Shown here one piece after another: positions 1 through 64,000 of a DNA stretch of 64,000 nt. The translations under genes and the position numbers were made by a program. The stretch is from Candidatus Levyibacteriota bacterium (GTDB lineage Bacteria > Patescibacteriota > Microgenomatia > Levybacterales > UBA12049). Below the pieces are notes generated by a model. It was not told the DNA's origin, made no database searches, and worked only from the letters and a program-made list of their open reading frames with translations. Within the stretch, counting starts at the first letter, position 1. Every line of letters starts with the position of its first letter. The DNA lies in NCBI GenBank assembly GCA_029260905.1, contig JAJDCH010000011.1, positions 512 to 64,511 of the forward strand, in the 5' to 3' direction.

Positions 1-1
1 A

Positions 2-772
2 AGAATTAAAAAATTGTTAAAAACAGATATATTTATTTTTCTACTTATTATTCTTTCAACATGTCTGATCATTATTCCTGAATTCTTCTATCTTAAGGAC
101 ATTTATCCTGCACATTACCGCGCCAACACCATGTTCAAGCTTGTATTCCAATCATTTATCATGCTTTCACTATCAAGCGGTTACATTATCTTTCGCATAG
201 TTTCTAGCCTGAAAATCAAATCTTTTAATATTTATAAAAAAATATTAGCTCTTTGTTATCTACTATCTGCTATATGCATGCTTTCCCTTGTCATGACCTA
301 TCCTTATCTTGCCATCAATTCTTATTATGGGGATCTCAAAACCCAGAAGAGCTTGGACGGTACATCATATCTTCAAATTCTTTATAAAGATGATTATGAA
401 GCAATAAAATGGCTAAATAAAAATATAAAAGGGCAACCAGTTATTCTTGAAGCGCAAGGTGATTCATATACAGATTTTGGCAGAGTATCGACAAACACTG
501 GTCTACCTACAGTTCTTGGATGGACTGTTCATGAATGGCTTTGGAGAGGAACATACGATATCCCATCTCCCAGAATTGAAGAGGTTAAAACACTTTATGA
601 AACTACTGATATTCAATCAACAAAAAAAATAATTAATACTTATAAAATCAAGTACGTTTTCATCGGCTCCCTTGAAACACAAAAATACTTATTACTAAAC
701 GAAGAAAAATTCAAAAATCTTGGAGCACTTGTTTTTCAAAGTGGAGATACAAAAATCTATAAAATCAATTAG
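2..772 (+). CDS. Polytopic membrane protein, C-terminal part (DUF2298/YYY-domain-like); 5' end lies outside the window
   Basis: The ORF has no ATG and runs off the left edge. The translation is hydrophobic, with a C-terminal soluble block (GQPVILEAQGDSYTDFGRVSTNTGLPTVLGWTVHEWLWRG) that I recall as characteristic of the DUF2298/YYY membrane family. Confidence 0.45.
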   Translation, partial: RIKKLLKTDIFIFLLIILSTCLIIIPEFFYLKDIYPAHYRANTMFKLVFQSFIMLSLSSGYIIFRIVSSLKIKSFNIYKKILALCYLLSAICMLSLVMTYPYLAINSYYGDLKTQKSLDGTSYLQILYKDDYEAIKWLNKNIKGQPVILEAQGDSYTDFGRVSTNTGLPTVLGWTVHEWLWRGTYDIPSPRIEEVKTLYETTDIQSTKKIINTYKIKYVFIGSLETQKYLLLNEEKFKNLGALVFQSGDTKIYKIN

Positions 773-1907
773 CTTTATCTATAACTGGCGTTGGGGTTAT
801 TATTCCGTTTTTTCCTATTGAACAACTACCAGAATCGGTCATACAAGAAATAAACTCATGAATTTCTGAGAAATCACTTTTTCCAACTCTTGGTGAAAGA
901 TAATATTGCTTCTCAAAATTTTCAGTTAGCAAACCGTGTCTTTCCTCTCCGCCTCCTAGATCCAAAACAATACTCTCAATTTTTGCTCCCTCCATTTTCT
1001 GAACAAGTTTTACAAAATCATCATACTCATCATCTTTTACATCTGTCTCAATACTATCCTTAAAAACATCAACAAGATTTACGACTTTTACTGGATTTAA
1101 AAAAGTGCCAACTGAGAACACCTTGTCTCTAAAAGCAGAAATCACTTTTTCCTGACGCTTCGATCTTGCAAAATCAGATCCTTCACCATTTACACCATGA
1201 CGAGAACGAACAAACTTCAAAGCAGTTGTTCCATTCATTCTTTGAATGCCTTTATCAAAATGTAAATGTTCATATCTGCATGGAAATACTTCTAGTTCGT
1301 CTGCGCTGCCTGTTGCAATTTCAGCTGACAGACTAGCAACAGATTCTTCTTCGTGTCCACATAACTCATTTTCATTGCCTTCAAGTGGATACTTATAATC
1401 ATCAAGAGTGTTTTCAACATCAATATCTATCCCACCCACCATGTCAATGGCTTTCACAAAACCATCAAAATCAACCTTTATAGAATAATCAATCTGCTGT
1501 CCCAAAACCTTTGAAACACTTGATTTGGCAAGAATGAGTCCTCCACCTTCTTTTTTCAGCTCTCCATATGTATAGGCTGTGTTGATCTTTGCTTGCAGTT
1601 CTGGAATCCACAAATCACGAGGAATTGACACAAGAGTTACTTTTTTATTTTCTGGATCAATACTTGCAAAAATCATCGTATCTGTCAGATCAGGCCCCTC
1701 ATGCCCACCTCCACCAACACCCATTATCAATACGTTAAATTTACTTTCTTCTGCTTCTTTCAGTTGTATTTCTTTTTTAAATAACAATTCAAAAAGTACA
1801 TTTATGTATTTTCCGCCCTTGAATATAGCAAAGCTAAAAATTGCCAAAAACAAAACTAAAAGAACTATAAATACTCGCTTTCGCGTTTTTGGTTTTCTTG
1901 AATTCAT
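765..1907 (-). CDS. LytR-CpsA-Psr (LCP) family cell-envelope phosphotransferase
   Basis: N-terminal TM helix followed by an LCP core (NVLIMGVGGGGHEGPDLTDTMIFASIDPENKKVTLVSIPRDLWIP), plus a LytR_C-like C-terminal extension. Confidence 0.8.
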   Translation of the reverse strand: MNSRKPKTRKRVFIVLLVLFLAIFSFAIFKGGKYINVLFELLFKKEIQLKEAEESKFNVLIMGVGGGGHEGPDLTDTMIFASIDPENKKVTLVSIPRDLWIPELQAKINTAYTYGELKKEGGGLILAKSSVSKVLGQQIDYSIKVDFDGFVKAIDMVGGIDIDVENTLDDYKYPLEGNENELCGHEEESVASLSAEIATGSADELEVFPCRYEHLHFDKGIQRMNGTTALKFVRSRHGVNGEGSDFARSKRQEKVISAFRDKVFSVGTFLNPVKVVNLVDVFKDSIETDVKDDEYDDFVKLVQKMEGAKIESIVLDLGGGEERHGLLTENFEKQYYLSPRVGKSDFSEIHEFISCMTDSGSCSIGKNGIITPTPVIDKAN

Positions 1908-1908
1908 A

Positions 1909-2571
1909 TTAGGAGTTTGAAATTATTCTACTAAATTTATCAGGATCTAGACTCGCACCCCCAGGCAGAACACCATCAATCAAAATTTTGCTTGTAAAAC
2001 TATTTACATTTTCGGGCTTTACACTACCACCGTAAATAATAAATTTAACACCTGCTCTTTCCTTTATTTTCTTAGCCACAGACTCTGCATTTTCCGGTGT
2101 GTCAGGATTACCACTTCCAATTGCAAAAATTGGTTCATAGGCAACAACATCCACTCCTTCAGGTATTGGTGTATCTGATCCCTGAACGCAAAAAATTATT
2201 TTCAAACCATGTTCCCTTGCTAATTTTACTTTTTTTTCTAATACCTCATCTGTTTCTGAAAAATTAGCACGTCTTTCCGAATGTCCGATTATTACATAAT
2301 CTGCAAATTCTTTTATTTGTTCTCCATTGATCTCCCCTGTATATGCTCCCTCTTCAAATGGAGATATGTTTTGCGCGCCAATCTTTATCGGCAAATTTTT
2401 TTCTGAAATTAATGATTTCAATTGTAAAAGAAGAGTAAAAGGAGCACAAACAATAATTTCTTTACTCTCATGACCTGAAAAATCAAAATCAGAGATCCCA
2501 TCAATCCACTCATTTACATCAAATAATGTTTTATAAGATTTCCAATTCCCAATAATAAAAAGCTTTTTCAT
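1909..2571 (-). CDS. tpiA: Triosephosphate isomerase
   Basis: Matches the TIM motifs: IIGNWKSY (GNWKMN-like), IIGHSERR, and AYEPIFAIGSG. Confidence 0.85.
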   Translation of the reverse strand: MKKLFIIGNWKSYKTLFDVNEWIDGISDFDFSGHESKEIIVCAPFTLLLQLKSLISEKNLPIKIGAQNISPFEEGAYTGEINGEQIKEFADYVIIGHSERRANFSETDEVLEKKVKLAREHGLKIIFCVQGSDTPIPEGVDVVAYEPIFAIGSGNPDTPENAESVAKKIKERAGVKFIIYGGSVKPENVNSFTSKILIDGVLPGGASLDPDKFSRIISNS

Positions 2572-2655
2572 ATGTTACAATGAATATTGATTTAAGACTT
2601 CTTTGTTCTTCTCACCTCACAAAGTCTTATGTCTTAAGTCTATTTATTATACCTT

Positions 2656-4533
2656 ATGGAAGATCAACTACTCAAGGATTTAAACAAAGAACAACAAGCC
2701 TCAGTACTCCAAACAGATGGCCCGATGATTATTTTGGCTGGAGCAGGATCAGGAAAAACAAGAGTTCTTACATATAAGGTACTCTACCTTATGCTTGAAA
2801 AACAAATTGCGCCTGAGTCAATTTTGATGATTACATTTACCAATAAGGCTGCCAATGAAATGAAAGAGCGCATGGAAAAAATGCTCTCCAGTAAAGTAAA
2901 ATCCAAGAACCAAGAACCAAGAACCAGTGGTAAGCCTTGGATCGCCACTTTTCATTCAATGTGTGCCAAAATCTTAAGAGTTGAGGGTAAGCATCTTGGT
3001 TTTTCTGAAAAATTTGTTATTTATGATTCACAGGATCAGCTAGATGCGATAAAAGAGGCAATGACCAGGCTTGATATTTCTATAAAGGATTTCAAACCCA
3101 GATCTGTCCTATCAACAATATCTGGTGCCAAAAACGAACTAATAACAGCCAATGAGTATCTTAATTTTGCTAAAGGCCATTTTCAAGAGACTGTCTCTAG
3201 AATATATCCTGTTTACCAATCACTGCTCAAAGAGAATGATGCGCTTGATTTTGACGATCTTATTCTCATGACAATCAAACTTTTTCAGGACAATGAGCAG
3301 GTGTTGAAAAAATATCAGTTAAGACTTGAATATATTCTTGTTGATGAATATCAAGACACCAACAGAGCTCAATATATCCTGACCAAACTTCTTACCAAAA
3401 GATGGAAAAATATTTGTGTAGTTGGTGACTTCTCACAAAGCATTTATTCCTGGCGTGGTGCAGACTATCGAAACTTGATGCGTTTTAAAGAAGACTTTCC
3501 AGGAACCAGAACTTTCTCCCTTTCTCAAAACTACAGATCTACTCAAAAAATACTTGATGGAGCAAGTGCTGTTATATCCAAAAACACCTCTCATCCAGTA
3601 CTTAAACTCTGGACAGAAAATCCAGCAGGTTCTGAAATAGATATCTATGAAGCAGAGAATGAGCAAGACGAGGCGGATTTTATTATAAAACATCTTATTG
3701 ATAAGCATGTTGCAAATCTAAATGACATCGCAGTTCTTTATAGAACCAACGCGCAATCCCGTGTGATAGAAGAAGCATTTCTTCATCATGGCATACCATA
3801 CGTATTAATTGGAGGAACAAGATTCTATGAAAGAAAAGAAATAAAAGACGTTCTTTCATACATAAGAGTTGTTGAGAATCCAAAAGATTCTGTCTCATAC
3901 AAAAGAGTTGAAAAATTAGGCAAAAAAAGATTGCAGAAATTCAAAAACTACCAAGAAGAAACCCAAGATCCAAAATCCAAGATCCAAGATCTCAACACCA
4001 TAGATATACTCGATGGAATTATTAAAGCAACCAACTATCTTGATCTGTATGATGAAAAAATTGAAGAAGACAGGGCAAGACTTGAAAATATCAAAGAGCT
4101 TAGATCTGTTGCCATTGCACATCCTGATCTCACAGATTTTCTTGAAAACGTGGCACTGGTTGAGCAGGAATACAATTCAAAAAAAACCACAGAAGGAGAA
4201 ACCAAAAATGCAATTACACTCATGACGCTTCACGGAGCAAAGGGACTTGAGTTCCCAACAGTCTTCATGATCGGAATGGAAGAAGGACTTTTTCCCCACA
4301 GCAGATCACTCATGGATAAAACACAACTAGAAGAAGAGCGACGCCTTTGCTATGTTGGAATGACGCGTGCTAAAGAAAAACTTCTACTGACCTATGCGAG
4401 AAGAAGACTTTTTTTTGGACAAAGAGCAACCAACATGGTATCCCGTTTTGTCATGGAATTACCAGAACATCTAATAAATCAAGGTTTGGAATCAATTGAT
4501 TTAAAAGAAAAAGACCCTGCTGATCTTTTCTAA
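2656..4533 (+). CDS. uvrD: ATP-dependent DNA helicase, UvrD/PcrA family
   Basis: Walker A (AGAGSGKTRVLTYK), DEYQDTN motif II, and a conserved C-terminal 2B/2A region (LTLHGAKGLEFPTVFMIG). Contains two in-frame heptamer-repeat insertions. Confidence 0.85.
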   Translation: MEDQLLKDLNKEQQASVLQTDGPMIILAGAGSGKTRVLTYKVLYLMLEKQIAPESILMITFTNKAANEMKERMEKMLSSKVKSKNQEPRTSGKPWIATFHSMCAKILRVEGKHLGFSEKFVIYDSQDQLDAIKEAMTRLDISIKDFKPRSVLSTISGAKNELITANEYLNFAKGHFQETVSRIYPVYQSLLKENDALDFDDLILMTIKLFQDNEQVLKKYQLRLEYILVDEYQDTNRAQYILTKLLTKRWKNICVVGDFSQSIYSWRGADYRNLMRFKEDFPGTRTFSLSQNYRSTQKILDGASAVISKNTSHPVLKLWTENPAGSEIDIYEAENEQDEADFIIKHLIDKHVANLNDIAVLYRTNAQSRVIEEAFLHHGIPYVLIGGTRFYERKEIKDVLSYIRVVENPKDSVSYKRVEKLGKKRLQKFKNYQEETQDPKSKIQDLNTIDILDGIIKATNYLDLYDEKIEEDRARLENIKELRSVAIAHPDLTDFLENVALVEQEYNSKKTTEGETKNAITLMTLHGAKGLEFPTVFMIGMEEGLFPHSRSLMDKTQLEEERRLCYVGMTRAKEKLLLTYARRRLFFGQRATNMVSRFVMELPEHLINQGLESIDLKEKDPADLF

Positions 4534-4558
4534 TCTCCATTTCTGTTAAAATATACCT

Positions 4559-5542
4559 ATGATCGACTTTAATAAAACCGCGACCCACCCTCTTCAATCA
4601 TTTGAATGGGGAGAATTTAGAAAAAAAACAGGAGTCAAAGTAATAAGAGGTGAAAACTTTCAGCTCACAATTCATAAAATCCCACATACGTCTTTTACAA
4701 TTGGCTATCTACCGAAAGGACATATACCAAACAATGAACTAATTGATGAATTAAAAAAAATTGGCAAACAAGAAAACTGCATTTTTATTCAATTGGAACC
4801 AAATATCTTAAAAAGCAATAAACAAAAAGCAATAAACAAAAAGCTTGCTGAGGCCGCGCATCCTCTTTTTACTAAATACAATTTTGTTTTGGATATTACA
4901 AAATCGGAAGAAGAATTATTAAAAAACATGCATCAAAAAGCAAGATACAATATCCGCGTTGCGCAAAAACACAACGTTGAAGTAATTGAAGACAATTCAG
5001 ATAAAGCATTTGCAGAATATCTCAGACTCACTGATGAAACAACAAAACGACAGGGGTTCTTTGCCCACACGCTTGATTATCATAAAAAACAATGGACAAT
5101 CCTACCCCATAAAACTTCAAAAGATAAACTCAGCTCGCATTTACTAATTGCTAAATATCAACCACCAAGATCCAAGAACCAGAATTCAAGATCCAAGATC
5201 TTAACAGCTTGGATCTTATTTATTTTCAAAGACACGCTTTATTATCCATACGGCGCATCGATTAGTCAGCATCGCGAGGTAATGAGTAGTAGTCTTATGA
5301 TGTGGGAAGCAATAAGATTTGGAAAGAAGTTGGGACTAAAAAAGTTTGATATGTGGGGCGCCCTAGGACCAAATCCAGGCAAAAATGATCCGTGGTATGG
5401 ATTCCACAGTTTCAAAGAAAAATATGGTCCAAAACATATTGAATATATAGGAAGTTATGACATGATAATAAACCCTATTGCTTATCAGTTTTATAAACTT
5501 GCAGATAAAGTTCGATGGCTAATATTAAGATTTAGAAAATAA
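4559..5542 (+). CDS. FemAB-family peptidoglycan interpeptide-bridge aminoacyltransferase
   Basis: Core ARYNIRVAQKHNVEV and a C-terminal FDMWGA...GFHSFKEKYG block are typical of FemABX (PF02388). Contains an in-frame heptamer-repeat segment. Confidence 0.7.
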   Translation: MIDFNKTATHPLQSFEWGEFRKKTGVKVIRGENFQLTIHKIPHTSFTIGYLPKGHIPNNELIDELKKIGKQENCIFIQLEPNILKSNKQKAINKKLAEAAHPLFTKYNFVLDITKSEEELLKNMHQKARYNIRVAQKHNVEVIEDNSDKAFAEYLRLTDETTKRQGFFAHTLDYHKKQWTILPHKTSKDKLSSHLLIAKYQPPRSKNQNSRSKILTAWILFIFKDTLYYPYGASISQHREVMSSSLMMWEAIRFGKKLGLKKFDMWGALGPNPGKNDPWYGFHSFKEKYGPKHIEYIGSYDMIINPIAYQFYKLADKVRWLILRFRK

Positions 5543-6910
5543 ATGAAGAAATTTCTGCCAATCCTAACACTTGTTCTTTTTTTTCTTTTTTTCAAACTTT
5601 CAAACCTTGGCATCAGGCTTTCAGACAGCAATATCTACTTTTACACAGGATACGAAATACTTCAAGGAAAAATTCTTTATAAGGATCTTTTCTTTACCAA
5701 CTTCCCATTTATTCCTTATCTTTCATCGTTGTACTTTTTGATAATTGGTGGAAATCTGAAATTATTTTTTCTAACCCCTGTAATTGAAGTATCCCTTGTT
5801 TCATTTTTTATCTACAAAATTGTCTTTGAGAAATACAAAAAAATATTTATCGCAACTATATCAGCATCTCTTTATCTTTTCTCTTTCATAATCCTTTCAA
5901 CATCAGATCACCAATCAGGAGTATTTTTTGCATCGCTTGCAGCAGTTTTAGCATATTATTTTTATCAAAAAGAAAAATATTTTCTTAGCGGCATATCTAT
6001 CGCAATTACGCTTTTAACAAAAGCGTACTTTATTCCTGTTGCGCTTTCACTTGGTTTTTTATTTTTAATAGATAAGAAATGGAAAAACTTAATAAGATTT
6101 TTGCTTGGTGGATCATCTGCAGGAATTATCATAATGTTGCCAACATTTTTTTTCGCATTTCCAGATTTTATAGATCAAGTTTTTAAATACTCACTTACAA
6201 GATCGCAGGGGGTTGATAAATTAGCTATTATTTGGTTTTTTATCAGACATGATTTTTCGCTTTTTATTTTACTAATCATAAATATTTTTTTAATTAAAAA
6301 GGAAAAATTCTTCGGTTTATTATCTTTTTTCGGAATTATTTTTTTTATTGTATACAAAGACATTTATTATCTTTATCTTAATTTTCTAATTCCTTTTCTT
6401 TGCATTTCTTATGCTGGATTTCATAAAGCAATTCAAGTAAAATTTGATATCCAAAAAGGAATTATCCCTACAGTTCTTTTGCTTTTTATTTTCTATAATT
6501 TTATCTCTTACACTGATGGGTTTAGAAACCTTCAAAAAATTAATAACATAAATCAAATTACGAATAAAATAAAACAGGAAAAGCCAAACGCGCTCTATGG
6601 TACTAATGATATAACAACTGCACTTGCATACCTTTCAAACACCCCACTTCTTAATAATGTTATTGATACAAATTCCAATATTTATAGACAGAGAATTCTT
6701 GATGCAAAAAAGATGACTACTGATGCCATATCCCAAAAATCAATAATAGTTGCTCATGGAGCTTACTATCCATTGGCGGGAATTGAAGAAGTGGTAATTG
6801 ATGAGATTTTTGACAAAGAACAAATAATAAAAAACTGTAAGCTGATAGAAAGCTATCCTGTTCAGATGGAGGGAATTGAAAACAGACTGAATCTATTTAG
6901 GTGCTACTGA
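5543..6910 (+). CDS. Polytopic integral membrane protein, possible GT-C-type glycosyltransferase
   Basis: At least 10 predicted hydrophobic helices across 455 aa, with a C-terminal soluble domain. The start overlaps the stop of the FemAB gene. No motif I can name. Confidence 0.35.
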   Translation: MKKFLPILTLVLFFLFFKLSNLGIRLSDSNIYFYTGYEILQGKILYKDLFFTNFPFIPYLSSLYFLIIGGNLKLFFLTPVIEVSLVSFFIYKIVFEKYKKIFIATISASLYLFSFIILSTSDHQSGVFFASLAAVLAYYFYQKEKYFLSGISIAITLLTKAYFIPVALSLGFLFLIDKKWKNLIRFLLGGSSAGIIIMLPTFFFAFPDFIDQVFKYSLTRSQGVDKLAIIWFFIRHDFSLFILLIINIFLIKKEKFFGLLSFFGIIFFIVYKDIYYLYLNFLIPFLCISYAGFHKAIQVKFDIQKGIIPTVLLLFIFYNFISYTDGFRNLQKINNINQITNKIKQEKPNALYGTNDITTALAYLSNTPLLNNVIDTNSNIYRQRILDAKKMTTDAISQKSIIVAHGAYYPLAGIEEVVIDEIFDKEQIIKNCKLIESYPVQMEGIENRLNLFRCY

Positions 6911-6933
6911 CAGATTTTAAAAAAATATTTTGT

Positions 6934-7203
6934 TTACCAATTCTTTCCTTCTAAACGCAATGACCTCGCTCTTGCGTCAGATTTATTAATAACATCAGGA
7001 AATAAATATAATTCCCCTGCAATAATATTAGTAGCTAAATCCTTCAACACCTCATCCCAAGTTTTCCCTTCGATTGCTGAAATATCTATATCTTCGGGTT
7101 TCAAGGCTGTTCCATCCATTAGTGCTCTAAGTAGCTCAAAAAGATCGCCAGAAAATCCTTCTACTACCTCGTTCGCAGCATGAAACTCAGAATAAGGCAC
7201 CAA
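6934..7203 (-). CDS. Hypothetical protein (starts with TTG)
   Basis: The ORF appears only in the six-frame track and has no ATG start. A different-frame small ORF lies upstream. Confidence 0.2.
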   Translation of the reverse strand: MVPYSEFHAANEVVEGFSGDLFELLRALMDGTALKPEDIDISAIEGKTWDEVLKDLATNIIAGELYLFPDVINKSDARARSLRLEGKNW

Positions 7204-7402
7204 ACCAGGTTCTTCTTGTATAAATTCTGTTTCAAAGAATTTTTTCTTGTCTTATCTATGATACGCTCTCTCAAGGGTTTCTCTTTTTCTGGTGGTTTTA
7301 TATCGTTAGGATTATTTTCCATAATATGGAAATACTATGGCATGAGGTGAAAATCTTTGCAACAACGATTTATTAAATATCAACGAACTTCTTTAGCATA
7401 AA

Positions 7403-7930
7403 CTATATTTTAGGTATTTCGTAAACATAAACCTCGCTCTCTTCATCACTTGCAATCATCGGTAGATCTATTTTATAGACAAAGGTTACCACTCTGGTTC
7501 CAGGTTTTAGCTCTTTCAAAAACTTTATCTTTAAGCGAGAAAGAGTTTTGGGAATAAGATATGCAAAGACAACTGTTGCCTCTGATAAATCAACATCAAA
7601 AAAGTTCTTTCTTTTAAATCTTAATTTATCTGAAACTCCGAAAAATCTTGCAAGTATTTTTGAAAACCAAAATCGTGATAAATCAACTTCTATCCCTACC
7701 CCAGTTGCTCCATATTCTCTTGCTGCAATACAAAGCGCTGTTCCATCCCCTGAACCCATATCATAAATAATATCCTTATCATTTATCTTTGCGAGTTCAC
7801 ACATTATTCTTGCCGTTTTTTTATTTGTTCTCCACCACGGAGACCACGGACTATCAACTGGCCAAACCATTGAGAAAAGAAACAAAAGCAAAATAATTGT
7901 AACTGTGACTATTAAAAATACCAACATCAA
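7403..7930 (-). CDS. Class I SAM-dependent methyltransferase, membrane-anchored
   Basis: N-terminal TM segment followed by motif I (DMGSGDGTALCIAAREYGATGVGIE). Confidence 0.6.
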   Translation of the reverse strand: MMLVFLIVTVTIILLLFLFSMVWPVDSPWSPWWRTNKKTARIMCELAKINDKDIIYDMGSGDGTALCIAAREYGATGVGIEVDLSRFWFSKILARFFGVSDKLRFKRKNFFDVDLSEATVVFAYLIPKTLSRLKIKFLKELKPGTRVVTFVYKIDLPMIASDEESEVYVYEIPKI

Positions 7931-8529
7931 TTTCCTTTCTCAGCAAGAGAATTTGCAAGTCTATCTGCACGCTCATTATTTACATCACCTGAATGTCCCA
8001 ATACCTTTTCATACATTACCTGCAGATTATTCTCAGCAATCAAATAATCTATCTTTTCAAAAATTTCTCTATTTTCTTTTATCTTATTTACAGATTTTTT
8101 GAGATTATTTATAGAAATCTGACTATCAGAATAAATTTTTATTCTTTTGTGATTTTTTTGTGATGCCCATAAAAGCGCGTGGTAAATTGCATACGCCTCA
8201 GCAGTATTATTTGTTTGTTTTCCAATTACCCGTCCTGCTTCCTCATATTTTCCAGCTACAAATGCCCAGGCAGCTTTAGCATGTTCATAACCATTTCCCG
8301 TGCAGGCTCCATCTGTCCAAATTTCAACTTCCGGAACACCTAAAAAACCTAAATTTTCAAACAAAAATTGATCTTTGTTAATTACCTTAAATTTCTCATC
8401 GTGATAAAGCCTTTTACATTTTGCACAAAAATAGTAAGCTTTATAGTAATAACTTTTCTTTAGTTGCTCAGGACTTTTTTTCGTTGCCTTCTCAATCAAT
8501 ACTCCCCTACAGTACTTACAAATATTCAT
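7927..8529 (-). CDS. rnhA: Ribonuclease HI with N-terminal zinc-ribbon domain
   Basis: Two CxxC pairs at the N-terminus (CKYCRG...CAKCKR), followed by the RNase H fold (EIWTDGACTGNG, TNNTAEAYA, YSDSQ, HSGDVNNERADRLA). Confidence 0.8.
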   Translation of the reverse strand: MNICKYCRGVLIEKATKKSPEQLKKSYYYKAYYFCAKCKRLYHDEKFKVINKDQFLFENLGFLGVPEVEIWTDGACTGNGYEHAKAAWAFVAGKYEEAGRVIGKQTNNTAEAYAIYHALLWASQKNHKRIKIYSDSQISINNLKKSVNKIKENREIFEKIDYLIAENNLQVMYEKVLGHSGDVNNERADRLANSLAEKGN

Positions 8530-8544
8530 AAATATCTAAGAAGA

Positions 8545-10686
8545 TTATATCATGATTTTTCCATTTTTTACTTTTGGTTCAATTTCAGCACCTGGTTTTA
8601 TCGATCCTTCAATTATTCTTGTTGCTATCTCGTCAACTAACCTTTCATCAATTGCCCTCTTCAGGGGTCTTGCGCCAAAAACAGGATCATATCCAACTTC
8701 GGCAAAATAAATACTCAGATCATCTGTTATCTTCATATTTATACCATTCTCACTCATCCTCTCTTTTACCCGCTCCAATTGTAATTCTGCAATTTTGATA
8801 AGATCTTTGGGAGAAAGATTGTTATATGTAACAATTGAATCAAGCCTATTTAAAAATTCAGGTTTAAAATGCTGATGAAGAATTTCATTTATTTTTTTAT
8901 CAATACTGTCTTTATCGCTTTCCTCTTTCAAAATATCTCCGCCAAGATTACTAGTCATAATTATAATTGTATTTCTAAAATCAACTTTTACACCTTTACT
9001 ATCAGTCAGCATCCCTTCATCAAATATCTGGAGAAAAAGATTAAACACTTGAGGATGAGCCTTCTCTATTTCATCAAAAAGAATAACGGAATATGGCTTT
9101 CTGCGAACTGCCTCTGTTAACTGCCCACCTTCTTCATAGCCAACATATCCGGGAGGCGCACCAATCATTCGCGCAACGCTATGATTTTCCATATATTCAC
9201 TCATATCAATTCTTGTCAGGGCGTGCTCATTATTAAAAAGTATTCTTGCTAAGGTTTTTGCAGTTTCTGTTTTACCAACACCTGTTGGACCAAGAAAAAG
9301 GAAAGAACCAATCGGCTTGTCTCTTGCAGAAAGACCTGATCTTGATCTGCGAACAGCTCTTGCCACCAAATTAACAGCCCTGTCTTGACCTATTACTTGT
9401 TTTTTTAGTTCCTCATCAAGCTTTAAAAGCCTATCTGATTCAGTAGAAAGCACTTTGCTTACAGGTATCCCAGTCCAGCGCGCAACCACTTTTGCTATAT
9501 CTTCAGCATCAACCTCTTCCCTTAAAACCTGTTCGTCTGTTGGAATTTTGCTCCACTCATTCATTAACTCATTCAATCTCTTCTCAATCTCAGGAATTTT
9601 TCCATATTTTATTTCAGCCGCTTTTTGAAGATCAACATTACGCTCTGCTTCCTGAAGCTCTATCCGATATGTATCAATTTTTGCTCTCATGTCTTGCACT
9701 TTTTGAATTATTTCTTTTTGTTTTTTCCATCTCTTTTCAAGCGTACTTGCTTCTGCTTTTAATTTTTCAAGTTCTTTTTCTTGTGTCTCTTTTCTACTCT
9801 TAGAGATTTCACTTTTTTCTTTTTTCAATGCAGCAAGTTCTATCTCAATTTGTGTTATTTTTCTTTTCAATAGATCAAGTTCAGCCGGCATACTTTCTGT
9901 TTCAATTTTTATTGCAGCTGCTGCTTCATCTATAAGATCAATTGCTTTATCTGGTAAAAATCTTTGAGGAATATATTGCGCCGAAAGCTTGGCCGCTTGA
10001 ATAATTGCATTATCAGTTATACGAATCCCGTGGTGCAACTCATACTTTTCTTTAATTCCTCTCAAAATAGAAATAGTATCCTCAATTGTTGGCTCATCTA
10101 TAAGAACAGGCTGAAAACGTCTTGCAAGTGCTGGATCTTTTTCAATATACTTCCTATACTCACCAACTGTTGTCGCGCCTATCATTTTAAGCGCTCCACG
10201 AGCAAGTGCAGGCTTTAGCATATTTGCTGCATCAACAGATCCCTCGCTTGATCCTCCACCAACAAGTGTATGAAGCTCATCAATAAACATAACATATTTT
10301 CCATCTGCATCCTCTACAGCCTTTACAAGACTCTTTAGTCTTTCTTCAAATTCTCCCCTAAATTTTGCACCAGCCAAAAGCTGTGCAAAATCCAAAACAA
10401 GCACTTCCTTTTCTTTAAGAGGTGTTGGCACATTTTTTTCAAAAATTTTTTGAGCAAGTCCTTCAACTATTGCAGTCTTACCCACCCCTGGATCACCGAT
10501 AAGAACTGGATTATTCTTTGTGCGTCTTGAAAGTATCTCCATTATTCGCCTTATCTCAACCTCACGACCAATAACAGGATCAATTTTGCCACTATTTGCA
10601 AGATCAGTTAGATTAATTGTGAATTTTTTAAGCGCTTCATCAGGTGACACAGGCCTTAAAAAATCTATTGCTTGATTGTTGTTCAT
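8545..10686 (-). CDS. clpB: ClpB-type AAA+ disaggregase lacking the N-terminal domain
   Basis: Two AAA+ modules (GDPGVGKT and GPTGVGKT) separated by a long coiled-coil M-domain. It is 713 aa and has no Clp_N repeat. Confidence 0.85.
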
Positions 10687-10701
10687 GGGGATATTTTATA
10701 A

Positions 10702-10728
10702 TTAGCAGTAGAAGTTGTCAAGTGCTAA
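10702..10728 (-). promoter_or_regulatory. CIRCE-like inverted repeat (putative HrcA operator) overlapping the -35 of the clpB promoter
   Basis: TTAGCAGTA-N9-AAGTGCTAA compared with the consensus TTAGCACTC-N9-GAGTGCTAA. On the minus strand this overlaps TTGACA-17nt-TAAAAT, immediately 5' of the clpB ATG. Confidence 0.45.
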
Positions 10729-11105
10729 ATCGAAAGGTGTTTTCTATACTTTTCCTGAAAGTACCACATTAAATGACTCAAAAACGACATTCATTTTTTG
10801 TTCAAAAAAACTTAAAATTTTTTTCATAATTTCCTCACCTCCTTTTGGTAGGTTGTGTCATTAACTGGGCGTTAACTTAATTTCTCTGTCCTGCCCTTTT
10901 TTGCTCCGGGATAGCAACGTTTCGCTCCAGAATGGCATTTTGAAACCTACCTTCTTTAGTTTTTAACATCTCACTTATCCTATTAAAGCCATAATAGACC
11001 TAAAATATATGAATATAAATAAAATTTTGTAAGGAAAAGGAAAGATTTTCTTGAGGCTATTTTAATCAATTTCAACTTGACAAATACTAACAGTAATAAT
11101 TAAAT

Positions 11106-12839
11106 TTATCCAAAAGTAAAAGCATAGGCCTCAATTCCTGGCGAGAACTCAAGTCTCAATATATGATTTTCAGGATCACCTTTCAAATCTATAAGATTAT
11201 ACAATGTGTTCTTGTCAACTTTTACAATTCCATCCACCACATCCATACCACCATTTTTATCATTCACCAATTTTCCATCAAGATAAACTTTTACTGTTCC
11301 TACCTGTCCAGACTTCTTCAAATGAAGAACTAAAAAAACTTTTTCTGCTGTAAAATTAAACTCTAGAACAGAGTTACCAATAGATGCAGAATATTCCTCG
11401 CTTATGCTCCATTCTCCCCCAAGGCTAAATGAATTATTTGCAATATTTTTTGAAATGGTTAGTGCTTTTTGACCTTTAGTCAATCTCCCATTGGGATAAT
11501 AATACTCCATCCTTTCTGAACCAAGATACGTCTCCGGTGTTATATTTGTATTTGGCTGAGAAATTGAAACATCATTAATTTTCTCATTCACTTTCTGACC
11601 TGACTCTTCCAGAAGTGCTTGAATCACTTTTTCTGTTTCTGCATATGCGCCTTCTCCAAAATGGGTATATCTTATATATCCATCCTTATCGATCAGATAC
11701 TTTGCGGGCCAATAACGGTTGTTGTATGCTCTCCATGTTTCAAAATTGTTATCCTGAACAATCGGATACTTTAACTCAAAGTCATTTATAGCTTCCTGTA
11801 AGTTCTCTGAACTCTTCTCAAATTCAAACTCTGGTGAGTGCACGCCGATTATCACAAGTCCCTTATCAGAATATTTCTCATTCCACATCTTAAGATATGG
11901 AAAAGTCCTTTGACAATTTATACATGTATAAGTCCAGAAATCAACAAGCACTACCTTATCCTTAAGATCACTTATCTTTAAAGGCTTACTATTGAACCAC
12001 TCTCCACCTGGTATTATCTCTGGCGCTTTTAATTTTTGATCACCTAAATCATTGGGAATTTGATCACTTTTTTCATCTCCACTTTTTAATTTTTCAAGCT
12101 CATTTTTTACAAAATCATTATCTTCAAAAGCTGTTAAACCCACTCCGTATTGAGGAAATGTTCTAAGCACGTATGATTGAAAGTCACGATCAATATTAAA
12201 ATTGAGTCCAATCGCTGTTATTATCATCAGAACTCCAAAACCTTTTTGAATTTTATCAGCATTTGGAATAAGCCATGGAACTTTTTGAAGTAAATTTCGC
12301 CCACCATACATGATAGCAAGCATCGGTATCGCAGTACCTAGTGCATATGCGAGAGTAATTATAACTGCTCCAAAACCAACAGTACTTGTCGCAGCAAGCG
12401 TTATGATGGATGCAAGAATTGGACCCACACAAGGTGTCCAAATAAGGCCAATACTAAGACCAATCAAAATACCCCCACCAAAACCCTGTCTGCTATCTTT
12501 TCCATTTCCGCTAATTACTAACCTGCTTGATAACTTAGAAAAAAGCTTCTCCATCAATAATTGAAACTGTGGCAAAAGAAGAGTTACACCAAACAAAAAT
12601 ATTATAACAACTGATACAAATCTCAAGGCATCAGCAGATAAACCAGTCGCTCTGACGATCGCTGATAAGAAAAGTGTAAAAAAGGTAAAGCTGAGTATAA
12701 AACCAGCTACAATTCCAAAAGGTTTTTTCTTTCCGCCACCAACACTACCTGATAGTACTATTGGAAGTATTGGTAATATACACGGAGAAAGAATAGTTAC
12801 AACTCCTCCCAAAAAAGAAAATAAGACAAGTAAAAACAT
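11106..12839 (-). CDS. DipZ-like thiol:disulfide interchange protein (CcdA/DsbD membrane domain fused to a thioredoxin domain)
   Basis: CcdA cysteines (LSPCILPILP and WTPCVGPIL), followed by a thioredoxin fold (WTYTCINCQRT) and a C-terminal beta-rich domain. Confidence 0.75.
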   Translation of the reverse strand: MFLLVLFSFLGGVVTILSPCILPILPIVLSGSVGGGKKKPFGIVAGFILSFTFFTLFLSAIVRATGLSADALRFVSVVIIFLFGVTLLLPQFQLLMEKLFSKLSSRLVISGNGKDSRQGFGGGILIGLSIGLIWTPCVGPILASIITLAATSTVGFGAVIITLAYALGTAIPMLAIMYGGRNLLQKVPWLIPNADKIQKGFGVLMIITAIGLNFNIDRDFQSYVLRTFPQYGVGLTAFEDNDFVKNELEKLKSGDEKSDQIPNDLGDQKLKAPEIIPGGEWFNSKPLKISDLKDKVVLVDFWTYTCINCQRTFPYLKMWNEKYSDKGLVIIGVHSPEFEFEKSSENLQEAINDFELKYPIVQDNNFETWRAYNNRYWPAKYLIDKDGYIRYTHFGEGAYAETEKVIQALLEESGQKVNEKINDVSISQPNTNITPETYLGSERMEYYYPNGRLTKGQKALTISKNIANNSFSLGGEWSISEEYSASIGNSVLEFNFTAEKVFLVLHLKKSGQVGTVKVYLDGKLVNDKNGGMDVVDGIVKVDKNTLYNLIDLKGDPENHILRLEFSPGIEAYAFTFG

Positions 12840-12877
12840 AATTTATTTAACAAAATAACATGCTCTGTTGAGGAATA

Positions 12878-13375
12878 TTATTCTACTCTACTGACGAGCT
12901 CCATTAGACCTCCACCATTCCAGGTTGTGATTTGTTCTCCCTCTTTATTTACTTGTACAAATGTATGCTGATAAGTTACCCCGTATTTTTTAGCTAGCTC
13001 TTTTCCTTCATCATTTGTATCTGAATCATTATAATTTATTCTCAATATAATAATATCTTCTGGTATCTCGTCTGGTTTTTGTGTGAACTCAGCATTTGCT
13101 ACTTTACAGGTTGGACACCAATTCGCGTAAAAATACAATACTCTTTTCTGTTCAACTGATTGATTATATGCATCTTTTGAATACACAACATATCTTGACT
13201 CCTCAGGGTTCGTAGCTATCACTGCTTCTCTACCAACTGAATCTTTTTTATTTTCCACAACATCGGCTTGAGGTAAGTTGATTACATTGTTTTCAGAATA
13301 TTTTTGATTAGCAATAAAAAATCCACCACCTATCAAAATTATTACAATTAAAATTGTTATAGTTTTAGAATTCAT
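12878..13375 (-). CDS. Membrane-anchored thioredoxin-like protein
   Basis: N-terminal TM segment and a WCPTCK thioredoxin active site. Confidence 0.65.
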   Translation of the reverse strand: MNSKTITILIVIILIGGGFFIANQKYSENNVINLPQADVVENKKDSVGREAVIATNPEESRYVVYSKDAYNQSVEQKRVLYFYANWCPTCKVANAEFTQKPDEIPEDIIILRINYNDSDTNDEGKELAKKYGVTYQHTFVQVNKEGEQITTWNGGGLMELVSRVE

Positions 13376-13433
13376 AATTTAAGATTAAACGATAAATTGC
13401 TCTATGTCAAGTAGAGTTTACATCTAGCCTAGT

Positions 13434-13799
13434 TTATCGCTTCAACTTTCCATAAACACTTCCCAAAATTTTAGCAAGAAGCATTACCGAAACGGCGATT
13501 ATCAGAAATGGATCTATCTCATGATTTGTACTCTGCGCGATAATCCCAGTTATCAAAACTGCAATTCCTGCAAAATACGCAAAACGGGAAGCAATAAATT
13601 TATGTAGCTGCTCTCGCTCATCGCCTGGTTTTTCGTTCCATAAAAATCCTGCAAATAATATAAATAGGACTACCAAAAAAGGAACCATAAAAGGACTGAG
13701 AGCTTGGGGCATTAACAGATCTAGAGGATCTATAAAAAACGCCAGTAAACCAACTAGTAATATGGATATTATTATTTCACCTGTAAAATTGTTTTTCAT
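13434..13799 (-). CDS. Small membrane protein (DUF2178-like), partner of the upstream XRE regulator
   Basis: Four hydrophobic helices. Its start overlaps the stop of the XRE gene, a common two-gene module. Confidence 0.4.
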   Translation of the reverse strand: MKNNFTGEIIISILLVGLLAFFIDPLDLLMPQALSPFMVPFLVVLFILFAGFLWNEKPGDEREQLHKFIASRFAYFAGIAVLITGIIAQSTNHEIDPFLIIAVSVMLLAKILGSVYGKLKR

Positions 13800-14002
13800 G
13801 ATTTCAAACTAAATATGTCCTCGATCGGCTTTTTAAAATACTTCGCAATTTTCAGTCCCAACAAAAGAGATGGCGTATAATTTCCCTTCTCTATTGCTAT
13901 CACTGTTTGACGAGATACCTTTATACTTTCAGCAAATTCTTCCTGAGTTATATTTTTTTCTTTTCTAAGAATAGAAACTGTATTATTTATATATTCTGCC
14001 AT
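13796..14002 (-). CDS. XRE-family helix-turn-helix transcriptional regulator
   Basis: ITQEEFAESIKVSRQTVIAIEKGNYTPSL is a Cro/C1-type HTH. Confidence 0.8.
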   Translation of the reverse strand: MAEYINNTVSILRKEKNITQEEFAESIKVSRQTVIAIEKGNYTPSLLLGLKIAKYFKKPIEDIFSLKS

Positions 14003-14102
14003 ATATTAATCTTTGTCAACATAATCAAGATAATATTAATTTGTTTCATTCTTTTTGTCAACTAGGCTTTACATTTTTATTTTAATTTAATATACTTTAA
14101 TC

Positions 14103-15119
14103 ATGAAAAATTTCCTTTTCAGAAAGATTATAATCGTCATTTTAATCTTAATCGGAGTGGGGATATTTTTATTTAATCAAATATCTTCTAAATCAACACC
14201 ATCAGGATTTCAACCAGCAAATCCAGGCGAGACGGTTGTAAGAAACGTAGAGCTTCAAAATGATTTTAATGGGGCAAAAGTCAAAAAAGGAGATCTTCTT
14301 CAGGGCTGTACTAGTCAGGACTGCATTCCCAGTATTGATAACCCAAAGTTTGAATCTGTCAACGATGCTGACAGTTGGCTTGAGGACGGTGATGCTTTGT
14401 TTGCGATAGATTACATGGGTGAACAGAAAGCTTATCCTCAACGTATCATGAACTGGCACGAAATTGTAAATGACGAAATCCAGGGTGAGCCAGTTGTAAT
14501 CACTTTTTGTCCACTTTGTGGATCAGCTCTGGCTTTTGAGAGAAAAGTGAATGGTGTAATTACAGAGTTTGGGGTTTCGGGCAAGCTGCATGATAGCGAC
14601 CTTGTTATGTATGATAGATATGAGGGAAATCTCTGGCAGCAAATAACTGGTGAGGGGATAGTAGGTCCAGCCGCAAGACGGGACGAAACTCTCAAGCAAA
14701 TTCATATTTCAACAACAAATTGGGAAACTTGGAAAAAAGAAAACCTTGACGGTCTTGTCTTATCTCAAGAGACTGGATTTTCCAGAAATTATGATGCTTA
14801 TCCATATGGAACATATGAGCAAGATGACGAGCTTTATTTTGGAGTTAAGAATTTAGATAAAAAGCTGCAAATCAAAACAGTTGTTTATGGAGTAAGTATA
14901 GATGATGCTAGAAAAGCATATCCTGAAACTGTCTTTGACAACAATTCTGTAATAACAGATATATTGGGAAATGCCAATATCAAACTTGAAAAAACAAAGA
15001 GTGGTAAAATAATAGTTACAAATCTAGATACTGATGAGGATATTATACCAATCAGATTATTCTGGTTTGCTTGGGCTGCGTTTAACCCTGATACGCTTAT
15101 TTATGAAAATACGAATTAA
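14103..15119 (+). CDS. Secreted DUF3179-family protein
   Basis: Signal anchor plus ITFCPLCGSALAFER...GVSGKL...YDRYEGNLWQQ, which I recall as DUF3179. Confidence 0.5.
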   Translation: MKNFLFRKIIIVILILIGVGIFLFNQISSKSTPSGFQPANPGETVVRNVELQNDFNGAKVKKGDLLQGCTSQDCIPSIDNPKFESVNDADSWLEDGDALFAIDYMGEQKAYPQRIMNWHEIVNDEIQGEPVVITFCPLCGSALAFERKVNGVITEFGVSGKLHDSDLVMYDRYEGNLWQQITGEGIVGPAARRDETLKQIHISTTNWETWKKENLDGLVLSQETGFSRNYDAYPYGTYEQDDELYFGVKNLDKKLQIKTVVYGVSIDDARKAYPETVFDNNSVITDILGNANIKLEKTKSGKIIVTNLDTDEDIIPIRLFWFAWAAFNPDTLIYENTN

Positions 15120-15546
15120 AAAAAATCACTTAAAATTTTCATTTATTTTGGTTGCAATACTTCTAGCTCTCGGGGCTCTCAATTATTCAAACACTCTGAT
15201 TAAGAATCATACACCTGCATCTAAAATAAAAGAACTATCTCCCAATTATTACGAGTACTCTGATAAATCACTTAAGCTTTCACAATCTCGCGGAAAAACT
15301 ATCCTGTTTTTTGCAGCAACCACCTGGTGTAATACCTGTTCAAACCTCGATAAAGAAATAAAAGAAAAAAGTATGGATCTACCAAAAAATATAACCATTC
15401 TAAAGACTGACTATGATAATGATAAAGCTCTAAATAAAAAATACTTCATTACAATTCAACATACTCTAGTGGTGTTAGATAAAAATGGAGAAGAAATCAA
15501 AAGGTGGATTGGGGGTAATTTTGAAGAACTCATTAAAAATATCTAA
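15103..15546 (+). CDS. Thioredoxin-like protein (TlpA-like), membrane-anchored
   Basis: Start is placed at the ATG at 15103. TM segment followed by a WCNTC active site. Confidence 0.6.
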   Translation: MKIRIKKNHLKFSFILVAILLALGALNYSNTLIKNHTPASKIKELSPNYYEYSDKSLKLSQSRGKTILFFAATTWCNTCSNLDKEIKEKSMDLPKNITILKTDYDNDKALNKKYFITIQHTLVVLDKNGEEIKRWIGGNFEELIKNI

Positions 15547-15555
15547 AATTTATCT

Positions 15556-15774
15556 ATGAAAAAATCTTCTTTCAAAACTGACGCTCAGTTAGCTTGCCCA
15601 AAATGCAATTATGTACAAAAGGTTGAAATGCCGCTTAATGCATGTCAGCATTTTTATAAATGCAAAAATTGTGATACTATGTTAAAACCTAAAACAAAAG
15701 ATTGCTGTGTATTTTGTTCGTATGCTAATTTTTTGTGTCCACCAAAACAAAGAGAGTTAAATATAAATTTATGA
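15556..15774 (+). CDS. Small cysteine-rich metal-binding protein (DCCVFC motif)
   Basis: 12 Cys in 72 aa: CPKCNY...CQHFYKCKNC...DCCVFCSYANFLCPP. Confidence 0.5.
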   Translation: MKKSSFKTDAQLACPKCNYVQKVEMPLNACQHFYKCKNCDTMLKPKTKDCCVFCSYANFLCPPKQRELNINL

Positions 15775-16049
15775 AAATTGCAGATTGTCAACATTTACCA
15801 GAAAAATTTGCTCAGCCAAAAACTGATGAGTGTCAGGAAAATCATCCATGTTCTCATGGGCAAAGAGTTTGCTTAACTTGCGGATACGTCGGCTGTTGTG
15901 ACTCATGTCAGATGCATCTGAGAATTCATGCAGAACAAACAAAACATGAAGTGATGGCATCATATCCTGCAGATAGCTCATCATTTATCTGGTGTTATGC
16001 TGATGATGACTATCTAGAACCAGACGAAAAAATTAACTTAAAAGTCTAG
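15771..16049 (+). CDS. UBP-type zinc-finger protein
   Basis: RVCLTCGYVGCCDSCQMHLRIHAEQTKHEV matches the Znf-UBP Cys/His pattern. Start is placed at the ATG at 15771. Confidence 0.6.
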   Translation: MKIADCQHLPEKFAQPKTDECQENHPCSHGQRVCLTCGYVGCCDSCQMHLRIHAEQTKHEVMASYPADSSSFIWCYADDDYLEPDEKINLKV

Positions 16050-16063
16050 AAAATTATCAGTAG

Positions 16064-16609
16064 TTATCTCAATCTTATATTTTCAAGATTTTGCAATTGT
16101 GAATTAATTTGATTTTCGCTTTCATTACCAAAACTAACAAGAAGCATGTCTCCTTCTCCAACAATCTCTTCTAATGCATCTGGATTTTTATTACCATTAA
16201 TATAGAATTTCAATTCTTCATCTTTCCCCGAACAAAAAGTCTCACCCGTTCCTGTTGTAAGACAGTCTTTTGTTAATTTAAAAGGCAAGGTTTTGAAAAA
16301 ATCATTCCAAGTTAGATCTTTCTTTTTGACATGAACTAGATTGGGATTTGCAGATGTGATATAGACATCTTCTGATAAATCATGGTACATTGCAGATGTA
16401 AATATCCTAAAAGTACCATTGGTATATATTGCAAATGTCGCTTCATGCGAGAGGCTTTCTTGATCTTTAGCTATTTGATTATTAGAGATTTCATTTGTAA
16501 CAGTGCTTTGACTTTCGAGCTTAACATCATATTTATTGGATGAAAATAAATAAACTCCGATTGCAACTATCAAAACAACTACTACTGACAAAACATTTTT
16601 TGTTTTCAT
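16064..16609 (-). CDS. Hypothetical secreted/membrane-anchored protein
   Basis: N-terminal TM segment. No recognisable motif. Confidence 0.4.
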   Translation of the reverse strand: MKTKNVLSVVVVLIVAIGVYLFSSNKYDVKLESQSTVTNEISNNQIAKDQESLSHEATFAIYTNGTFRIFTSAMYHDLSEDVYITSANPNLVHVKKKDLTWNDFFKTLPFKLTKDCLTTGTGETFCSGKDEELKFYINGNKNPDALEEIVGEGDMLLVSFGNESENQINSQLQNLENIRLR

Positions 16610-16827
16610 CTTGCAACTTCAAGTATAACAAAATTTGCCACTCTTTTGAGTGACGATAAGTTCTTATCAAAGATATAAAAAGGGATTCTGAACCACTATG
16701 ATTAATACTTTTTTGCAGGTTGCCTCAGTTCTTGTTACTCCCTTTAGTCATCTGCTATGTCTTTTTGACAAGTAATTCTACTTTTAGAATTAATTTTTCA
16801 CTTGTTGTTGGTGCTATAATTTATACG

Positions 16828-17532
16828 ATGAAGAAATTAATTATATTAATGTTTGCAATATTAGGATTTTTTCTCTATTTTAGAGATATCAATGCTTTTA
16901 TCCCCAATAAGTCTTCGCAGCAAATTAGTTATATCCCAATTGGTGATTCATACACAATTGGTCAGGGAGTTGCAAGATCTGAGTCTTGGCCTGAGATTTT
17001 GACAACACATCTTCGAAAAAATGGAATTGAGATAGAACTTACCTCAAACCCTTCTGTATCAGGATATACAACCCAGAATGCAATCAATTTAGAACTTCCT
17101 ATTTTCAAATCAAACAAGCCCACCTTCACAACTGTTCTAATAGGCGCCAATGATTCATTTCAAAAAATTAATCCGCAAATTTTTGAAAACAGATTGAAAA
17201 CTCTTCTTGATGAAATACAAAAAACCTTACCTGATAAAAATAAAATAATTCTTATAACAATTCCTGATTACTCCTCATCACCTGCAGCAATCGAGTTAGA
17301 AAATACTTCCTCAACAAAAATGTTAATTATAAACTACAACAATATCATCAAAAAGGAGGCAGAAAAAAGAAATATTCCCGTTGTCGATCTTTTTCCTTTA
17401 ACAGAAAAATTAAAAGGCAAACCGGAGTTTTTTGTATCTGACGGGCTTCATCCATCAGCCAGACAATACCAGCTCTGGGAAGAACTCATCTACCCTGTTG
17501 CATACGAGATGCTAAAAGACGATAATAATTAA
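16828..17532 (+). CDS. SGNH/GDSL-family hydrolase
   Basis: GDSYTIGQG (block I), GANDS (block III) and DGLHPS (block V). Start is moved to the ATG at 16828 (MKKLIIL...). Confidence 0.7.
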
Positions 17533-17533
17533 T

Positions 17534-18076
17534 ATGGAAATTGCAACTCTTGCCAATGGATGCTTTTGGTGTACAGAAGCAATTTTCAAAAGATTAAAAG
17601 GTGTTGAATCAGTAGCTTCTGGATATACTGGAGGAGAAAGAAAAAATCCTTCATACGAGCAGGTTTCATCCGGCGCAACGGGTCATGCTGAATGCCTGCA
17701 GATAAAATTTGATCCCAGCATTATTTCTTACCCTACGATTCTTGATGTCTTCTTTGCAACTCATGATCCCACAGAATTAAATCGGCAAGGAAATGATGTC
17801 GGAACACAGTATAGATCTGCAATTTTTTGGCATACTGATAAGCAGAAAAAGGCAGCAGAGAAGAAAATAACTGAGCTAAAAGATTCAGGAAAATATGAAG
17901 ATCCGATTGTTACAGAACTAATGGAATTTTCAGGCTTTTATCCTGCTGAGGAATACCACCAGGATTATTATGATCAGAACCGTAATGTAAATATGTATTG
18001 CAAAATTGTGATCGATCCCAAAATCAAAAAGCTCTTAAGTCAATTTGGAGATAAAGTAAAAGAAGAATATAAATAA
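17534..18076 (+). CDS. msrA: Peptide methionine (S)-sulfoxide reductase
   Basis: [10 protein letters not shown] active site and the conserved MsrA fold. Confidence 0.9.
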
Positions 18077-18077
18077 T

Positions 18078-18722
18078 CTATTTACTCTCTCCCTGCGCCT
18101 CTTCTATTAATTTCTTGAGGTTTGTCGGGATTGGATTCTTCTTTAGAAGCTTTGCCATGTAAGTTGTATTGTGGACAAGAAATCGCAAAGTTTTATTGGT
18201 ATATAAATGCTTTTCTCCACCTGCGTCTATATAGGAGGGTCCAGGTCCTGCAGGTCCAACCCAATAAGTATCGACATTGGGTGGAACTACACATCCCAAG
18301 TGAGTTAAGTTAAATAAAGTATTGGCTGCAACATCATGCGCGCCGTCTTCATTACCTGTTACGATACATCCTGCAACTTTGTTATATAATGGAAATTGCC
18401 CAGTCTTTTTGTTTCCTTCTGCATATGTTCCATCCAGTCGTTCAATAACAAGTTGTGCAACGGATGAACGGACACCAAACCAAATTGGAGCAGCGATAAC
18501 AATGATATCGCAAGCTTTAATTTTCACCAAAATCTTTGGCCACTCATCACCTTCGCCTTCATAAGAAGATACACCAAATGGAATATTGAAATCAACAACA
18601 CGGATAACATCTGACTCAACATCCAATTTTTTGTACTCCTTCACAACCTTTTTGATCAGCGCTTCGGTATTTGAAACTTTTGGAGATTTTTTGAGAGTAC
18701 AATTTAAAATTACTGCTTTCAT
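18078..18722 (-). CDS. Flavodoxin-like NAD(P)H-dependent FMN oxidoreductase
   Basis: Flavodoxin-like fold (IIVIAAPIWFGVRSS). It is the last gene of the aro-trpS transcription unit. Confidence 0.6.
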   Translation of the reverse strand: MKAVILNCTLKKSPKVSNTEALIKKVVKEYKKLDVESDVIRVVDFNIPFGVSSYEGEGDEWPKILVKIKACDIIVIAAPIWFGVRSSVAQLVIERLDGTYAEGNKKTGQFPLYNKVAGCIVTGNEDGAHDVAANTLFNLTHLGCVVPPNVDTYWVGPAGPGPSYIDAGGEKHLYTNKTLRFLVHNTTYMAKLLKKNPIPTNLKKLIEEAQGESK

Positions 18723-19705
18723 AACAATCCCATTTTCTTTTTTACTTCTTCAACTGTTTCTCTGGCAATTTCAGATGCTTTTTTGTTTCCATCTTTTATG
18801 ATCTGATCAACCACATCAGGATTCTCTTCAAAATATTTTCTTTTTTCTTGAAATGGCTTTAACTCAGCAAAAATAGCATCAGCCAAAACCTGCTTCATGT
18901 CAGAATATCTGATTCTTTTTTCCCGATAATCTATAACAAATTTTACGAAAATTTCTTTGTCGACAAAAAGCTTAAGTAATGTAAATAAATTTCCAACCCC
19001 ACCTGTTTCTGGAATATTGCCACCTTCCAGGCCGCTATCAGTTGGCGCTTTGGCAAGCTTTGATTTTATAGTCGCCAAATCATCTATCAAGTTTATGAAA
19101 CTCCCCTCAATGCTTTTACTCATCTTCCCTTCACCAAGAAGTGATGGGACGTATTGACCTGGTGTTTTAAACCTTTTGGGTTCTGGAAAATAAGTACCAA
19201 AATCCTGATTCATACGACGCGCGATTTCTCTTACTACCTCAATATGTGGCTCTTGATCAAGACCAACAGGTATACTGTCTGCTTTATAAACCAAAATATC
19301 TGCTGCCATCAGAACTGGATAATTAAGTAACGCTATTGTGACATTTTCTGGATGTTGTTTTACCTTTTCTTTAAAAGTTGGAAGATGCTGCATCTTGGCA
19401 ACTGTCATAACGGTTGAAAAAAGATAAGCAAGTTCTATGTGATACGGATTTGAGCTTTGCTGAAAAAGAATACTTTTCCCATGATCAAGTCCTGCTGCTA
19501 GATAATCAATTATAATCTCGCGTCTATTTTTACGCAGCTCCTCCACATCATACGGCGTTGTCAAAGTATGAAGATCGGCAACCATATAAAGAGTTTCATA
19601 ATCAGAGTTATCCTGCAACTCAAGCATGCCTTTTATTGCACCGAGATAATTCCCCAGATGGAGTCTGCCATTTGCTCTTATTCCTGAAAGTACTCTTTTT
19701 TTCAT
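18719..19705 (-). CDS. trpS: Tryptophan--tRNA ligase
   Basis: HLGNYLG (HIGH-type) and KMSKS motifs; 328 aa. Confidence 0.9.
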   Translation of the reverse strand: MKKRVLSGIRANGRLHLGNYLGAIKGMLELQDNSDYETLYMVADLHTLTTPYDVEELRKNRREIIIDYLAAGLDHGKSILFQQSSNPYHIELAYLFSTVMTVAKMQHLPTFKEKVKQHPENVTIALLNYPVLMAADILVYKADSIPVGLDQEPHIEVVREIARRMNQDFGTYFPEPKRFKTPGQYVPSLLGEGKMSKSIEGSFINLIDDLATIKSKLAKAPTDSGLEGGNIPETGGVGNLFTLLKLFVDKEIFVKFVIDYREKRIRYSDMKQVLADAIFAELKPFQEKRKYFEENPDVVDQIIKDGNKKASEIARETVEEVKKKMGLL

Positions 19706-19706
19706 A

Positions 19707-20789
19707 TTATAAATTCTGCGCTTTATGTCGCAAATAATGATCCATTATGACTAGTGCCGACATCGCATCAACTATTGGTACAGCTCTTGGCAAAACGCAT
19801 GGGTCATGACGTCCCGCAGCGCTAAGCGTTACCTCTTTTTTATTTTTGCTTACTGTTTGCTGTTCCTTTTTTATCGTTGAAACAGGCTTAAAGGCAACTC
19901 TAAAATGAATCGTCTCGCCATTTGAAATACCTCCTGTTACTCCCCCTGAATTATTTGAACTGGTTCTTATTTTTCCATCTTCAATCTTAAAAGGATCATT
20001 GTGCTGACTACCTCTTAATTTTGTCCCTTCAAATCCTGATCCTATCTCAAATCCCTTAACAGCATTAATGCTAAGCATAGCTTTCCCAAGATCTGCACTG
20101 AGCTTATCAAAAACAGGCTCACCAAGACCAACTGGCACATTTTTGATAACTCCTCTTATAGCCCCTCCTATTGAGTCTCCATCTTCTTTTACATCCTCGA
20201 TAAGCGAGATCATCTCCTCTGCTTTTTCAGGATCAGGACAACGGATGATATTTGCTTCAACATCCTCCATTGAGACATTTTCAAAATCAATATCTGTTCT
20301 GATATTACCAACACTTTCAACATAGCTAATTATTTCAACGCCTAATTTCTTATACAAATATTTTTTTGCAATCACACTTGCAGCAACGCGCGCTAAGGTC
20401 TCTCTTGCAGATGCGCGACCCGATCCTCTCCAATCACGAAAACCATATTTTGCCTCATATGTATAATCTGCATGAGATGGACGATACACATCCTTTAGCT
20501 CTATATAATCATCTGATTCAAATTCCTGATTGAAAGCAATAACAAGAATTGGTGTTCCAGTTGTCTTTCCTTCAAAAACACCTGAAAGGATTTTAACAGT
20601 ATCTGATTCTTTTCTTGGTGTAGTAATCTTACTTTGTCCTGGTCTTCTTCTGTCCTGCTCTTTCTGGATTTCTTCCTCTGTTATCTCAATTCCAGGAGGG
20701 CAACCATCAACAACCACTCCCACGCCACCGCCATGCGATTCTCCAAAAGTTGTTATTCTAAATAAATGTCCAAATGTATTTCCAGCCAT
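19707..20789 (-). CDS. aroC: Chorismate synthase
   Basis: [18 protein letters not shown] together with the FMN-binding segment. Confidence 0.9.
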
Positions 20790-20806
20790 ATTTTATAAAT
20801 TAAAAA

Positions 20807-21487
20807 TCAGGAATTATGAATTATGGAAAACACCTTTTCCATATCATCTTTTGTAAGTTGTCCTTCTGCCGATTGCTCGTCCAAGGTCTTCGGCACAAAA
20901 ACCATTTCATTTCCATATAGTGTTCCAAAAATTCTTGTCAGCAAACTTTTTTCACCCATTCCCAAAATAATATGCTTAATATTTTTATCCCGCAACTCCA
21001 AACCCAAATCCAAAAGCCTAATTGCGTCTTTTTCTGTTTTACAAAATGTTGATATTTTTACAATGTTTGGACTGTGCTGATCCATTGTATCAATTATTTC
21101 ACTCAATTTCTTGCTTTCTGGAGTTTCCTCATAATTATGATACGAAATAATTTTTTTAATTTTTAAATTATTATCTTTTATGTGCTCCAACTCCTCTTTT
21201 TGTGCTATATCAATATCAAGCATCGCATCGGTGTCTTCCAGAAATGAAACAATCTCAAGCCTTTTCTCAAGATTTATCTGTATTGGCTCCAGATTTTTCC
21301 TCCTGAAAAGAATTATCAATTTTTCTCTCAATTCCTCACTCAATTGACTAATAAAATTAGTATCAATCTTATCAACATAATCAATCCAGACTTCAAAAAA
21401 ATCATACTCGTGTTTGTGTTTTGAAATCATTTCCAACACATCATCTTTTGAATTTTTAATAATTGGCAAACAATAATTTATTTTCAT
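20807..21487 (-). CDS. aroD: 3-dehydroquinate dehydratase, type I
   Basis: ISYHNYEETP and ILGMGEKSLLTRIFG are AroD-like blocks. Confidence 0.7.
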   Translation of the reverse strand: MKINYCLPIIKNSKDDVLEMISKHKHEYDFFEVWIDYVDKIDTNFISQLSEELREKLIILFRRKNLEPIQINLEKRLEIVSFLEDTDAMLDIDIAQKEELEHIKDNNLKIKKIISYHNYEETPESKKLSEIIDTMDQHSPNIVKISTFCKTEKDAIRLLDLGLELRDKNIKHIILGMGEKSLLTRIFGTLYGNEMVFVPKTLDEQSAEGQLTKDDMEKVFSIIHNS

Positions 21488-21490
21488 ATT

Positions 21491-22318
21491 TTATTCTTCT
21501 CTTAATGCTTCAAGGAGTGCGTCTCGCATAATTTTTTCTGGTGCTTCAACTCCCGTATACATCCTGAACTGTTCAATTCCCTGGTGAAGAAGCATCTCAG
21601 AACCATACACGATTTTTGCGCCCTTTTTATTTGCATTTTTCAACAGTTTTGTTTCGTGTGGATTGTAGACTGCATCTAAAACGATATGTTTTTTCTCAAT
21701 CAAATTTTCAGGAAGAAAGAGTTTATCCACTTCAGGACTCATTCCAACAGATGTCATATTCAAAATAATATCTATTTCTTTTATTTTTTCTACATCCGTT
21801 AAAGGAAAGTATTCACAGTCAAAATCCTCAGCAAGTTTTTTTGCTTTTTCTACTGTCCTATTAAAAATGCTTACCCTTGCTCCTTTTTTGATAAGTCCGT
21901 AAACAGCAGCCCTTGCAGCACCACCTGCTCCCAAGACAGCCGCTTTTTTCCCGTTAATTTCTGTCACATTTTTAAGAGAATTTACAACGCCAAGCCAGTC
22001 AGTATTGTACCCTGTTAATCTTCCATTATCGTTCACAACCGTATTTACTGCTCCAATTTCTTTTGCGGTATCATCTATATTATCCAAAAAATTCATTATT
22101 TCCTGTTTGAAAGGAATTATCACACTCACCCCTCTTATCTGCATCGCTTTTACTCCCTTCACAAAATCTTCCAAGTCCTCTATCTTCAGACTTGCTGAGA
22201 GGTAAACAAAGTCAAGTCCCAGTTCCTGATATCCTGCATTATGCATAATAGGTGACATTGATTTCCTGCCTAACCCTCCAATATTCATACATATTTTTGT
22301 GCTTGATGTTATTTTCAT
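21491..22318 (-). CDS. aroE: Shikimate dehydrogenase
   Basis: KSMSPIMHNAGY substrate motif and the GAGGAARA NADP-binding loop. Confidence 0.85.
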   Translation of the reverse strand: MKITSSTKICMNIGGLGRKSMSPIMHNAGYQELGLDFVYLSASLKIEDLEDFVKGVKAMQIRGVSVIIPFKQEIMNFLDNIDDTAKEIGAVNTVVNDNGRLTGYNTDWLGVVNSLKNVTEINGKKAAVLGAGGAARAAVYGLIKKGARVSIFNRTVEKAKKLAEDFDCEYFPLTDVEKIKEIDIILNMTSVGMSPEVDKLFLPENLIEKKHIVLDAVYNPHETKLLKNANKKGAKIVYGSEMLLHQGIEQFRMYTGVEAPEKIMRDALLEALREE

Positions 22319-22809
22319 TATTTTATTTTTACTACTATATCCTCTACTACTTCATCAACTTTTTTATCATCGGTTGAGATTTCAAAATCTGCATATTTAT
22401 TATACAAAGCTTTACGCAAATCATACAGCGCTTTTGCTTTTTCCTTATTTTCAAAAAGAGGACGCGGAATCTTTGGATTGATTCTTTTTAGAACTGTTTC
22501 AAAACTTGCAGTAAGCGCAACTATCAAAGAGTTCTTTTTCAGATTTTTAACATTCTCATCTCTCATAACCACACCACCACCAGTCGAGATTACACCCTTG
22601 GTTGTGTCTCTCAGATCAGCACAAACTTTAGATTCATATTTCCTAAAAAGCTCTTCACCACCAATTTCAAAAATTTCTTCAATACTCATACCTGCCTTCT
22701 TAACAATCAAATCATCCATCTCGATAACATGCGTATCAAGTCTTTTGACAAGAACTTGTGCTACTGTACTTTTACCAGTTCCCATAAATCCTATCAAAAC
22801 TATTTTCAT
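22318..22809 (-). CDS. aroK: Shikimate kinase
   Basis: P-loop GFMGTGKSTV; 163 aa. Confidence 0.85.
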   Translation of the reverse strand: MKIVLIGFMGTGKSTVAQVLVKRLDTHVIEMDDLIVKKAGMSIEEIFEIGGEELFRKYESKVCADLRDTTKGVISTGGGVVMRDENVKNLKKNSLIVALTASFETVLKRINPKIPRPLFENKEKAKALYDLRKALYNKYADFEISTDDKKVDEVVEDIVVKIK

Positions 22810-24089
22810 ATTTCTTCCTCCTCTATTTTAATTCCTATTTCTTTTAATTTTTTCCAAAAATCAGGAAATGATTTGCTAACAACTTCTGGATTATTTATAG
22901 TTATTCCATCAATTTTTGTACCCGCAACAGCAAAACTCATCGCCATCCGATGATCTCCATATGTATCAATTGCTGCTGATTTTGGGACACCGCCATGGAT
23001 AATAATTGAATCTTCAGTTGTATTTGTTTTAATTCCCATTTTTGCCAATTCTTCCTCAACTGCTTTTACCCTTTCTGTTTCTTTATGTCTTAAAGTCTTA
23101 ATTCCTGTTATTTTTGTATCACCTTTTGCAAACGCAGCAAGCACAGAAAGGGTTTGAGCCTGATCGGGACAATTGTTCATATTTATATTAATTGGTGATA
23201 TTCCCTTGCCTACAATTGTTATCTCTTGTTCTCCAAAATTAATCTCCTGCCCCATCTTCTCAAGAATTTTTAAAAAATTTATATCCGCTTGGACTGATTT
23301 GGGATTAACATTTTTAACTGTAATTTTTGATTTGGTAAGCGCTGCAATTGCAAAAAAATACGACGCGCTTGAAAGATCTGTTTCAACTAAATATGAATTA
23401 GCATCATATTCATTACCCAAAATCAAATATTCTCTATAATTATTATTTAAAACTTCAATTCCAAATTGATTCAAAATATCAATTGTCATATCAACATATG
23501 ACTTTGAAACCTGCTCATTTTTTACATTAATTTTTTCAATCCCTGCAATAGGCGCAATCATAAGAAGCGAACTTAAATACTGGCTACTCAAACTTCCGTT
23601 TATGCTTATTTCTTTTTTACCCAGATCTGCTGATACAACACTTACAGGCGGAAATCCTTTTTCTCCAAGATAATCTATCTTTGCGCCAAGTTCTCTCAAT
23701 GCATCCACCTCATCACCAATCGGTCTCTTATTTAGCCCTTCAAGTCCATAAATCTTTTTAACGCCTGGCACTATTATTGAAAGTGCTAGAATAAATTTCA
23801 GAGTAATTCCAGAAAGACTTGCATTTAAATTATAACTACCTTCCTTGACATCTCTTATATCACCAACAACTTCAACAGAATCTTCTTCTTCAACAATTTT
23901 TATTCCCAGAGATTTCAAGCAAAAAATCATTGCTTTTGTGTCATCACTGATCAGCGGGTTTAAAATCACAACTGGCTTTTTTGTAAGTGTTGCCAAAAGC
24001 AAAGCTCTTATTGTATAGCTTTTTGATGAAGGTATATTAATTGATGAATCAATTGATTCTCTGAGCGGATGTATTGTAATTTTTTTCAT
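22806..24089 (-). CDS. aroA: 3-phosphoshikimate 1-carboxyvinyltransferase (EPSP synthase)
   Basis: N-terminal PSSKSYTIRALLLA and the overall EPSP synthase fold; 427 aa. Confidence 0.9.
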   Translation of the reverse strand: MKKITIHPLRESIDSSINIPSSKSYTIRALLLATLTKKPVVILNPLISDDTKAMIFCLKSLGIKIVEEEDSVEVVGDIRDVKEGSYNLNASLSGITLKFILALSIIVPGVKKIYGLEGLNKRPIGDEVDALRELGAKIDYLGEKGFPPVSVVSADLGKKEISINGSLSSQYLSSLLMIAPIAGIEKINVKNEQVSKSYVDMTIDILNQFGIEVLNNNYREYLILGNEYDANSYLVETDLSSASYFFAIAALTKSKITVKNVNPKSVQADINFLKILEKMGQEINFGEQEITIVGKGISPININMNNCPDQAQTLSVLAAFAKGDTKITGIKTLRHKETERVKAVEEELAKMGIKTNTTEDSIIIHGGVPKSAAIDTYGDHRMAMSFAVAGTKIDGITINNPEVVSKSFPDFWKKLKEIGIKIEEEEI

Positions 24090-25177
24090 TTTGCCACATA
24101 GGATAAAGTTTTTTTTAAATTTTCGTCCGAAACATTTCTATCATAGACTCCCACCCCAATATTTTTTAACAATGTAAAATTAATTTTTGTAAATTCATTT
24201 TTTTTATCAGACTTCATTTTTTCAATTAAATTTTCGATCTCAAAACCAGATACACCTGTAGGAAGTCCTGCGTCAATAATCGCTGTTTCAATCTTTTCAA
24301 ACTCCTCCTGAGTTAGCAAGCTCTCGAGCACAGACAACTTGGCCTCAGCCACCATACCTATACTTATCGCTTCACCATGAAGTAAAGGATTTAAGGTCTC
24401 AAGACTCAGTGCCTCAAACGCATGACCTATCGTATGACCAAAATTCAAAAGCTTTCTTAACCCCATTTCATTTTCATCAGAAACAATAATCTCTTTTTTT
24501 ATCTCTATTGATCTATAAATCAGATCAACCAATTCTTCTTTGTCAAAACCTTTTAAAGATTTTGCAGTCACTTTTTCAAAATAATCCTTATCTTTAATAA
24601 GACCGTGTTTTATAATCTCTGAAAAACCTGACAAAAACTCTCTCTCTGGAAGACTGTCCAAAAAATTTACATCTATAATCACACTCATTGGTTGAATAAA
24701 TGTTCCAATTAAATTCTTAATATTCCCAAAATCAATTCCTGTTTTACCACCCACACTTGCATCAACCATTGACAAAAGAGTAGTTGGAATATTTAAGAAA
24801 TCAATTCCCCGCATATATGTACCTGCGGCAAATCCTCCCATATCGGTAATTACTCCCCCTCCCAGATTTATGACAAGTGATTTACGGTCAAATCTGTTCT
24901 CCAGAAGCGTCTTCCAGATTATTTCAATTGACTTAATGTTTTTTGATTTTTCACCTGATGCAAGAATTATGGAAACAGAATCTTTTGGCAAAACCAATAA
25001 TAATCTATCAAGAAAAAGCGACTTTATGTTCTCATCGGTTATTACTGCAATCTTTGAATATTGTGAAAGATCAACAACTGCTGAGAGCTTCTCAATAAGT
25101 CCCTTATCTACAAAAATCCCGTACTGACTTTGTCTGTTCAAAATGGTTATTGTTATTTGTTTCATATTATTCACCAA
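24086..25177 (-). CDS. aroB: 3-dehydroquinate synthase
   Basis: LGGGVITDMGGFAA and HTIGHA metal-binding motifs. Confidence 0.9.
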   Translation of the reverse strand: MVNNMKQITITILNRQSQYGIFVDKGLIEKLSAVVDLSQYSKIAVITDENIKSLFLDRLLLVLPKDSVSIILASGEKSKNIKSIEIIWKTLLENRFDRKSLVINLGGGVITDMGGFAAGTYMRGIDFLNIPTTLLSMVDASVGGKTGIDFGNIKNLIGTFIQPMSVIIDVNFLDSLPEREFLSGFSEIIKHGLIKDKDYFEKVTAKSLKGFDKEELVDLIYRSIEIKKEIIVSDENEMGLRKLLNFGHTIGHAFEALSLETLNPLLHGEAISIGMVAEAKLSVLESLLTQEEFEKIETAIIDAGLPTGVSGFEIENLIEKMKSDKKNEFTKINFTLLKNIGVGVYDRNVSDENLKKTLSYVAK

Positions 25178-26096
25178 GCTTTAAGAAATAACTGTTTATT
25201 TTCGAAACACTTAAAAGCTTTTTCCTAGATAGTTTTCTCTTGTAATTTTTTATCTCAGAACCTGTTGGAATTGCAGAAACATTTCCAACCCGCCTACATT
25301 GCATTGCAGCAATAGAGTTGGCAAATCCTGCAGAATCTCTCAAGCTCCACTTCTTTATTATACCGTATGTGAATGCGCCTCTGTATATATCTCCTGCTCC
25401 AGTTGTATCAACTACCGATACCATTCTTGCCGGTATAAGATCGGTGTTTTCTCCATCATAAATAATGCTTCCAAGCTCACCCAAGGTAATGACAAAAGCC
25501 TTGCCACAGATTTTATACAAACAATTGAGACAAGAGCTAAAATCACGCTTGTTACAAAAGTTAGCAATTGAGTCAATTGGAATAATTGGATAGTCAGCAT
25601 GCCTCATCATATCTTTTACAAAGCTAGTTACCTCGGTTGAGGGATCTATTATTATCTTCGCTGATTGCTTTTTGTTTTTTACTATTTCATAAAAAGCCTT
25701 TCTCTCATGTCTGTCGATAATAATAAAATCAAATTGCTCAATAAATTTCTTTTCCATCTTTTCAATTGCTCTATGCTTTACTGGTCCTCTTATTTTTTTT
25801 CTTTGCCCTGAAATCGGATCAATTAAAATTGTGTTTACTTTAGTGTTATTTTGAAGATTATTAATCGTTTTTATTTTTTCCTCCTTCAAGGTATTAATTA
25901 TCATCTCTCCCTCAGAATCATTTCCAACACTAGTTAGAAATGTACAATCTATCCCAAGTCGTGAAAGTAGAATCATTGATGTCAAAACAGGACCACCGAT
26001 ATTTCTTTTTTCTGTCTGCTCTTTTGCGCCTACAAAAAAGATATTATCTATAACTGATTCTCCAATTCCAAGTATTTTCATATTTGTTTTTGACAT
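25167..26096 (-). CDS. PfkB-family carbohydrate/ribokinase-like kinase, first gene of the aro operon
   Basis: DTTGAGDIYRGAF ATP-binding motif. Confidence 0.7.
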   Translation of the reverse strand: MSKTNMKILGIGESVIDNIFFVGAKEQTEKRNIGGPVLTSMILLSRLGIDCTFLTSVGNDSEGEMIINTLKEEKIKTINNLQNNTKVNTILIDPISGQRKKIRGPVKHRAIEKMEKKFIEQFDFIIIDRHERKAFYEIVKNKKQSAKIIIDPSTEVTSFVKDMMRHADYPIIPIDSIANFCNKRDFSSCLNCLYKICGKAFVITLGELGSIIYDGENTDLIPARMVSVVDTTGAGDIYRGAFTYGIIKKWSLRDSAGFANSIAAMQCRRVGNVSAIPTGSEIKNYKRKLSRKKLLSVSKINSYFLKLGE

Positions 26097-26124
26097 AAAA
26101 AAACCTCCCTATTTATGGGAGGTT
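26097..26124 (-). terminator. Intrinsic terminator/attenuator hairpin directly 5' of the PfkB-aro operon ATG
   Basis: On the minus strand, CCTCCC-ataaata-GGGAGG (extendable to 8 bp) is followed by UUUUUUU and then ATG. Confidence 0.55.
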
Positions 26125-26160
26125 ATACTTTATAGCGCTTTAACACGCCAAACTACCTCC

Positions 26161-26211
26161 CTAGGAAGTAAAGTAAAACCAAATCTTGACTAGTTGCTGA
26201 ATATTTTTCAT
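26161..26211 (-). promoter_or_regulatory. Candidate 16-aa aromatic leader peptide (MKNIQQLVKIWFYFTS) of the aro operon
   Basis: ATG lies 12 nt downstream of the -10 (transcript may be near-leaderless). Codons run W-F-Y-F immediately before a UAG stop that abuts GGGAGGU, which is complementary to the 5' arm of the terminator. Confidence 0.45.
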
Positions 26212-26222
26212 ATGACTTTCAG

Positions 26223-26251
26223 ATTATAAACCTACCTGCCTCAAAAATCAA
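26223..26251 (-). promoter_or_regulatory. Sigma70-like promoter for the aro-trpS operon, internal to the trp-aro supercluster
   Basis: On the minus strand, TTGATT-17nt-TATAAT sits 9 nt downstream of the trpA stop. Confidence 0.5.
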
Positions 26252-26259
26252 GACTACGC

Positions 26260-27048
26260 TTAGAAAACCATTTCTTTCAAAAATTTCGAAACATTTTTTT
26301 CAATCTCATTCTCTTTTGAATCTCTAATAACATCAATTATTGCTGATCCAATTACAGCAATTTCGGCTTTACCTAAAAGTGAGCCAATTTGTTCTTTGCT
26401 TGAAATCCCAAAGCCGACTGCAATCGGAATTGAGAAAAACTTTTTTATTCTTTCCAGATTTTTACTCAATTGAGAATCTAGATTCTCTTTTACACCAGTG
26501 GTGCCACGACGTGACGTGACGTAAACAAAACCCTCTGCCTTTTCTGCATTAAGCTTCACCCGATGATCAGGTGAGAAAGATGAAATAACCTGAATATTGT
26601 AAAGCTTGTACTTTTGACAATATTCAAGCAGATGTTCATCTCCTTCTTCATCAACTGGCATATCAGGAACAATTATCCCAGATGCACCAGCCTCTTTTGC
26701 ATCTTTGCAAAATTTTTCAACTCCGTATTTAAATACAATATTGTAATAACACATAAAAAGAAGTGGGATTTTAATTTCCTTAGCAAGCTTTTTCATAACA
26801 ATGAAACTATCTTTTACTTTTATGCCTCGTGCTAAAGAATCCTCACATGCTTTCATTATCGTTGGTCCATCAGCCAGCGGATCAGAAAAAGGAATCTGCA
26901 ACTCCACCATGTCAGCTCCTGCTTCTTCCAAAATTTTAACTATCTCAATTGTTTTCTCAACCGATGGAAAACCAACAACAGTATGCGCCATTATCCCAAT
27001 CCTGCTATCATTTTTGATTTGTGCCAATTTTTGATCAATCAAATTCAT
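26260..27048 (-). CDS. trpA: Tryptophan synthase alpha chain
   Basis: TrpA TIM-barrel blocks (ELQIPFSDPLADGP and GFGIS). Confidence 0.9.
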   Translation of the reverse strand: MNLIDQKLAQIKNDSRIGIMAHTVVGFPSVEKTIEIVKILEEAGADMVELQIPFSDPLADGPTIMKACEDSLARGIKVKDSFIVMKKLAKEIKIPLLFMCYYNIVFKYGVEKFCKDAKEAGASGIIVPDMPVDEEGDEHLLEYCQKYKLYNIQVISSFSPDHRVKLNAEKAEGFVYVTSRRGTTGVKENLDSQLSKNLERIKKFFSIPIAVGFGISSKEQIGSLLGKAEIAVIGSAIIDVIRDSKENEIEKNVSKFLKEMVF

Positions 27049-27055
27049 ACAACTC

Positions 27056-28279
27056 CTAACTCCCTATTCCTAATTCACTGATATATTCTTTTAGGAACTC
27101 GTAAAACTTTTTATCATTAAATGCCTTTGCAAGTATAAACAAATCCTTGTCTCCTCTTCCAGATAAATTTACAACAATTACCTTTTCTTTACTAAGAGTT
27201 GGTGCCAATTTTAGTGCATAAGAAACAGCATGTGCTGATTCAAGCGCAGTAATTATTCCCTCGGTTTTTGATAAAACATCAACTGCCTCAACTGCCTCCA
27301 TATCAGTTACACTGACAAAACCAACTCTTTTTTTATCATGTAAAAGACTTAGCTCTGGACCAATGCCTGGATAATCAAGACCTGCTGAAATACTGTGAGT
27401 CTTTTGGAGTTGTCCATCGCTGTCTTGAAGAAAATAAGATTTATAACCTTCAACTACTCCAACACTGCCTGTTGGAAAACGCGTTGCATTATCACCTATT
27501 TTTTTTCCTCTTCCACCTGCCTCAACGCCGATAAGTTTTACTGATTTATCTTTTATAAAATTAGTAAAAGCACCCATCGCATTGCTTCCACCACCTACAC
27601 AGGCAACTACATAATCAGGCAGTAAGCCCTCTGTTTCCCTGAGTTGTTTTCTTATCTCACTCCCAACAATTGACTGAAAATCCCTATTCATTGTTGGAAA
27701 AGGATGCGGACCAACAACTGATCCAAGAAGATAATGCGTATCCTCCACATTCTCAATCCAGTCCTTAATCGCCGCATTTACTGCATCTTTTAATGTCTTA
27801 CTACCAAAACCAACAGGCGCCACTTTTGCGCCAAGTCTTTCCATCAAAAAAACATTTGGTCTTTGTCTTTTTATATCTTCTTCTCCCATATAAACTGTGC
27901 ATGCAAATCCAAGTTTTGCAGCAACTGTTGCAGTTGCCACCCCATGCTGACCTGCACCAGTTTCAGCAATAAGTCTTTTTTTACCAAGTCTTTTTGCGAT
28001 AAGTGCTTGTCCTAGACAATGAGTTATTTTATGCGCGCCTGTATGATTAAGTCCTTCATTTTTCAGATAAATCTTGGCACCCCCTAATTTTTCAGTCAGG
28101 TTTTTGGCAAAAATAAGAGGTGTCGGACGACCAGAGTAATTTTTCAAAAGATCTTCAAACTCCTTTTCAAATTTTTTATCCTTTTTTGCATCAATATACG
28201 CATTCTCCAACTCCTCAAGAGCTGGAATTAACATCTCCGGTACATACGCTCCTCCATATTTTCCAAAATGACTTTTCAT
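27056..28279 (-). CDS. trpB: Tryptophan synthase beta chain
   Basis: PLP lysine motif HTGAHKI and the GGGSNAMG segment. Confidence 0.9.
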
Positions 28280-28896
28280 AAATCTGCCCCCTTTGCATTT
28301 CTTATAAAACTTTTTATCTTTTTCAAGTCCTGTATCCCATCTGTTTCAACTCCCGATGCAACATCAACAATTTGTGGATATACTTTTTTTATAACATCTG
28401 CCACGTTTTCAGGACTGAGTCCTCCGGCTGATATCAGGGGAAACTCTTTTGCAAGTATCGCAACCTTTTCAAGATTTAACATAGGTCCTTCACTTTGCTT
28501 TATTCTATCAACCAGATAATACTCAACATCATACTTACTCATCTTAGCTCTAGCTTCTTCAAGATCAAAATTCCCCGGAAATCTGAAAGCTTTAATGACT
28601 TTTATCTTTATCTGATTTGTATATTCCGGTGTTTCATCGCCATGCAACTGTGCATAATCAAGATTGCAGTCTTTTATTATTTTCTGGACTATATCAAGAG
28701 GCATGTTTTGAAAAACACCAACCAGTTTTATTTTTCCTTTCATTTTTTTCCCTATTTCTATTGCAGTTCCCATATCAACTGTATGTGTTTTTATTAAGGG
28801 CATAAAAACCATTCCCAGAAATTCAGCCCCTTCAGAAGCTGCTAACTCCGCCACTTCAAGGCTTCTGGTTGCACATATTTTTACTTTTACATTCAT
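28276..28896 (-). CDS. trpF: Phosphoribosylanthranilate isomerase
   Basis: [10 protein letters not shown]...GMVF; 206 aa; position between trpC and trpB. Confidence 0.8.
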
Positions 28897-29702
28897 ATAT
28901 TTCTTAAACCATCAATAAACTCTCTTACATTTTCTGCCTGCATTAGACTTGTCCCAACCAACACCCCCGTTGCTCCAGCTTTTTTGTATTTCTCAACTTC
29001 ATGTTTGGAATTAATACCCGAGAATCCAAGTTTTATAAAATTGTTAGGAATTTTATTCAAGAGATTGCATGCATTGTCAACATTAATTTCAAATGTAGAT
29101 AAATCACGCGCGTTAACAGCAATAATTGACGTATTGGTAGAGAGCGCTTTTCTAAAATCCTCATCGCTTTGAATTTCAACAACTGGTTCAACGCCTAACC
29201 TCCGACAAAGATTTACATATTTATTTAGAACTTGTCCTTCAACGAGCCTTGCAATAAGTAAAATTGCATCCGAGCCAACACTTTTTGCTTCATAAATTTG
29301 ATACTCATCAATTACAAAGTCTTTTTGAAGAACAGGAAGTGTTGCCACTTTTAAAAGTTCAGGGATATCTGCTACTTCACCTTTAAAAAAACTTCTCTCA
29401 GTTATAAAACTAATCCCATCTGCTCCAGCCTCTTCATATTTTTTTGCTCTTTCAAGAAGACCAGATCTATCACTAAGAGTTGGATTTGAAGGTGATGCAA
29501 ATTTTATCTCGGCAATAAGCGCTATGCCACCCTTTTTAGGATTTTCTATTGCGACCTTGAATTTATCTGTCAGCTTAAACCTATCAAATCGGTTTATCAA
29601 TTCCCCAACCGATACATGCTTTTTCTTCTCCCTTATAACTTGTCTCGTATTCTCAACAATTTGAGACAAAATCTTATTTAAATTCTGCTTATTGCTAAAC
29701 AT
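28893..29702 (-). CDS. trpC: Indole-3-glycerol phosphate synthase
   Basis: IAEIKFASPS motif and the TIM-barrel fold. Confidence 0.85.
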   Translation of the reverse strand: MFSNKQNLNKILSQIVENTRQVIREKKKHVSVGELINRFDRFKLTDKFKVAIENPKKGGIALIAEIKFASPSNPTLSDRSGLLERAKKYEEAGADGISFITERSFFKGEVADIPELLKVATLPVLQKDFVIDEYQIYEAKSVGSDAILLIARLVEGQVLNKYVNLCRRLGVEPVVEIQSDEDFRKALSTNTSIIAVNARDLSTFEINVDNACNLLNKIPNNFIKLGFSGINSKHEVEKYKKAGATGVLVGTSLMQAENVREFIDGLRNI

Positions 29703-30705
29703 TTTGTGTCTCCTTTACTAAATCGCTAAGTATATTTTTTGCACTTCCACTATCAATTGATTCTTTAGCTAGTCTTATTCCATCTGAGATATTTCTTGCT
29801 TTTCCGGATACATACAGCGCAGCAGCGCTATTAAGAACTACGATATCCCGTCTTGGTCCTTTTACGCCATCTAAAACATCTGTTATGAATTTTGCATTTT
29901 CTGATAAATCCCCTTCAGCAATATCTGTTTTGGTAGACATTTCAAATCCAAAATCTTTTGGATCAATTTCAAAATTACTCATAACTCCTTTTTTAAATTC
30001 AAAAACATCAGTTTTACTAGATAAACTTATCTCATCCATTCCATCTCTACTTGCAACAATCAGCAGATGTTCATAGCCCAAACTTTTTGCTACTTTAATA
30101 AGTTTCTCTGCAATATCTTTACTTAGTACACCAATTATTTGTTTTTTAACAGTTGTTGGATTTAAAAAAGGTCCAAGAAAATTAAAAACAGTTCTTATTT
30201 TTAGGTCTTTTCTAACAACTACTACGTTTTTTGTCGCTGGATGAAAAAGCGGCGCAAAAAGAAAAACCATTTTTACTTTTTGCAAAACTTTTTTCGCTGC
30301 ATCTGCTGATAAGTTAATATTTACGCCCAGTTCCTCCAAAACATCAGCGCTTCCACACTTACTACTTGCTGCTCTATTACCATGCTTAGCAACCGGCACT
30401 CCTGCGCCTGCTACTACAAAAGCTACGGCAGTTGAAATGTTAAAACTTCCTGATTTGTCTCCCCCAGTTCCACAAACATCGATTGCGCCGTCAAACTCAA
30501 TCTTAACCATTTTTTCCTGCATGGCTTTTACAAGACTTGAAATCTCAGATACTGTCTCACCCTTTATCGAAAGCGCAGTCAGAATAGCACCAGCCTGCAC
30601 TGGTGTTATACTTCCGTCTATTACTCCTTCAAGAAAAAAATTTATCTCCCCGCCTGTAAGATCTTTTTTTTCTATTAACTTATTTAATATCAAAATTGCA
30701 TCCAT
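29695..30705 (-). CDS. trpD: Anthranilate phosphoribosyltransferase
   Basis: DVCGTGGDKSGSFNISTAVAFVVAGAGVPVAKHGNRA. Confidence 0.9.
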   Translation of the reverse strand: MDAILILNKLIEKKDLTGGEINFFLEGVIDGSITPVQAGAILTALSIKGETVSEISSLVKAMQEKMVKIEFDGAIDVCGTGGDKSGSFNISTAVAFVVAGAGVPVAKHGNRAASSKCGSADVLEELGVNINLSADAAKKVLQKVKMVFLFAPLFHPATKNVVVVRKDLKIRTVFNFLGPFLNPTTVKKQIIGVLSKDIAEKLIKVAKSLGYEHLLIVASRDGMDEISLSSKTDVFEFKKGVMSNFEIDPKDFGFEMSTKTDIAEGDLSENAKFITDVLDGVKGPRRDIVVLNSAAALYVSGKARNISDGIRLAKESIDSGSAKNILSDLVKETQNV

Positions 30706-30707
30706 AA

Positions 30708-31304
30708 TTATTTATTTAAAAAATTACTCAATATCTGCTTACCTGTTTCTGTTGCAAATGACTCTGGATGGAATTGAATCCCCTCAATCGGATATTCTTT
30801 GTGTCTTAATCCCATTATCTCACCTGTATCAATTGATGATGCACTAATCTTTAAACAATCAGGAAGAAATTTTTCATCTGCTATTAATGAGTGATATCGC
30901 ATCACATCTATACCTTGCGGGATGTTTTTAAAAACACCTTTTTCATCATGCTTTATACTACTTGTCTTGCCATGCATTGGCACTTTTGCTTTAACCACTT
31001 TTCCTCCAAAATAATAAGCAATTCCCTGCATCCCTAAGCACACTCCAAGAATAGGAATAGTTTTTCCAAGATTTATCAAAACCTCAGCGCAAACACCGAA
31101 ATAAGTTTGATCTGATGGATCTCCAGGTCCGGGTGATATTATTATTTTATCGTAATTACTATTTCTTATCTCATCCAAACTGATCTCATCATTTCTGAAA
31201 ACATCAAGGGTAAAATAACTACCTTTTGCTTTCAATACCTCGCCAACATACTGATAAAGGTTAAATGTAAATGAATCGTAATTATCAATTATCAAAACTT
31301 TCAT
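30708..31304 (-). CDS. trpG: Anthranilate synthase component II (glutamine amidotransferase)
   Basis: Class I GATase triad context (GVCLGMQ and HPES). Confidence 0.85.
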   Translation of the reverse strand: MKVLIIDNYDSFTFNLYQYVGEVLKAKGSYFTLDVFRNDEISLDEIRNSNYDKIIISPGPGDPSDQTYFGVCAEVLINLGKTIPILGVCLGMQGIAYYFGGKVVKAKVPMHGKTSSIKHDEKGVFKNIPQGIDVMRYHSLIADEKFLPDCLKISASSIDTGEIMGLRHKEYPIEGIQFHPESFATETGKQILSNFLNK

Positions 31305-31322
31305 AGTCTTACTTTTTAAACT

Positions 31323-32690
31323 TTACAAGCTCTCAATTGTTTCTTGTATTGCTTTCAATTTGTTTTCTATCTCTTTGTATTCTCTCTTTGCAATCGAGTC
31401 ATAAACAATGCCACTTGATGTCTGAGTATATGCATAATCTCCTGATACAAAAAGAGTCCGTATCGCAATTGCAAAAGTGCAATCTCCATTAAATCCAAAA
31501 TGTCCGATTCCCCCTCCATAGGGACCTCGCGCTCCAGCTTCCAACCGATCTATTATTTTCATAGCCTCTATTTTTGGCGCGCCAGTTAATGTACCTGCGG
31601 GAAAATTGGATGCAAGAGCCGAGAACATATCTTCATCTTTCTTGATAACACCTGTAATCTCGCTTGATATGTGCTGAACATGACTAAATTTTTTAACACT
31701 CATTAGATCCCGTATCTTAACACTGCCAAATTTTGCAACACGCCCTATGTCATTTCTATGCAGATCAACAAGCATATTATGCTCAGCCCTCTCCTTCTCA
31801 TCACTTAAAAGCTCTCTTGCCAATTTTTTATCTTCCATACCGTCTTTACCTCGTTTTATTGTTCCAGCAAGTGGACGTGTCACCATTTCTCCATCTCTTA
31901 AGGAAAATAAAAGCTCAGGACTTGAACCGATTATTTTTTTTTCTAGGAATTTTACGTAATACATAAATGGAGACGGGTTGCTTTTACGCAAATCTTCATA
32001 AACACTCAAAACATCTCCATTTATTTGATATTCTGACTTCATACCAACAACACATTGAAAAGTGTTACCTTTGCCAATCTCTTCTTTTATTTTTCCGACC
32101 ATCTCTTCATGTTTTTGCACATCAAGCGAATTTTTTATAAATTTTGCAGCTATTTTTTTCTCCTCAAGCTTTTCATCAATTATTTTTTTTATTTTTTCTG
32201 ACCGATCATAATCGTAATAAAAATAAAAAAGCTCATTTGTCTCTTTATCAAAAATAAGTCCGTCTGTATAAACCCCAAACATAAACTGATCAAATTTATC
32301 ATTTATCTTCAAATTCAGGGATGACTCAAAATAATTTGCTGCTTCATAACTTATGTATCCTATCAAACCACCTGCATATTCTCTGGTAATTGTCTGCTCT
32401 GGCATCATCTCTCTTAATGATTCGTAAGGATTGTCAACAGAGAAAATCTCATCATCAATTTTTAAGTTTTTATCTCGAGCAGAAATAATACGCTCAGGAT
32501 CAAAACCAATTATCGAATAGCGGGAAAACTTACCATCCTCACCGAGTGATTCAAAAATAAAACAAGTCTCATATGATTTTTCTATCTTCTGAAAAAGTTC
32601 ATAGAAATCCAAATCTTCAGCAATTTTTTTATAAACCGGTTTTTTTGATAATTTAATTTTTGGTAATTTTTTCATATTTATGAATATCAA
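31323..32690 (-). CDS. trpE: Anthranilate synthase component I
   Basis: Chorismate-binding blocks (LVDLHRNDIGRV and GAPKIEAMKII). Confidence 0.9.
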   Translation of the reverse strand: MIFINMKKLPKIKLSKKPVYKKIAEDLDFYELFQKIEKSYETCFIFESLGEDGKFSRYSIIGFDPERIISARDKNLKIDDEIFSVDNPYESLREMMPEQTITREYAGGLIGYISYEAANYFESSLNLKINDKFDQFMFGVYTDGLIFDKETNELFYFYYDYDRSEKIKKIIDEKLEEKKIAAKFIKNSLDVQKHEEMVGKIKEEIGKGNTFQCVVGMKSEYQINGDVLSVYEDLRKSNPSPFMYYVKFLEKKIIGSSPELLFSLRDGEMVTRPLAGTIKRGKDGMEDKKLARELLSDEKERAEHNMLVDLHRNDIGRVAKFGSVKIRDLMSVKKFSHVQHISSEITGVIKKDEDMFSALASNFPAGTLTGAPKIEAMKIIDRLEAGARGPYGGGIGHFGFNGDCTFAIAIRTLFVSGDYAYTQTSSGIVYDSIAKREYKEIENKLKAIQETIESL

Positions 32691-32699
32691 GGCTTGAAC

Positions 32700-32966
32700 T
32701 TATTTTATATAGTCAAATCTGCCTTTTTGAATTTCCTTTGATCCTCTTGTTACTGTCGCAACTCCAACCTTCAACCTTTTTGCAATCTTCTGATGCGGGA
32801 CACCACGCTTTAACATCTTTATGATTTGCAATCTATTTGGAATTTCATCTATCTCTTTCGAGCTTAAGATTCCAAATAAGAAATCTCGAAGCTCATCTTT
32901 ATCTTTCATCATAGAGATAGTATCTATCAACTCATTAAGATGTTTTCTATTATCTTTCATATCCAT
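32700..32966 (-). CDS. TrpR-like DNA-binding protein, YerC/YecD family
   Basis: 88 aa. IAKRLKVGVATVTRGSKEIQKG matches the Trp_repressor/YerC HTH. It lies 9 nt upstream of trpE. Confidence 0.6.
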   Translation of the reverse strand: MDMKDNRKHLNELIDTISMMKDKDELRDFLFGILSSKEIDEIPNRLQIIKMLKRGVPHQKIAKRLKVGVATVTRGSKEIQKGRFDYIK

Positions 32967-32968
32967 TC

Positions 32969-32997
32969 ATTATACTAGTATACTGATATACAGTCAA
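32969..32997 (-). promoter_or_regulatory. Sigma70 consensus promoter with an embedded ACTAGT-centred palindrome (candidate TrpR-type operator) for the trpR-like-trpEGDCFBA transcript
   Basis: On the minus strand, TTGACT-17nt-TATAAT. The perfect palindrome TATACTAGTATA (32971-32982) lies between -35 and -10 and resembles the E. coli trp operator core GTACTAGT. Confidence 0.55.
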
Positions 32998-33004
32998 GTG
33001 GTAT

Positions 33005-33778
33005 TTATTTGAGGATGAACAAGAAGAATAAAATAGCAAGAATTATACGGTAAATTCCAAATGGTATAAACGTATGATGTTTTACAAATCTGATCAGAAA
33101 TTTAACAGCAATCATCGCAAAAACAAAAGATCCAATAAATCCAATTGATAAAACTCCCCACTCCTGTCCAGTAAATGAAAGATTGGTTTTTAAAAGATCA
33201 AGTCCTGTTGCAGCAGCCATTGTAGGTATTGCTAAGAGAAAGGAAAATTCGACTGCGGTTTTTCGCTTGGTTCCAACTATCATTGCTCCTATTATTGTTG
33301 CTGCAGCTCGCGATACACCAGGTACGATTGATAAGGTCTGAAAGATTCCAATCAATATTGCATTTTTCGTGGTTATTTTTTCTATTTCAGATACCTCCAG
33401 ATTTTTTTTCCCAAACCAATACTCTACTCCAATCATGATCACTCCACCAATCGCTAATGCCCATAAGGTCACAAATTCATTTCCGATCAGATAACTCTTT
33501 ATAAATTTATACAAAACAAGACCAACAATCGCTGTTGGGATAAACGCAGCAGCAATAGGCCTCCATGTTTTTTTATTCCCCCAAATTGTTTTCCAGTAAA
33601 GAAAAACAACTGCCAAAATTGCGCCAAGCTGGATAATTATTTCAAAGCTTTTGACAAAATCTGTCTGAGGAATATTTAATAATTTTGCGGTAAGGACTAA
33701 ATGTCCTGTTGATGAAATGGGAAGAAATTCGCTAACTCCTTCAACAATTGAAAAAATAAAGGCCTGAAAAAAATCCAT
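33005..33778 (-). CDS. uppP: Undecaprenyl-diphosphatase
   Basis: EFLPISSTGHL and SRSGATI-like (SRAAATI) motifs; 8 TM helices. Confidence 0.9.
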   Translation of the reverse strand: MDFFQAFIFSIVEGVSEFLPISSTGHLVLTAKLLNIPQTDFVKSFEIIIQLGAILAVVFLYWKTIWGNKKTWRPIAAAFIPTAIVGLVLYKFIKSYLIGNEFVTLWALAIGGVIMIGVEYWFGKKNLEVSEIEKITTKNAILIGIFQTLSIVPGVSRAAATIIGAMIVGTKRKTAVEFSFLLAIPTMAAATGLDLLKTNLSFTGQEWGVLSIGFIGSFVFAMIAVKFLIRFVKHHTFIPFGIYRIILAILFFLFILK

Positions 33779-33798
33779 ATAAATATTATATCCTAAAT

Positions 33799-34329
33799 TT
33801 ATTGATCATCTGGTACAAACCTTAACGCAGCTGAATTTATGCAATACCTTTTTCCAGTGGGCTCTGGTCCATCTTCAAAGACATGTCCCAAGTGTCCTTT
33901 GCATTTATCAAGAATCTCTACTCTTTCATAACCCAGGTCAAAATCCGACTGAAGCACCAATGCATCATCACTTATCGGCGCCCAAAAACTAGGCCAGCCG
34001 GTTCCACTATCATATTTTTGCTCTGATCTAAAAACAGGTTCATCACACCCTATGCTTACATAAGTTCCCTTTCTTGTTTCATGATTTAATTCCCCTGTGA
34101 ATGGAGTTTCTGTACCTTTTTCTCTGAGGATAGAGTATTGTTCTGGAGTTAAAATTTTTTTCCAGTCCTGATCTGTTTTAAATCTACTCTTGTCAAATTC
34201 TCCTGATATAATTCTTGCTTCATCTGTCTGTGGTTTCTCAGAAGTTGTACTGGCATTTTTGCTATCTATTGAAAGAACGGTTAACAAAACCAAAAAGACA
34301 ACTCCGATTATGATTAATTTCTTGCTCAC
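33799..34329 (-). CDS. msrB: Peptide-methionine (R)-S-oxide reductase, secreted
   Basis: Signal anchor plus an SelR domain ([28 protein letters not shown]...[10 protein letters not shown]...RYCINS). Confidence 0.85.
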
Positions 34330-34358
34330 AAACAGATTATATCAAAACAAATTAGTAA

Positions 34359-34664
34359 TTAATTCTTCTTGGCCTTAACTGTTTTCTTTTTAACTTCTTT
34401 TACTGCTTTTTTAACTCCCTTTTTTATTTTTGGCATTTCTTTTTCTGCGCTCTTTTTCGCTTTGCCATATTTTTTAGTTAAATCAGCATGAAGCTTTCTT
34501 GCCTTTTTGGAAGCACTTGCAAAACCCTTAGCAGCTTTTTGTCTATTCTCTTTTTTGGATAATACCGCTGCTGCAGCTCCTGCGACACCAACTGCTACAG
34601 CTGCTGCTCCAAGCACTGCTCTGCCTACTCTTTTGCTCTTCTTTTTCTTTAACATATTAATCAC
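34359..34664 (-). CDS. Lysine/alanine-rich basic protein with one hydrophobic segment
   Basis: KKAVKEVKKK-type low-complexity sequence. No motif. Confidence 0.35.
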   Translation of the reverse strand: MINMLKKKKSKRVGRAVLGAAAVAVGVAGAAAAVLSKKENRQKAAKGFASASKKARKLHADLTKKYGKAKKSAEKEMPKIKKGVKKAVKEVKKKTVKAKKN

Positions 34665-34733
34665 CCCCTTTTGTTGTTCTGCTTAATTATAAAGGATTTT
34701 GATAAATTATGAATAAGAAATTTGTAAGAGGAA

Positions 34734-35369
34734 TTAGAAGCCTAGATTCTCTTCAATTAAAATAAACTTTATTTGTCTTTTGGTTATTGGGCTTTCATTT
34801 TTAAAAATCACAATTTTATTCAAACTTGTATTTATTCCGTACAGCTCCTGCATGTGTTTGTCCTCAAGCGGTACGACGTGCTTCTCAAGTCTTTCCATTG
34901 CGGTATTAAAATCAGCAACTATCTTTTTGGTGCTTACAACAAAAATTAAATTTGCTGATGTCGAAACAATATGAGGCAACTGACTACCAGTATTGCTGGC
35001 AACCAAAAATTCACCATTTACAATTAATGCATGAACGCTTCCCAGGTAAAAATCTGAAGTTACGGATTGCTTTCGAAGCGCTGCTCTTTTTATTGGATCT
35101 GATTCAGCTGTTACAGCTTTATGGAGATTGTTCCATTTATGTTTTGAATTTGCCACATAATCAACATATCCGATCTGTTCAAGTGTCACAGATGCGCCAT
35201 TCATCACAGATTTACCATCTGGAATTATGGATTTTATTTTAGAAAGCGCTTCTTCTTTAGAAGTAACGACTGATACTTCATAACCTTTTGCTCTTAACCC
35301 CTCAATTGTTTTGTCTAATAAACTTTTATCTGCTAGTTTGTCAAATTGCATATTAGATGTATAATACAT
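34734..35369 (-). CDS. LUD-domain (LutC/YkgG-like) protein
   Basis: A weak match to the LUD fold across the 211 aa. No recognisable motif. Confidence 0.4.
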   Translation of the reverse strand: MYYTSNMQFDKLADKSLLDKTIEGLRAKGYEVSVVTSKEEALSKIKSIIPDGKSVMNGASVTLEQIGYVDYVANSKHKWNNLHKAVTAESDPIKRAALRKQSVTSDFYLGSVHALIVNGEFLVASNTGSQLPHIVSTSANLIFVVSTKKIVADFNTAMERLEKHVVPLEDKHMQELYGINTSLNKIVIFKNESPITKRQIKFILIEENLGF

Positions 35370-35413
35370 ATTAAGTATGGATTTAACAAGTAAATACTTT
35401 TTATATACTTAGT

Positions 35414-35725
35414 ATGAAAGATGTTAGCATGTGTCAGTTGGATAAAACTTTAAGCGTAATTGGAGGAAAATGGAAAATGGTCATTCTCTGGCATTTATCC
35501 CACAGTGTGTTGAGGTTTTCTGAGCTTGAGAAAAAAATTCCAGGAATTACCCAAAAAATGCTTTCTCAATCCCTTCGCGAACTTGAAAAAAATAAATTAA
35601 TTTCAAGAAAGGCATATCCTGTCATCCCTCCAAAAGTAGAATACGCGATTACCGCCCATGGCGTATCGCTTGGAGAAGTACTCAAAAAGCTGAATAAATG
35701 GAGTCAGACTCATCTTAAAAAATAA
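35414..35725 (+). CDS. HxlR-family winged-helix transcriptional regulator
   Basis: CQLDKTLSVIGGKWKMVILWHL...EYAIT...G is the HxlR signature. Confidence 0.8.
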   Translation: MKDVSMCQLDKTLSVIGGKWKMVILWHLSHSVLRFSELEKKIPGITQKMLSQSLRELEKNKLISRKAYPVIPPKVEYAITAHGVSLGEVLKKLNKWSQTHLKK

Positions 35726-35887
35726 GCTCCCATACGTGCTAGAACTTGAGTTGTAATGAACAAAGCAAAGCAAAACCGAAGTGTTCGAGGCTAGACAATG
35801 TTAGAACCTGTTTTATGAAACTATGCTAAATGAGCTTGGGGAAAAACAGGCTAAATCTATTTTGGTTGACCACAAAGTGTAATTGGT

Positions 35888-36388
35888 TTATTCACCGGCT
35901 TTTCTGATTGCTTCAAGATCAAGCTTTTTCATTGGCATGAATACAGCGGTTACCGCCTCAGCTTTTTCAGGATCGCGCATCATTTCATCCAGAATCCTTG
36001 GGACTATCTGCCATGTGACACCAAATTTGTCTGTACACCATCCACATTGTTCAGCTTCGGGAACAGCTGAAAGTTTTTCCCAGAAGAAATCAATTTCTTC
36101 TTGTGTCTCACACTCCACAATATAAGATGTTCCGCCGTTAAGTTTGAACTGGTCCATAGGGCCTCCATTAAGAGCCATGAAACTTATTCCATCAAGCTCG
36201 CACTCAGCTGTCAGAACGGACCCCTCTGGTCTACCTGAAACTTCCTCAGATGCCTTGGGGGATTTTGTAATATCTCCAAGTTTTGCGCTGTGATCACCTG
36301 GTGCCGCATTGAAAGTATCTATGTAGTAATTTACTGCCTCTTCACCATTGTTGTTAGCAAACCAGATACATGTAATTAGTTTACTCAT
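35888..36388 (-). CDS. PhnB-like VOC-superfamily protein (3-demethylubiquinone-9 3-methyltransferase-domain family)
   Basis: ITCIWFANNNGEEAVNYY and the C-terminal CGWCTDKFGVTWQIVP. Paralogous to the tandem protein at 49316. Confidence 0.6.
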   Translation of the reverse strand: MSKLITCIWFANNNGEEAVNYYIDTFNAAPGDHSAKLGDITKSPKASEEVSGRPEGSVLTAECELDGISFMALNGGPMDQFKLNGGTSYIVECETQEEIDFFWEKLSAVPEAEQCGWCTDKFGVTWQIVPRILDEMMRDPEKAEAVTAVFMPMKKLDLEAIRKAGE

Positions 36389-36567
36389 TTAATATATTTT
36401 AACACATTGTAAGAACCTATTTTGTATTAGTTTTGTAAGCATATCCCTTGTTTGTGCTGCTCTCCGTAGTTGACATGTTTAAGAACCGAGAAATAGAGTT
36501 TGGCTTTACTTTACAAAATATACAGACTGTTTTTGAAGCTCTAAATATAACCCTTGGAAATGACTTA

Positions 36568-37485
36568 TCAGTTTAGCTCAAAGAAATCCTCGTCCAATTC
36601 TTTGACTTCAAAATTAGACTTAATTTGAACACCTACATTAAATTTAATCATTAAATCGACTAGCTTATTTCCATCGATAAGGATGAGAGTATGATTTCGA
36701 TCGCTAGTAGCTTTGGCAACTGCTGCAGGATCGAACATAGATGTAGTAACAAATATTCCTTTCCGAACATCTCCACTCATTGCTCCTATAAAATTTCTAA
36801 TTTCTGGTTCTCGTACTTTATTCCCATCTTTATATCTTTTAGCTTGAATGTATATTTTTTCTATTCCTAATTGATCTTGATTGATAATACCATCAATACC
36901 CCCATCCCCTGATTTTGGTGTAGATTCAAAATCTCCATAGCCCATTTTTTGGAATAACAGTAAAACAATTTTTTGGAAATAATAAGGATCTACTGAATAC
37001 AGCTTTTCCTGAAGCTCGGCCTCAAGTTTTTCTAATAATTCTTGTACACCCGTTTCAATTAAGTCTTGAGGTGTGTACTTGCTTGTCAGTGGATCACTTT
37101 GATTACTCTTCCTTTTTCTAGGTTCATGAGCTATATAGTCTGGGTCTTGTTTTAAATCATCTAAGGATAGTTCCGTTACTCCTGATTCTAAAAACCGTTT
37201 ACCTTTATCACTAATTTTGACTAAACCTCTGCTTGGTTGATCTACATATTTTCCTACTTTTAGATATGTCTTACCCCAAGCCACCCTGTCGTGGAAAAGG
37301 CTACCACCTGTTGCTTTTGTCTGAGCCAATTCATCTGGTGTCAAATTAAAATACTTAGCGTCTAGAAGCAAAGTCGGTAGATCTGAGGTATTAACTATTC
37401 GATCATCGGCCAGCACTTTTAGTATAGGTAAAAAGGTTTCGTAAAACTTTGGTAATGCCATAAAACATCTAATTTCTATTTGCAT
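36568..37485 (-). CDS. mrr: Mrr-type restriction endonuclease (Mrr_N winged helix plus Mrr_cat)
   Basis: N-terminal Mrr_N-like region, then the catalytic core (GIDGII, YIQAKRYKDGNKV, GIFVTTSMF). Confidence 0.75.
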   Translation of the reverse strand: MQIEIRCFMALPKFYETFLPILKVLADDRIVNTSDLPTLLLDAKYFNLTPDELAQTKATGGSLFHDRVAWGKTYLKVGKYVDQPSRGLVKISDKGKRFLESGVTELSLDDLKQDPDYIAHEPRKRKSNQSDPLTSKYTPQDLIETGVQELLEKLEAELQEKLYSVDPYYFQKIVLLLFQKMGYGDFESTPKSGDGGIDGIINQDQLGIEKIYIQAKRYKDGNKVREPEIRNFIGAMSGDVRKGIFVTTSMFDPAAVAKATSDRNHTLILIDGNKLVDLMIKFNVGVQIKSNFEVKELDEDFFELN

Positions 37486-37546
37486 TATACATGAATGTTA
37501 AACAATGTTAAAATAGGCTAGAAATAGTTTAAAAATGTAATGAAAT

Positions 37547-38308
37547 ATGCAAAATAATAAAGATGATCTGGGGCTGGTAATATCTGAACTAAATCAATAT
37601 CTACATGTGGGATATACCCTAAAACTAACTTATTTAAAGAAACATGATGTAGACGGACAGAAAGAAGCATTCGATGTTGACGAGTTAAAGAAAGAATATA
37701 ACGAAAAGATAAATATTTGGTTTAAAGAAATAGCAGACCACTTACAGAAGCTAGACTTTCAATACCTCTTTCATTTTGTTCAACCAAAAGACGATGCTAT
37801 GTCTTACTCTCATCCTCTTGGTAATCTTACTCACGCTTTAGAAAAACACCTCTTTGCTTTAGAAGATGTTATTGTTCGTCTTGAGGAAAGAAAGAATTTA
37901 GCAGTAAGACAAGAGATAGCTGATAAAGAATACCAAGTGGACACTCTTTATAAGATTACTTACAGTGAACATTTAAGAGAAATAAAGCTCAACAACATTG
38001 TATTAGCTAACCTCCAATCTGACTCTAAGAATGTTAATTTTTTTGAGTATGTATTCTCAAATCCCAATATACCCTTAGCAGTAAGCGACATTGAGGAAGC
38101 TACAGCAATGCCCTTAGCTTCTAACATTCAGGATATTCTGCGTGATTTAGGCTTCAAGGGAAACATAAGAAAAGTATTCTTCCCTATAGCTACGAAAGCA
38201 AAAGTAATGTTCATGAACCCAATTTCAAAGCAGTATGCTATTAAAAATGATCTCCCGATAATTAAATTGCTAAAAGACAACGAGATAGAACGAGAAGCAA
38301 CGAACTAG
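37547..38308 (+). CDS. Hypothetical protein, no recognisable domain (first gene of the plus-strand operon of the element)
   Basis: 253 aa. Divergent from mrr across a 61-nt intergenic region. Coiled-coil-rich. Confidence 0.4.
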   Translation: MQNNKDDLGLVISELNQYLHVGYTLKLTYLKKHDVDGQKEAFDVDELKKEYNEKINIWFKEIADHLQKLDFQYLFHFVQPKDDAMSYSHPLGNLTHALEKHLFALEDVIVRLEERKNLAVRQEIADKEYQVDTLYKITYSEHLREIKLNNIVLANLQSDSKNVNFFEYVFSNPNIPLAVSDIEEATAMPLASNIQDILRDLGFKGNIRKVFFPIATKAKVMFMNPISKQYAIKNDLPIIKLLKDNEIEREATN

Positions 38309-38472
38309 AACGGGAAGTTGCCACCCACAACCGTAAAAGCCATTTCTCCCTCCATATTTCTCCTATTCTGTTTGCGTGGATATAAATACGCAAGCTATTC
38401 AAAATAATCTGAATGAGCCACCCTCTAATGATGAGGAATTGGATAGGATTTCTCAATTTTTTTTACTTCTAA

Positions 38473-38802
38473 TTGAAATTGATAAAAAGCAAAAACAGAA
38501 AGGTAAAACAGATGAAAATAAGTGAAATACAAATTATTCCTATCAAACCTCAAAACGGATTAGTTGCCTTTGTCAGCTTCGTATTGGAAGAAAATCTGTA
38601 TCTAGGTTCAATCGGTATTCTCACAAAACCCGAAGGAGGATATAGGCTCGTTTATCCCACTAAAAAAGTAGGAGTGCGAAGCATGAATATATTCCATCCA
38701 ATAAATAAAGATTTCTCTCAATCTATAGAAAAGGAGGTCATCAGTAAATTTGAAGATGTAATGAAAAAATATGATAGATACGATAAAGCTGACATTAGAT
38801 AA
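38473..38802 (+). CDS. SpoVG-like nucleic-acid-binding protein
   Basis: IQIIPIKPQNGLVAFVSFVLEENLYLGSIGILTKPEGGYRLVYPTKK...MNIFHPINKDFSQSIEKEVISKF parallels SpoVG. The true start may be the internal M at about 38515. Confidence 0.5.
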   Translation: MKLIKSKNRKVKQMKISEIQIIPIKPQNGLVAFVSFVLEENLYLGSIGILTKPEGGYRLVYPTKKVGVRSMNIFHPINKDFSQSIEKEVISKFEDVMKKYDRYDKADIR

Positions 38803-39910
38803 AAGTATGGTTTCTATATTGAACAAAGACTTATTCCAGAAAGAAACTCAAAATGCCTCAAGGGGCTACTTTACTCTTGTGCAAAATCCAACAAAAGCTG
38901 AATTAAGGAACGGAATTTATAAGCCAAGATTAACCCTAACCAAAAGATTTAATACTTCGGGTAGATCTGAGTTGACCTTGTCTGTGGAACTCTCACTGCC
39001 AAAATTACTTTATGGAAACAACTTTGATGAGGTAAATGATGATGACTTTCCGATTGTCATAGACAAACTTAGTAATGTACTAAAAACAATGGGTGTAAGG
39101 GTGTTTAAGGAAATTCTCACATCAGCTCCTGTATCAGCTGTGCACTATTCAAAAAATATTCCCCTTACCGATGGCTCTACTCCTCATTACTTAATAAAGA
39201 AGATCAAAGAAGCAAACATTTCCTTAGCTCTTGATGTAAATCAAACTGATTACCGCAATGACGGACACAGTTATAAGTGGCACAGCAACTCTTACGAGGT
39301 GGCTTTTTATGACAAGATTAAAGATCTCGAAATGGCTGTCAAAAGCGATAAAAGATCTATAGAAAAAGATAATCGTTTACAACTCCACCTTTTCAACCAA
39401 ATAACTAAAAAACAAAAAACAGAAGTCTTACGGATGGAAGTAAGACTCAATAATAGACAAAAATTGAAGCAATTATTTAAGACTCTTAATATTGATAGTG
39501 AGCTCATTTTTAAGAGCTTGTTCAGTAAAGATATTTCTCAGTGCATACTCCTGCACTACTTAAGCGAAATAGAAAAACAGCGACCAAAGATACTAGACTA
39601 TTCCCCTTCCAACCCAACTTCTCTTCTAGCTGAAATTATTATCAGTAATCCCAATCTTGGAGCACAGAAAGTATTGCAGCTATTTGGATTAAAACAAGCT
39701 CTTGATACTATTCCTCCTCGTGAATTAAGAGTTATGCTTGGTAAATCTAGCAATAGAAGTTGGTACAGGTTAATCTCACAAACCAAAAACGTTGCACTCC
39801 CCAGTGTTAATAGCCCTTTTGAAGCTATAAGAAAAAACTTGATGGACTTTGAACTAGTAAAACTAGTTGATTTACAAGTCAAAATGTTAAATAATGATAA
39901 ATATAACTAA
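38771..39910 (+). CDS. Putative rolling-circle replication initiator (Rep_trans-like)
   Basis: YEVAFYDKIKDL and EVLRMEVRLNNRQKLK resemble the Rep_trans blocks FIRIYNK and LWRVEIELKR. The N-terminal IDTIKLTLD resembles the IDWLSFTF start. The start overlaps the SpoVG-like gene by 32 nt. Confidence 0.4.
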   Translation: MIDTIKLTLDKSMVSILNKDLFQKETQNASRGYFTLVQNPTKAELRNGIYKPRLTLTKRFNTSGRSELTLSVELSLPKLLYGNNFDEVNDDDFPIVIDKLSNVLKTMGVRVFKEILTSAPVSAVHYSKNIPLTDGSTPHYLIKKIKEANISLALDVNQTDYRNDGHSYKWHSNSYEVAFYDKIKDLEMAVKSDKRSIEKDNRLQLHLFNQITKKQKTEVLRMEVRLNNRQKLKQLFKTLNIDSELIFKSLFSKDISQCILLHYLSEIEKQRPKILDYSPSNPTSLLAEIIISNPNLGAQKVLQLFGLKQALDTIPPRELRVMLGKSSNRSWYRLISQTKNVALPSVNSPFEAIRKNLMDFELVKLVDLQVKMLNNDKYN

Positions 39911-40085
39911 TATGCCAGATGAGCAATATCACTCCATAGAAGAAGTCGCAAAGTTATTAAATGTGGCTTACTTAACGGTTTATCGTTGGGTAAAAAGTGG
40001 AAAGCTTCACGCTATTAAAGCTGGAAAGCAGTATCGAATAAATAAGGATGATCTAAATTCCTTTACTAGGATTAACAAAAAATAA
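39894..40085 (+). CDS. Excisionase/MerR-type HTH DNA-binding protein (Xis/AlpA-like)
   Basis: IEEVAKLLNVAYLTVYRWVKSGKLHAIKAGKQYRI. Confidence 0.7.
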   Translation: MINITNMPDEQYHSIEEVAKLLNVAYLTVYRWVKSGKLHAIKAGKQYRINKDDLNSFTRINKK

Positions 40086-40086
40086 C

Positions 40087-41907
40087 ATGGCAAACGAAAG
40101 AAAAACAGAAAACATCGTTAGAGAACATTTTAATCGATACAAAGAGCAATTAATTATTGAGGAGCAGTCTTCCGATGTTCCTAAGATAGATAAGTTGCTG
40201 CGACTTGCTTCAAAAAAAGGGAATGGTAAAGGATTCCCAGAGTTTATTATCAGATTTAAGAACAACCCCGATCTAATAATCGTAATAGAATGTAAAGCTG
40301 ACTTCCTAAAACACGAAAGCGAAAATAGAGATAGATATAGTGAATACGCTGTAGATGGTGTCTTACTTTATGCATCATATTTAGCAAAAGAATTTGACGT
40401 TTTAGCAATAGCGGTAAGCGGTGAATCCTTAAACCAATTAAAAGTGTCCCATTTCCTTCAACTGAAAAGTGATAACAAACCAACTCAAAAATTTGGAGTA
40501 CAACTACTTCCTGCAAATGATTACCTTGAGGGATATATCAAGAGTCCTGAGAAATTTCGTCAGGATTACGAAAAGTTACTCACCTTTTCTAAGGAACTAA
40601 ACGAGAAATTGCATGGCTATAAAATTTTAGAAAGTGATAGAAGCCTATTAATTAGCTGTATATTAATTGCACTTGAAAATACTGCATTTATTAAAACTTA
40701 CAAGGATTACTCAAGGGCTGAGGACTTAGCAAGATATCTAGTTGATACGGTAGAGATGGAGTTCAAAAACTCCAATATTCAAGATAAAAAACTCTCAATC
40801 GTTAAGGCTCGGTTTGAATTTATTAAAACTGATACTTCTCTTTCAACAGTTGATGGTGTTCTAAAAGAAATAATTACAGATATTAATGACAACATCAATT
40901 CATTTGTTAGGACTCATAGATACTTCGACGTATTGGGTCAGCTTTACGTTGAGTTTCTAAGATATGCAAACAGTGATAAAGGTCTAGGTATCGTACTTAC
41001 CCCTCCTCATATAACCGAATTTATGGCTGAACTCGCAGAGGTAAATAGAAGCAGCGTTGTATATGACAACTGTACAGGCACTGGAGGATTTCTTGTAAGT
41101 GCAATGAATTTAATGATTAAAGACGCCAAAGACGATTTAGACTTAATTAAAAACATAAAACAACATCAACTGATTGGCGTTGAGTATCAAGCTCACATTT
41201 TTGCTCTTGCTTGTTCAAATATGTTTATTCATCAAGACGGTAAGTCAAGCATACTTAATGGAAGTTGTTTTGACAAAACAATAATTGAACAAGTTAAGGC
41301 TTATAAACCAACAGTTGGTTTATTAAACCCTCCTTACAAAGCAGATAAGAAGAATGACGTTGAAGAACTAGAGTTCATAGTTAATAACTTGGAATGTTTA
41401 GAACAAGGTGGTCGATGTGTTGCAATCGTGCCTATGTCATCGGCATTAGCACAGAAAGGGAAAATTTTACAACTAAAGAAAAAGCTATTGGATAATCATA
41501 CTTTAGAAGCAGTACTCTCCATGCCAGACGAGCTTTTCTTTAACTCGAATGTGGGTGTTATCTCTTGTATTATGGTCTTTACAGCAAAAAGACCTCACCC
41601 ATCTAATAAGAAAACTTTTTTCGGTTATTTCAAAGATGACGGGTTTGAAAAGAGAAAAATGAAGGGAAGAATTGATATTAAAGGTAAATGGAAGTCAATT
41701 AAAGATAGTTGGATTGAAGCATATGTGAATAGGCAAGATATTGCAGGTTCAAGCGTCAATCAAGCAGTTAGAGCCGAAGATGAATGGTGTGCAGAAGCCT
41801 ATATGGAAACTGATTACACTGTTTTAACTAAGAAAGATTTTATTAAATCGGTAAAGGAATTTGTTTATTTTAAAGAGCTATTTACTTATGAAACTAAAGA
41901 AAATTAA
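40087..41907 (+). CDS. BcgI-like type IIB restriction-modification A subunit (N-terminal PD-ExK nuclease fused to a gamma-class N6-adenine methyltransferase)
   Basis: PEFIIRFKNNPDLIIVIECK (PD...ExK), methyltransferase motif I GTGGFLVSA, and motif IV LLNPPYK. Size and paired S-subunit match BcgI. Confidence 0.65.
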   Translation: MANERKTENIVREHFNRYKEQLIIEEQSSDVPKIDKLLRLASKKGNGKGFPEFIIRFKNNPDLIIVIECKADFLKHESENRDRYSEYAVDGVLLYASYLAKEFDVLAIAVSGESLNQLKVSHFLQLKSDNKPTQKFGVQLLPANDYLEGYIKSPEKFRQDYEKLLTFSKELNEKLHGYKILESDRSLLISCILIALENTAFIKTYKDYSRAEDLARYLVDTVEMEFKNSNIQDKKLSIVKARFEFIKTDTSLSTVDGVLKEIITDINDNINSFVRTHRYFDVLGQLYVEFLRYANSDKGLGIVLTPPHITEFMAELAEVNRSSVVYDNCTGTGGFLVSAMNLMIKDAKDDLDLIKNIKQHQLIGVEYQAHIFALACSNMFIHQDGKSSILNGSCFDKTIIEQVKAYKPTVGLLNPPYKADKKNDVEELEFIVNNLECLEQGGRCVAIVPMSSALAQKGKILQLKKKLLDNHTLEAVLSMPDELFFNSNVGVISCIMVFTAKRPHPSNKKTFFGYFKDDGFEKRKMKGRIDIKGKWKSIKDSWIEAYVNRQDIAGSSVNQAVRAEDEWCAEAYMETDYTVLTKKDFIKSVKEFVYFKELFTYETKEN

Positions 41908-42850
41908 CGAGTTATTTGATATTCAATATGGCAATAGTCTTGAGCTAGTAAATCTAACTGAGTGTGAGGCTGAAGATTTACACTCAGTAAACTTTGTGTC
42001 AAGAACTGAAAAGAATAACGGTGTTTCTGGAATAGTTGAGCAGCTACCTGACCTTGAACCTTTCGAGGCTGGACTCATTACAGTTGCTGGGAGTGGAAAC
42101 TCGGTTTTATCATCATTTATCCAAACTAAGCCATTCTATACAGGATTTCATGTATTTATTCTTCGTCCTCTATCTCCTATGTCTATGATAGATAAACTTT
42201 TCTACTGCTATACCATCAGATTAAATCAATATAAATATAGTTTTGGTCGTCAAGCGAATAAGACATTAAAAGATTTGTTAATTCCAAGCGAAGTACCCGA
42301 TGATTGGAAGAAGCTGGACATTAATAGTTTGAATAATCTCAACAACCAGAGCTTTGATCACAATGATATTAACCTAAATTCTTCTAACTGGGAGTATTTT
42401 AATTTAACGGACTTATTTGAAATTTCAGCTTCAAGAGATGAGTTAATAAATGATCTGAACCTTGGAGGCACAACGCCTTATATAACTTCATCAGACAAAA
42501 TGAATGGAATAACTTCAACAGTTGAAGACGAACCAACAAATCCCGCTGGAACGATAACTGCTAATCGAGGCGGCTCCGTAGGATATTTTTATTACCAACC
42601 CTTCCCTTATAAATCAACTCCAGTTGACGTAAGAATATTAACACCTAAGTTTCAAATAAATGTATATATTGGTTTATTTCTTAAAACCATACTTCAGTTA
42701 GAAAAATACAGATTTAATTACAGTAGGAAGATGGGTAGTGATCGACTAGCTGAATTTAGAATAAAATTACCAACCGAAAACGGTCAACCAAGCTGGTCAT
42801 TTATGGAACAATATATTAAGAGCTTGCCCTATTCAAGTAATTTAAACTAA
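41888..42850 (+). CDS. Restriction-modification specificity subunit (HsdS/BcgIB-like, two TRD-like halves)
   Basis: Start is placed at the ATG at 41888, overlapping the A-subunit stop by 20 nt. Two repeated TRD-like halves. Confidence 0.5.
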   Translation: MKLKKINELFDIQYGNSLELVNLTECEAEDLHSVNFVSRTEKNNGVSGIVEQLPDLEPFEAGLITVAGSGNSVLSSFIQTKPFYTGFHVFILRPLSPMSMIDKLFYCYTIRLNQYKYSFGRQANKTLKDLLIPSEVPDDWKKLDINSLNNLNNQSFDHNDINLNSSNWEYFNLTDLFEISASRDELINDLNLGGTTPYITSSDKMNGITSTVEDEPTNPAGTITANRGGSVGYFYYQPFPYKSTPVDVRILTPKFQINVYIGLFLKTILQLEKYRFNYSRKMGSDRLAEFRIKLPTENGQPSWSFMEQYIKSLPYSSNLN

Positions 42851-42852
42851 AT

Positions 42853-44334
42853 ATGAAAGCTATCGTAATCGCACGAGTTAGTACAGAAGAACAAAAAGAG
42901 GCTGGTAACTCCCTACCCGCACAAATTGCTAGGCAGAAGAAGTACTTTCAGAGTAAAGGATACCTGATAGAAAAAGAGTTTAGCTTTGATGAAAGTGCCT
43001 ACAAGAATAAAAGAGATGATTTTGACAATATATTGGACTATGTCCTTTCCCAGAAGGAAAAAATCGCAGTAGGATTTGATAAGGTTGATAGGCTATCCCG
43101 TAACATCTTTGATAAGCGTGTTTCTTTTCTTTACGAAAAGGCATTAAGAGATGAGATTGAAATACATTTTGTATCTGATGGTCAGGTTATAACAAGCCAT
43201 TTATCTGCAGTTGAAAAGTTTAATTTTAGTATAAGTCTTGGTCTAGCAAAGTATTATTCTGACGCCATAAGCGATAATGTTAAGCGTGCTCAAGAACAAA
43301 TGCTACGAAATGGGATCTATCCTAGCCGTCCCTCTTTTGGATATAAACGAGCTCCAATAACTAAAGATAAAACAGAAATTGTAGTTGATGAATATGCTTC
43401 TGTAATAGTAAGAAAAGCATATGAGCTTTATGCGACAGGTAGTTTTTCATTGGATTTGTTACGAAAAAAACTCAAAGAAGACTACGGAGTTAATTGGTCG
43501 CATGGCTGGACTGATAAAATTCTAAAAGATCACTTCTACTACGGTGTAATGACTTGGAATAAAAAGCAGTATAACCATAGGTATACTCCTATTATCACAA
43601 AAGCATTATTTGACCAAGTACAACAAATTAAGGCGGGTTTTAATAAGAAACGCTTCAAATATGCTGGATTGCCTTATGTTTTTCGTGGCTTATTACGCTG
43701 TGGGCATTGTGGGCTGTCTATTACACCAGAAAAGCAGAAAGGACATGTCTACTACCATTGTACGCAGTATAACGGCAAACACGGAGCAGAATGGCTACGA
43801 GAAGAAGAAATTACTAATCAGATAGGAAGGGTATTTAAGAATCTACAGTTGCCAGAAGATACATTAAGGAAAGTCGTTGAAACATTAAACTCTACTCATC
43901 AAAACAAAATGGACTTTCAAAATAAGCAGTTTGATAAATTAACCAAAGAAAGGACTGTAACAACCAATATGATTGATAATCTTTATCTTGATAAGTTAAA
44001 GGGGCGTATTACTGATGATGAGTATGACAGGTTTTATCAGTCATTCCGTGAACAATTAAGTGATATAGATACTCGGTTGGCATTACTTCAAGAAGCAGAA
44101 GATAACTACTACATTACGGCTAAATACATATTGGATTTGGCAAATCGGGCGTATGATCTGTTTGTAAGTTCTGAACTTGAAGAAAAACGGCAGTTAATCA
44201 AACTTGTACTTAAGAACCTTAAATTAGAGGGAAAAACTGTTCAATTTGAGGCTGTTAAACCCTTTGATACACTACTATCGTATCAAGATTATCTACCTAT
44301 GCTCCCCCGCGAGGATTCGAACCTCGGACCTTGA
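42853..44334 (+). CDS. Large serine recombinase (resolvase catalytic domain, recombinase domain, zinc ribbon)
   Basis: AIVIARVSTEEQKEAGNSLPAQ contains the catalytic Ser motif. Recombinase domain and CGHCG...YYHC zinc ribbon follow. The last 33 nt overlap the tRNA-Asn 3' half. Confidence 0.85.
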   Translation: MKAIVIARVSTEEQKEAGNSLPAQIARQKKYFQSKGYLIEKEFSFDESAYKNKRDDFDNILDYVLSQKEKIAVGFDKVDRLSRNIFDKRVSFLYEKALRDEIEIHFVSDGQVITSHLSAVEKFNFSISLGLAKYYSDAISDNVKRAQEQMLRNGIYPSRPSFGYKRAPITKDKTEIVVDEYASVIVRKAYELYATGSFSLDLLRKKLKEDYGVNWSHGWTDKILKDHFYYGVMTWNKKQYNHRYTPIITKALFDQVQQIKAGFNKKRFKYAGLPYVFRGLLRCGHCGLSITPEKQKGHVYYHCTQYNGKHGAEWLREEEITNQIGRVFKNLQLPEDTLRKVVETLNSTHQNKMDFQNKQFDKLTKERTVTTNMIDNLYLDKLKGRITDDEYDRFYQSFREQLSDIDTRLALLQEAEDNYYITAKYILDLANRAYDLFVSSELEEKRQLIKLVLKNLKLEGKTVQFEAVKPFDTLLSYQDYLPMLPREDSNLGP

Positions 44335-44373
44335 AGTTAACAGCTTCCTGCTCTACCGCTGAGCTACAGGGGA
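44302..44373 (-). tRNA. tRNA-Asn (anticodon GUU)
   Basis: Folded by hand. Acceptor stem UCCCCUG/CGGGGGA, D-arm GCUC-AGCGGUA-GAGC, anticodon loop CUGUUAA, variable loop AGGUC, T-arm CGAGG-UUCGAAU-CCUCG, discriminator G, no encoded CCA. Confidence 0.8.
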
Positions 44374-44432
44374 ATATTTCCGTATCTTCATCAGAATACA
44401 CGGTAATGGCTATTTTAGCATTTAATCCTCCT

Positions 44433-44466
44433 CAAATCCAGCTAGAAAATTAACGTAAAACCTAGT
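44433..44466. repeat. 34-bp perfect direct repeat, copy 1 (CAAATCCAGCTAGAAAATTAACGTAAAACCTAGT)
   Basis: Identical to 47353-47386. Together the two copies bracket the two-component system and the secreted protein. Confidence 0.85.
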
Positions 44467-44591
44467 CGCGGAGCCAAGTTCATTTTTGAAATCCTTAAAG
44501 ATTCTTAATATAACTAACTTCTGAATTATCTTCTTACATTACCCTATTTTGCTTAAGAAAACCTTAAGGAAAGTACGATATACTTCATATC

Positions 44592-45263
44592 ATGAGAATA
44601 CTTATTGTAGAAGACGAAATAAAACTGGCAAATGCTACTAAAAGAGCATTAGAGATACAAAAATATGCGGTAGATGTAGCATATACTGGGACAACTGGAC
44701 TAGACATGGCAATTGGAGAAGACTACGATTTAATTATTCTTGATGTGATGTTGCCTGGAACAGATGGTATCGAAGTATGCAGACAGATACGCACCGCGGG
44801 TAAGCATGTACCCATACTAATGTTAACTGCAAAAGGACAAGTAACAGACAAGGTTATTGGTCTTGATGTAGGTGCTGATGACTATGTTGTGAAGCCATTT
44901 TCATTTGAAGAGTTATTTGCACGAGTACGGGCACTTATACGTCGTCCAAAAAATACTACAGATACTATTCTTAAAATCCAAGATCTTACACTTGATCCTC
45001 AATCTTTCAAGATTACTCGAGCAGGAAAAGATATTGAACTTTCCACAAAGGAATTTTCCCTTCTTGAATATTTACTAAGAAATAAAAACAGAGTTTTATC
45101 GCGGGAACAAATTGTAGCTCATGTTTGGGATTATGACGCTGATGTACTTCCAACTACAATTGAGGTTCATATAAAACACCTGCGAGACAAGATTGATGCT
45201 CAGCATAATATACGAGTAATTAAAACTGTTCGAGGTAGAGGGTATACGATTAGAGATGAATAA
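44592..45263 (+). CDS. OmpR/PhoB-family response regulator
   Basis: Receiver aspartates (LIILDVMLPG), then a winged-helix output domain. Confidence 0.9.
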   Translation: MRILIVEDEIKLANATKRALEIQKYAVDVAYTGTTGLDMAIGEDYDLIILDVMLPGTDGIEVCRQIRTAGKHVPILMLTAKGQVTDKVIGLDVGADDYVVKPFSFEELFARVRALIRRPKNTTDTILKIQDLTLDPQSFKITRAGKDIELSTKEFSLLEYLLRNKNRVLSREQIVAHVWDYDADVLPTTIEVHIKHLRDKIDAQHNIRVIKTVRGRGYTIRDE

Positions 45264-45266
45264 ATT

Positions 45267-46280
45267 ATGTTTGAAAAGGCACGATTAAAATTAACCACTT
45301 GGTATCTACTAATAATTACGCTTATTACCGTTTTGTTCAGCATTGCCTTCTACCAGGCATCAACACGGGAGGTTGAACGATTAATTAATAGAATAGAATT
45401 TAGACAAGAGTTTCCTGGTATGTCTATTCCAGACAGACCTCCTCGTGGTGCTCCAACTCAACCAAATCTTGAAGAGTTAGAACAATCAAAAAGACAGTTA
45501 CTCTTTATACTAATTGTGATAAATTCGGGGGTAATAGTAGTTGCTGGAGTAGCAAGTTATTTCCTTGCTGGTAGAACACTACGTCCTATCAAGCTTATGC
45601 TAGATGAGCAAGATCAATTTATTTCAAACGCATCTCATGAATTAAGAACTCCAATTGCTACCATGAGAGCAGAAATGGAAGGAAGTTTGCTAGAAAAACA
45701 TATATCTGATAAAAATGCTAGGAGTTTAATTTTTAGCAACCTACAAGAGCTTGGTTCTTTGCAAAATTTAACCAACAATCTTTTGAAGCTTGCCCAAGTT
45801 CATAACTCTAGTTTTGATAACAATATGCACAAACTTTCTCTTCTTGAGATTATTAAATCTGCTAAAAATAAAGTTGCTATATTGGCTAGTAAAAAACAAA
45901 TCAAGATACTAATTAGGTTAGAAGAGTATTTTATTATTGGAGATAAAGCAAATCTTACAGAAGTGTTTGTAACACTGTTGGATAACGCTATTAAATATAG
46001 TCCAACAAAAAGTAACATTAAAATTATTTCAGAAAAACAGAATAAAGTTGTAAAGATATCAATCGTAGATCAAGGAGAGGGTATCTCTAACCGAGATCTG
46101 CCACATGTGTTTAGGAGATTTTTTCGGTCTGATAAGTCTCGTTCCAAGACAGAGGGTTATGGACTCGGACTTTCTATTGCACAAAGAATTGTTGAGACAC
46201 ATAAAGGGTTACTCACGGTAAAAAGTATTGAAAAAAAAGGTACAACATTTATTGTTCAGCTTCCCTTGATTAACTTCTAG
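45267..46280 (+). CDS. Sensor histidine kinase (HisKA plus HATPase_c)
   Basis: H-box NASHELRTPIATM, and the N/G1/G2 boxes (DNAIKYS, DQGEGIS, GLGLSIA). Two TM segments. Confidence 0.85.
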   Translation: MFEKARLKLTTWYLLIITLITVLFSIAFYQASTREVERLINRIEFRQEFPGMSIPDRPPRGAPTQPNLEELEQSKRQLLFILIVINSGVIVVAGVASYFLAGRTLRPIKLMLDEQDQFISNASHELRTPIATMRAEMEGSLLEKHISDKNARSLIFSNLQELGSLQNLTNNLLKLAQVHNSSFDNNMHKLSLLEIIKSAKNKVAILASKKQIKILIRLEEYFIIGDKANLTEVFVTLLDNAIKYSPTKSNIKIISEKQNKVVKISIVDQGEGISNRDLPHVFRRFFRSDKSRSKTEGYGLGLSIAQRIVETHKGLLTVKSIEKKGTTFIVQLPLINF

Positions 46281-46568
46281 AATTTAAGTAATTGTTAAGA
46301 ATGATTCATTAAATTAAGGTCATAGAAAGATTCTATCTATGACAAATCCTACAAATATCATTGTTTTCTACAAGAGCGAATTAATAATTTTATCAATCCT
46401 GAGTTTTAAGAAAGTAAATACTTCAATAAGAGTTTTTTATAACTATTTTCTTGATATTCTTGTCGACAAAACCATATCTATTATAGAAGAGGATGGGAGA
46501 GAAGAAAATTAAGCACATCTTAAGACACATTATTTATAGTAGGAAAGTGAGAAAGGAGGTGAAACAAA

Positions 46569-47105
46569 ATGAATAAAAAAACAATCGCAACATTCGCAGT
46601 CGTAACAGTACTAGGGCTTGGGATATTGGGATCATCGAGTGCATTTGCACAAAGTGCATCGAATAGTCAAAGCCCAATGTCCTCACTTGTGCAAAGAGTT
46701 GCAGAAAAGTTTGGTCTAAACCAAACAGACGTGCAAGCAGTCTTTGACGAAGCGCATGAGGAAAAGAAAGCCGAGAAGCAGGCTAATTTTGAGACTAAGC
46801 TCTCCCAGTATGTAGCAGACGGGAAGATAACTGAAGATCAAAAACAGCTTATTCTTCAGAAGCGTACCGAGCTAGATGCTCAACGTGAAACGAACAAAGA
46901 AAGTATGCAAAATCTTTCTGGTGATGAACGTAGAGCAAAAATGGAAGAAGAAAGATCTGCGCTTGAAGCTTGGGCAACGGAAAATGGTATTGACATCCAA
47001 TATCTGATGCCACAAGGAGGACGCGGCCATGGAGGCTTCAGAGGTCCCGGAGAACGACCAGCAGATGCACCAGAGGCAACTGTTGCTCCAACAACTACTC
47101 AATAA
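46569..47105 (+). CDS. Secreted helical protein, possibly a Spy/CpxP-like periplasmic chaperone
   Basis: Signal peptide with AFA-QS cleavage context. Charged helical repeats with LTxxQ-like elements (ITEDQKQ). Strong SD (AAAGGAGGTG). Adjacent to the two-component system. Confidence 0.35.
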   Translation: MNKKTIATFAVVTVLGLGILGSSSAFAQSASNSQSPMSSLVQRVAEKFGLNQTDVQAVFDEAHEEKKAEKQANFETKLSQYVADGKITEDQKQLILQKRTELDAQRETNKESMQNLSGDERRAKMEEERSALEAWATENGIDIQYLMPQGGRGHGGFRGPGERPADAPEATVAPTTTQ

Positions 47106-47127
47106 AAGGTAGTAGTGAAACCTTAAA

Positions 47128-47165
47128 ACAGCTCCCAGTTACCTCTGGGAGCTGTTTTTAATTAT
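47128..47165 (+). terminator. Rho-independent terminator of the 46569 gene
   Basis: ACAGCTCCCAG-ttacct-CTGGGAGCTGT followed by TTTTTA. Confidence 0.65.
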
Positions 47166-47352
47166 GAAACTAGATTGTTTTGGACTATAAATTGGAGCAC
47201 TACGTAATTTCTTTGTCTCATTCCATCTTTGCCTCAAGACTCCAATGTTTATCAGGTTCTTCAAACGATACCGAGCCATCGATTCCCATACAATTGCAAC
47301 TAAATATAGCTAACAAAAGAGACCAGAGATAAGCGAGCTAGATTTTTCAAAC

Positions 47353-47386
47353 CAAATCCAGCTAGAAAATTAACGTAAAACCTAGT
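47353..47386. repeat. 34-bp perfect direct repeat, copy 2
   Basis: Identical to 44433-44466. Confidence 0.85.
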
Positions 47387-47408
47387 AAAGCAAAAGGATA
47401 TTAGATTG

Positions 47409-48041
47409 TTAGTAGACGCGTTTTTTACAAGATGCAGAACCAAGCCATGTATGAGGGTTGCCATCCCAACACCATCCCAGATTAGGCTGCTTTTTTGCAT
47501 TAATCCAGATTGCAGGTACTCGTTGGTCACCCTCGTGTCGTGAGGCAAGTAAGGAAAAACAGTTATTCTTAATCAAAAATTCTGGATAGTGTGTAACTAT
47601 TGCAATACCTTCATCAATAGCAAGAGGCGAGCGACCCTTTTCTACTATTTTATTCATGGCTATGCTTGGGGGTTGATTGATATTGTCCTTACCTCTATCA
47701 ATATCTATAAGCAAGTAGGCTTTGGTGTTAGGAATGTTGACGTTTGAGATAGTGTTAAAGTCACTTGGTGTATGAGGGAACAATTTTATAATTCCAGTTT
47801 TACCATCCTTCTCAACCAATGACATAGCTTTATTGGTTGGGATTAAGTCGCTTTTAACGACAATTACAAAAGGTAAATATCCCTTATCAAAATCACCTTC
47901 TGGTAAATCAAGCTTCTCAACCTCTGCCCTTAATGGTTCAAGAAGATTAATAAATTCACTTTTTGAAATACCAGCTAATTTGTGGTATTCCTTTTGAACG
48001 AGATTTTGAAGTTGGTTATTAAATTCTTGTGTTAATTTCAT
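47409..48041 (-). CDS. Hypothetical protein
   Basis: 210 aa. No recognisable motif. C-terminal GWCWDGNPHTW. Confidence 0.4.
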   Translation of the reverse strand: MKLTQEFNNQLQNLVQKEYHKLAGISKSEFINLLEPLRAEVEKLDLPEGDFDKGYLPFVIVVKSDLIPTNKAMSLVEKDGKTGIIKLFPHTPSDFNTISNVNIPNTKAYLLIDIDRGKDNINQPPSIAMNKIVEKGRSPLAIDEGIAIVTHYPEFLIKNNCFSLLASRHEGDQRVPAIWINAKKQPNLGWCWDGNPHTWLGSASCKKRVY

Positions 48042-48259
48042 ATCATCCTTTATTGTACAAAATCTACTTAGATCTACAAAGACATAAGGCTAACAAATTA
48101 AGCACAAGCGGTTTGGATACCAAAGGCTTCAAATACTGCCTGGTGTTCTGTAGAGTAAAACCAAACCCTATCGGTTCTTAAATGGGTTTACCAAGGAGAA
48201 ATTGGGTAGTCTTTTTATGATATATTGTAAGTAGTATTCATACTTGATAAAATTGATTT

Positions 48260-48673
48260 ATGAAAAATACTTATATCAATATCCCCATCAGAAATGTAGC
48301 AGATACTGACAAGTTTTTCAGGGCGCTTGGAATGGAAAAAAATGAACAATTTGCAAGCGATGACACCACCAACGCACGAATTAATGATAATACTGTTTTG
48401 ATGCTTTTAGAAGACAAACGATTTGCAAGCTTTATCAAGCAAGAACCCAAAAAACTAGAGGGTGGCTTTATCGTCTCCCTGGAGTTTGAAAGTAAAGAAG
48501 AGGTTGATGCCATGTTTAAAAAAGCTATTGAAGCTGGAGCGACAGATACCACGAATTCAGACACAGCAGTTAATTTTATGTATGTTAAATCCATTAAGGA
48601 TATAAACGGGCATTACTGGGAGTTTTTTGTTATGTTGGGTCAAATGCCAACAGCTGAGCACCCCGCAACTTAA
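48260..48673 (+). CDS. VOC-family (glyoxalase/bleomycin-resistance fold) protein
   Basis: Beta-alpha-beta-beta-beta module pattern with a C-terminal HYWEF block. Confidence 0.55.
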   Translation: MKNTYINIPIRNVADTDKFFRALGMEKNEQFASDDTTNARINDNTVLMLLEDKRFASFIKQEPKKLEGGFIVSLEFESKEEVDAMFKKAIEAGATDTTNSDTAVNFMYVKSIKDINGHYWEFFVMLGQMPTAEHPAT

Positions 48674-48717
48674 ACCTAAACCATAGATTTATCCTGAAAT
48701 TAGTGTATAATACAGAT

Positions 48718-48849
48718 ATGGCAAAAAGAGATACAGGAGTTGGGAAAAAAAGAAATAAATTAAAAAGACCTCACAAAACAGCAAAGCGCTTGATGGCCAA
48801 AAAAGTCATGCTTGAAGCTAAAAAACCTGCAAAACGCCGCGCAAAATAA
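48718..48849 (+). CDS. Small highly basic ORF (43 aa, MAKRDTGVGKKRNKLKRPHKTAKRLMAKKVMLEAKKPAKRRAK)
   Basis: ATG lies 8 nt downstream of TATAAT (near-leaderless). Below the track size cutoff. Composition resembles a ribosomal protein or a nucleic-acid binder. Confidence 0.25.
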   Translation: MAKRDTGVGKKRNKLKRPHKTAKRLMAKKVMLEAKKPAKRRAK

Positions 48850-48870
48850 AACTCCTGATATAATGACTAG

Positions 48871-49266
48871 ATGAATGCAATAGTCGCATCAGACAAAGTT
48901 TACGTAGCAAAATCAAAAATTCCTGATTCTGGTCGTGGAGTGTTTGCGAGAGTTGATATCAAAAAGAAAGATATTATCGAAATCTGTCCTCTGATAGAGA
49001 TACCAGTAAATGATTTTGCAAACATAAATCAAAGCTTTCTGGTCACATACTTTTTTTCTTTTGGTAAAGCCAAAAATAAACTGGCAATAGCCCTTGGTTT
49101 TGGCGCAATTTATAATCATACCTATACCCCCAATGCTACATATAAAAAAATTCCTCGAGAAAGCATTATGAAATTTATCGCGCTTAAACACATCAAAAAA
49201 CACCAAGAAATAACCGTAAATTATAATAACGGTGATCCTGATGACAAAACTCCTCTCTGGTTTTAA
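48871..49266 (+). CDS. SET-domain protein (putative protein-lysine methyltransferase)
   Basis: GRGVFA, NHTYTPN (NHSCxPN-like) and EITVNY (GEELTxxY-like) SET blocks. Confidence 0.65.
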   Translation: MNAIVASDKVYVAKSKIPDSGRGVFARVDIKKKDIIEICPLIEIPVNDFANINQSFLVTYFFSFGKAKNKLAIALGFGAIYNHTYTPNATYKKIPRESIMKFIALKHIKKHQEITVNYNNGDPDDKTPLWF

Positions 49267-49315
49267 AAAGTCATTTTCTTCCAAAAAACTTACATTTCTG
49301 ATATAAAATATATTT

Positions 49316-50212
49316 ATGTCAAATAAAAAAGTTATCATCCCCCATCTGTGGTTTGATACGCAGGCCGTTGAAGCAGCTGATTTTTATATATCGACATTTG
49401 GTAAAGGATCAAAAATTACCAACAAGTCAGAACTTCACAACACCCCATCAGGAGATGTGGATACAGTGAGTTTCAATCTCTTGGGAATGGACTTTATGGC
49501 AATTTCAGCTGGTCCATTTTTTAAACTCAATCCATCAATCTCATTTATTGTTGGCTGCGAAACCAAAGAAGAGGTAAACAGACTTTGGGAAAAACTATCA
49601 GAAGGCGGAAGAGTACTGATGCCTCTTGGTAAGTATCCATTTAGTGAACGCTTTGGATGGATCCAAGATAAGTTTGGCCTTTCATGGCAACTAATTTTTA
49701 CACATCCTGAGGGTGATGAAAGACCCAAAATTGTTCCAGCGCTTCTTTTTGTAAATGAAGTATCCGGAAAAGCAGATGATGCGATCAAATTTTATTTATC
49801 TGTTTTTAAAGATTCCAAGATGGGTAGCAAGATGACATATGGACCAAATCAAAAACCAGAAAAGGAAGGAAACATCATGTTTGCCGATTTTCAGCTTCTT
49901 GATACATGGATTGCTGCTATGGATAGCTCTCTAGACCACAAATTCAACTTTGGTGAGGCAATCTCATTTATCGTTAATTGTGACACACAGGAGGAAATTG
50001 ACTACTATTGGGAAAAATTATCAGCAGTTCCAGAATCTGAGCAATGTGGCTGGCTCAAGGATAAGTATGGTGTCAGCTGGCAGATAATTCCAGAGATTCT
50101 TGAGAAGATGCTTGAGAAAGGCAGCAAAGAGCAAGTTAAACGTGCTACGGAGGCCTTTCTCAAAATGAAAAAATTTGATATTAAAGAGCTAGAAAAAGCC
50201 TATAAAGGATAA
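49316..50212 (+). CDS. Tandem-duplicated PhnB-like VOC protein (two 3-dmu-9_3-mt-type domains)
   Basis: Two repeats each ending WEKLS...FGxxWQL / CGWLKDKYGVSWQIIP. Paralogous to the gene at 35888. Confidence 0.6.
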   Translation: MSNKKVIIPHLWFDTQAVEAADFYISTFGKGSKITNKSELHNTPSGDVDTVSFNLLGMDFMAISAGPFFKLNPSISFIVGCETKEEVNRLWEKLSEGGRVLMPLGKYPFSERFGWIQDKFGLSWQLIFTHPEGDERPKIVPALLFVNEVSGKADDAIKFYLSVFKDSKMGSKMTYGPNQKPEKEGNIMFADFQLLDTWIAAMDSSLDHKFNFGEAISFIVNCDTQEEIDYYWEKLSAVPESEQCGWLKDKYGVSWQIIPEILEKMLEKGSKEQVKRATEAFLKMKKFDIKELEKAYKG

Positions 50213-50214
50213 GT

Positions 50215-50601
50215 ATGTTTAAAAACACACCTGCATTTAGCGGATTTTCAGTTGATAACCTTGAGAAAGCGAGAAAATTTTATGGTGAAACACTTGGTAT
50301 AGAGATCGAGAAAGATGAAATGGGACTACAGCTCAATCTAAAAGGAGCAGGTAAAATATTTGTTTACGAAAAAGAAAACCACATCCCTGCAACTTTCACA
50401 ATTCTTAATTTCGTAGTTTCGGACATAAACAAAGCAGTTGAAGAATTGTTGAAAAAAGGCATAACGTTTGAACACTACACAGGCGATATGGCAACGGATG
50501 AAAAAGGAATTCTTCGAGGAATTGCAGCCAACATGGGTCCTGATATTGCCTGGTTTCGAGATCCAGCTGGTAATTTTCTTTCAGTGCTTCAAGAAAAATA
50601 A
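50215..50601 (+). CDS. Glyoxalase/VOC-family protein
   Basis: VDNLEKARKFYGETLG N-terminal VOC motif. Confidence 0.6.
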   Translation: MFKNTPAFSGFSVDNLEKARKFYGETLGIEIEKDEMGLQLNLKGAGKIFVYEKENHIPATFTILNFVVSDINKAVEELLKKGITFEHYTGDMATDEKGILRGIAANMGPDIAWFRDPAGNFLSVLQEK

Positions 50602-50647
50602 TCTCATTTAATCTCTCCAGTTTCTGTGCTAGAGTATATACATACCT

Positions 50648-51169
50648 ATGATTGATCAAGTGAATACTCCAAACCAAACACCCATCCAGACAGATAATCA
50701 GGAAGGTGAAAAAATGCAGGAAGTAGAAAAGGCCGCTGAAAAAATCTCAGAAGAGCTGCATGTTGAACTTCCCGCCAAGGGACTTCTCTTTCCAATAAGA
50801 ATAATCGCGCTTTTTGCACTTTTGGGAGGACTTGGGATAATAGGTAGTGGTTTTGCTGATATCCTTGATGCGACAAAAAACAATGTTTGGATATATATAT
50901 TTCGAACCCTAGTTGGATTATTAGCACTGGCTGCAGCATATGGAATAATCGAGCATCAACGTTGGGCTTTGTGGCTTTTTGGACTGATTGTTTTTATGGG
51001 TCTTGTTATAAATCCAATTATCACTCTCTTTCCTCTGGCTGCACTTGTTTATTTATTTACAAAACGAGGACTTTTTGAACCTTCAAGATTTGATAGACTT
51101 CTTGACTTAGTCTGGCAGGCAATTAGAGAAAAGGTTCAAAAACAAAAACCAACAGATAATTTATCGTAG
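50648..51169 (+). CDS. Hypothetical membrane protein (3 TM helices)
   Basis: Hydrophobic helices only. The start is uncertain. Confidence 0.35.
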   Translation: MIDQVNTPNQTPIQTDNQEGEKMQEVEKAAEKISEELHVELPAKGLLFPIRIIALFALLGGLGIIGSGFADILDATKNNVWIYIFRTLVGLLALAAAYGIIEHQRWALWLFGLIVFMGLVINPIITLFPLAALVYLFTKRGLFEPSRFDRLLDLVWQAIREKVQKQKPTDNLS

Positions 51170-51208
51170 CTCTTACTTGTTGAGAGTCTTGGTATACTGT
51201 ATTTAGTT

Positions 51209-51406
51209 ATGCAATTTCTAGGTCTTACATTTCAAGTTACTGGCGAGGTCATGATAGGGCTTACTGCCATCATGGTACATAGACGTGTCTGGAAAGAACA
51301 CAAAATAGATCCTGCAGTTTATAATGAAATGCGAAGAGAGCAGACAGTGGGGATACTGGGAATTTCTTTTCTGATAATCGGATATTTCTTGCAGGTTCTC
51401 TTTTAG
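51209..51406 (+). CDS. Small hypothetical membrane protein
   Basis: 65 aa with two hydrophobic segments. Confidence 0.2.
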   Translation: MQFLGLTFQVTGEVMIGLTAIMVHRRVWKEHKIDPAVYNEMRREQTVGILGISFLIIGYFLQVLF

Positions 51407-51630
51407 TCTTATTTTTTTACTTTTCTTCTTGATTCAGATTTATATTGCAGCTGAGCTGTTAACTCTTCAATTACAGATGCCAATAATCCATATACAATGA
51501 GTGCGAAAAGTGCTGAGAATTCTATCACAAATCCTCCTTCTATAGCAGGTGAGGGGAACATGCCTGTAACATGCGCACGAAGAGGTGCGCTTGTTTCATA
51601 AACCCATTTCAGTTCTGCTATAATTTTTCA

Positions 51631-52920
51631 ATGAAAACATTCTACAATCTTCTAGGAGTTGGACTTATCGCTGCAACGACAAATAATTTTGCTTGGTTCG
51701 CACTTACCTATTTTGCCTACCTTGAAACAAAGTCCGTAATTTCTACATCTATGATTGGTGGTATTTATCTTGTCGCTACAGCCTTTTCTGGTTTTTGGTT
51801 TGGTTCAATTATAGATAACCATAAAAAGAAAAGCACAATGATTGGATCATCTATCGCAAGTCTCATTTTTTTTACATTAGGTTTTTTAATTTTCTTGATG
51901 TCTCCAGCAAGTGCATTCCAGAGCGTAACAAGTCCTATCCTTTGGATTTTTGCACTTCTAGTCTTAGCAGGTACAATCTCAGGAAATATCTATAATATTG
52001 CAATACCTACACTTGTTGCTGTTCTTGTTCCAGAAAAAAATAGAGACAAAGCAAACGGGCTATTTGGAACGATTATTGGAGTTGCTTTCGCTATTACCTC
52101 AATTGCATCAGGGCTCGTTCTTGGATTCATGGGAATGTATTGGATCTTTGTAATTGCTATCATGTTTACAATTGTTGCTCTTATTTATCTCATTTTTATT
52201 TCAATTAATGAAAAAAGGATAATACATACAGAGGAGACACCAAAAAGAATTGATATAAAAGGAACAATAAAAGTAGTTAAAAATATCCCAGGTCTTTTTG
52301 CCCTTATCTTCTTCACAACCTTTAACAATCTTCTTGGTGGAGTGTTCATGGCGTTGATGGATGCTTATGGATTGTCTTTAGTATCAGTTCAAGTCTGGGG
52401 TCTTCTATGGGGATTTTTAAGTTTTGGATTCATATTTGGGGGACTTTTCATCGCCAGACGAGGACTTGGTAAGCATCTTCTCAGAAATCTCTTTAGAATA
52501 AATATCGTCACATGGACAGTTTGTATTTTCTTTACAATCCAGCCCTCAATCATTCTTTTGACGATCGGTACGTTTATTTGGATGAGTCTTATACCATTTA
52601 TTGAAGCCACAGAACAAACTATAATTCAAAAAGTAGTACCGCGTGAACGACTTGGTCGTGTCTTTGGTTTTGCACAAAGCATTGAACAAGCAGCATCCCC
52701 ATTAACAGCATTTATAATTGGCCCTATTGCACAATTTATTTTTATCCCCTTCATGACAACTGGTGTAGGAGTTAAATTAATTGGTAGCTGGTTTGGTATA
52801 GGAACTGGGCGAGGAATCGCACTGGTATTTATAGCCGCAGGAATAGTAGGACTTATTGTTACGTTAATTGCTATGCGTTCTACTTCTTACAAAATTCTTG
52901 CAGAAAGATACAGAAAATAA
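51631..52920 (+). CDS. MFS transporter
   Basis: 12 TM helices. Start is moved to the ATG at 51631, which lies 7 nt after TATAAT. Confidence 0.7.
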   Translation: MKTFYNLLGVGLIAATTNNFAWFALTYFAYLETKSVISTSMIGGIYLVATAFSGFWFGSIIDNHKKKSTMIGSSIASLIFFTLGFLIFLMSPASAFQSVTSPILWIFALLVLAGTISGNIYNIAIPTLVAVLVPEKNRDKANGLFGTIIGVAFAITSIASGLVLGFMGMYWIFVIAIMFTIVALIYLIFISINEKRIIHTEETPKRIDIKGTIKVVKNIPGLFALIFFTTFNNLLGGVFMALMDAYGLSLVSVQVWGLLWGFLSFGFIFGGLFIARRGLGKHLLRNLFRINIVTWTVCIFFTIQPSIILLTIGTFIWMSLIPFIEATEQTIIQKVVPRERLGRVFGFAQSIEQAASPLTAFIIGPIAQFIFIPFMTTGVGVKLIGSWFGIGTGRGIALVFIAAGIVGLIVTLIAMRSTSYKILAERYRK

Positions 52921-52950
52921 CTTTTTGTTTGCTATAATCTATCTACATTT

Positions 52951-53853
52951 ATGAAACGTGATACAAAACAATTAGTTATTTTTTCCATTCTTTCCCTTCT
53001 TCTCCTTAGTCCCCTTGCCTATCTTGCTGGAACACAAAGCAGTACAAAAAATGACCAGTCTATAATAAATTCAATTAAAAACGCTTATGCTGCAAAGCCT
53101 AGCCCCTCCCCAATCCCTCCAACTCCCACTCAAAAAGTCTATGAATTCAGCAAATACACTCCTCCTCAGAAAACAAAAAAGTCTGAATACAAAATTTTTA
53201 TGCTTGGTGACTCTATGACAGATGCTCTCGGTCCACATGGAGGGGAATTTAGCGAAAATATAAATTTGCTTTATAAAAAAAATGGCATAGGGATAATAAT
53301 TGATAATTATGCATCACCATCAAGCAACATCTTATCTCTTGATCAAAATATGAGAAAAGAAATAAGATCTTGGGATGTTGATTTTAAACCAATGCTTGAT
53401 CAGGATTTTGATTTAGTACTCATTGAATCATTTGGCTATAATCCCCTCTCGCAATTTGGAATAACTGATGGAATAAAAGAACAAAATACAGCTCTTGGAA
53501 AAACACTCACAACTATAATAAATAATAATCCAGAAGCCTCAATTGTTTTTGTCGCAACCATTGCACCAGATAAACAAACTTACAACGCAGCCAACAATCC
53601 TGGCTCCACAATACAAGAGAGAACCGAACAAGCTGATGAAAGAATTATTTACCTAAAAAACCATATAAGTTATGCAAAATTTCACAACATTCCAGTTGTA
53701 AATATTTTTGAAAAATCTCTTAGCAATCAGGGCGATGGGAACACCAAATACATAAATCCTGATGATAATATCCATCCATCAGCTGTGGGAATTGAACTCA
53801 TCAGCAAAGAACTCGCAGATTTTATCTACAACAACCAAATACTCCCTTACTGA
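52951..53853 (+). CDS. Secreted SGNH/GDSL-like hydrolase
   Basis: Signal anchor, FMLGDSMTDALG (block I) and DNIHPS (block V). Confidence 0.5.
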   Translation: MKRDTKQLVIFSILSLLLLSPLAYLAGTQSSTKNDQSIINSIKNAYAAKPSPSPIPPTPTQKVYEFSKYTPPQKTKKSEYKIFMLGDSMTDALGPHGGEFSENINLLYKKNGIGIIIDNYASPSSNILSLDQNMRKEIRSWDVDFKPMLDQDFDLVLIESFGYNPLSQFGITDGIKEQNTALGKTLTTIINNNPEASIVFVATIAPDKQTYNAANNPGSTIQERTEQADERIIYLKNHISYAKFHNIPVVNIFEKSLSNQGDGNTKYINPDDNIHPSAVGIELISKELADFIYNNQILPY

Positions 53854-53898
53854 TAAGTCTGTTTTATTTTTTTTCCATATATACTAAACTAATTACAT

Positions 53899-55236
53899 AT
53901 GGGCTTAAAACCAATACTGACTAATCCCTCAACAGCAATCATTATCGCAACTGCACCAACTGGCCTTGGACATCTGAGAGTTACTGATGCTCTATATCAC
54001 GGCTTGCCCAAGGGTTCATCTCCTGTTCTACTTGGTGCTAAAGCGGATGCAGAAAGCGCTCTCTATAGATTTATAAGTATTCATCCACTGACCAGAAGAT
54101 TTATGGAGTTTTCCCAAAATCCTCCATTTGAAAAAATTGTAACCAAAGTTGGCACATTTATCATGCATAAACGCACAAAAAATATCTACAGACAAATTAA
54201 AACAATTTTGGGAGGAAGATTTGTTGTACCAAAAACAATTGTGCTTGTCGCTGCCCATGCTATACAAGGTCATCAAATTGCTGCAATAAAAGAAACACTC
54301 GAAAAAGAGATGAATGCTAAGGTTTTTCTTGCTATCCAAATCACTGATGATAGTCCTCAAACAGTATGGTATGTTGACGGAGCAGATGTGATATTCGCCC
54401 CAAGCGAATACACCAAAACCCATTTGGTTTCATTCGCAAAAAAAGACGAGTTGAAAGAAGTGCCAATAGAAGTAACAGCATATCCTGTTAGCCCTCTTCT
54501 TGCAGAAAATTTAACAGATCATGCTTTTGAAAATAAAGTATCCCAAACAGATCCTGAATCATCATCCAAAATTCATATGACAATTCCTGTTCCGGGCGCA
54601 GCAGTTGGAACCTCTTTTATGTCTGATTTTATCAAATCGCTAAACAAACATTCACCAAGATTTCTATTTCATGTAGTATCAAGAAAGGCGCCTTTTACTG
54701 AAAGCTTTCTAAACTTGATGTATGATCTTGAATACGTACAAGTCAAGGCATCTTATCATGACAGGGAAACGGTTGCTTCATATGAGGAAATTTTTAAGGA
54801 TGAAATAATATCTTTGGAGCTAACCAAGCCAAGCGAACAATCATTTAAAGCACTCATAGATCCCAGAAAACGAGGAGGTTGTATAATACTTTTTTCAAAT
54901 CCAGTTGGGAGACAAGAATATGACAATCTCAACTTCCTAAAAAACCACAATCTTATGCCAAGAAGCGCTGATTCAAAACTTCTCTGGAAAATGTCCAGCG
55001 AGAATCAACCCCTTACAGATGAGGTACTAATCAAAAAATCTCATAATTGGAGAGCGCTACTCCTTCCTGATGATCCTAATAAAGCATCCTCATTTACCCT
55101 TTGGTGCTTAAGAGAAAAGCTCTTCTCAAACATGATGACATATTCCCAGAAAACAGAAAGCATTGAATTAAAATCAACTGGAGTTGAACAGTTTTGGAAA
55201 AAAATTGAGGAGTATTTAAGCAATCCTACTATCTAA
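53899..55236 (+). CDS. Hypothetical protein, possible GT-B glycosyltransferase (MurG/MGDG-synthase-like N-terminus)
   Basis: IIIATAPTGLGHLRVTDAL resembles the glycine-rich N-terminal loop of GT28 enzymes. Otherwise unassigned. Confidence 0.3.
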   Translation: MGLKPILTNPSTAIIIATAPTGLGHLRVTDALYHGLPKGSSPVLLGAKADAESALYRFISIHPLTRRFMEFSQNPPFEKIVTKVGTFIMHKRTKNIYRQIKTILGGRFVVPKTIVLVAAHAIQGHQIAAIKETLEKEMNAKVFLAIQITDDSPQTVWYVDGADVIFAPSEYTKTHLVSFAKKDELKEVPIEVTAYPVSPLLAENLTDHAFENKVSQTDPESSSKIHMTIPVPGAAVGTSFMSDFIKSLNKHSPRFLFHVVSRKAPFTESFLNLMYDLEYVQVKASYHDRETVASYEEIFKDEIISLELTKPSEQSFKALIDPRKRGGCIILFSNPVGRQEYDNLNFLKNHNLMPRSADSKLLWKMSSENQPLTDEVLIKKSHNWRALLLPDDPNKASSFTLWCLREKLFSNMMTYSQKTESIELKSTGVEQFWKKIEEYLSNPTI

Positions 55237-55510
55237 AATGCATACTTTTATCATGTAAATTTTTGCTCCAAGTAGGTTTTTTTGTTATCTTTATAGAATT
55301 ATCTGGTGGGGCTAAAGCAATGATATAGGTTATATCTTTTTTAAAATATTCAAATGCGCTTGCTGATTTTTTAAAAAAATAACCATGTTTATCATAAAAA
55401 GAGGAATCAATGCAAAAACAAATTGAAAAGAATAGAATTCCAAACAAAACTCCAAACTACCCAACGCACCATAATACCTTATATCACTTACTCTTGCTAT
55501 AATAAATGAG

Positions 55511-56383
55511 GTGAACATCTATGCACTTCTTATCTTTGGAATGATTCTTTGGGGAATGTATCCCATCTTTACACATCACTTTGTTGAAAGCGTTGATCCA
55601 TTTTTTCTTGTAGCTATCACTACACTTTTTTCATCTATTCCATTCATGGTAAAGATTGCTTTTCAAAAAAAACTAAGAACAATATTCTCTCAAAAAACAC
55701 TTTTACAACTTATCCCAGTTGCGTTATTTGCAGGAGTAGGACATTTATTTCTGTTTGTCGGAACAAGTATAACAACAGGTATAAATACAGGAATTCTCCT
55801 TCAAATTGAACCTGCATATGCTCTTCTAATTGGGATTATTTTATTTCATGAAAAATTTAAAAAACAAAGGTTTTTTGCAACCCTAATAATGGTTATAGGC
55901 GCAATGTTTATTGTTTACAAAGGAACTGCAATGCCAAACACAGGAGATGTTTTGGTTCTCCTTACTACTCTCATGTATCAACTCTCTCACTCTTTTGCAA
56001 AAAAATTACTTAATAAAAAAATTGATTCAGCCATTATTCTCTGCGGGAGACAGTTAATTGCAGGAATTATTCTGATTAGCATTTTTGGCACTACAAATAG
56101 TTCTTTCATTAAATTTATTCAAACACCATCATATATTTGGATTGGATTTTACTTAGGTTTTTACCTTGCAGCTGTAACCTTCATCTGGTATGCAGCACTT
56201 AGAAAAATGCCGCTTTCTGTAGCATCCTCATTTCTTCCTCTTACTGCAGTTGTTGCATTTCTTGGATCAGTATTTTTCCTTAAAGAAAATATAAATTCGA
56301 ATCAAATAATTGGATTTGTTTTTATAATCTCCGGCATGATCTGGCTTGGAAAGATAAATAGATCTAAAGTCACAAAATCTTAA
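55511..56383 (+). CDS. EamA/DMT-superfamily transporter
   Basis: 10 TM helices in a duplicated 5+5 arrangement. Confidence 0.7.
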   Translation: MNIYALLIFGMILWGMYPIFTHHFVESVDPFFLVAITTLFSSIPFMVKIAFQKKLRTIFSQKTLLQLIPVALFAGVGHLFLFVGTSITTGINTGILLQIEPAYALLIGIILFHEKFKKQRFFATLIMVIGAMFIVYKGTAMPNTGDVLVLLTTLMYQLSHSFAKKLLNKKIDSAIILCGRQLIAGIILISIFGTTNSSFIKFIQTPSYIWIGFYLGFYLAAVTFIWYAALRKMPLSVASSFLPLTAVVAFLGSVFFLKENINSNQIIGFVFIISGMIWLGKINRSKVTKS

Positions 56384-56402
56384 GGTTTGTTATAATCAAA
56401 TT

Positions 56403-57029
56403 ATGAGAAATGTTTTTCCTGCAGTTTTATTTTTTTTCGCAATCACATTTGCGCTTTTTATATTCAATGGTCAACAGAAAACCAGTAATCAATCATCAAA
56501 AAGTCCTACACAAAATAAAATATCTCCAACACCCCTTCCCCCAACTCCTTTCAACTGCAAAAACCCGCTTCCACAAATAATAGAAGGGCCTTACTACAAA
56601 ACAGGCACTCCTGAAAAAAATAATTTTCAAAATGATGTAGCTACTGGTGAAAAGATAACTCTTGCTGGATATGTATCAGATGAAAATTGTCAACCAATTC
56701 AAGACGCTATCCTTGATTTTTGGCAGACAGATACAAATGGTGAGTATGATAATACTGGTTATAATCTAAGAGGATATCAAAAAACAGATAGCTATGGAAA
56801 ATACGAACTAAAAACAATTATCCCAGGAGCTTACGAAAACAGAACACCTCATATTCATGTAAAAATAAGACCATCTCCTGTTTCTCCTGAAACAACATCT
56901 CAGCTTTATTTCCCTGGAAGCGTAAATCAAAACAATGATCCTATTTTTTCTGAGGCAACGATGGTAAAAATAATTGAAAGCAATGGAGCAAAAACCGCTT
57001 ACTATAATTTCGTAGTGAAAACAAATTAA
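56403..57029 (+). CDS. Secreted intradiol ring-cleavage dioxygenase-like protein
   Basis: Signal anchor, then GYVSDENCQPIQDAILDFWQTDTNGEYD...PGAYENRTPHIHVKI (dioxygenase_C fold). Confidence 0.65.
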   Translation: MRNVFPAVLFFFAITFALFIFNGQQKTSNQSSKSPTQNKISPTPLPPTPFNCKNPLPQIIEGPYYKTGTPEKNNFQNDVATGEKITLAGYVSDENCQPIQDAILDFWQTDTNGEYDNTGYNLRGYQKTDSYGKYELKTIIPGAYENRTPHIHVKIRPSPVSPETTSQLYFPGSVNQNNDPIFSEATMVKIIESNGAKTAYYNFVVKTN

Positions 57030-57043
57030 TAATTTGCTAAACT

Positions 57044-57634
57044 ATGTTTATGGCGAAAATAAAAAATCAAAAAATATTTTCTCCTCGTTTTGCGCTTTAT
57101 CTTTTCATTATTATTGTCTTTGCCTTTTTTCTTGGTTGGCAAAACACCATCTCATCTCCTGAATATGCTGCATATCAAATGTTTAAAGCAGTCAGGGAAA
57201 AAGACTATCAAAAATTTGAAAAATACGCCGATGTTGACTCAATTGCTGAAAAGGGTGTTGATGAATTTGCAAAAAAATTTCCTGAAAAGTCTCCCCTCAA
57301 ATTAAATTTAAATGTTTTAAACATAGTAGGACTGAATCTTTCCCATGAGATAGACATTGCTGCCATGAAACCTGCTGCTGTTGAAAATGTAAAAAATGGT
57401 ATAAGGGAAGCTGTTGAAGAGGGTTATATAAAAGGGGCAAGCTATAGTGAAGACAGCCTTGTTAAAGCAATGCAAGAAATAAAATCAGAAAAAGAAGATG
57501 GTTTTGTAAGAATTACTGTGCCAATTGATGAAAAACCCTTTTATATGAATATGAGAAAAATTAATGGTCATTGGGAAGTCTTTGAAATAGACATCAACTC
57601 CCCCAGTATAAAAGCTGCTTATCCAGAAAAATAA
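57044..57634 (+). CDS. Hypothetical membrane-anchored protein
   Basis: N-terminal TM segment. No motif. Confidence 0.35.
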   Translation: MFMAKIKNQKIFSPRFALYLFIIIVFAFFLGWQNTISSPEYAAYQMFKAVREKDYQKFEKYADVDSIAEKGVDEFAKKFPEKSPLKLNLNVLNIVGLNLSHEIDIAAMKPAAVENVKNGIREAVEEGYIKGASYSEDSLVKAMQEIKSEKEDGFVRITVPIDEKPFYMNMRKINGHWEVFEIDINSPSIKAAYPEK

Positions 57635-57636
57635 AA

Positions 57637-58353
57637 TTATTTTGGTTGAAAATTAGTAAACTCTTGAACACAACTATCTCCTTTGCACGCAACACAACTA
57701 TATGTATAATCACCAACTATTGCAGCATGATGTATTGGATCACCAACCCACCAATTAAAAGCTTCCTGCTCTGTTCTCATTGAGATAATATTTTCATTAA
57801 ACCAATAAGAGAAATTATGAGAATTTTTACCAGCGTGCATACGACCCTCAGCTATTTCTAGCCCTATCTGAGGAGCACGAGCAACTGCAAGAGAGCAAAC
57901 CCTAGCATCTTTTTGAAAAATAGATAATCCTTTTGACACGCGGTATGAATTGCTTAGGTTAAATAACACATCAGCATTAAGCCCCTCACTAATTGATAAA
58001 TTCTCAGCACCAACTTTGGTTGTTGAAATTGAGGTGAGATCTGAACTTTCAGTTGATTCAACTTCTGGAGTTGGAGTAATTATAACTGGAGACTCAATTA
58101 TTAATGTTTTTGAAACAGAGGTTACAACTACTCTGTCTTTCTTTTCAGAATTTAGTTTCTCAAAATTTATTTTCTGAGGTTTTTGTTTTATCTTACTTAA
58201 AGAAAGCTGATCAGAGAAAAAAATTCCTGGATATGACAGGTATCGAGAAGCTTTATATTCAGAAGCCGAAACAGAGCTTGCAAAACTAAAAAATAAAAAT
58301 CCAGTTAAGAGACAACTGATTGTCTTTTTTATCATGGAATTTACCATAAGCAA
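57637..58353 (-). CDS. Secreted CAP/SCP-like domain protein
   Basis: Signal anchor. C-terminal HAAIVGDYTYSCVAC and Cys pattern are consistent with a CAP domain. Confidence 0.45.
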   Translation of the reverse strand: MLMVNSMIKKTISCLLTGFLFFSFASSVSASEYKASRYLSYPGIFFSDQLSLSKIKQKPQKINFEKLNSEKKDRVVVTSVSKTLIIESPVIITPTPEVESTESSDLTSISTTKVGAENLSISEGLNADVLFNLSNSYRVSKGLSIFQKDARVCSLAVARAPQIGLEIAEGRMHAGKNSHNFSYWFNENIISMRTEQEAFNWWVGDPIHHAAIVGDYTYSCVACKGDSCVQEFTNFQPK

Positions 58354-58410
58354 TGTATTTTACCTTTTTTTGACATAAATTAGCAAATCTATGTCTGTTA
58401 TAATAACTTT

Positions 58411-58986
58411 ATGTCAAAGCTTTTTATCCCAATTCTTCTTGGCACCACTAGACCCAAAAGACAATCAATAAAAGCTGCAAAACTTATAGAAAAAATCGGT
58501 AATACAATATCTGAAATAAAGGTTCAGCTTGTTGATCCAAATGATTATAATTTCCCCTTTGATGGAAATGATCCTGAAAATAAAAATCCAGAATACTCCA
58601 AGCTCACACTTAATGCAGATGCATTTTTTATCGTCACACCTGAGTACAACCATAGCTTTCCTGGAACCTTAAAAAGAATGCTTGACTCAGAACTTGCAAA
58701 TTATATTCATAAGCCAGTTGCTTTTGCTGGTGTTTCAAATGGAATTTTTGGCGGTGCTAGAGCAATTGAAGCACTCATCAGAACAGTAAGAGAAATGGGT
58801 ATGATTTCAACTTTTTCAGATGTTTATTTCCCACAAATCCAAAACACATTTGATGAAAATGGTAAACTTCTTGATGAAGGATACATAAAAAGAATTGAGA
58901 GAGCTTATATCGAACTTATCTGGATGGCAAAGAGCTTAAAGTGGGGACGGGAAAACCTGGAAAGCATTTATCATAAGAAGAAATAA
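58411..58986 (+). CDS. NADPH-dependent FMN reductase family protein
   Basis: LGTTRPKRQS...FIVTPEYNHSFPGTLKRMLD matches the FMN_red signature. Confidence 0.7.
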   Translation: MSKLFIPILLGTTRPKRQSIKAAKLIEKIGNTISEIKVQLVDPNDYNFPFDGNDPENKNPEYSKLTLNADAFFIVTPEYNHSFPGTLKRMLDSELANYIHKPVAFAGVSNGIFGGARAIEALIRTVREMGMISTFSDVYFPQIQNTFDENGKLLDEGYIKRIERAYIELIWMAKSLKWGRENLESIYHKKK

Positions 58987-59049
58987 TTCTTTCATTATTA
59001 TTACCTTATACTTAAGTTGCTTTTACTTTTTTGTTCTAATATTAATTTT

Positions 59050-59178
59050 ATGTCAGATATTACCTATACATGTACTGCGTGTAATCAAGAATTTTCAGAT
59101 GAATCATCTTTAAAAAATCATATGGTTCAGGATCACACAACAAAGACAGAGACAGTTGTTGAGGGCGAGGCAAAGTAG
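59050..59178 (+). CDS. C2H2 zinc-finger micro-protein (42 aa)
   Basis: YTCTACNQEFSDESSLKNHMVQDH fits C-x2-C-x12-H-x4-H. Below the track size cutoff. Confidence 0.4.
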   Translation: MSDITYTCTACNQEFSDESSLKNHMVQDHTTKTETVVEGEAK

Positions 59179-59190
59179 TATAATAAATTT

Positions 59191-59523
59191 ATGGAAATGC
59201 TAATCAGCTGGTTTGTGAGCGCTCTTACTATTTTTGTAACCGCATATATTCTGCCTGGTGTGAGAATTGATGGATTTTTGTCTGCTCTTGCTGTAGCTGT
59301 GGTTCTCGGGGTTATAAATCTTTTGATAAAACCAATAATTCTTCTTCTTACACTTCCAATTACAGTTGTCACACTTGGCCTTTTTACTTTTGTGATAAAT
59401 GCTCTTTTGATACTTTTGGCATCAGCAATAGTACCAGGATTTACAGTCGATACCTTCTGGTGGGCACTTCTCTTTAGCATAGTTTTATCACTCATCAACT
59501 CCTTCATTGGAAAATCAAATTAA
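59191..59523 (+). CDS. Phage_holin_4_2/DUF360-family membrane protein
   Basis: 110 aa, four TM helices, with the characteristic PGVRIDGFLSALAVAVVLGVINLLIKP. Confidence 0.6.
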   Translation: MEMLISWFVSALTIFVTAYILPGVRIDGFLSALAVAVVLGVINLLIKPIILLLTLPITVVTLGLFTFVINALLILLASAIVPGFTVDTFWWALLFSIVLSLINSFIGKSN

Positions 59524-60814
59524 CCCTTACCTCAAAGTCTTTTCTTGCTATAATATTTTTGTGATTAGGAGACCAAAATCAATCCAGACGATTTATCTCT
59601 ACCTTGTCCTGGGAAATACTTTGGCTGCATCTTTTATCTGGGGAATAAACACTATTTTTCTTCTTGATGCAGGACTTAGTAACTTTCAAGCATTTGCAGC
59701 CAATGCTTTTTTTACACTTGGACAAGTCATATTTGAAGTACCAACAGGTGTAATTGCTGATACTTACGGAAGAAGAATATCTTATTTACTCGGCGCCCTG
59801 ACTCTTGCTGCATCAACCGCACTTTATCTTTTTATGTGGCAAATTCAGGGCCCATTCTGGGGATGGGCAGGATCATCTATTCTTCTTGGTCTTGGATTTA
59901 CATTTTTTTCAGGCGCGCTTGAAGCATGGTTGGTTGATGCTCTTCATGCAACAAATTTCAAAGGATCACTTGATGGAGTATTTGCCAAAGGACAAATAGT
60001 TGGTGGTGTTGCGATGCTGACTGGATCTATTGCTGGTGGATTTATCGCACAAATTACAAACCTTGGTGTACCATATATTTTAAGAGCTGGTATTCTCATA
60101 ATTAATTTCTTAACAGCCTTTTTCCTCATGCGCGATCTTGGTTTTACTCCACAAAAAACCAAAACACCACTAAAAGAAATGAGAAAAATATTAACCCATT
60201 CAATTGATCATGGTCTCAGAAATAGACCTGTGAGATGGGTAATGCTTGCTTCACCTTTTATAACTGGTGTTAGTTTTTATGTTTTCTATGCTCTCCAACC
60301 ATTTTTGCTTGAACTGTACGGAGATGAAAAAGCATACGGAGTTGCAGGCCTTGCAGCAGCGCTTGTAGCAAGCGCGCAGATTGCTGGTGGATTTCTTGCT
60401 CCCAAAATCAGAAAATTATTTTCCAAAAGAACATCAACTCTTTTATCAGGTATACTTATTTCCTCAATAATCTTGTTCCTTGTTGTATTTGTAGATGATT
60501 TCTATACAACACTTTTTCTTGTCTTTACTTGGGGACTTACTTTTGCTGCAATTTCACCAATCAGACAGGCATATCTGAATGGACTGATTCCATCAAATCA
60601 ACGGGCAACAGTTTTATCATTTGATTCACTTATGGGATCAACTGGTGGAATCTTCATTCAGCCTGCACTTGGAAGAGCAGCTGACATCTGGAACTACTCC
60701 ACATCTTATGCATTATCAGCTGGAATTCAGGCACTTGCGTTTCCATTTATCTATCTTTCCAGAAAAGAAAATGCTCCGGCTGATATTATTGAAGAGGAGA
60801 AAAAAATAAATTAA
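59507..60814 (+). CDS. MFS transporter
   Basis: 12 TM helices, with a D/G-R-R-type motif between TM2 and TM3 (ADTYGRR). Confidence 0.7.
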
Positions 60815-61893
60815 ACCAGGTAGTCTTTGAGCTTGTTGCCACGACTTGGATGGCGAAGTTTTCGAAGAGCCTTTGCTTCAATCTGTCTAATTCGCTCACG
60901 TGTAACTTGAAACATTCGTCCTACTTCTTCTAAAGTCTTTGGACGTCCATCGTCCAGTCCAAAACGCTCTTTCAAAACTCTTCTTTCTCGATCTGAAAGA
61001 GTTCCCAAAACCTGATCAACTTGCTCTTTCAAAAGCTCGCGGGATGCGCTGTCAAAAAGGGTTGGCGCTGAAGAATCTGAGATAAAATCCCCCAATCGGG
61101 AATCTTCTTCGTCTCCAACTGGCGCCTCGAGCGATGCGGGGTTTTGTGAAATTTTAATTATTTCAAGTGCCTTATCAGGTTCTATCCCTAATACTTTTGC
61201 AACCTCTTCAGGTGTTGGCTCACGCCCAAGCTCCTGCATCAGCTTTCGCTGACTTCGAAGGAATCTATTAATATTCTCAACCATGTGAACAGGGATACGG
61301 ATCGTTCTTGCCTGATCCGCAATTGCACGAGTAACACTTTGTCTAATCCACCAAGTTGCATATGTACTGAATTTGTAACCCCTTCTCCAATCATATTTTT
61401 CAACTGCACGAATAAGTCCTTGATTTCCTTCTTGAATAAGATCAAGAAGTGTAAGTCCACGTCCGATATATTTCTTGGCAATTGAAACAACAAGCCTAAG
61501 ATTGGAGTTAATAAGTGTTTTTTTCGCATCCATACTTCCTTTTTCAACTCTTTTAGCAAGCTCTATCTCCTGTTCAAATTTAAGAAGTGGGATACGCCCA
61601 ATTTCCTTGAGATACATTCTTACAGGATCGCTGACTGACCCTTCTGTCAAAACAGTCAATGCTTCAAGTTCTTTTTCTAGATCTTCGATTGGCTTTCCAT
61701 TTTCCTGTTGCTGGCTGACTGATTCAAAAACATCAATATTTCCCTTCATCAACTTGTCATAAAGTTGATCAAGTTCTTCGATATGCTCTTCTGGTTTGGC
61801 GTAGATTCCAAGTATTTCGTCTTGAGTGATGTAGCCTCGTTTCTTGGCGCCGATTACTACTTCTGTAAGTATAGGAGTTAACTTCTGGGACAT
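60811..61893 (-). CDS. rpoD: RNA polymerase primary sigma factor (sigma-70)
   Basis: Region 2 ([18 protein letters not shown]) and region 4 ([15 protein letters not shown]). Confidence 0.9.
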
Positions 61894-61923
61894 AGGTATC
61901 TATTTTACCACAAATCAGCAAAA

Positions 61924-63753
61924 CTATGAACCCCTAAGTTCTGCAGCTAGAGCTGAATACTCTTTCTGCAGGCTTTCAATCTCTTTTGAAACTCTTGACC
62001 CACCTGTGCCCTTTGCATCAGCCACGCTCAATGCTGCTTCCTCTTTTTTAATCTCTTCTGCTATATATCTCATTTTTTCCTGAATATAAAATGTGCGCAG
62101 AAGTTTTGCAATTTTTTCTACCTCTTTAATTATTTTTTCAGCATCAGTAAAAACAGGTAATGGGTAAAGAATTGATTTGTCAAAAGTGGTAAGTAGCTCT
62201 TGAGGAAGCGTATTGGCAAACTTCTTGCTATCAAATATTTTTTCTTTTCCAAAAAAACTTGATAATTTGTCCATTATTTTCCCCACTGCGCGGTTCTTAT
62301 TCAAATTACCTGAAAAGACATCTCTTGCTTTTTGAAAAAAAGACGCATCCTTGCTGTTTTGAACAATAAGTGCCAATAAATACTCTTCCGTTATTTCCTC
62401 TTTGGGTCTTTTTAACTTTAAAATCTCAGTTGTAGCAGTTGTTTTTTCTTTTTTCTCAACTCTTTCCATTTCTCGTACTATACTTTCATATGAAGTATCA
62501 AGCTCAGTTGATATTTTTTTAAGATAATGTTCTCTTATTATTTCATTTCTGATTTGCGCGATAAACGGAAGCAGGGTATCTGCTACTTTTTTCTTGCCCA
62601 CAGCTATTTTAACATCAACACTTGATATTGTTTTCTCAAGCAAATAATCATATATTGAAATATCATTTTTAACTGCTTTTTTAAAGGCTCCAGGGTCAGA
62701 TCTAAGAGCCTCATCTGCATCCTTGCCACCTGGCACCTCAATTACCGTTGGCATAAGACCCTTTTTCTCAACTACACTCAGGCTTCTCTTGACTGCTTCT
62801 TGACCTGCTTTGTCTGTATCAAAACAAAAAGTAACTTTTTCAGCGTAACGACCAAGTAAATTAACCTGTGAATCAGTAAGAGCTGTTCCTTTTACTGCAA
62901 TCACATTTGAAATACCATTTTCAAAACAAGTCATCACATCAAACTCTCCCTCAAGTATTATTACCTGATTAGTTCTTCTTATCGCGTCTTTTGTGTTGTT
63001 AATGCCAAAAATATGATCTCCCTTATGATAAATAAGTGTCTCTCTGGTATTAATATATTTTGAAGTTTTTATATCGTTATCAAGAATTCGTCCAGAAAAA
63101 CCCACTATATTATCTCGATGATCAACAAGCGGAAAGATAAGTCTGCCACGAAAAAAATCAGAAACACTTGATCCTCTTGAATATCCAAGACCTGCATCTA
63201 GCATGTCCTGTTTGGAATACTTTTTTTTATTTATCAAATATGAAGTAAGCGCAGAGCCGCTGCTTGGCGCAAAACCAAGCATAAATGCTTCAATCAATTT
63301 TTCATTTATTCCTCTTTTCTTGAGATAATCTAGAGCCTTTTTACCAGCATCGTGTTTGGTCAATACATAATGATAATATTGTTTTGCAAGAATATTTATC
63401 TCATACAATTTTTCTTTTTTGTATGTATCCCCCGATGATCCCTGATTTCTTTCTTTCAGCTCAACTCCTGCTCTTTTGGCAAGTGTGCGAAGGGCCTCTG
63501 GAAAATCCATTTTCTCATATTCCATCAAGAACTGATAAACATCCCCACCCTTGTTACATGTTCCAAAACAATGCCAGATTTGTCTTTCGGGAGATATCAC
63601 AAATGAGGCTGTTTTTTCCGTATGAAATGGGCAATTGGCTTTGAAATTTCTCCCTGCTTTATTCAAAGTAACAAACTCTGAAATAAAAGAAACAATATCT
63701 ATTTTTTCTCTAATTTCTCCAACCTGATCCATGTTGAGGAAAGTATATACCAC
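61924..63753 (-). CDS. dnaG: DNA primase
   Basis: Zinc finger [25 protein letters not shown], and TOPRIM ([17 protein letters not shown]). Confidence 0.9.
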   Translation of the reverse strand: [609 protein letters not shown]

Positions 63754-63809
63754 ACAGGCAAAGTTTACAATTATCGACTAAAACGTGCTAAAATAGGCAA
63801 AAGGCTTAT

Positions 63810-64000
63810 GGATAAAAAAGGGATAATGATCGAAGAATTAAAAATCTTTTCAAAAAATGACAAAAGGGACATTGAGAGATTAGCAGGGAAACTAAATGTT
63901 AATTCAATTCCCTTAACTGATGAGGATTTAAAAAGCATGCTTTCATCCCCCAATACTCATTTATTCATCATCCGCGAACTAAAAAACAAAAAAATTATCG
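63810..64000 (+). CDS. Hypothetical protein, 5' partial; runs off the window
   Basis: Open frame from ATG 63810 to the window end, divergent from dnaG. Confidence 0.2.

Follow-up and report, generated by a model that had tools for sequence, protein, structure and literature searches.

The (CCAAGAW)n arrays and the array of 14-nt period described here are probably ordinary members of a population of short heptanucleotide SSRs that extends through Levybacteria-like CPR bacteria, and probably represent mutational by-products that are tolerated by selection. Such arrays are specific to a 7-nt register, abundant throughout the lineage and located in frame in loops; they change in 21-nt steps, are inherited vertically and are stable among strains. 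In the window (the whole 64-kb stretch of DNA analysed here) four clear arrays were found, and all of them fall within 2.3 kb, in two neighbouring genes.

Heptamer arrays in uvrD/pcrA and a FemAB gene

Three tandem CCAAGAW arrays had been reported by the first-pass annotation, and Tandem Repeats Finder (TRF) recovers all of them with a period of 7. Array 1 (2903-2926, + strand) is made of 3.4 copies of CCAAGAA with 100% match and array 2 (3963-3991, + strand) of CCAAGAT-CCAAAAT-CCAAGAT-CCAAGAT-C (4.1 copies, 90% match), both in frame in uvrD/pcrA, while array 3 (5165-5200, + strand; CCAAGAT CCAAGAA CCAGAAT TCAAGAT CCAAGAT C, 5.1 copies, 72% match) is in frame in the FemAB gene. They code for SKNQEPRTS (UvrD residues about 83-91 of 625), TQDPKSKIQDL (UvrD residues about 436-446) and PRSKNQNSRSKI (FemAB residues about 203-214 of 327), respectively. 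The peptides given for these arrays earlier agree with the ORF translations; the coordinates of sites 1 and 2 were one base off and have to be moved by -1, so that the whole units occupy 2903-2923 and 3963-3990. A fourth array, absent from the initial list, lies at 4810-4844 (+ strand), also in frame in the FemAB gene. It was detected by TRF and by a lag-14 scan, has a 14-nt period composed of two alternating heptamers (2x7), (AAAAAGC AATAAAC) x 2.5 with 100% match, and codes for KSNKQKAINKK (FemAB residues about 85-95).

The arrays are far in excess of chance. When up to two mismatches are allowed, the dimer pattern CCAAGAWCCAAGAW has 10 matches in the window versus 2.9 ± 1.7 in shuffled sequences, and eight of the 10 are inside the three CCAAGAW sites. 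The same scan confirmed that the CCAAGAW unit is not tandem elsewhere in the 64 kb. Sliding along the entire window with a threshold of at least 20 self-matches in 24 positions, for lags 4-12 and 14, we obtained matches at lag 7 (sites 1 and 2) and at lag 14 only. A search against Rfam gave no family at the arrays. Low-complexity sequence arising by chance in an AT-rich genome, or an assembly artefact, can practically be dismissed as an explanation. The GC content of the genome is indeed about 35%, and single copies of CCAAGAW are moderately over-represented (45 versus 25 expected), but the observed dimer count was reached in none of 100 shuffles, no lags but 7 and 14 yield arrays, whether in the window or in about 1 Mb of relatives, and arrays that are in frame recur in many independent assemblies from separate projects.

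Both host genes are intact ORFs. The first one (2656-4533, + strand) encodes a UvrD/PcrA-type superfamily 1 DNA helicase of 625 aa with the core domains and conserved motifs of this superfamily; its homologs carry PF00580, PF13361, PF13245 and PF13538, and PcrA (1PJR) matches it with E = 4e-165 over residues 2-424 and 446-608. Array 1 corresponds to a 10-residue insertion relative to 1PJR, located after the motif Ia helix, and to exactly +21 nt (7 codons, or 3 units) relative to the nearest relative, L081. In the AF2 model it is predicted to form a coil (84-94) between H63-83 and E95-97, where pLDDT falls to 61. Array 2 belongs to a region without alignment to 1PJR, is modelled as a coil (437-447) with a helix on either side and coincides with a variable loop in the ortholog alignment. 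The counterpart of array 2 in L081, whose UvrD is 78% identical, has equal length but is further decayed (ATCCAAGATAAGAATTCCCAAATTCAAGATCAA); this array is therefore inherited, and since it is common to proteins that have diverged so far, it is also old and stable.

The second gene (4559-5542, + strand) encodes a protein of 327 aa, predicted to be a FemAB-family peptidoglycan bridge-forming aminoacyl/peptidyl transferase. PF02388 is present in its homologs, source names agree, and matches to structures 6SNR and 1LRZ together with the AF2 model (pLDDT 93.9) place it in the FemAB family, with the fold of two GNAT-like domains. Array 3, missing from most FemAB orthologs, adds 30 nt (10 codons) relative to L081. 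The model assigns it to coil 201-212, a putative beta-hairpin loop between E192-200 and E213-223 and the block of lowest pLDDT (75), at the position where Fem proteins of S. aureus bear their long insertion. Array 4 sits at 'hotspot 1' of FemAB, a linker with a heptamer array in about half of 32 related genomes; at the array 4 offset L081 has (AAGCAAG) x 3.9. Indels between nearest-neighbour FemAB sequences peak at 7 aa (12 events versus 2-6 events each for 4, 5, 6 and 8 aa).

The notion that the repeat-encoded segments are additions to otherwise conserved proteins is borne out by alignment with orthologs, in which sites 1 and 3 appear as lineage-specific gains and every site is within a length-variable loop. 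Among 240 orthologs, length is hypervariable at UvrD sites 1 and 2 and in three loops of FemAB, where other 7-aa-periodic peptides are often present, for example ANGKWQMANGKS, SYQSSVSSYQS and VQSSKFKVQS. AF2 models and alignments to solved structures place the segments in surface loops. The arrays are AT-richer than the host ORFs, with N, S, Q and K enriched in their products.

Heptamer arrays in related genomes

Our census covered 998 kb of Levybacteria/Microgenomates-type loci (group A), with 388 kb of other CPR loci (Saccharibacteria and others, group B) for comparison. Perfect self-match runs of at least 14 nt in the former sample numbered 26 at lag 7 and 9 at lag 14, three at each of lags 12 and 15 and none at the other lags from 4 to 13, while triplet-shuffled controls gave about 0; in the other CPR loci a single run at lag 7 was found. 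TRF likewise returned period 7 as the commonest one in related loci (107 of 496 arrays), and arrays of at least 2.8 copies were 89 in group A versus 8 in group B. Their density in relatives is about 9 per 100 kb, rising to 6 per 10 kb in L022. Heptamer arrays are not confined to 2.3 kb, as the suggestion of a local insertion sequence would have it: arrays of the same kind, with other units, are spread across about 1 Mb of related genomes.

An array usually has 3-5 units and a length of about 24-36 nt. Perfect arrays show a sharp length mode at 29-35 nt, inside ORFs as well as outside of them, and none exceeds 35 nt. Most arrays (75 of 97, 77%) are within long intact ORFs; outside ORFs they are 3.4-fold enriched versus random windows (19% versus 5.5%), a bias that the purging of some coding insertions would produce. 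Six arrays are flanked by ORFs of one strand that are read in different frames; these look like ordinary gene junctions. A single genome holds many different units, and identical units are eight times more frequent within a genome (6.2%) than between genomes (0.8%). Many unrelated contigs from metagenomes, whose GC ranges between 0.30 and 0.68, also bear arrays of (CCAAGAA)n, and in 80 metagenome loci the flanks of (CCAAGAW)n had nothing conserved except in duplicate contigs and where related units formed arrays nearby.

Comparison of orthologous sites reveals how arrays change. An AAATCAA array has 2 units in L087 versus 5 in L088, a difference of 21 nt. At another site, with identical flanks and length, L022 carries perfect (TTTCGGA)x4, L055 carries perfect (TTTCGAA)x4 and the sequence of L016 is degenerate, which is concerted evolution. 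Some perfect arrays fill a linker of fixed length or replace a conserved motif with little net change in length, and perfect arrays of unrelated units occupy the very same interval in different genomes. At a shorter time scale, five strains of a related species (99-99.6% nucleotide identity) have zero copy-number differences, with about seven heptamer arrays per 22 kb that include near-perfect ones of 4.6 and 5.1 copies. The protein collection contains no second strain of the window genome, as the protein cluster consists of one member from one contig, and looking up the exact protein gave no record.

Origin and persistence of the arrays

In the explanation that we favour, a DNA-level process acting in 7-nt register would create, resize and re-homogenise arrays genome-wide, most simply by strand slippage or template switching in replication or repair synthesis. 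Within genes, selection would retain frame-preserving outcomes, that is a net change of three units (21 nt) or another multiple of 3 nt, as well as units that are stop-free in all three frames and arrays within insertion-tolerant surface loops. Surviving arrays would be translated as 7-residue-periodic, mostly hydrophilic (N/S/Q/K-rich) loop segments, pass on vertically and then decay by point mutation, as may have happened to sites 2 and 3; alternatively they might remain or turn perfect, as site 1 and the 14-nt array suggest. The arrays would then be by-products of mutation that selection tolerates, without the role of a regulatory switch. It appears, however, that slippage does not account for all of the data: simple slippage cannot enlarge a seed of one or two units by three units at once, although jumps from 2 to 5 units occur, and the 29-35 nt mode with its ceiling at 35 nt is not predicted by a slippage equilibrium. 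The gain of 30 nt at site 3, which is no whole number of units, and the arrays that fill fixed-length linkers or replace motifs also speak against the favoured explanation. The eightfold re-use of units within a genome is a hint that arrays may be copied from one another, or that each genome has a template or preference of its own.

The first-pass annotation had put forward two other origins, a phase-variation or mutator switch and the footprint of a small insertion sequence. As for the former, 7 is not a multiple of 3 and a slip by one unit does frameshift both genes, leaving 94-104 or 446-458 residues of UvrD and 212-237 residues of FemAB; heptanucleotide phase variation is real in neuO, which is ON at copy numbers divisible by 3 and at no others, and concerted evolution together with 21-nt changes means that arrays shift register over evolutionary time. 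Nevertheless, we regard it as highly improbable that these are contingency loci, i.e. hypermutable tracts in which slippage by ±1 unit toggles UvrD (mutator) and FemAB (cell wall) in subpopulations. A long uninterrupted tract is lacking, as there are at most 3.4 perfect units (site 1) and the other two CCAAGAW sites are interrupted, whereas in neuO the units number 3-53 and the frame is lost in 66% of genomes. The arrays are found neither at the 5' coding end nor in a promoter but mid-gene, and their hosts, a UvrD/PcrA helicase and a FemAB-family cell-wall enzyme, are housekeeping rather than surface or host-interaction genes. Moreover, the length of site 2 is kept in a relative that is 22% diverged in protein, no copy-number difference was seen at about seven arrays in five near-identical strains of a related species, and none of 80 uvrD loci has an array-associated frameshift in uvrD/femAB. 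For the window arrays themselves, analogy with those strains and the anatomy of the arrays make hypermutability improbable. A broken uvrD in L052 was considered as an OFF allele and discarded, its deletion/frameshift being near residue 113-125, away from any array.

The insertion-sequence footprint does not fit either, as the arrays have no terminal repeats and the neighbouring genes scanned are housekeeping ones (TIM, a LytR_cpsA_psr protein, RNase H and a ClpB-like ATPase) with no transposase among them. The flanks show no relation to one another or to the unit, and in relatives units vary by site, so that IS or MITE features are not seen. Another reading has ready-made heptamer blocks, about 21-33 nt long, transferred as copies from one array to a new site, whether by ectopic template switching, by gene conversion or through an unknown miniature mobile element; it is unlikely in our view but would explain the re-use of units by one genome. 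Consistent with it are three arrays of one unit within 2.3 kb, with about 1 kb between the youngest (site 1) and the older site 2, and so are the sharp array boundaries, the arrival of 21- and 30-nt insertions as blocks, and the occurrence of (CCAAGAA)n in unrelated metagenome contigs, which resembles TAACTGA repeats with their suspected horizontal spread. Against it, besides the lack of terminal repeats, target duplications, conserved flanks and a nearby transposase, each genome has many different units, arrays step by three units and homogenise in place, and flanking unit copies, direct or inverted, are not enriched. The latter result comes from 72 arrays with 60-nt flanks (5 direct and 6 inverted copies versus 6.1 and 5.8 in controls), on the basis of which local templating by snap-back was dropped as well; it had been suggested by CCTTGGAT (Pro-Trp-Ile codons) 10 nt downstream of array 1, which is the reverse complement of a rotation of the array 1 unit. 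It is a speculative and rather improbable idea that an active process with a length ruler writes or rewrites heptamer tracts of ~30 nt (4-5 units) in Levybacteria-like CPR and perhaps many prokaryotes; the writer could be a templated repair polymerase or a reverse transcriptase acting at breaks and sometimes overwriting resident sequence. If so, each genome would have its own repertoire of units, and the arrays would be a readable record of the enzyme's activity or binding sites of a partner factor instead of products of passive slippage. More doubtful still are functional cis-elements (DNA or RNA sites, e.g. for a genome-specific binding factor) or a dedicated templated writer with a ~30-nt ruler. 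The modal length of 4-5 units is alike in coding DNA, non-coding DNA and unrelated taxa, perfect arrays of unrelated units fill the very same interval in different genomes, each genome re-uses its own units and homogenisation alters every copy together, as such a function would have it; but no candidate enzyme or binding protein and no Rfam family at the arrays was found, units within one genome are highly diverse, many arrays merely decay, and loop tolerance explains their placement.

A CPR lineage that carries such arrays mostly inside conserved housekeeping genes provides a natural experiment on heptanucleotide repeats. Since every array can be aligned with orthologs, it becomes possible to date and count births, three-unit steps, homogenisation in place and decay; the selective filter, made up of frame, stop-free units, loop position and hydrophilicity, can be read off directly. 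The arrays put lineage-specific inserts of low complexity into CPR proteins, by which alignment, annotation and structure prediction can be misled. It should also be noted that a unit length not divisible by 3 is insufficient ground for calling such arrays phase-variation switches.

Comparison with known repeat systems

On our best reading the arrays belong to the known class of prokaryotic heptanucleotide SSRs, of which they are an unusual variant, mostly intragenic and filtered by frame. Heptanucleotide repeats have been recognised in bacteria since the cyanobacterial STRR elements. According to Mrazek 2007, as related in PMC4679880, in the majority of prokaryotic genomes they outnumber every other class of long SSR, and slippage of a polymerase that makes a 7-nt contact was proposed for them. 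A preference for four units was described in Xanthomonas and Nostoc, with GGGNATC arrays (Rehm et al. 2015, PMC4692102). Heptamer arrays of CPR, Patescibacteria or Levybacteria were not the subject of any paper that our literature search found. The arrays studied here share with the SSRs of Xanthomonas, Nostoc and cyanobacteria (STRR) the head-to-tail 7-nt units, occurrence above chance with period 7 over-represented, units typical for a lineage or genome, a preference for about four units and, in the relatives, dispersal through the genome. In contrast, the known cases are mainly intergenic and scarce in ORFs (PMC4692102), whereas here 77% are inside ORFs, including all four arrays of the window, which are in frame in housekeeping genes, and there are many unit families per genome. 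Unlike GGGNATC-type repeats, the units are AT-rich and unable to form G-quadruplexes.

Direct TAACTGA repeats are known from Beggiatoaceae, Cyanobacteria and Bacteroidetes, and their horizontal spread is suspected (MacGregor 2015, PMC4679880). They too form sets of 2-6 heptamer copies scattered over the genome, with one unit in phylogenetically distant organisms, as (CCAAGAA)n in metagenomes, and rare intragenic copies at the protein periphery. However, theirs is a single unit with stops in all three forward frames, found mostly just upstream of start codons with a proposed role in translational regulation, while the window arrays are stop-free and internal to genes.

The neuO gene of E. coli K1 encodes a phase-variable capsule O-acetyltransferase and carries an AAGACTC tract in its 5' coding region. 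Its 3-53 perfect units, most commonly 20, vary within a culture and leave the gene out of frame in 66% of genomes. Here as there, a 7-nt unit is found in coding sequence and a full-length protein needs a frame-keeping number of units, but neuO is a surface-modification gene with a 5' tract, in contrast to the mid-gene arrays of 3-5 partly degenerate units in housekeeping hosts, which do not vary between close strains of a relative and have been conserved over deep divergence. Rickettsia palindromic elements offer another parallel, being repetitive DNA that is in frame in housekeeping proteins, at surface-exposed tolerant positions, and translated; they differ in that they are palindromic mobile elements of about 100-150 bp in few fixed families, whereas the arrays described here are tandem heptamers of 21-35 nt with many units.

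Heptamer arrays in uvrD and the neighbouring FemAB gene

Two genes of the same direction fill positions 2656-5542: the UvrD/PcrA helicase gene (2656-4533, 625 aa), then a gene for a FemAB-family enzyme (4559-5542, 327 aa). Tandem Repeats Finder (TRF) detects three period-7 arrays on their coding strand: perfect (CCAAGAA) x 3.4 at 2903-2926 (site 1) and (CCAAGAT) x 4.1 with 90% match at 3963-3991 (site 2), both in uvrD, and 5.1 units with 72% match at 5165-5200 (site 3) in the FemAB gene. Shuffles and a whole-window self-match scan likewise bear out the 7-nt repeats described in the first-pass annotation, whose coordinates hold for site 3 and are off by one base at the other two. The CCAAGAW dimer pattern matches 10 times, eight of these inside sites 1-3, versus 2.9 +/- 1.7 in shuffled sequences (10 was reached in none of 100 shuffles), and in the sliding scan of all 64 kb only lags 7 and 14 score, every match falling within the same 2.3 kb. 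Absent from the earlier list is a perfect array of 14-nt period, composed of two alternating heptamers, (AAAAAGC AATAAAC) x 2.5, in frame in the FemAB gene at 4810-4844. GC content of the window is about 35%; the closest homologs of its proteins are labelled Candidatus Levybacteria, Levyibacteriota or other Microgenomates-group CPR bacteria, and the nearest UvrD is only 78-79% identical; the collections searched contain no further strain of this genome.

Two further arrays were seen in the window. A weak one, (AAGTCTT) x 2.9 with 84% match (2622-2641), is intergenic and directly 5' of the uvrD start codon; its unit is unlike those of its neighbours and its score is close to the TRF threshold. 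The other, a degenerate (TTATGAA) x 4.7 with 76% match (20793-20825), lies at the junction of the chorismate synthase gene (19707-20789, minus strand) and the ORF upstream of it (20807-21487, minus strand). Its unit includes TAA on the minus strand, and the array probably belongs, as a non-coding one, to the same heptamer class.

Loop additions, their steps and their stability

The arrays are located in loops. Alignments with 120 orthologs for each protein place all window sites in loops that differ in length between genomes; the array-encoded segments, missing from most orthologs, are loop additions. Compared with PcrA (1PJR), site 1 is a 10-residue insertion following the motif Ia helix and site 2 falls within an unalignable stretch; site 3 is just ahead of the second-domain core, where S. 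aureus Fem proteins have a long insertion. In AlphaFold models site 1 is a coil (84-94) flanked by H63-83 and E95-97, site 2 a coil (437-447) with a helix on either side, and site 3 a beta-hairpin loop (201-212), with a local pLDDT dip at each.

Compared codon by codon with the nearest relative, L081 (GCA_029260965), the window is longer at site 1 by exactly 7 codons (21 nt, three units) and at site 3 by 10 codons (+30 nt, not a whole number of units). Site 2 has equal length in both, with the L081 copy of the array more decayed, an instance of vertical inheritance and decay; the ANGKWQM family at UvrD site 1 follows the same pattern in several species. The array at 4810-4844 has an ortholog in L081, (AAGCAAG) x 3.9, located at the same offset, and about half of 32 related genomes have a heptamer array in the linker concerned (FemAB hotspot 1).

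A frame filter lets through net changes that are multiples of 3, typically of three units. Two related loci, L087 and L088, carry two and five units of AAATCAA at the same place, a difference of exactly 21 nt, and FemAB nearest-neighbour indels peak at 7 aa (12 events, versus 2-6 at each of 4, 5, 6 and 8 aa), with more events at 10 aa. Arrays within ORFs use stop-free units, because a 7-nt array runs through all three frames every 21 nt; CCAAGAA and CCAAGAT are stop-free in all frames on both strands. At an orthologous site in a DUF2298-type membrane protein, where three related loci agree in length and have conserved flanks, perfect (TTTCGGA)x4 in L022 (6954-7060) corresponds to perfect (TTTCGAA)x4 in L055 (5682-5790) and to four different decayed units in L016 (6857-6960), which is clean concerted evolution at constant length. 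Five strains of a related species (99-99.6% nucleotide identity) have about seven heptamer arrays each, including 4.6- and 5.1-copy ones with 92-96% match, and no indel was found in any of them over the 22 kb compared. The sole large difference in 22 kb among L082-L086 (at least 99% identity) is a replacement of the small gene between recX and recA (about 5050-5320), where four strains have a DUF1653 gene and L083 has an unrelated 181-aa ORF.

A one-unit slip would indeed truncate UvrD and FemAB, in keeping with the frameshift pointed out in the first-pass annotation. The mutator or phase-variation switch that it proposed is nevertheless not supported, nor is its alternative, the scar of a small insertion sequence, real as the arrays are. 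In neuO, the E. coli K1 capsule gene that serves as a benchmark, 3-53 perfect units stand at the 5' end, 66% of genomes have the gene out of frame, and within one culture 7% of cells differ from the main copy number. Unlike this long 5' tract, those of the window are short or interrupted, mid-gene and in housekeeping genes; they are also conserved over deep divergence and invariant among a relative's close strains, and the uvrD-centred loci yielded no frameshift alleles tied to arrays. Neither array anatomy nor the comparisons match what a contingency locus would show. As to insertion sequences, the neighbouring genes are housekeeping ones, the flanks carry neither terminal repeats nor unit copies, and the supposed confinement to 2.3 kb does not extend to relatives, which have arrays elsewhere too. 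One related locus, L052, has uvrD split into ORFs of 113 and 389 aa (3677-5361); the break, a deletion or frameshift, follows about residue 113, away from any heptamer array, and marks either a pseudogene or an assembly error.

A 7-nt-specific process operates in this lineage

That a process specific to 7 nt forms and homogenises arrays in this lineage is shown by 80 uvrD-centred loci (1.39 Mb), 998 kb of which come from Levybacteria/Microgenomates-type genomes. In these 998 kb, perfect self-match runs 14 nt or longer number 26 at lag 7, nine at lag 14, three each at lags 12 and 15, and zero at each remaining lag between 4 and 13; about 0 occur in triplet-shuffled controls, and other CPR loci (388 kb) have a single run, at lag 7. 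Period 7 is the most frequent TRF period in the fetched loci (107/496 arrays). Long intact ORFs contain 75 of the 97 arrays that have 2.8 or more copies; another 4 are at ORF edges, and the 18 outside are 3.4-fold enriched versus random windows; density reaches 4-6 per 10 kb in L022, L055, L016 and L011. Units vary by genome and site (AAATTCG, AAATTGG, AAATTTC, AAATCCG, GCAAATG and others), and genomes re-use their own: identical units make up 6.2% within versus 0.8% between genomes (eightfold), with which the threefold use of CCAAGAW in the window is consistent. Coding-strand arrays are AT-richer than their host genes and A-rich twice as often as T-rich; the encoded peptides have an excess of N, S, Q and K, and T-rich units are found in membrane proteins (e.g. 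FRISDFGFRI).

Two adjoining intergenic arrays at L001 7868-7929, one of AAGATTA and one of TCTTAAA, have units that are almost reverse complements and could fold into a long hairpin; inverted pairs of this kind also occur at L016 18770 and L010 13505. In L023, three short ORFs resembling the 5' part of uvrD (9907-10585) directly precede the full-length gene (10575-12461), which points to a tandem duplication of part of the gene or to a pseudogene remnant.

Origin of the arrays and known heptanucleotide repeats

The arrays are inferred to arise when a polymerase slips or switches template in a 7-nt register, and such slippage has been put forward for heptanucleotide repeats of prokaryotes in general (Mrazek 2007, as cited in PMC4679880). 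Simple slippage is strained, however, by several observations. Perfect arrays do not exceed 35 nt and have a mode of about 31-34 nt, in ORFs and outside alike, and this mode recurs among 80 unrelated metagenome contigs (GC 0.30-0.68) with (CCAAGAW)n. The jump from two to five units between L087 and L088 and the +30 nt at site 3 add to the strain, as does the re-use of units within genomes. In 13 of 32 genomes the FemAB hotspot-1 linker measures exactly 20 aa, with or without a perfect array, and in a PMT_2-like (glycosyltransferase-like) protein two unrelated perfect arrays, (ATTGGAA) x 4.4 in L013 (4397-4427) and (TTTTCGC) x 4.3 in L022 (3055-3084), occupy exactly the same interval, standing in for an IPLLNIPIN-like motif conserved in seven other genomes with a net length change of at most 2 residues. 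These observations keep alive two alternatives, a copy-paste route and a dedicated templated 'writer' that lays the arrays down, although we assign a low probability to each.

(CCAAGAA)n arrays, mostly of 27-37 nt, are present in more than 120 metagenome contigs (L089-L168 among them) with GC of 0.30-0.68, and therefore the unit family has a wide distribution far outside the CPR bacteria. Many of these are outside long ORFs and directly adjoin arrays whose units are related ones of AGAACNN type (AGAACTG, AGAACCG, GGAACTA).

We found no description of heptamer arrays in CPR bacteria in the literature searched. Their main interest, moderate overall, is that they make the unexplained origin of heptamer arrays tractable via comparative genomics. 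The window's arrays are best filed with the prokaryotic heptanucleotide repeats, namely cyanobacterial STRR elements, GGGNATC of Xanthomonas and Nostoc and TAACTGA of Beggiatoaceae, all of which they resemble in unit length, over-representation, a copy number of about four and, as seen in related genomes, dispersal; the modal length of perfect arrays recalls the 'preference for four units' described for Xanthomonas and Nostoc (PMC4692102). In contrast to those systems, the arrays of this lineage are mostly intragenic, in frame and in housekeeping genes, with many AT-rich unit families per genome.

Follow-up and report, generated by a model that had tools for sequence, protein, structure and literature searches.

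Within the window (the whole stretch of 64,000 nucleotides that was analysed, from a Candidatus Levyibacteriota bacterium), a full trp operon is followed by a shikimate operon, and a short leader region on the minus strand lies between the two. According to the listing of open reading frames and the Pfam matches, the genes upstream of this leader are a TrpR-family gene followed by trpE, trpG, trpD, trpC, trpF, trpB and trpA, the last of which ends at 26260, while the operon downstream opens with a pfkB-family kinase gene and continues as aroB-aroA-aroK-aroE-aroD-aroC-trpS, which is the gene content that a preliminary description of the locus had given. The genes of the downstream operon are closely packed or overlapping, its aroD is of type I and trpS is the eighth gene. 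DAHP synthase, chorismate mutase, the prephenate enzymes and pheST were not found in the window. The features of the leader, an element of about 115 nt, and the extent of the operon behind it are collected in Table 1.

Table 1. Features of the leader region and of the operon downstream (positions are those of the window).
Feature	Position	Strand	Basis
Sigma-70-type promoter: TTGATT (26251-26246), 17-nt spacer, TATAAT (26228-26223)	26223..26251	-	sequence reading and promoter scan
Leader ORF, 16 codons plus TAG (26163-26161), peptide MKNIQQLVKIWFYFTS	26161..26211	-	ATG at 26211
Regulatory codons TGG TTT TAC TTT (Trp-Phe-Tyr-Phe)	26170..26181	-	sequence reading; family consensus (Y/F)(Y/F)WFYF
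Segment 1, UACUUCC (Thr and Ser codons with the preceding U, the third base of the second Phe codon)	26164..26170	-	folds, pair counts
Segment 2, GGGAGGUA, with segment 1 or segment 3 as alternative partners	26154..26161	-	stall modelling, pair counts
Central hairpin UGGCGU-guuaaa-GCGCUA, within the antiterminator loop domain	26133..26150	-	folds
Segment 3, AACCUCCC, 5' arm of the terminator and antiterminator partner of segment 2	26117..26124	-	terminator scan, folds, pair counts
Segment 4, GGGAGGUU, plus U7 run, 3' arm and tail of the intrinsic terminator	26097..26109	-	terminator scan, folds
Operon: pfkB-family kinase, aroB, aroA, aroK, aroE, aroD, aroC, trpS, NADPH-dependent FMN reductase	18078..26096	-	ORF listing and Pfam

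The leader ORF reads ATG AAA AAT ATT CAG CAA CTA GTC AAG ATT TGG TTT TAC TTT ACT TCC TAG (26211-26161, minus strand), and the GGGAGGT that follows shares its first G with the final G of the UAG stop. In the RNA folds, segment 1 pairs with segment 2 in an anti-antiterminator hairpin (P1), with the stop codon itself (26163-26161) as its loop of 3 nt, whereas the alternative pairing of segment 2 with segment 3 gives an antiterminator that extends over 26161-26117 (minus strand). Segments 3 and 4 form the terminator, AACCTCCC-ataaata-GGGAGGTT followed by T7 (26124-26097, minus strand), a stem of 8 bp with a hairpin energy of -12.5 kcal/mol that ranks first in the terminator scan. Segment 1 is similar to segment 3 and segment 2 to segment 4, and the 141-nt leader as a whole is more stably folded than its shuffles (z = -2.7). 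The promoter, the 16-codon ORF, the UAG, the GGGAGGU and the U7 terminator were all located at the minus-strand positions that had been proposed for them. The proposed design also stood in its terminator and antiterminator, but segment 1 (ACUUCC, the last two codons) had been missed, and the element has four segments rather than three.

The decisive evidence for a real element comes from sequence comparison, as a recurrence upstream of orthologous genes. A protein-based scan with one genome per species yielded 26 kinase loci from CPR genomes, and the same leader, with its ORF, hairpins and promoter, stands 5' of the kinase gene in 24 of them, where it occupies the 120-170 nt before that gene; the small ORF and hairpin, which the preliminary description had suggested looking for in related aro operons, are kept in these 24 loci. 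One of the two exceptions (L001) carries two tandem leaders one gene further upstream, before a DAHP synthase gene, and the second of these has its stop codon inside the P1 loop, as the leader of the window does. The gene order pfkB-(DAHP synthase)-aroB-aroA-aroK-aroE-aroD is conserved in most of the 26 loci. The kinase of the window has no close relative, its best match being 57% identical, and the homologues, on which the assignment to CPR/Patescibacteria was based, come from MAGs titled Candidatus Levyibacteriota, Pacebacteria, Woesebacteria, Saccharimonadia and Gracilibacteria. When metagenomes were scanned with the DNA pattern TGGTTTTAYTTTACTYCC, at least 120 matches were listed, most of them due to chance, and among the matches listed were at least 15 contigs with real leaders. 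In total the family comprises at least 41 leaders from CPR/Patescibacteria genomes and metagenomes.

In the 24 loci the ORFs start with ATG and have 16-35 codons, with blocks such as YFWFYF, YYWFYF, FYFYFF and FFYFYYF, and in all 41 leaders there is a run of 4-8 consecutive aromatic codons. In the 24 loci the hairpins follow in a fixed order, namely ACUUCCC-loop-GGGAGGUU, a central hairpin that is found in every member of the family with no constant sequence, and ACCUCCC-loop-GGGAGGU with a U-run. A covariance model built from 34 leaders (R1) returned exactly one match in the window, at 26097-26187, with 58 bits and E ~1e-7. The genes that stand 3' of the family's leaders include DAHP synthase (L110, L124, L140, L144, L160 and L198), chorismate mutase (L094), a prephenate dehydrogenase/dehydratase fusion (L140) and pheS-pheT (L113, L134 and L164, and also at the end of L140, L094 and L160). 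We take the element to belong to an extensive and hitherto uncurated family of aromatic leader-peptide attenuators of CPR bacteria, one that recurs across several CPR phyla in front of most aromatic-pathway genes and of pheST.

This recurrence bears directly on the simplest reading of the locus, that the hairpin and U-run are a plain intrinsic terminator of the trp operon and that the small ORF and the promoter-like site are there by chance. The terminator scan placed no second terminator between the end of trpA (26260) and the leader hairpin, as such a reading would have it, and the TTGATT-17-TATAAT match carries no statistical weight by itself, because promoter-like sites are no commoner in the region than in shuffles (57 found, 63 expected). 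The whole unit, however, travels with the downstream gene while its upstream neighbour varies: rplT lies directly 5' of at least 25 of the 41 leaders, with the -35 box within the last rplT codons, and trpA, aroC or other genes take that place elsewhere, the leader of the window adjoining trpA before pfkB-aro-trpS rather than sitting in an rplT/pheST setting. The ORF frame and the aromatic block are kept in 41 of 41 leaders, and the 3' end of the terminator abuts the next gene, which would then have no promoter of its own downstream. A chance assembly around a plain terminator is in our estimate highly improbable; a role in terminating the trp operon is in any case compatible with attenuation and is not an alternative to it.

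The aromatic block is preserved in the manner of a coding sequence. The ATG nearest to it is in frame in 41 of 41 leaders at a spacing of 15, 18, 21, 24, 27, 30, 39 or 54 nt, and leader length differs among members by whole codons only. Inside the block TTT/TTC and TAT/TAC are swapped synonymously, Phe, Tyr and Trp interchange, and non-aromatic codons are rare; the N-terminal part of the peptide shows no conservation among leaders. Since the frame and the aromatic block are kept with synonymous variation, the leader ORF is probably translated.

Conservation of frame points to translation, and it consequently tells against a T-box, a riboswitch or a TRAP-type RNA, each of which would sense tRNA, a ligand or a protein with no translation involved. 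Control of this sort is established for trp, aro and aminoacyl-tRNA synthetase genes in Firmicutes, and the reading has that much in its favour. The element, at about 115 nt, is nevertheless too short for a T-box, and an Rfam search of the whole window at gathering thresholds gave one tRNA and nothing else, the nearest match of the leader being Phe_leader, itself a leader-peptide family. A T-box match was absent both at the gathering threshold and at E up to 10. For TRAP, taken as 9-11 (G/U)AG triplets spaced 2-3 nt apart, 26097-26251 holds no run of three or more. The translation-free readings are effectively refuted and retain next to no probability.

A protein regulator could also be considered, in the form of the TrpR-family repressor encoded at 32700-32966 binding to ACTAGT, a putative site within the leader ORF (26189-26194). 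The same hexamer is present at the promoter of the trpR-like gene itself, which carries TATACTAGTATA, and aro genes are regulated by TrpR in E. coli. ACTAGT nevertheless occurs 9 times in the window against 9.7 expected, its flanks show no palindrome, and the N-terminal part of the leader, in which it lies, is the part that is not conserved; L004, the only other locus where a leader follows trpA, has no ACTAGT there. Such an operator would moreover leave the conserved ORF and the four segments unexplained. As the main mechanism it was rejected, ACTAGT being neither enriched nor conserved, and we regard it as very unlikely.

Promoters were scored in 35 leaders, with at least 9.5 of 12 matches counted as near-consensus. 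Near-consensus promoters, mostly TTGACA-17-TAnnnT, are present in 32 of the 35 and end 6-13 nt 5' of the ATG; the end of the -10 box lies 6-14 nt from the ATG in 34 of 35, with peaks at 6-7 and 11-12 nt. In the window this distance is 11 nt, which would leave a 5' UTR of just 4-5 nt or so. A Shine-Dalgarno-like motif is absent in 34 of the 35 scored leaders and before the leader AUG of the window. With the start placed according to promoter spacing, the leader mRNA would be leaderless or nearly so, and, there being no Shine-Dalgarno sequence at the leader AUG, its translation would depend on a leaderless or very-short-UTR start. Leaderless starts look normal in this genome: before four long genes of the window stands a strong promoter with exactly 6 nt between the end of its -10 box and the ATG, and a 4-base Shine-Dalgarno core stands upstream of only 10 of the 58 long ORFs in the window.

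The scarcity of Shine-Dalgarno cores is also relevant to translational control, alone or in addition to attenuation, whereby the 3' arm GGGAGG would be the Shine-Dalgarno sequence of the first gene, sequestered in the 3:4 pairing and exposed in the 2:3 pairing. The arrangement invites this reading, in that GGGAGG lies 7 nt before the ATG at 26096, GGGAGG-U7-ATG is ideally spaced, and an ATG or GTG follows the U-run directly in many relatives. The hairpin had been described as lying directly before the first ATG of the operon, and an ATG does stand at 26096, immediately 3' of the U-run; the kinase gene, however, probably begins at the second ATG, at 26081, where its product would read MKILGIGES like every orthologue, and need not begin at 26096. 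The conserved kinase start MK(I/V)LGIGE is found another 8-250 nt in the 3' direction, and the codon that comes behind the U-run is in many cases not in frame or soon meets a stop; few of the long ORFs carry the core at all, and a hairpin with U7 behind it has the sequence of a terminator. Translational control is on these grounds unlikely to be what the hairpin does, though segment 4 may sequester a Shine-Dalgarno sequence as an extra layer upon transcription attenuation.

The pairing of the four segments was assessed by pair counts in an alignment of 38 leaders (A5), which was based on the covariance model and fitted to the terminating structure; the MAFFT alignments A2 and A3 were out of register in the terminator. 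For the terminating state (1:2 plus 3:4), 87% of the cells are paired, 9 pairs show double-sided changes and 31 cells carry a double change, levels met by 0 of 500 shuffles, with slid controls at 45-75%. For the antiterminator (2:3), 82% of the cells are paired, with 17 double-change cells and slid controls at 58-65%; here 0 of 500 shuffles reach the observed values for percentage paired, double-change cells and covariation score, and the number of pairs with double-sided change, which is 3, is not above the shuffles. Since segments 1 and 3 are alike, as are segments 2 and 4, the covariation of 2:3 is not independent of that of 1:2 and 3:4. Taken separately over the 38 sequences, the P1 columns are 83.5% paired and show compensatory changes, and the terminator columns are 91.7% paired with double-sided changes at 4 of 6 pairs. 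RNAalifold, applied to the same number of sequences, recovered the terminator alone and missed P1 because the P1 loop columns are gappy.

In the divergent members of the family all four segments are altered together. The concerted changes are CCUCCU/AGGAGG in L022, CCCCC/GGGGG in L012, CCGC/GCGG in L024, L148 and the second leader of L001, and CUCUUC/GAAGAG in L019, a Gracilibacteria locus. Of 38 relatives, 16 show a strong further pairing, also part of the Rfam Phe_leader consensus, between the codon block and an A-rich segment downstream; it is absent in the window (z = +0.9) and was for that reason left out of the model proposed for the window.

Ribosome stalling was modelled by constrained folding, with the RNA masked to a distance of 13 nt, counted from the first base in the A site, and with segment 4 still untranscribed. 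With the A site at the last aromatic codon, the 2:3 pairing forms in every member of the family, and the stalled fold as a whole usually reaches -17 to -27 kcal/mol, where the terminator hairpin by itself has about -12. In the window, a ribosome with Trp, the first Phe or Tyr in its A site leaves a fold of -17.6 kcal/mol that contains the antiterminator and includes a small 5' hairpin; at the second Phe the value is -11.8 kcal/mol. At Thr, Ser or UAG, segment 2 is covered, the antiterminator is blocked and only the terminator can form, while the unmasked RNA folds into 1:2, the central hairpin and 3:4 at -29.8 kcal/mol. Such behaviour is what an attenuator needs, with the antiterminator at Trp/Phe/Tyr and the terminator at Thr/Ser/stop. 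For the window the stalled folds lie at -11.5 to -17.6 kcal/mol against -12.5 for the terminator alone, figures that are not strictly like for like. The version in the window is the weakest of the family, with only four aromatic codons, a narrow margin of energies and no A-rich pairing. The equilibrium fold of the full leader favours the terminator at some stall positions, and the attenuation model for this reason relies on the order of events during transcription.

Clustered regulatory codons, a terminator before the first gene, a mutually exclusive antiterminator and a modelled stall geometry are all found in the window. The presence and conservation of the sequence elements are directly established, as are the covariation of the alternative helices and, within the footprint model, the stall geometry. 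Conservation, covariation and stall modelling agree, and they support reading the element, very probably, as a ribosome-mediated (leader-peptide) transcription attenuator, a predicted sensor of aromatic aminoacyl-tRNA supply; they likewise back the earlier proposal that a stall at the aromatic codons frees GGGAGGU for pairing with ACCUCCC.

In the mechanism so proposed, transcription from the internal promoter would start a few bases 5' of the leader AUG and give a leaderless or nearly leaderless mRNA, whose 16 codons would be read by a ribosome while RNA polymerase proceeds. Were Trp-, Phe- or Tyr-tRNA short, the ribosome would stall at UGG-UUU-UAC-UUU, covering segment 1 and leaving segment 2 (GGGAGGUA) free; segment 2 would pair with segment 3 (AACCUCCC) as soon as the latter is transcribed, the terminator would not form and polymerase would read through into pfkB-aroBAKEDC-trpS. 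With ample charged tRNAs, the ribosome would reach the UAG and cover segment 2, and upon its release 1:2 would form while 3:4 would terminate transcription at U7. RNA that is not translated, such as read-through from the trp operon, would fold into 1:2 and 3:4 and be terminated, so that the same hairpin would double as terminator of the trp operon. On this model the leader behind trpA probably both ends trp-operon transcripts and gates the common shikimate pathway together with trpS. The transcription start, the translation of the leader, the effective amino acid among the three and the regulatory outcome are points that we infer.

The mechanism is classical, and what sets the case apart is the lineage, CPR bacteria, for which no published description was found. 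A full-text literature search for Patescibacteria or CPR together with leader peptide or attenuation returned nothing relevant; as far as checked, the earlier statement that such a leader had not been described for this kind of genome holds. CPR/Patescibacteria are usually seen as reduced, host-dependent bacteria with little biosynthesis and almost no characterised gene regulation. The window presents a full trp operon and a shikimate operon under what appears to be textbook translation-coupled attenuation, which suggests that CPR cells meet aromatic amino-acid limitation and respond to it. R1 could serve as a sequence marker for aromatic-amino-acid regulons in uncultured genomes, and so compact and apparently leaderless an attenuator (~115 nt) would be amenable to in vitro work.

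The mixed aromatic leader had been called unusual, and this is less so in the light of a pheM-like family within CPR, of the aroR precedent and of the attenuators predicted before trpS in Streptomyces. In E. coli, trpL and pheL (pheA) follow the classical 1:2/2:3/3:4 logic with the regulatory codons just upstream of segment 1 (PMC11802643; textbook), and pheA and pheST are also under leader-peptide attenuation (PMC11802643). The leader of the window has the same logic and codon placement, whereas trpL and pheL sense one amino acid each, control a terminal branch and lie on an mRNA that contains a Shine-Dalgarno sequence. In Corynebacterium glutamicum, the leader aroR carries Phe-Tyr-Phe and, as summarised in a review, attenuates the operon of the DAHP synthase gene aroF, with a reported response to Phe and not to Tyr (Neshat et al. 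2014, via PMC11802643). According to that summary it resembles the present case as a leader of mixed aromatic codons before an operon of the common aromatic pathway, and differs in phylum, in having no Trp codon and in the operon concerned. Classical attenuators have been predicted before trpS and leuS in Streptomyces (PMC1262725), where leader-peptide attenuation is likewise applied to an aminoacyl-tRNA synthetase gene; there the synthetase is the direct target of a Trp-rich leader, while in the present operon trpS comes eighth, and the leader contains a single Trp codon.

The closest resemblance is to pheM of E. coli, and it raises the question of how old leader-peptide attenuators may be. 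In the rplT-pheM-pheS region of MG1655, pheM encodes a 14-residue peptide, CCAGGAGGCU follows its stop, and AGCCUCC-cagu-GGAGGCU with a U-run stands at the end of the leader. As in pheM/pheST-ihfA, the CPR leader is short and has an aromatic run followed by Ser/Thr (...WFYFTS in the window), the stop lies just 5' of a segment 2 that contains GGAGG, and the terminator is CCUCC(C)-loop-GGAGG with a U-run; at least 25 of the 41 CPR members lie directly after rplT, some of them with pheS-pheT following. The two differ in that the CPR peptide mixes Trp, Tyr and Phe where pheM is dominated by Phe, in that the leader of the window follows trpA and precedes the shikimate pathway and trpS rather than pheST, and in that the CPR leader is seemingly leaderless and without a Shine-Dalgarno sequence.

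Convergence with pheM is plausible, given the constraint that Phe/Tyr codons and terminators place on the sequence. A more tentative possibility, to which we give rather less than even credence, is that the CPR leaders and pheM/Phe_leader descend from one ancient rplT-linked attenuator older than the split between Patescibacteria and Proteobacteria; in CPR it would have become the master switch of an aromatic regulon (pheST, DAHP synthase, chorismate mutase, the prephenate enzymes, pfkB-aro and, here, trpS), with its sensing broadened from Phe to Phe/Tyr/Trp and its translation leaderless. If common descent were true, it would rank among the most widely conserved leader-peptide attenuators known and would be a rare documented case of cis-regulation in organisms usually thought to lack amino-acid biosynthesis. 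On Rfam Phe_leader (RF01859), with a gathering threshold of 55 bits, E. coli pheM scores 75, the window 28.5 (E = 0.01) and other CPR leaders 31.4-43.7 bits, so that the window and the CPR leaders are below that threshold although Phe_leader is their best Rfam match. In the opposite direction, R1, a model made from CPR leaders, aligns E. coli pheM over its full length with 32 bits (E = 8e-5 in 2 kb and 0.003 in 66 kb).

The aromatic leader is, judging from gene order, a unit that has moved around within aromatic gene clusters, and the gene found immediately upstream of it is variable, being aroC in the related pfkB locus L013, which thus has its aro genes ahead of both leader and pfkB, and trpA in the Pacebacteria locus L004 as in the window. 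In six metagenome contigs (L113, L134, L164, L140, L094 and L160), the leader is placed between rplT and pheS-pheT, and in some cases leader and pheS are separated by a gene for DAHP synthase, chorismate mutase or a prephenate dehydrogenase/dehydratase fusion. Three of the contigs with this arrangement also carry, 3' of the leader, an ORF of 71-119 aa devoid of any Pfam match.

In the window and in L001-L025, the shikimate operon is headed by a PfkB-family sugar kinase, a position conserved among CPR phyla; the gene is annotated in some sources as a "sulfofructose kinase". Its start is conserved as MK(I/V)LGIGE, from which it can be deduced that the window gene probably begins at 26081 rather than at 26096. 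Most of the related loci harbor a DAHP synthase gene between pfkB and aroB, which is missing at that place in the window. A tblastn screen of the 64 kb, in which CPR sequences served as queries (E up to 1e-3), gave no hit for DAHP synthase, chorismate mutase, prephenate dehydratase or dehydrogenase, or pheST. The operon ends with a gene for an NADPH-dependent FMN reductase, which could plausibly provide chorismate synthase (aroC) with reduced FMN.

Coordinates of the features in the window and in related loci
Feature	Position	Strand	Remark
NADPH-dependent FMN reductase gene	18078-18722	minus	overlaps trpS end
PfkB-family kinase gene	25167-26096		probable start 26081
ATG/GTG after U-run	26093-26096		matching position in L004, L006-L008, L010-L012, L014-L016, L018, L020, L023, L025
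ACTAGT	26189-26194		within leader ORF
TrpR-family gene	32700-32997 (with promoter)	minus	88 aa; Pfam Trp_repressor, E = 1.7e-18
Palindrome TATACTAGTATA	32982-32971		perfect
Long ORFs with -10 box ending exactly 6 nt before ATG	10686, 14103, 51631, 56403	-, +, +, +	strong promoter (at least 10/12 matches)
Tandem aromatic leaders	L001 3703-3810 and 3842-3954		own terminator each

Two leaders stand in tandem before the DAHP synthase-pfkB-aroB operon of L001, namely the Phe-rich MKISTNNFFFYDPKDGGGCC and MNNLITNNFYFYFYPL, and in the second of them the stop codon lies in the loop of the anti-antiterminator hairpin P1, as in the leader of the window. Very often, an ATG or GTG directly follows the terminator U-run at a Shine-Dalgarno-like spacing from GGGAGG, the 3' arm of the terminator. 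This codon is in frame with the kinase in some cases and starts a mini-ORF of 2-5 codons in others, and may link translation to the antiterminated state.

Directly 5' of trpE lies the gene for a TrpR-family protein, whose promoter (TTGACT-17-TATAAT, 11/12 matches) overlaps the palindrome TATACTAGTATA, which is probably an autoregulated operator. The core of this palindrome, ACTAGT, also occurs in the leader ORF, where it is not conserved among relatives; in the window as a whole, its 9 occurrences show no enrichment over the 9.7 expected.

The spacing between -10 box and ATG in the four long ORFs listed, together with the rarity of a 4-base Shine-Dalgarno core (upstream of only 10 of the 58 long ORFs in the window), suggests that leaderless or Shine-Dalgarno-independent initiation is frequent in the source genome. 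The mRNA of the TrpR-family gene may also be leaderless, since its second ATG (32960) is located 8 nt past the -10 box.

Follow-up and report, generated by a model that had tools for sequence, protein, structure and literature searches.

The short gene that precedes trpEGDCFBA in the window, by which we mean the whole 64,000-nucleotide stretch of DNA analysed here, from an uncultivated Microgenomates bacterium of the Candidate Phyla Radiation (CPR), probably codes for a tryptophan-responsive, autoregulated repressor of the TrpR type, which would bind an array of CTAG-centred units in its own promoter and, from there, would control a leaderless mRNA carrying the regulator together with trpEGDCFBA. 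We assign to this reading, which is drawn from comparison of DNA and protein sequences, a probability of about 0.8. As far as we could find in the searchable literature, it would be the first TrpR-type switch to be documented in bacteria of the CPR, and no description of a TrpR operator in CPR/Patescibacteria was found there; a trp repressor gene has been reported at the head of some CPR TrpRS operons (2017, PMC5370408).

Organisation of the Locus and of the Promoter

The features of the locus are collected in Table 1. The initial annotation placed a near-consensus promoter, TTGACT-17-TATAAT, in front of the regulator gene, and such a promoter is indeed present on the minus strand, with 11 of 12 matching positions, joint best among the 33 promoter-like sites in the 12 kb scanned. 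Read 5' to 3' on the minus strand, the gap between uppP and the regulator contains ...cacTTGACTgtatatcagtatactagTATAATgaATGgatATGaaa.... The same annotation set a perfect palindrome in the promoter spacer: the palindrome, TATACTAGTATA, is real, but it is not confined to the spacer, of which it takes up the final 8 nt before running 4 nt into the −10 box. Taken with its flanks, it forms an imperfect palindrome of 20 bp (32967-32986) that holds at 18 of 20 positions.

Upstream of the promoter, the terminator scan revealed no terminator-like site in 32967-33004, so that read-through from uppP is possible; such transcripts could bypass the occlusion of the promoter, and a bound repressor might act as a roadblock to them. 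Downstream, trpEGDCFBA (26260-32675, minus strand) directly follows the regulator on the same strand, with gaps of at most 24 nt or overlaps, and no terminator-like sites were found in the short gaps between the trp genes, the two minus-strand hairpin matches falling inside trpB. The search of the region against Rfam returned a single tRNA (44302-44373) and neither a T-box nor a trp leader nor any other RNA element. The aro operon, located downstream, has instead a WFYF leader peptide and a terminator, in agreement with the earlier suggestion that its attenuator and the control of the regulator-trp transcript are different mechanisms.

Table 1. Coordinates of the features of the regulator-trpEGDCFBA locus (positions of the window; −, minus strand)
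Feature	Position	Strand	Basis or remark
uppP/BacA, gene upstream on the same strand	33005-33778	−	Pfam BacA, 243.9 bits
Intergenic gap, 38 nt	32967-33004	−	from the uppP/BacA stop (33005) to the annotated ATG (32966) of the 88-aa ORF
−35 hexamer TTGACT	32992-32997	−	promoter scan
Best predicted operator register ATATCAGTATACTAGTAT, units TATCAGTA and TACTAGTA	32972-32989	−	matrix, 18.7 bits
Perfect palindrome TATACTAGTATA, central CTAG unit of the predicted operator	32971-32982	.	sole exact copy in the 64-kb window
−10 hexamer TATAAT, 17-nt spacer	32969-32974	−	promoter scan
Weaker second register ATACTAGTATAATGAATG, over the −10 box and the start point	32964-32981	−	matrix, 10.4 bits
Predicted transcription start (~32962), 7 nt past the −10 box, leader 0-3 nt	32960-32963	−	promoter geometry
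Probable true start codon, second ATG	32958-32960	−	homologue starts and promoter geometry
Regulator, annotated 88-aa Trp_repressor-fold gene	32700-32966	−	Pfam PF01371
trpE	31323-32675	−	ORF and translation; Pfam for TrpE
trpG	30708-31304	−	ORF and translation
trpD	29695-30705	−	ORF and translation
trpC	28893-29702	−	ORF and translation
trpF	28276-28896	−	ORF and translation
trpB	27056-28279	−	ORF and translation
trpA	26260-27048	−	ORF and translation

The Start Codon and a Probably Leaderless mRNA

The −10 box ends (32969) 2 nt before the annotated ATG (32966) and 8 nt before a second ATG (32960); thus, a transcript started from this promoter cannot contain the annotated ATG. The homologues start where the second Met stands and, in 66 of the 76 family promoters described in the next section, the ATG is found 35-40 nt from the T of TTGACA; in the window, the first ATG is 31 nt and the second ATG 37 nt from the T of the −35 box. 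The CDS, judged on these starts and distances, probably runs from 32700 to 32960 and encodes 86 aa (MKDNRKHL...). The −10 box of the family promoters ends 6-11 nt before the ATG, again in 66 of 76, with no room for a Shine-Dalgarno sequence, and this geometry indicates that the mRNA of the regulator is probably leaderless. Since a Shine-Dalgarno-like motif was found in only 13 of the 57 long ORFs of the window, and several other genes show a −35/−10 pair in which the −10 box ends 6-9 nt before the ATG, leaderless expression seems, from the same kind of geometry, to be common in this organism. At the other end of the gene, the distance of 9 nt reported between the regulator and trpE holds with a TTG start at 32690; the alignment of homologues favours the ATG at 32675, which corresponds to a gap of 24 nt.

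The Predicted Operator Is Conserved in the Promoters of Related Regulators

The palindrome is not significant by itself. The window has 26 perfect 12-bp palindromes, where first-order Markov simulations predict 25.6, and 9 copies of ACTAGT, where 9.7 are expected, so that any significance has to come from the position of the site and from its conservation across species. These frequencies, and the ease with which TATA-rich palindromes arise around a TATAAT box, are what would be expected if the palindrome were a chance feature of AT-rich promoter DNA and the gene were transcribed simply from a strong promoter, or together with uppP, with no operator at all.

To compare the site across species, we gathered 80 genomic loci of related regulators (48-68% identity), from CPR/Patescibacteria and mainly from Microgenomates (Levy-, Roizman-, Curtiss-, Gottesman- and Pacebacteria), and aligned the DNA upstream of the regulator gene. 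The sequence cTTGAC(A/T) was found upstream of the gene in 78 of the 80 loci. An alignment anchored on the −35 box, which includes 76 promoters (75 loci and the window), all with cTTGAC, gave the consensus cTTGACA aaTACTAnyr TACTAGTA TAmTAGTAy, in which the −10 box, TATA(A/C)T, occupies positions 23-28 counted from the −35 box. The predicted family operator is formed by three units phased at 8 bp (positions 9-16, 17-24 and 25-32), with TACTAGTA as the unit and rTACTAGTATACTAGTAy as the operator consensus. The palindrome TATACTAGTATA corresponds to positions 17-24 (TACTAGTA), the best-conserved block outside the promoter elements, and the 12 bp described in the initial annotation are, therefore, one unit of a longer predicted operator with 8-bp phasing. 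The 76 promoters showed high information content at positions 17-22 in the spacer and at positions 29-32 past the −10 box; promoters alone would not conserve these positions.

A weight matrix was built on 66 other loci, leaving the window out. Scanned over the 64 kb of the window, it gave 18.7 bits for the site in the regulator promoter, 11.6 bits for the next unrelated match and a maximum of 15.8 bits over 20 shuffled windows. In the 560 kb of related loci, 74 of 80 loci had a match of at least 13 bits in the 140 nt preceding the regulator gene, and such matches were almost absent elsewhere; two of the six loci missed by the matrix are at contig ends. Second operators before trpB or trpE, in the related loci that have a gap after the regulator, did not reach 13 bits in any case, and in the window the matrix found no further copies in the aro operon, at the W/Y tRNA synthetase gene or elsewhere; the ACTAGT at 26189-26194, inside the ORF of the aro leader peptide, is covered by no match of 6 bits or more. 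The initial annotation had made the presence of the palindrome at homologous loci a touchstone of its proposal of an operator with a CTAG core inside the regulator's own promoter, and this proposal is well supported: the motif lies at the same promoter position in 74 of the 80 loci, and a matrix that had not seen the window singles out its site in 64 kb. The regulators concerned are only 48-61% identical to that of the window, the conservation takes in the spacer and the positions after the −10 box, and the match is unique in the window and above all shuffles; hence, a chance origin of the palindrome is extremely improbable.

In the canonical picture of TrpR, one dimer spans two units. On this basis, the best register of the window (Table 1) is the predicted seat of one repressor dimer, and the weaker one, whose type is the strong register in most relatives, is a possible tandem site for a second dimer. 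The window differs from the family in that its third, downstream unit is degenerate (TAATGAAT) and its upstream unit is the variant TATCAGTA, which places the best two-unit site 8 bp upstream of its position in most relatives. A perfect CTAG is found in a single unit, its partner carrying TCAG (TATCAGTA, a clade-specific variant), and with the third unit degenerate the operator is predicted to be weaker than the family norm and its affinity may be low. The variant TATCA(G/C) is common to the closest relative and to the Levybacteria-like clade and, thus, it appears to have been inherited and maintained.

A conserved motif of this kind could also be read by some other factor, such as a different regulator, or a SpeI-like system of restriction and modification with ACTAGT, a known restriction site, as its target, or it could be an unusual promoter element of the CPR RNA polymerase, as its overlap with the core promoter elements might suggest. 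In the related loci, however, the motif is found almost exclusively before Trp_repressor genes, other leaderless promoters of the window do not have it, and the motif matches the operator known for the E. coli homologue, a protein with a conserved reading helix. We therefore consider both the recognition by another factor and a role as promoter element very unlikely, and a TrpR-type repressor remains the best candidate for binding the array.

The motif was also used in the reverse direction, by searching the exact 16-mer TACTAGTATACTAGTA in metagenome contigs and examining 120 matches. Eleven of them were located 3-32 nt upstream of a Trp_repressor gene, 107 had no Trp_repressor gene on the available contig, and two more had a non-adjacent one. 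On a rough estimate, the number of chance matches is about that expected for the size of the collection and, given the 107 cases above, the search supports the specificity of the motif only through the 11 adjacent ones. Among these 11, L116 shows a 43%-identical regulator followed by trpEGDCFBA, and L176 a regulator followed by trpE and trpG.

The Regulator Belongs to a Third Clade of the Trp_repressor Family

The regulator matched Pfam Trp_repressor (PF01371) with 66.9 bits over residues 8-84 (cut-off 27). Its AF2 model (pLDDT 93.8) consists of five helices, and the best match in the PDB was the E. coli TrpR/half-site complex 1TRR (TM 0.83, rmsd 1.6 Å); the top 42 PDB matches were all TrpR or TrpR-like chains, and HisR-type structures gave TM values of 0.74-0.78. 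The initial annotation, which reported a Trp_repressor/YerC-YecD helix-turn-helix, was right on the fold and on the Pfam family; the protein is not of the YerC/HisR type, and both its reading helix and its operator are TrpR-like, as described below. The description of YerC proteins as largely uncharacterised no longer holds, since the YerC of B. subtilis is HisR, a histidine-dependent repressor of the his genes that recognises the motif cacTTTAnnnnnnTAAAgtg; HisR is in many cases autoregulated, and its binding site is a palindrome of 20 bp (PMC9413887).

The assignment within the family was evaluated on profiles, structures and single residues. The protein scored 47.9 bits on the NCBIfam TrpR equivalog TIGR01321, below the cut-off of 67.25 (relatives 44-65), and 40.1 bits on YerC/YecD TIGR02531, also below its cut-off of 42.2; of three relatives tested on the latter model, two pass marginally (42.6 and 42.7) and one fails (34.2). 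TrpR was the best-scoring NCBIfam model for all four proteins, namely that of the window and the three relatives. By sequence, two HisR-type structures, 3KOR and 3G1C, ranked first in the PDB and E. coli TrpR came next, with whole-sequence identities of 27-29% to the former and of 22% to the latter, and the profile comparison was about equal (E 6.7e-13 for E. coli TrpR and 4e-12 for HisR) and does not discriminate.

The reading helix is GVATVTRGS in the window, GIATITRGS in E. coli TrpR and STATISRV in HisR. When the E. coli residues that contact the DNA (I79, A80, T81, T83 and R84, plus R69) were compared, A, T, T and R were identical, I was replaced by V, and R69 aligned with K60. In 24 members of the clade, G68, T71, T73, R74, G75 and S76 are invariant and A70 is present in 90% or more. 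As for the tryptophan pocket of E. coli TrpR, which we take to be formed by T44, R54, T81, R84, G85 and other residues, the clade has invariant R45, T71, R74 and G75 aligned with R54, T81, R84 and G85; at T35, the position of T44, 90% or more of the clade have T and the window has S. Two positions of this presumed pocket differ from E. coli, L41 being G and S88 being E, and HisR also keeps some of the residues.

A different reading is that the protein is of the YerC/HisR type, or responds to some other ligand such as histidine, indole, anthranilate or another metabolite, and that it merely lies beside the trp genes. The slightly higher identity to the HisR-type structures, which are also the best PDB sequence matches, the two relatives just above the YerC/YecD cut-off, the two pocket residues unlike those of E. 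coli, and the many related loci in which genes of unassigned function take the place of trp genes, all speak for it. Against it, the operator is of the TrpR type, with the HisR motif cacTTTAnnnnnnTAAAgtg (TTTA-N6-TAAA) absent both from 32967-33004 and from the family consensus; the helix is that of TrpR; the TrpR model gives the protein a higher score than the YerC model does; and the neighbours with an assigned function are trpB, trpEGDC, trpS and TrpD-like genes, with no annotated his gene. On the operator, reading helix, model scores and gene context we rejected the assignment to YerC/YecD (HisR), and we regard this reading as a whole, other ligands included, as unlikely. The regulator belongs to a third clade of PF01371, which combines a short, YerC-like N-terminal half with the reading head and the operator of TrpR.

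Gene Context and Proposed Mechanism

Searches with tblastn and Pfam placed trpB, trpE(GDC...) or a class-I Trp/Tyr-type tRNA synthetase (trpS) directly downstream of the regulator in at least 29 of the 80 loci. The trpB gene was found in this position in at least 16 loci, in two types of about 55% and 33% identity; a TrpD-like/HAD gene was found in two or three loci, and others carry gene families with no Pfam match. Since no trp gene is seen near the regulator in about half of the related loci, some members of the clade could respond to a different ligand. No his genes were found among the annotated neighbours. In the closest relative, L003, the uppP-regulator neighbourhood is as in the window.

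For the regulator of the window, this gene context, together with the partial conservation of the pocket residues, leads us to infer tryptophan as the ligand, and the control would extend to the trp genes by linkage, as the regulator heads trpEGDCFBA. The array, formed by TATCAGTA, TACTAGTA and the degenerate third unit (approximately 32967-32990), would be embedded in the near-consensus, sigma-70-type promoter of the regulator, where it begins in the 3' half of the spacer, crosses the −10 box and reaches the start point. With abundant tryptophan, dimers of the holo-repressor would occupy this array, one on TATCAGTA+TACTAGTA and possibly another, in tandem, covering the −10 box and the start point, and RNA polymerase would be excluded; in this way, a single leaderless polycistronic mRNA for the repressor and trpEGDCFBA would be turned off, with negative autoregulation as a result. 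When tryptophan falls, the repressor would leave, the strong promoter would fire and the operon would be derepressed.

Implications

We know of almost no transcription-factor binding sites in the Candidate Phyla Radiation; here, an operator-regulator pair with a defined site of 18-24 bp is predicted on good support. E. coli and the CPR share the TrpR reading head and its operator almost base for base, with an unchanged promoter register. For the annotation, the family label should be TrpR-like and not YerC/HisR-like, and the annotated start codon is probably wrong. The mechanism is a textbook one, and the gain lies in its breadth and in the annotation rather than in a new principle.

A wider and more tentative idea is that a CPR-wide TrpR-like clade has kept the E. 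coli-type operator and its register in a leaderless promoter, and that this operator may mark a regulon for the salvage and uptake of tryptophan or indole in CPR bacteria that do not synthesise tryptophan; to our knowledge, most CPR genomes lack this synthesis. Candidate members may be the recurrent families of ~220-560 aa with no Pfam match, the TrpD-like/HAD/nucleoside-hydrolase operon and trpS. We hold this extension to be possible but doubtful. If it were true, the operator would be a ready-made probe for the functions of dark genes in uncultivated bacteria, and the repressor-operator pair would be unusually old, whether inherited or transferred between phyla.

Comparison with Known Systems

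HisR shares with the regulator of the window the Pfam family and the fold, a similar length and a similar N-terminal half; on the other hand, its motif cacTTTAnnnnnnTAAAgtg, its histidine ligand, its his target genes and its helix STATISRV do not apply here.

The closest known architecture is trpRBA of Chlamydia trachomatis, in which TrpR, the product of the first gene, responds to tryptophan by repressing the promoter that precedes trpR (PMC7755916, PMC6504234). The operon of the window likewise starts with its regulator, and many CPR relatives, at least the 16 loci mentioned above, have the regulator-trpB order. The likeness is drawn on gene order: Chlamydia has a long intergenic region, a second promoter and control by YtgR, whereas the window has the full trpEGDCFBA set after a gap of 24 nt (or 9 nt).

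The comparison with E. coli was made on a TrpR sequence 100% identical to PDB 3WRP and on the trp promoter GAGCTGTTGACAATTAATCATCGAACTAGTTAACTAGTACGCAAG..., which is 100% identical in 3692 E. coli genomes and lies directly upstream of and into trpL, its last three bases being the trpL ATG. Several differences are evident. E. coli has trpR as a gene of its own, distant from the trp operon, whereas here the operon begins with the regulator; the E. coli gene is autoregulated, as is proposed for the regulator of the window. The E. coli trp operon has a leader attenuator, and none was found here with Rfam; the mRNA is here probably leaderless. The protein of the window is without the N-terminal arm (86-88 aa versus 108 aa), is only 22% identical to E. 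coli TrpR and falls below the TIGR01321 cut-off. By contrast, the fold is the same (TM 0.80-0.83), and both reading helices conform to G-[IV]-A-T-[IV]-T-R-G-S.

The CPR consensus fits every specified position of the gamma-proteobacterial TrpR motif, TGTAcTnGTnnACnAgTACA (PMC9413887), in which GNACT/CTAG half-sites follow each other at 8 bp. Moreover, the initial annotation saw a resemblance between the ACTAGT core and the trp operator of E. coli, and this is confirmed at the level of the family: between the CPR consensus GTACTAGTATACTAGTAC and the symmetric operator of E. coli, GTACTAGTTAACTAGTAC, no bases other than the central two differ, so that 16 of 18 consensus bases are identical, with CTAG-centred units 8 bp apart in both. 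The E. coli promoter has TTGACA as −35 box, a 17-nt spacer ending in ACTAG, TTAACT as −10 box and AGTAC (AGTACG) downstream; the CPR consensus has TTGACA, a 17-nt spacer ending in ACTAG, TATA(A/C)T and AGTAy; the window has TTGACT, a 17-nt spacer ending in ACTAG, TATAAT and GAATG. As in the E. coli trp promoter, the predicted operator overlaps the promoter in the same register, with the −10 hexamer at the operator centre.

The aromatic supercluster and the leader of its aro operon

The regulator gene heads a 15-kb supercluster of aromatic genes, in which the trp genes are joined by a shikimate set and by three further genes; no DAHP synthase was seen in it. In CPR genomes, complete tryptophan and shikimate pathways are unusual. 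The aro operon is preceded by a leader made of four parts, namely a promoter, a short ORF containing a Trp-Phe-Tyr-Phe run, a GGGAGG segment, which could pair with the 5' arm of the terminator, and the terminator hairpin itself, followed by U7 and placed directly before the first gene of the operon. The fold of this leader has a z of -2.97. From its sequence, the arrangement looks like a ribosome-mediated attenuator, which would respond to all three aromatic amino acids.

Positions of the features described (window coordinates unless a locus is named)
Feature	Position	Strand	Content
Aromatic supercluster, regulator and trp part	within 18078-32966	minus	trpR-like, trpEGDCFBA
Aromatic supercluster, shikimate part	within 18078-32966	minus	aroB, aroA, aroK, aroE, type I dehydroquinase, chorismate synthase
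Aromatic supercluster, other genes	within 18078-32966	minus	PfkB-family kinase, class-I Trp/Tyr-type tRNA synthetase, FMN reductase
aro operon leader	26097-26259	minus	
aro leader promoter	26251-26223	minus	TTGATT-17-TATAAT
aro leader ORF		minus	MKNIQQLVKIWFYFTS, 16 codons
aro leader terminator hairpin	26124-26102	minus	
Leaderless geometry, example genes	8545-10686, 57637-58347, 60811-61893, 61924-63732	minus	
Leaderless geometry, example genes	14103-15119, 48260-48673	plus	
ACTAGT pair	39853-39867		
Excisionase-like gene	39894-40085		HTH_17
tRNA gene	44302-44373	minus	
L116 regulator	13380-13780	minus	reading helix GVETVSRGA
L070 operon	560-4273		496-aa TrpD-like protein, HAD hydrolase, nucleoside hydrolase, regulator, M20 peptidase

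Other features of the window

A Shine-Dalgarno-like motif was found in only 13 of the 57 long ORFs of the window and, in several genes, the -10 box of a -35/-10 pair ends 6-9 nt 5' of the ATG; on these grounds, this organism seems commonly to express its genes from leaderless mRNAs.

A 379-aa ORF without Pfam match has two ACTAGT hexamers at its 3' end, spaced 9 nt apart, and is directly followed by the excisionase-like gene. The operator matrix, built from 66 other loci, gave no match of at least 6 bits over either hexamer. A tRNA gene is found at 44302-44373 on the minus strand. The arrangement may be a mobile-element junction.

The regulator in other genomes

In the metagenome contig L116, a more distant regulator, with 43% identity to the window protein, is preceded by a perfect GTACTAGTATACTAGTAC and followed by trpEGDCFBA; here, the predicted operator does not appear to cover the likely -10 box but to lie 3' of it.

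Four loci of relatives (L018, L037, L050, L080) encode a second paralogue of the Trp_repressor family, whose identity to the window protein is 29-36%. It lies ~0.1-1.5 kb from the first regulator, which in L018 it adjoins on the opposite strand. In CPR loci without nearby trp genes, recurrent families lacking any Pfam match are found directly 3' of the regulator, predicted to be autoregulated, with sizes of about 350-425 aa (L004, L016, L023, L034, L059), about 540-560 aa (L017, L040, L055, L071) and about 310-350 aa (L041, L042, L077). These families are candidate regulon members.

In L070 and L078, the trpR-like gene does not have its own promoter. The L070 gene lies inside an operon, whose genes were named by reading the translations rather than by a Pfam scan, and an operator-like GTACTAGTTTGCTAGTTT is present at the operon head, 3.4 kb upstream of the regulator. 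In L078, for which the analysis covered the site, the same operator-like sequence (near 562) is found at an equal distance. The operon may encode a salvage pathway that is controlled in the same way as the other regulator loci.

Follow-up and report, generated by a model that had tools for sequence, protein, structure and literature searches.

The locus raises the question of where a mobile element that runs into a tRNA gene begins and ends, and how much of the tRNA it supplies. We analysed a 64,000-nucleotide stretch of a Candidatus Levyibacteriota genome (GCA_029260905.1, JAJDCH010000011.1:512-64511), hereafter the window, in which ARAGORN finds a single tRNA, tRNA-Asn(GTT), entered from its antisense side by the ORF of a large serine recombinase. 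A preliminary description made from the sequence had proposed an element extending from 36400 to 44373 that brings its own 3' half of the tRNA (33 nt). Our main reading, to which we give a probability of about 85%, is that positions 36463-44304 are an integrative element of 7,842 bp (~7.8 kb), inserted by a large serine integrase at the 3' tip of tRNA-Asn, with attP inside the integrase ORF. All ORFs lie where they had been described, with starts that overlap or abut, and the features used below are these:

36459-36462, attL core GCTC, with host DNA on its left and the P' arm of the element on its right
36463-36576, plus strand, P' arm and the 37 C-terminal codons detached from the recombinase (SVVDMFKNREIEFGFTLQNIQTVFEALNITLGNDLSV, ending in a stop), located by tblastn
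36568-37485, minus strand, left-hand cargo, a methyl-directed (type IV) restriction endonuclease of the Mrr type
37547-38308, plus strand, 253-aa protein, present in some relatives
38376-38525, plus strand, conserved short ORF (49 aa) that starts ahead of the SpoVG-like gene and runs into it
38473-38802, plus strand, SpoVG-like protein, backbone (PF04026, E=2.9e-10, 40.6 bits)
38771-39910, plus strand, 379-aa backbone protein, candidate rolling-circle initiator (gene II/Cri-like)
39894-40085, plus strand, excisionase-family HTH protein (HTH_17), backbone (PF12728, E=1.4e-14; TIGR01764, E=2.7e-16)
40087-41907, plus strand, right-hand cargo, A subunit of the restriction-modification system (nuclease region at the N-terminus, fused to an HsdM-like N6-adenine methyltransferase)
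41861-42850, plus strand, HsdS-like specificity subunit (PF01420, two stretches)
42853-44334, plus strand, large serine recombinase, integrated form of 493 aa (PF00239, PF07508, PF13408)
44301-44304, attR core GCTC, equal to tRNA nt 74-71 in antisense
44301-44373, minus strand, host tRNA-Asn(GTT), called by ARAGORN, acceptor stem checked by hand

Both ends of the element could be placed, and the view that a mobile element has integrated at tRNA-Asn through a large serine recombinase is supported. attL reads ...ttgtttgtgCT GCTC tccgtagttgacatgtttaagaac and attR reads ...tatctacctAT GCTC ccccgcgaggattcgaacc; they are identical over the five nucleotides TGCTC (36458-36462 and 44300-44304), and the short left-hand repeat of the crossover core that the preliminary description had suggested looking for is thus present. 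Its left end at 36400 was roughly right, but the junction lies ~60 nt away, at the core 36459-36462, and its right end at 44373 has to be given up, as the element stops at 44304. Homology of the host flank with the related locus L091 stops at 36444 and resumes at 36458 as element sequence. The block of identity between attL and attR measures 5 nt in the window and 5-11 nt in 24 related loci, with a shared stretch of 4-10 nt whose tRNA-side limit falls at tRNA nt 71-66; the block takes in register positions 3-5 (tRNA nt 74-72) in 24 of 25 related loci. The core differs with the target tRNA (GCTC for Asn, TGGCGG for Asp, TGGCGT for Glu, TGGTGT for Arg and TGGCTG for Gln), and at each locus examined the core preceding the tail matches that locus's own tRNA-terminal core. 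The att sites are therefore short, with few bases in common and no long direct repeats, in the manner of serine integrases. Comparison places the crossover within GCTC (tRNA nt 74-71), which comprises the first trailer/CCA position, the discriminator base and the uppermost part of the acceptor stem. In our main reading the integrase inserted the 7.8-kb element there, at the outermost 3' end of the host's tRNA-Asn. The predicted attP junction of this element is ...GATTATCTACCTATGCTCTCCGTAGTTGACATG... and the predicted attB junction ...CCCTTGTTTGTGCTGCTCCCCCGCGAGGATTCG....

The recombinase ORF does end inside tRNA-Asn, as had been noticed: past the right core it continues for 30 nt through the host tRNA in antisense, and its stop codon (44332-44334) lies 34 nt into the gene. 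Codons 1-484 come from the element, and the last 9 sense codons and the stop are antisense tRNA-Asn, so that the terminal 11 residues, MLPREDSNLGP, are the antisense of the acceptor and T arm. The antisense tRNA 3' end falls on exactly the same recombinase codon in 50 of the 79 related genome loci that formed our comparison set; the overlap is not due to chance. Because the shared att block is confined to the tip of the tRNA, the tRNA body is host DNA. The tRNA is intact, and at most its last 3-4 nt and the 3' trailer derive from the element.

The recombinase has a resolvase-type catalytic domain (PF00239, E=1.3e-15), a recombinase domain (PF07508, E=6e-11) and a zinc ribbon (PF13408, E=5e-8), and it matches PHROG 95, "integrase" (E=3.5e-65). 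R8, S10, D76, D79, R80 and R83 are invariant among 25 homologues, and this only recombinase in the element is of the serine, not the tyrosine, type. The 37-codon segment at the left end is its natural C-terminus: after circularisation in silico it is in frame with codon 484, its ORF is intact in the window, and in ~45 related loci tblastn finds the same peptide ahead of the recombinase gene and in the same orientation. Its entropy by codon position (1.15/0.77/1.40) has the pattern of a coding segment. The tail is conserved, conservation being the sole sign of a role in the protein. Reading frames that run unbroken through integrase, core and tail occur in L005, L009, L084, L089 and L090; most such uninterrupted junctions lie in large contigs and resemble tandem arrays more than free circles. 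attP therefore lies within the integrase ORF, and integration partitions the gene. With attP in the 3' end of the gene, integration cuts off the last 37 codons and leaves them at the far left end, and ~10 antisense-tRNA codons are then read in their place; the tRNA stays whole. The excised circle would restore the reconstructed free form of 521 aa.

Among the remaining backbone genes, SpoVG-like and Xis-type identities had been proposed for two, and both proved correct: the first passes the PF04026 cut-off of 29.6 bits, and the second matches the excisionase families listed above. The SpoVG-like gene was detected in ~30 related loci, where it immediately precedes the 379-aa gene; nearly all of these loci are of the tRNA-Asn type. 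L083 and L084 have called genes of 44-54 aa at the site that corresponds to the 49-aa ORF. The HTH_17 gene is kept after the 379-aa gene in most tRNA-Asn-type loci, and its product would serve as a candidate directionality factor or regulator. The 253-aa protein, which the preliminary description called unknown, fell into no family when compared with Pfam, NCBIfam, PHROGs, PADLOC and PDB sequences; it has homologues in L080 (87%), L068 (47%) and L007, L010, L015 and L017 (30-39%).

The 379-aa protein had been called Rep_trans-like, an assignment we do not retain. Rep_trans (PF02486) gave nothing against the window protein even at E<=10 and matched one of 80 diverse family members (E=0.026); hhalign of the family profile against pT181 RepC returned a probability of 0.2%; and the window protein had no significant match in Pfam, PDB sequences or PDB folds (Foldseek). 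Its family, 1,251 clusters at 50% identity with invariant Y180-D-K and R221-x-E223, leads instead to Phage_CRI/G2P, the gene II replication initiators of filamentous phages: 11 of the 80 members match PF05144 (Phage_CRI) at E<=1, and two, P0494 (28.3 bits, residues 1-221) and P0509 (22.5 bits), exceed its gathering cut-off of 21.7 bits. In a viral structure library, the two top fold matches (E ~1e-8) go to unnamed viral proteins that are about as long. We regard the protein as a candidate gene II/Cri-like initiator, assigned transitively through diverged family members, and the earlier suggestion of a rolling-circle initiator remains plausible through this link. As a nickase, for which the tyrosine of the invariant Y180-D-K would suit as catalytic residue, it would replicate the excised circle by the rolling-circle mode; no replication origin was identified for the element.

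Two restriction systems make up the recognised cargo. Mrr lies between attL and the backbone, hence inside the element as previously held, at a position occupied by other genes in L091 and L001. It matches PF04471 (E=1e-33) and PF14338 (E=5e-18), covering both the winged helix and Mrr_cat, and PADLOC mREase_IV over its full length (E=2.3e-56). The A subunit matches PADLOC REase_MTase_IIG (PDLC03608, E=1.7e-162) over positions 26-609 of 614, has PF02384 at residues 281-590 and a visible PD...ECK motif at about residues 61-70, and its methyltransferase domain resembles type I M subunits in PDB. The specificity subunit, which has two target-recognition regions, matches PADLOC Specificity_II (E=5.5e-38). 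Both subunits recur in L008, at 92% (A) and 85% (specificity) amino acid identity. Together they form what is by its genes a restriction-modification pair with BcgI-like two-subunit architecture, in agreement with the preliminary description. This payload is consistent with the cargo of the relatives, which varies and consists mostly of restriction-modification and toxin-antitoxin genes, and the label "defense-island-like" is in that sense apt.

The elements at the 79 related loci, 5-11 kb in size, have four backbone genes in common, for the SpoVG-like protein, the 379-aa protein, an excisionase-type HTH protein and the serine integrase, and the recombinase adjoins, in one and the same register, the 3' end of a tRNA gene (Asn, Asp, Glu, Arg or Gln). 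Their hosts, Patescibacteria, Dependentiae, Gamma- and Alphaproteobacteria and Pedobacter, belong to several phyla, and the contigs reach 1.4 Mb. Recombinase homologues number more than 2,000 (57-92% identity), and integrases of different phyla are 57-80% identical. In L091 and L001, two relatives of the host, the same tRNA-Asn is occupied by other variants whose cargo differs; nucleotide identity between L091 and the window is ~70% for rpoD and dnaG and 83% for dmu. Two copies in a single MAG are 99.7% identical, occupy separate sites and part right after TGGCATG. Free and integrated forms can be matched in two sets, L084 (attP form) with L068 (attL, attR), and L009 with L004. L084 is a 6,948-bp contig without a tRNA, and one ORF stays in frame across both its ends; this would fit a circle, judged solely from that continuity, and the assembler's "l" suffix is read as linear. 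No paper describing this element family was found in the literature library searched.

Three other explanations of the locus deserve consideration. The reading in the preliminary description, a crossover deep in the tRNA (anticodon/T-arm) whereby the element's 33-nt 3' half replaces that of the host in the manner of classical tRNA-targeting islands, draws on the 34 nt of tRNA covered by the recombinase ORF, on the many homologues that end in antisense-tRNA peptides, and on a tRNA 3' half joined to foreign sequence in L004, L007, L008 and L011 that resembled attP. These last junctions turned out to be intron-bearing tRNA-Asn genes; the intron belongs to group I (Rfam RF00028, 53-90 bits). We consider a deep crossover very improbable: attL and attR share only TGCTC in the window, leaving room for 3-4 terminal nt at most, and across loci the common stretch of 4-10 nt ends at tRNA nt 71-66; the near-identical copies in one MAG diverge right after TGGCATG; the tRNA-derived residues follow the host tRNA while the element sequence is unchanged; and the displaced 3' half is absent from the entire window with up to 3 mismatches allowed, in keeping with the earlier remark that no second copy was seen.

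A tip insertion could also be a dead one, namely a decayed, immobile island whose integrase lost its C-terminus on insertion and which is kept for its restriction genes. The integrase is indeed truncated relative to the free form, remnant arrays are common at these tRNAs (L014, L089, L090; the 379-aa gene is fragmented in L040), and we found neither an empty tRNA-Asn site in close relatives nor a proven circular form of this particular element. Decay is nevertheless unlikely, given that the window's backbone ORFs are without exception intact and closely spaced, the integrase keeps its three domains and catalytic residues, the detached tail ORF is intact, most integrated relatives have full-length ORFs, and near-identical intragenomic copies and cargo turnover between related hosts speak for recent activity of the family. 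Alternatively, the element could be a satellite or stripped-down relative of an inovirus, with single-stranded circles made by the gene II/Cri-like protein and packaged by a helper, integration being the resting state. TLC and RS1 of Vibrio cholerae are satellites packaged by a helper inovirus. The small size of the elements, the link of the 379-aa family to Phage_CRI, named for such replication proteins, and the viral fold matches all suit this idea, and inoviruses, some with serine recombinases, have been reported in the Candidate Phyla Radiation (PMC6813254). However, the window has no pI/Zot-type morphogenesis ATPase or coat-like gene, none is among the top 25 families listed (144 cargo clusters, 33 relatives), and IMG/VR holds no member of the recombinase family, which makes a satellite decidedly unlikely.

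We thus return to a serine-integrase element aimed at tRNA tips that carries attP inside its own integrase gene; the kind is known and the form is a variant. The family appears to use the acceptor/T-arm end of Asn, Asp, Glu, Arg and Gln tRNA genes and to leave the tRNA intact, and the distribution of its members suggests that it functions over very wide host distances (Patescibacteria, Dependentiae, Proteobacteria, Bacteroidota). The recognised half-site would be the conserved acceptor/T arm, and its conservation would enable the same type of element to enter very different phyla; to our knowledge, tRNA acceptor/T-arm ends exist in essentially every bacterium. A tentative extension, which we regard as possible but rather doubtful, is that the position of attP forms a built-in state switch, the 521-aa and 493-aa forms differing in stability or recombination direction, coupled with near-universal recognition of the tRNA half-site that allows phyla to be crossed. 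If true, this would be an integration-dependent control not described for serine integrases, and the split gene offers a directly testable hypothesis on how recombination direction is controlled. Serine integrases are widely used in genome engineering, as short sites suffice for them and host factors can be dispensed with, and each requires its own landing site to be installed first; if the wide host range holds, this family would be a candidate tool for organisms now without a genetic system. As a carrier of restriction-modification and toxin-antitoxin genes the family is also very abundant (>2,000 integrase clusters, ~1,250 replication-protein clusters), and its hosts include many symbiotic or ultra-small bacteria, about whose mobile elements little is known.

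Among known systems, the BcgI-like type IIB enzymes resemble the cargo pair in having an A subunit of ~600 aa (PD...ExK-like nuclease plus HsdM-like part) and an HsdS-like B subunit of ~330 aa; their defining trait is a behaviour, cutting on both sides of the site, and the pair described here is BcgI-like by its genes. Diverged members of the 379-aa family pass the Phage_CRI threshold over the N-terminal 220 residues, and the Y-D-K and R-x-E motifs resemble "RIYNK ... WRVEIELK" of pT181 RepC, but unlike the phage and plasmid initiators the 379-aa protein sits in an integrative element beside a SpoVG-like gene. The large serine integrases (phiC31, Bxb1, A118/LI integrase, TnpX, CcrAB of SCCmec) have the same three domains, a resolvase domain with the serine nucleophile, a recombinase domain and a zinc ribbon with embedded coiled coil. 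Such integrases exchange strands at a 2-bp crossover, join attP and attB without host factors and require a directionality factor for excision. The element likewise has short att sites with few common crossover bases and probably needs a separate small protein for excision, and, as SCCmec does at rlmH, it enters a conserved housekeeping gene at its 3' end. It differs from them in four respects: it is aimed at the last nucleotides of tRNA genes; its attP is part of the integrase ORF, and integration therefore swaps the C-terminus of the enzyme; the outer half of attB, which is the tRNA trailer, shows no conservation from host to host; and the host range crosses phyla.

In a survey of genomic islands, tRNA-gene sites were used overwhelmingly by tyrosine integrases (PMC10484663). 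Classical islands of that kind combine a tyrosine integrase with a direct repeat of ~15-50 bp of the tRNA 3' end, and the element has neither. Similar in layout are the "suicidal" integrases of the SSV type from archaeal viruses and plasmids (PMC7253208, PMC8371274), which also target tRNA genes and have attP in the integrase ORF, with a gene split by integration and restored by excision; the SSV integrase gene is disrupted into two parts (PMC7253208). That enzyme is a tyrosine integrase of archaeal hosts, whereas ours has serine recombinase domains only and bacterial hosts, and it loses only ~37 C-terminal residues, all known domains staying in one ORF. Mycobacteriophages such as BPs offer a further parallel, since there too integration alters the C-terminus of a protein, the prophage and free-genome proteins differ, and the removed tail is a degradation tag. 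Immunity in BPs is integration-dependent, with attP in the 3' part of the regulatory gene (PMC4557955). The split gene of BPs is the repressor and its integrase a tyrosine enzyme, whereas in the element described here the split gene is the serine integrase itself.

The recombinase, a large serine integrase, lies at the right end of the following features (window coordinates):

36568-37485, minus strand: Mrr (PF04471/PF14338; PADLOC mREase_IV)
37547-38308, plus strand: 253-aa open reading frame (ORF), no family match
38473-38802, plus strand: SpoVG-like gene (PF04026)
38771-39910, plus strand: 379-aa ORF, no family match of its own
39894-40085, plus strand: excisionase-type HTH gene (63 aa; HTH_17; TIGR01764)
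40087-41907, plus strand: nuclease-methyltransferase fusion (PADLOC REase_MTase_IIG, E=1.7e-162)
41861-42850, plus strand: HsdS-like subunit (PADLOC Specificity_II)
42853-44334, plus strand: large serine recombinase (Resolvase, Recombinase and Zn ribbon)
44301-44373, minus strand: tRNA-Asn(GTT), the sole tRNA in the window

The recombinase ORF overlaps tRNA-Asn by 34 nt, stop codon included, and the last 11 residues of the protein, MLPREDSNLGP, are the acceptor stem and T arm read antisense. With this protein as query, over 2,000 homologues were found (62-92% identity), many with C-termini (WLPREDSNLEP, WCARLDSNQRPTD, WRPQGDSNP) that are likewise antisense tRNA 3' ends, the W (TGG) standing in for CCA. 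Scanning one genome per species yielded 313 loci, 79 of which were fetched; their hosts are Patescibacteria, Dependentiae/Babeliales, uncultured Gamma- and Alphaproteobacteria, and one Pedobacter. Some of these loci sit on contigs 0.5-1.4 Mb long, which rules out a binning artefact in the host assignment. By script, ARAGORN placed an antisense tRNA beginning at the same recombinase codon in 53 loci (offset 0 in 50/53; Asn 16, Arg 11, Asp 12, Glu 9, Gln 5). A tRNA-Gln or tRNA-Glu overlaps the recombinase end at 6 further loci where the script missed the codon, and 6 more have an intron-containing tRNA-Asn. The window has ATG at 44299-44301, where most relatives have TGG, both Trp codon and encoded CCA; the reconstructed native tRNA trailer (GAGCAG) also lacks CCA, and the window element may be adapted to a host not encoding CCA.

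The left junction was located by homology. Host homology, seen in two related genomes, runs through a VOC gene (35888-36388, minus strand) and ends at about 36444; over this gene L001 is ~80% identical to the window in nucleotide sequence and L091 83%, the latter also sharing rpoD and dnaG (~70%). Homology restarts at 36458 with a block of 80-97 nt that opens with TGCTC and, in the recombinase frame, reads SVVDMFKNREIEFGFTLQNIQTVFEALNITLGNDLSV and then a stop. This detached C-terminal tail, with consensus LPLVD(M/A)F(K/R)NREIEFGFSLQNIQTVFETF, is encoded upstream of the recombinase gene, and on its strand, in ~45 loci, and its entropy by codon position (1.15/0.77/1.40) marks it as coding sequence. 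Where examined, it comes immediately after a core matching the tip of that locus's own tRNA (Asn GCTC, Asp TGGCGG, Glu TGGCGT, Arg TGGTGT, Gln TGGCTG). Three loci (L005, L089, L090) have the tail joined in frame to a recombinase 3' end, and a second tail type is common to the candidate free-form contig L084 and to attL of an integrated relative, L068. In L009, an uninterrupted 526-aa ORF departs from the tRNA register directly after TGGCTC, and the following 130 nt recur ~10 kb upstream of the L004 recombinase, after TGCTC and unrelated DNA. These two loci thus provide attP, attL and attR of one element type, with the crossover in GCTC.

The VOC gene adjoins the element in L001 and L091 too. 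Its product, a VOC / 3-demethylubiquinone-9 3-methyltransferase-family protein, is 81-91% identical to the best 120 of 721 matching protein clusters, some from unrelated MAGs, a conservation unusually high for a small enzyme. Further left in the window (18000-33000) is a run of ~17 co-oriented minus-strand ORFs.

To refine the crossover, attL and attR were compared in a common register in 25 loci. The identity block covers positions 3-5 of the hexamer T1 G2 G3 C4 T5 C6 in 24/25 loci, and position 6 also in 23; in the window the two sites share TGCTC. Taken together, these blocks leave GCTC (36459-36462 and 44301-44304) as the only consistent crossover interval. The core corresponds to tRNA nt 74 (the first CCA or trailer base), 73 (discriminator), 72 and 71, so the tRNA body overlapped by the ORF is host DNA. 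The comparison places the element's share of the tRNA at the last 3-4 nt at most, plus the 3' trailer (in many relatives the encoded CCA is also element-supplied), and puts the element at 36463-44304, 7,842 bp with Mrr included. The preliminary description, whose ORF list agrees with our map, stands in outline, while its proposals on the part of the tRNA supplied by the element (the 3' end) and on the right end of the element (44304, not 44373) are overturned by the attL/attR comparison. The integrase has 521 aa in its reconstructed free form versus 493 aa when integrated, the predicted attP junction being CAAGATTATCTACCTATGCTCTCCGTAGTTGACATGTTTAAG and the predicted attB junction ATCCCTTGTTTGTGCTGCTCCCCCGCGAGGATTCGAACC.

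The element arm at attL (36463-36490, consensus CCCYTRGTAGACATGTTCAGGAAC) carries a TTC..GGAAC motif similar to the T-loop of the tRNA (TTCGAACC) in the host arm (44305-44330), yet offset outward from the core by a few bases. In serine integrase sites, the motif for the zinc-ribbon domain lies ~5 bp further out in attP than in attB, and the outward shift of the T-loop-like motif agrees with this spacing.

Six loci have a tRNA 3' half followed by conserved foreign sequence from the anticodon loop onward, an apparent attP with a tRNA half that would have suited the idea of an element-supplied tRNA 3' half. In four of them (L004, L007, L008, L011) this reading was ruled out, the structure being a tRNA-Asn with a group I intron (Rfam RF00028, 53-90 bits). 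The introns lie in the anticodon loop of the tRNA-Asn adjoining the element (L004:11495-11697, L007:11478-11692, L008:4998-5193, L011:11496-11723, all minus strand), and the tRNA-Asn genes of L017 and L075 have the same intron-like appearance. Hosts of the intron-bearing loci are labelled Patescibacteria and uncultured Gammaproteobacteria/Pseudomonadales. Homologues of only 486 aa (L080-L082) were likewise rejected as free forms: they are integrated, their ORF stopping in the tRNA T-stem. A tblastn search of the window with 18 tails for alternative tail types gave nothing significant.

Evidence of mobility comes from related hosts in which the same tRNA-Asn is occupied by other variants carrying other cargo, from near-identical copies, from the tandem arrays and remnants that accumulate at tRNAs targeted by the family, and from spread across phyla. 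One MAG holds two 5.8-kb copies that are 99.7% identical (L040:2722-8502, L044:1-5776), one adjoining tRNA-Arg and the other a degenerate tRNA-like sequence (TGGCATGTCATGTTGCTCTCGAACC) that is possibly a secondary site. In three loci, elements are arrayed in tandem or nested at a single tRNA: L005, where a distant serine recombinase (1329-2909, 35% identity) reads in frame into the next element's tail; L014, with a recombinase 3' remnant bearing another tail type (818-1039); and L009, with a 107-nt direct repeat (3450-3556 and 11447-11553, 98% identical, 7,997 bp apart) that begins exactly at the core and that simple serine-integrase insertion leaves unexplained. An empty tRNA-Asn site was not found in a close relative. 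Exact look-ups of the flanking response regulator, VOC protein and HxlR and of the integrase returned no record; VOC protein homologues are extremely widespread, and both contexts fetched (2/2) were non-syntenic with the window. For the free circular form, IMG/VR gave distant recombinases only, and a metagenome scan for the integrase-core-tail pattern gave only two decayed remnants. The 6,948-bp contig L084 has no tRNA, an intact 522-aa integrase and an ORF that continues in frame across the contig ends, making it a candidate circle, the only such contig found.

The backbone in relatives consists, in order, of a 45-55-aa ORF, the SpoVG-like gene, the 379-aa protein, the HTH gene, a variable region and the integrase, with a second variable region between attL and the backbone. 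Most of the 79 loci have the 379-aa gene together with the integrase; the SpoVG-like and HTH genes turned up chiefly in tRNA-Asn-type loci. In the window, an unannotated 49-aa ORF (38376-38525, plus strand; containing NDEELDRISQFFLLLIEIDKKQKQKGK) overlaps the SpoVG-like gene start; the true start of that gene is probably the ATG at 38512. The position of the 49-aa ORF is kept in relatives (44-54-aa genes are called there in L083 and L084). An alignment of the region upstream of the SpoVG-like gene, made in search of a replication origin, brought out this conserved ORF and no conserved hairpin.

Non-backbone ORFs in 33 delimited relatives number 174 and form 144 clusters. Most are restriction-modification (RM) enzymes (types I, II, IIG and III), alongside toxin-antitoxin pairs (Gp49/HI1420, Fic, SocA), SoFic, an aminoglycoside-phosphotransferase-family gene and ankyrin proteins. 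The top family lists for these clusters contain no phage structural genes. The window RM pair recurs in L008 (92% and 85% aa identity) within a different backbone variant. Within the window element, methyl-directed Mrr (36568-37485) accompanies an N6-adenine-methylating RM system (40087-42850). The two must be compatible: sites modified by the methylase must escape Mrr cutting.

The 379-aa protein has no direct match in Pfam, NCBIfam, PHROGs or PADLOC. Its profile matched no PDB sequence, its AlphaFold model (pLDDT 78) had no PDB neighbour by Foldseek, and tblastn against plasmids was negative. A full HMM search put the family at 1,251 clusters (50% identity), with Y180-D-K and R221-x-E223 invariant. 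When 80 diverse members were compared with Pfam, 11 matched Phage_CRI (gene II protein N-terminal domain), 2 of them above the curated threshold. Judged through these diverged relatives, the protein is probably a gene II/Cri-type initiator of rolling-circle replication. The Rep_trans-like initiator proposed earlier is not borne out, with a single match among the 80 (E=0.026) and a negative hhalign comparison against pT181 RepC.

The recombinase is one of the ordinary large serine integrases. Two of its features are unusual for that family: here the target is a tRNA tip, and attP lies inside the integrase ORF. tRNA tips are used overwhelmingly by tyrosine integrases (genomic island survey, PMC10484663). 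A literature search on tRNA-targeting serine integrases of CPR or Dependentiae, in a library covering part of the journals, turned up no description of this family, though an earlier one may exist. The element suggests a testable regulatory hypothesis, a switch in which the 521-aa and 493-aa forms of the integrase would differ in direction of recombination or in stability, and the element may also find use in genome engineering. Its nearest logical parallels are tyrosine recombinase systems. SSV-type 'suicidal' integrases have their own gene split on insertion into a tRNA gene (PMC7253208), as here, although those enzymes are tyrosine and this one serine. In mycobacteriophages with integration-dependent immunity, attP lies in the repressor gene and integration alters the protein's C-terminus (PMC4557955); the C-terminus is altered in both systems, but there the split gene encodes the repressor and here the integrase.
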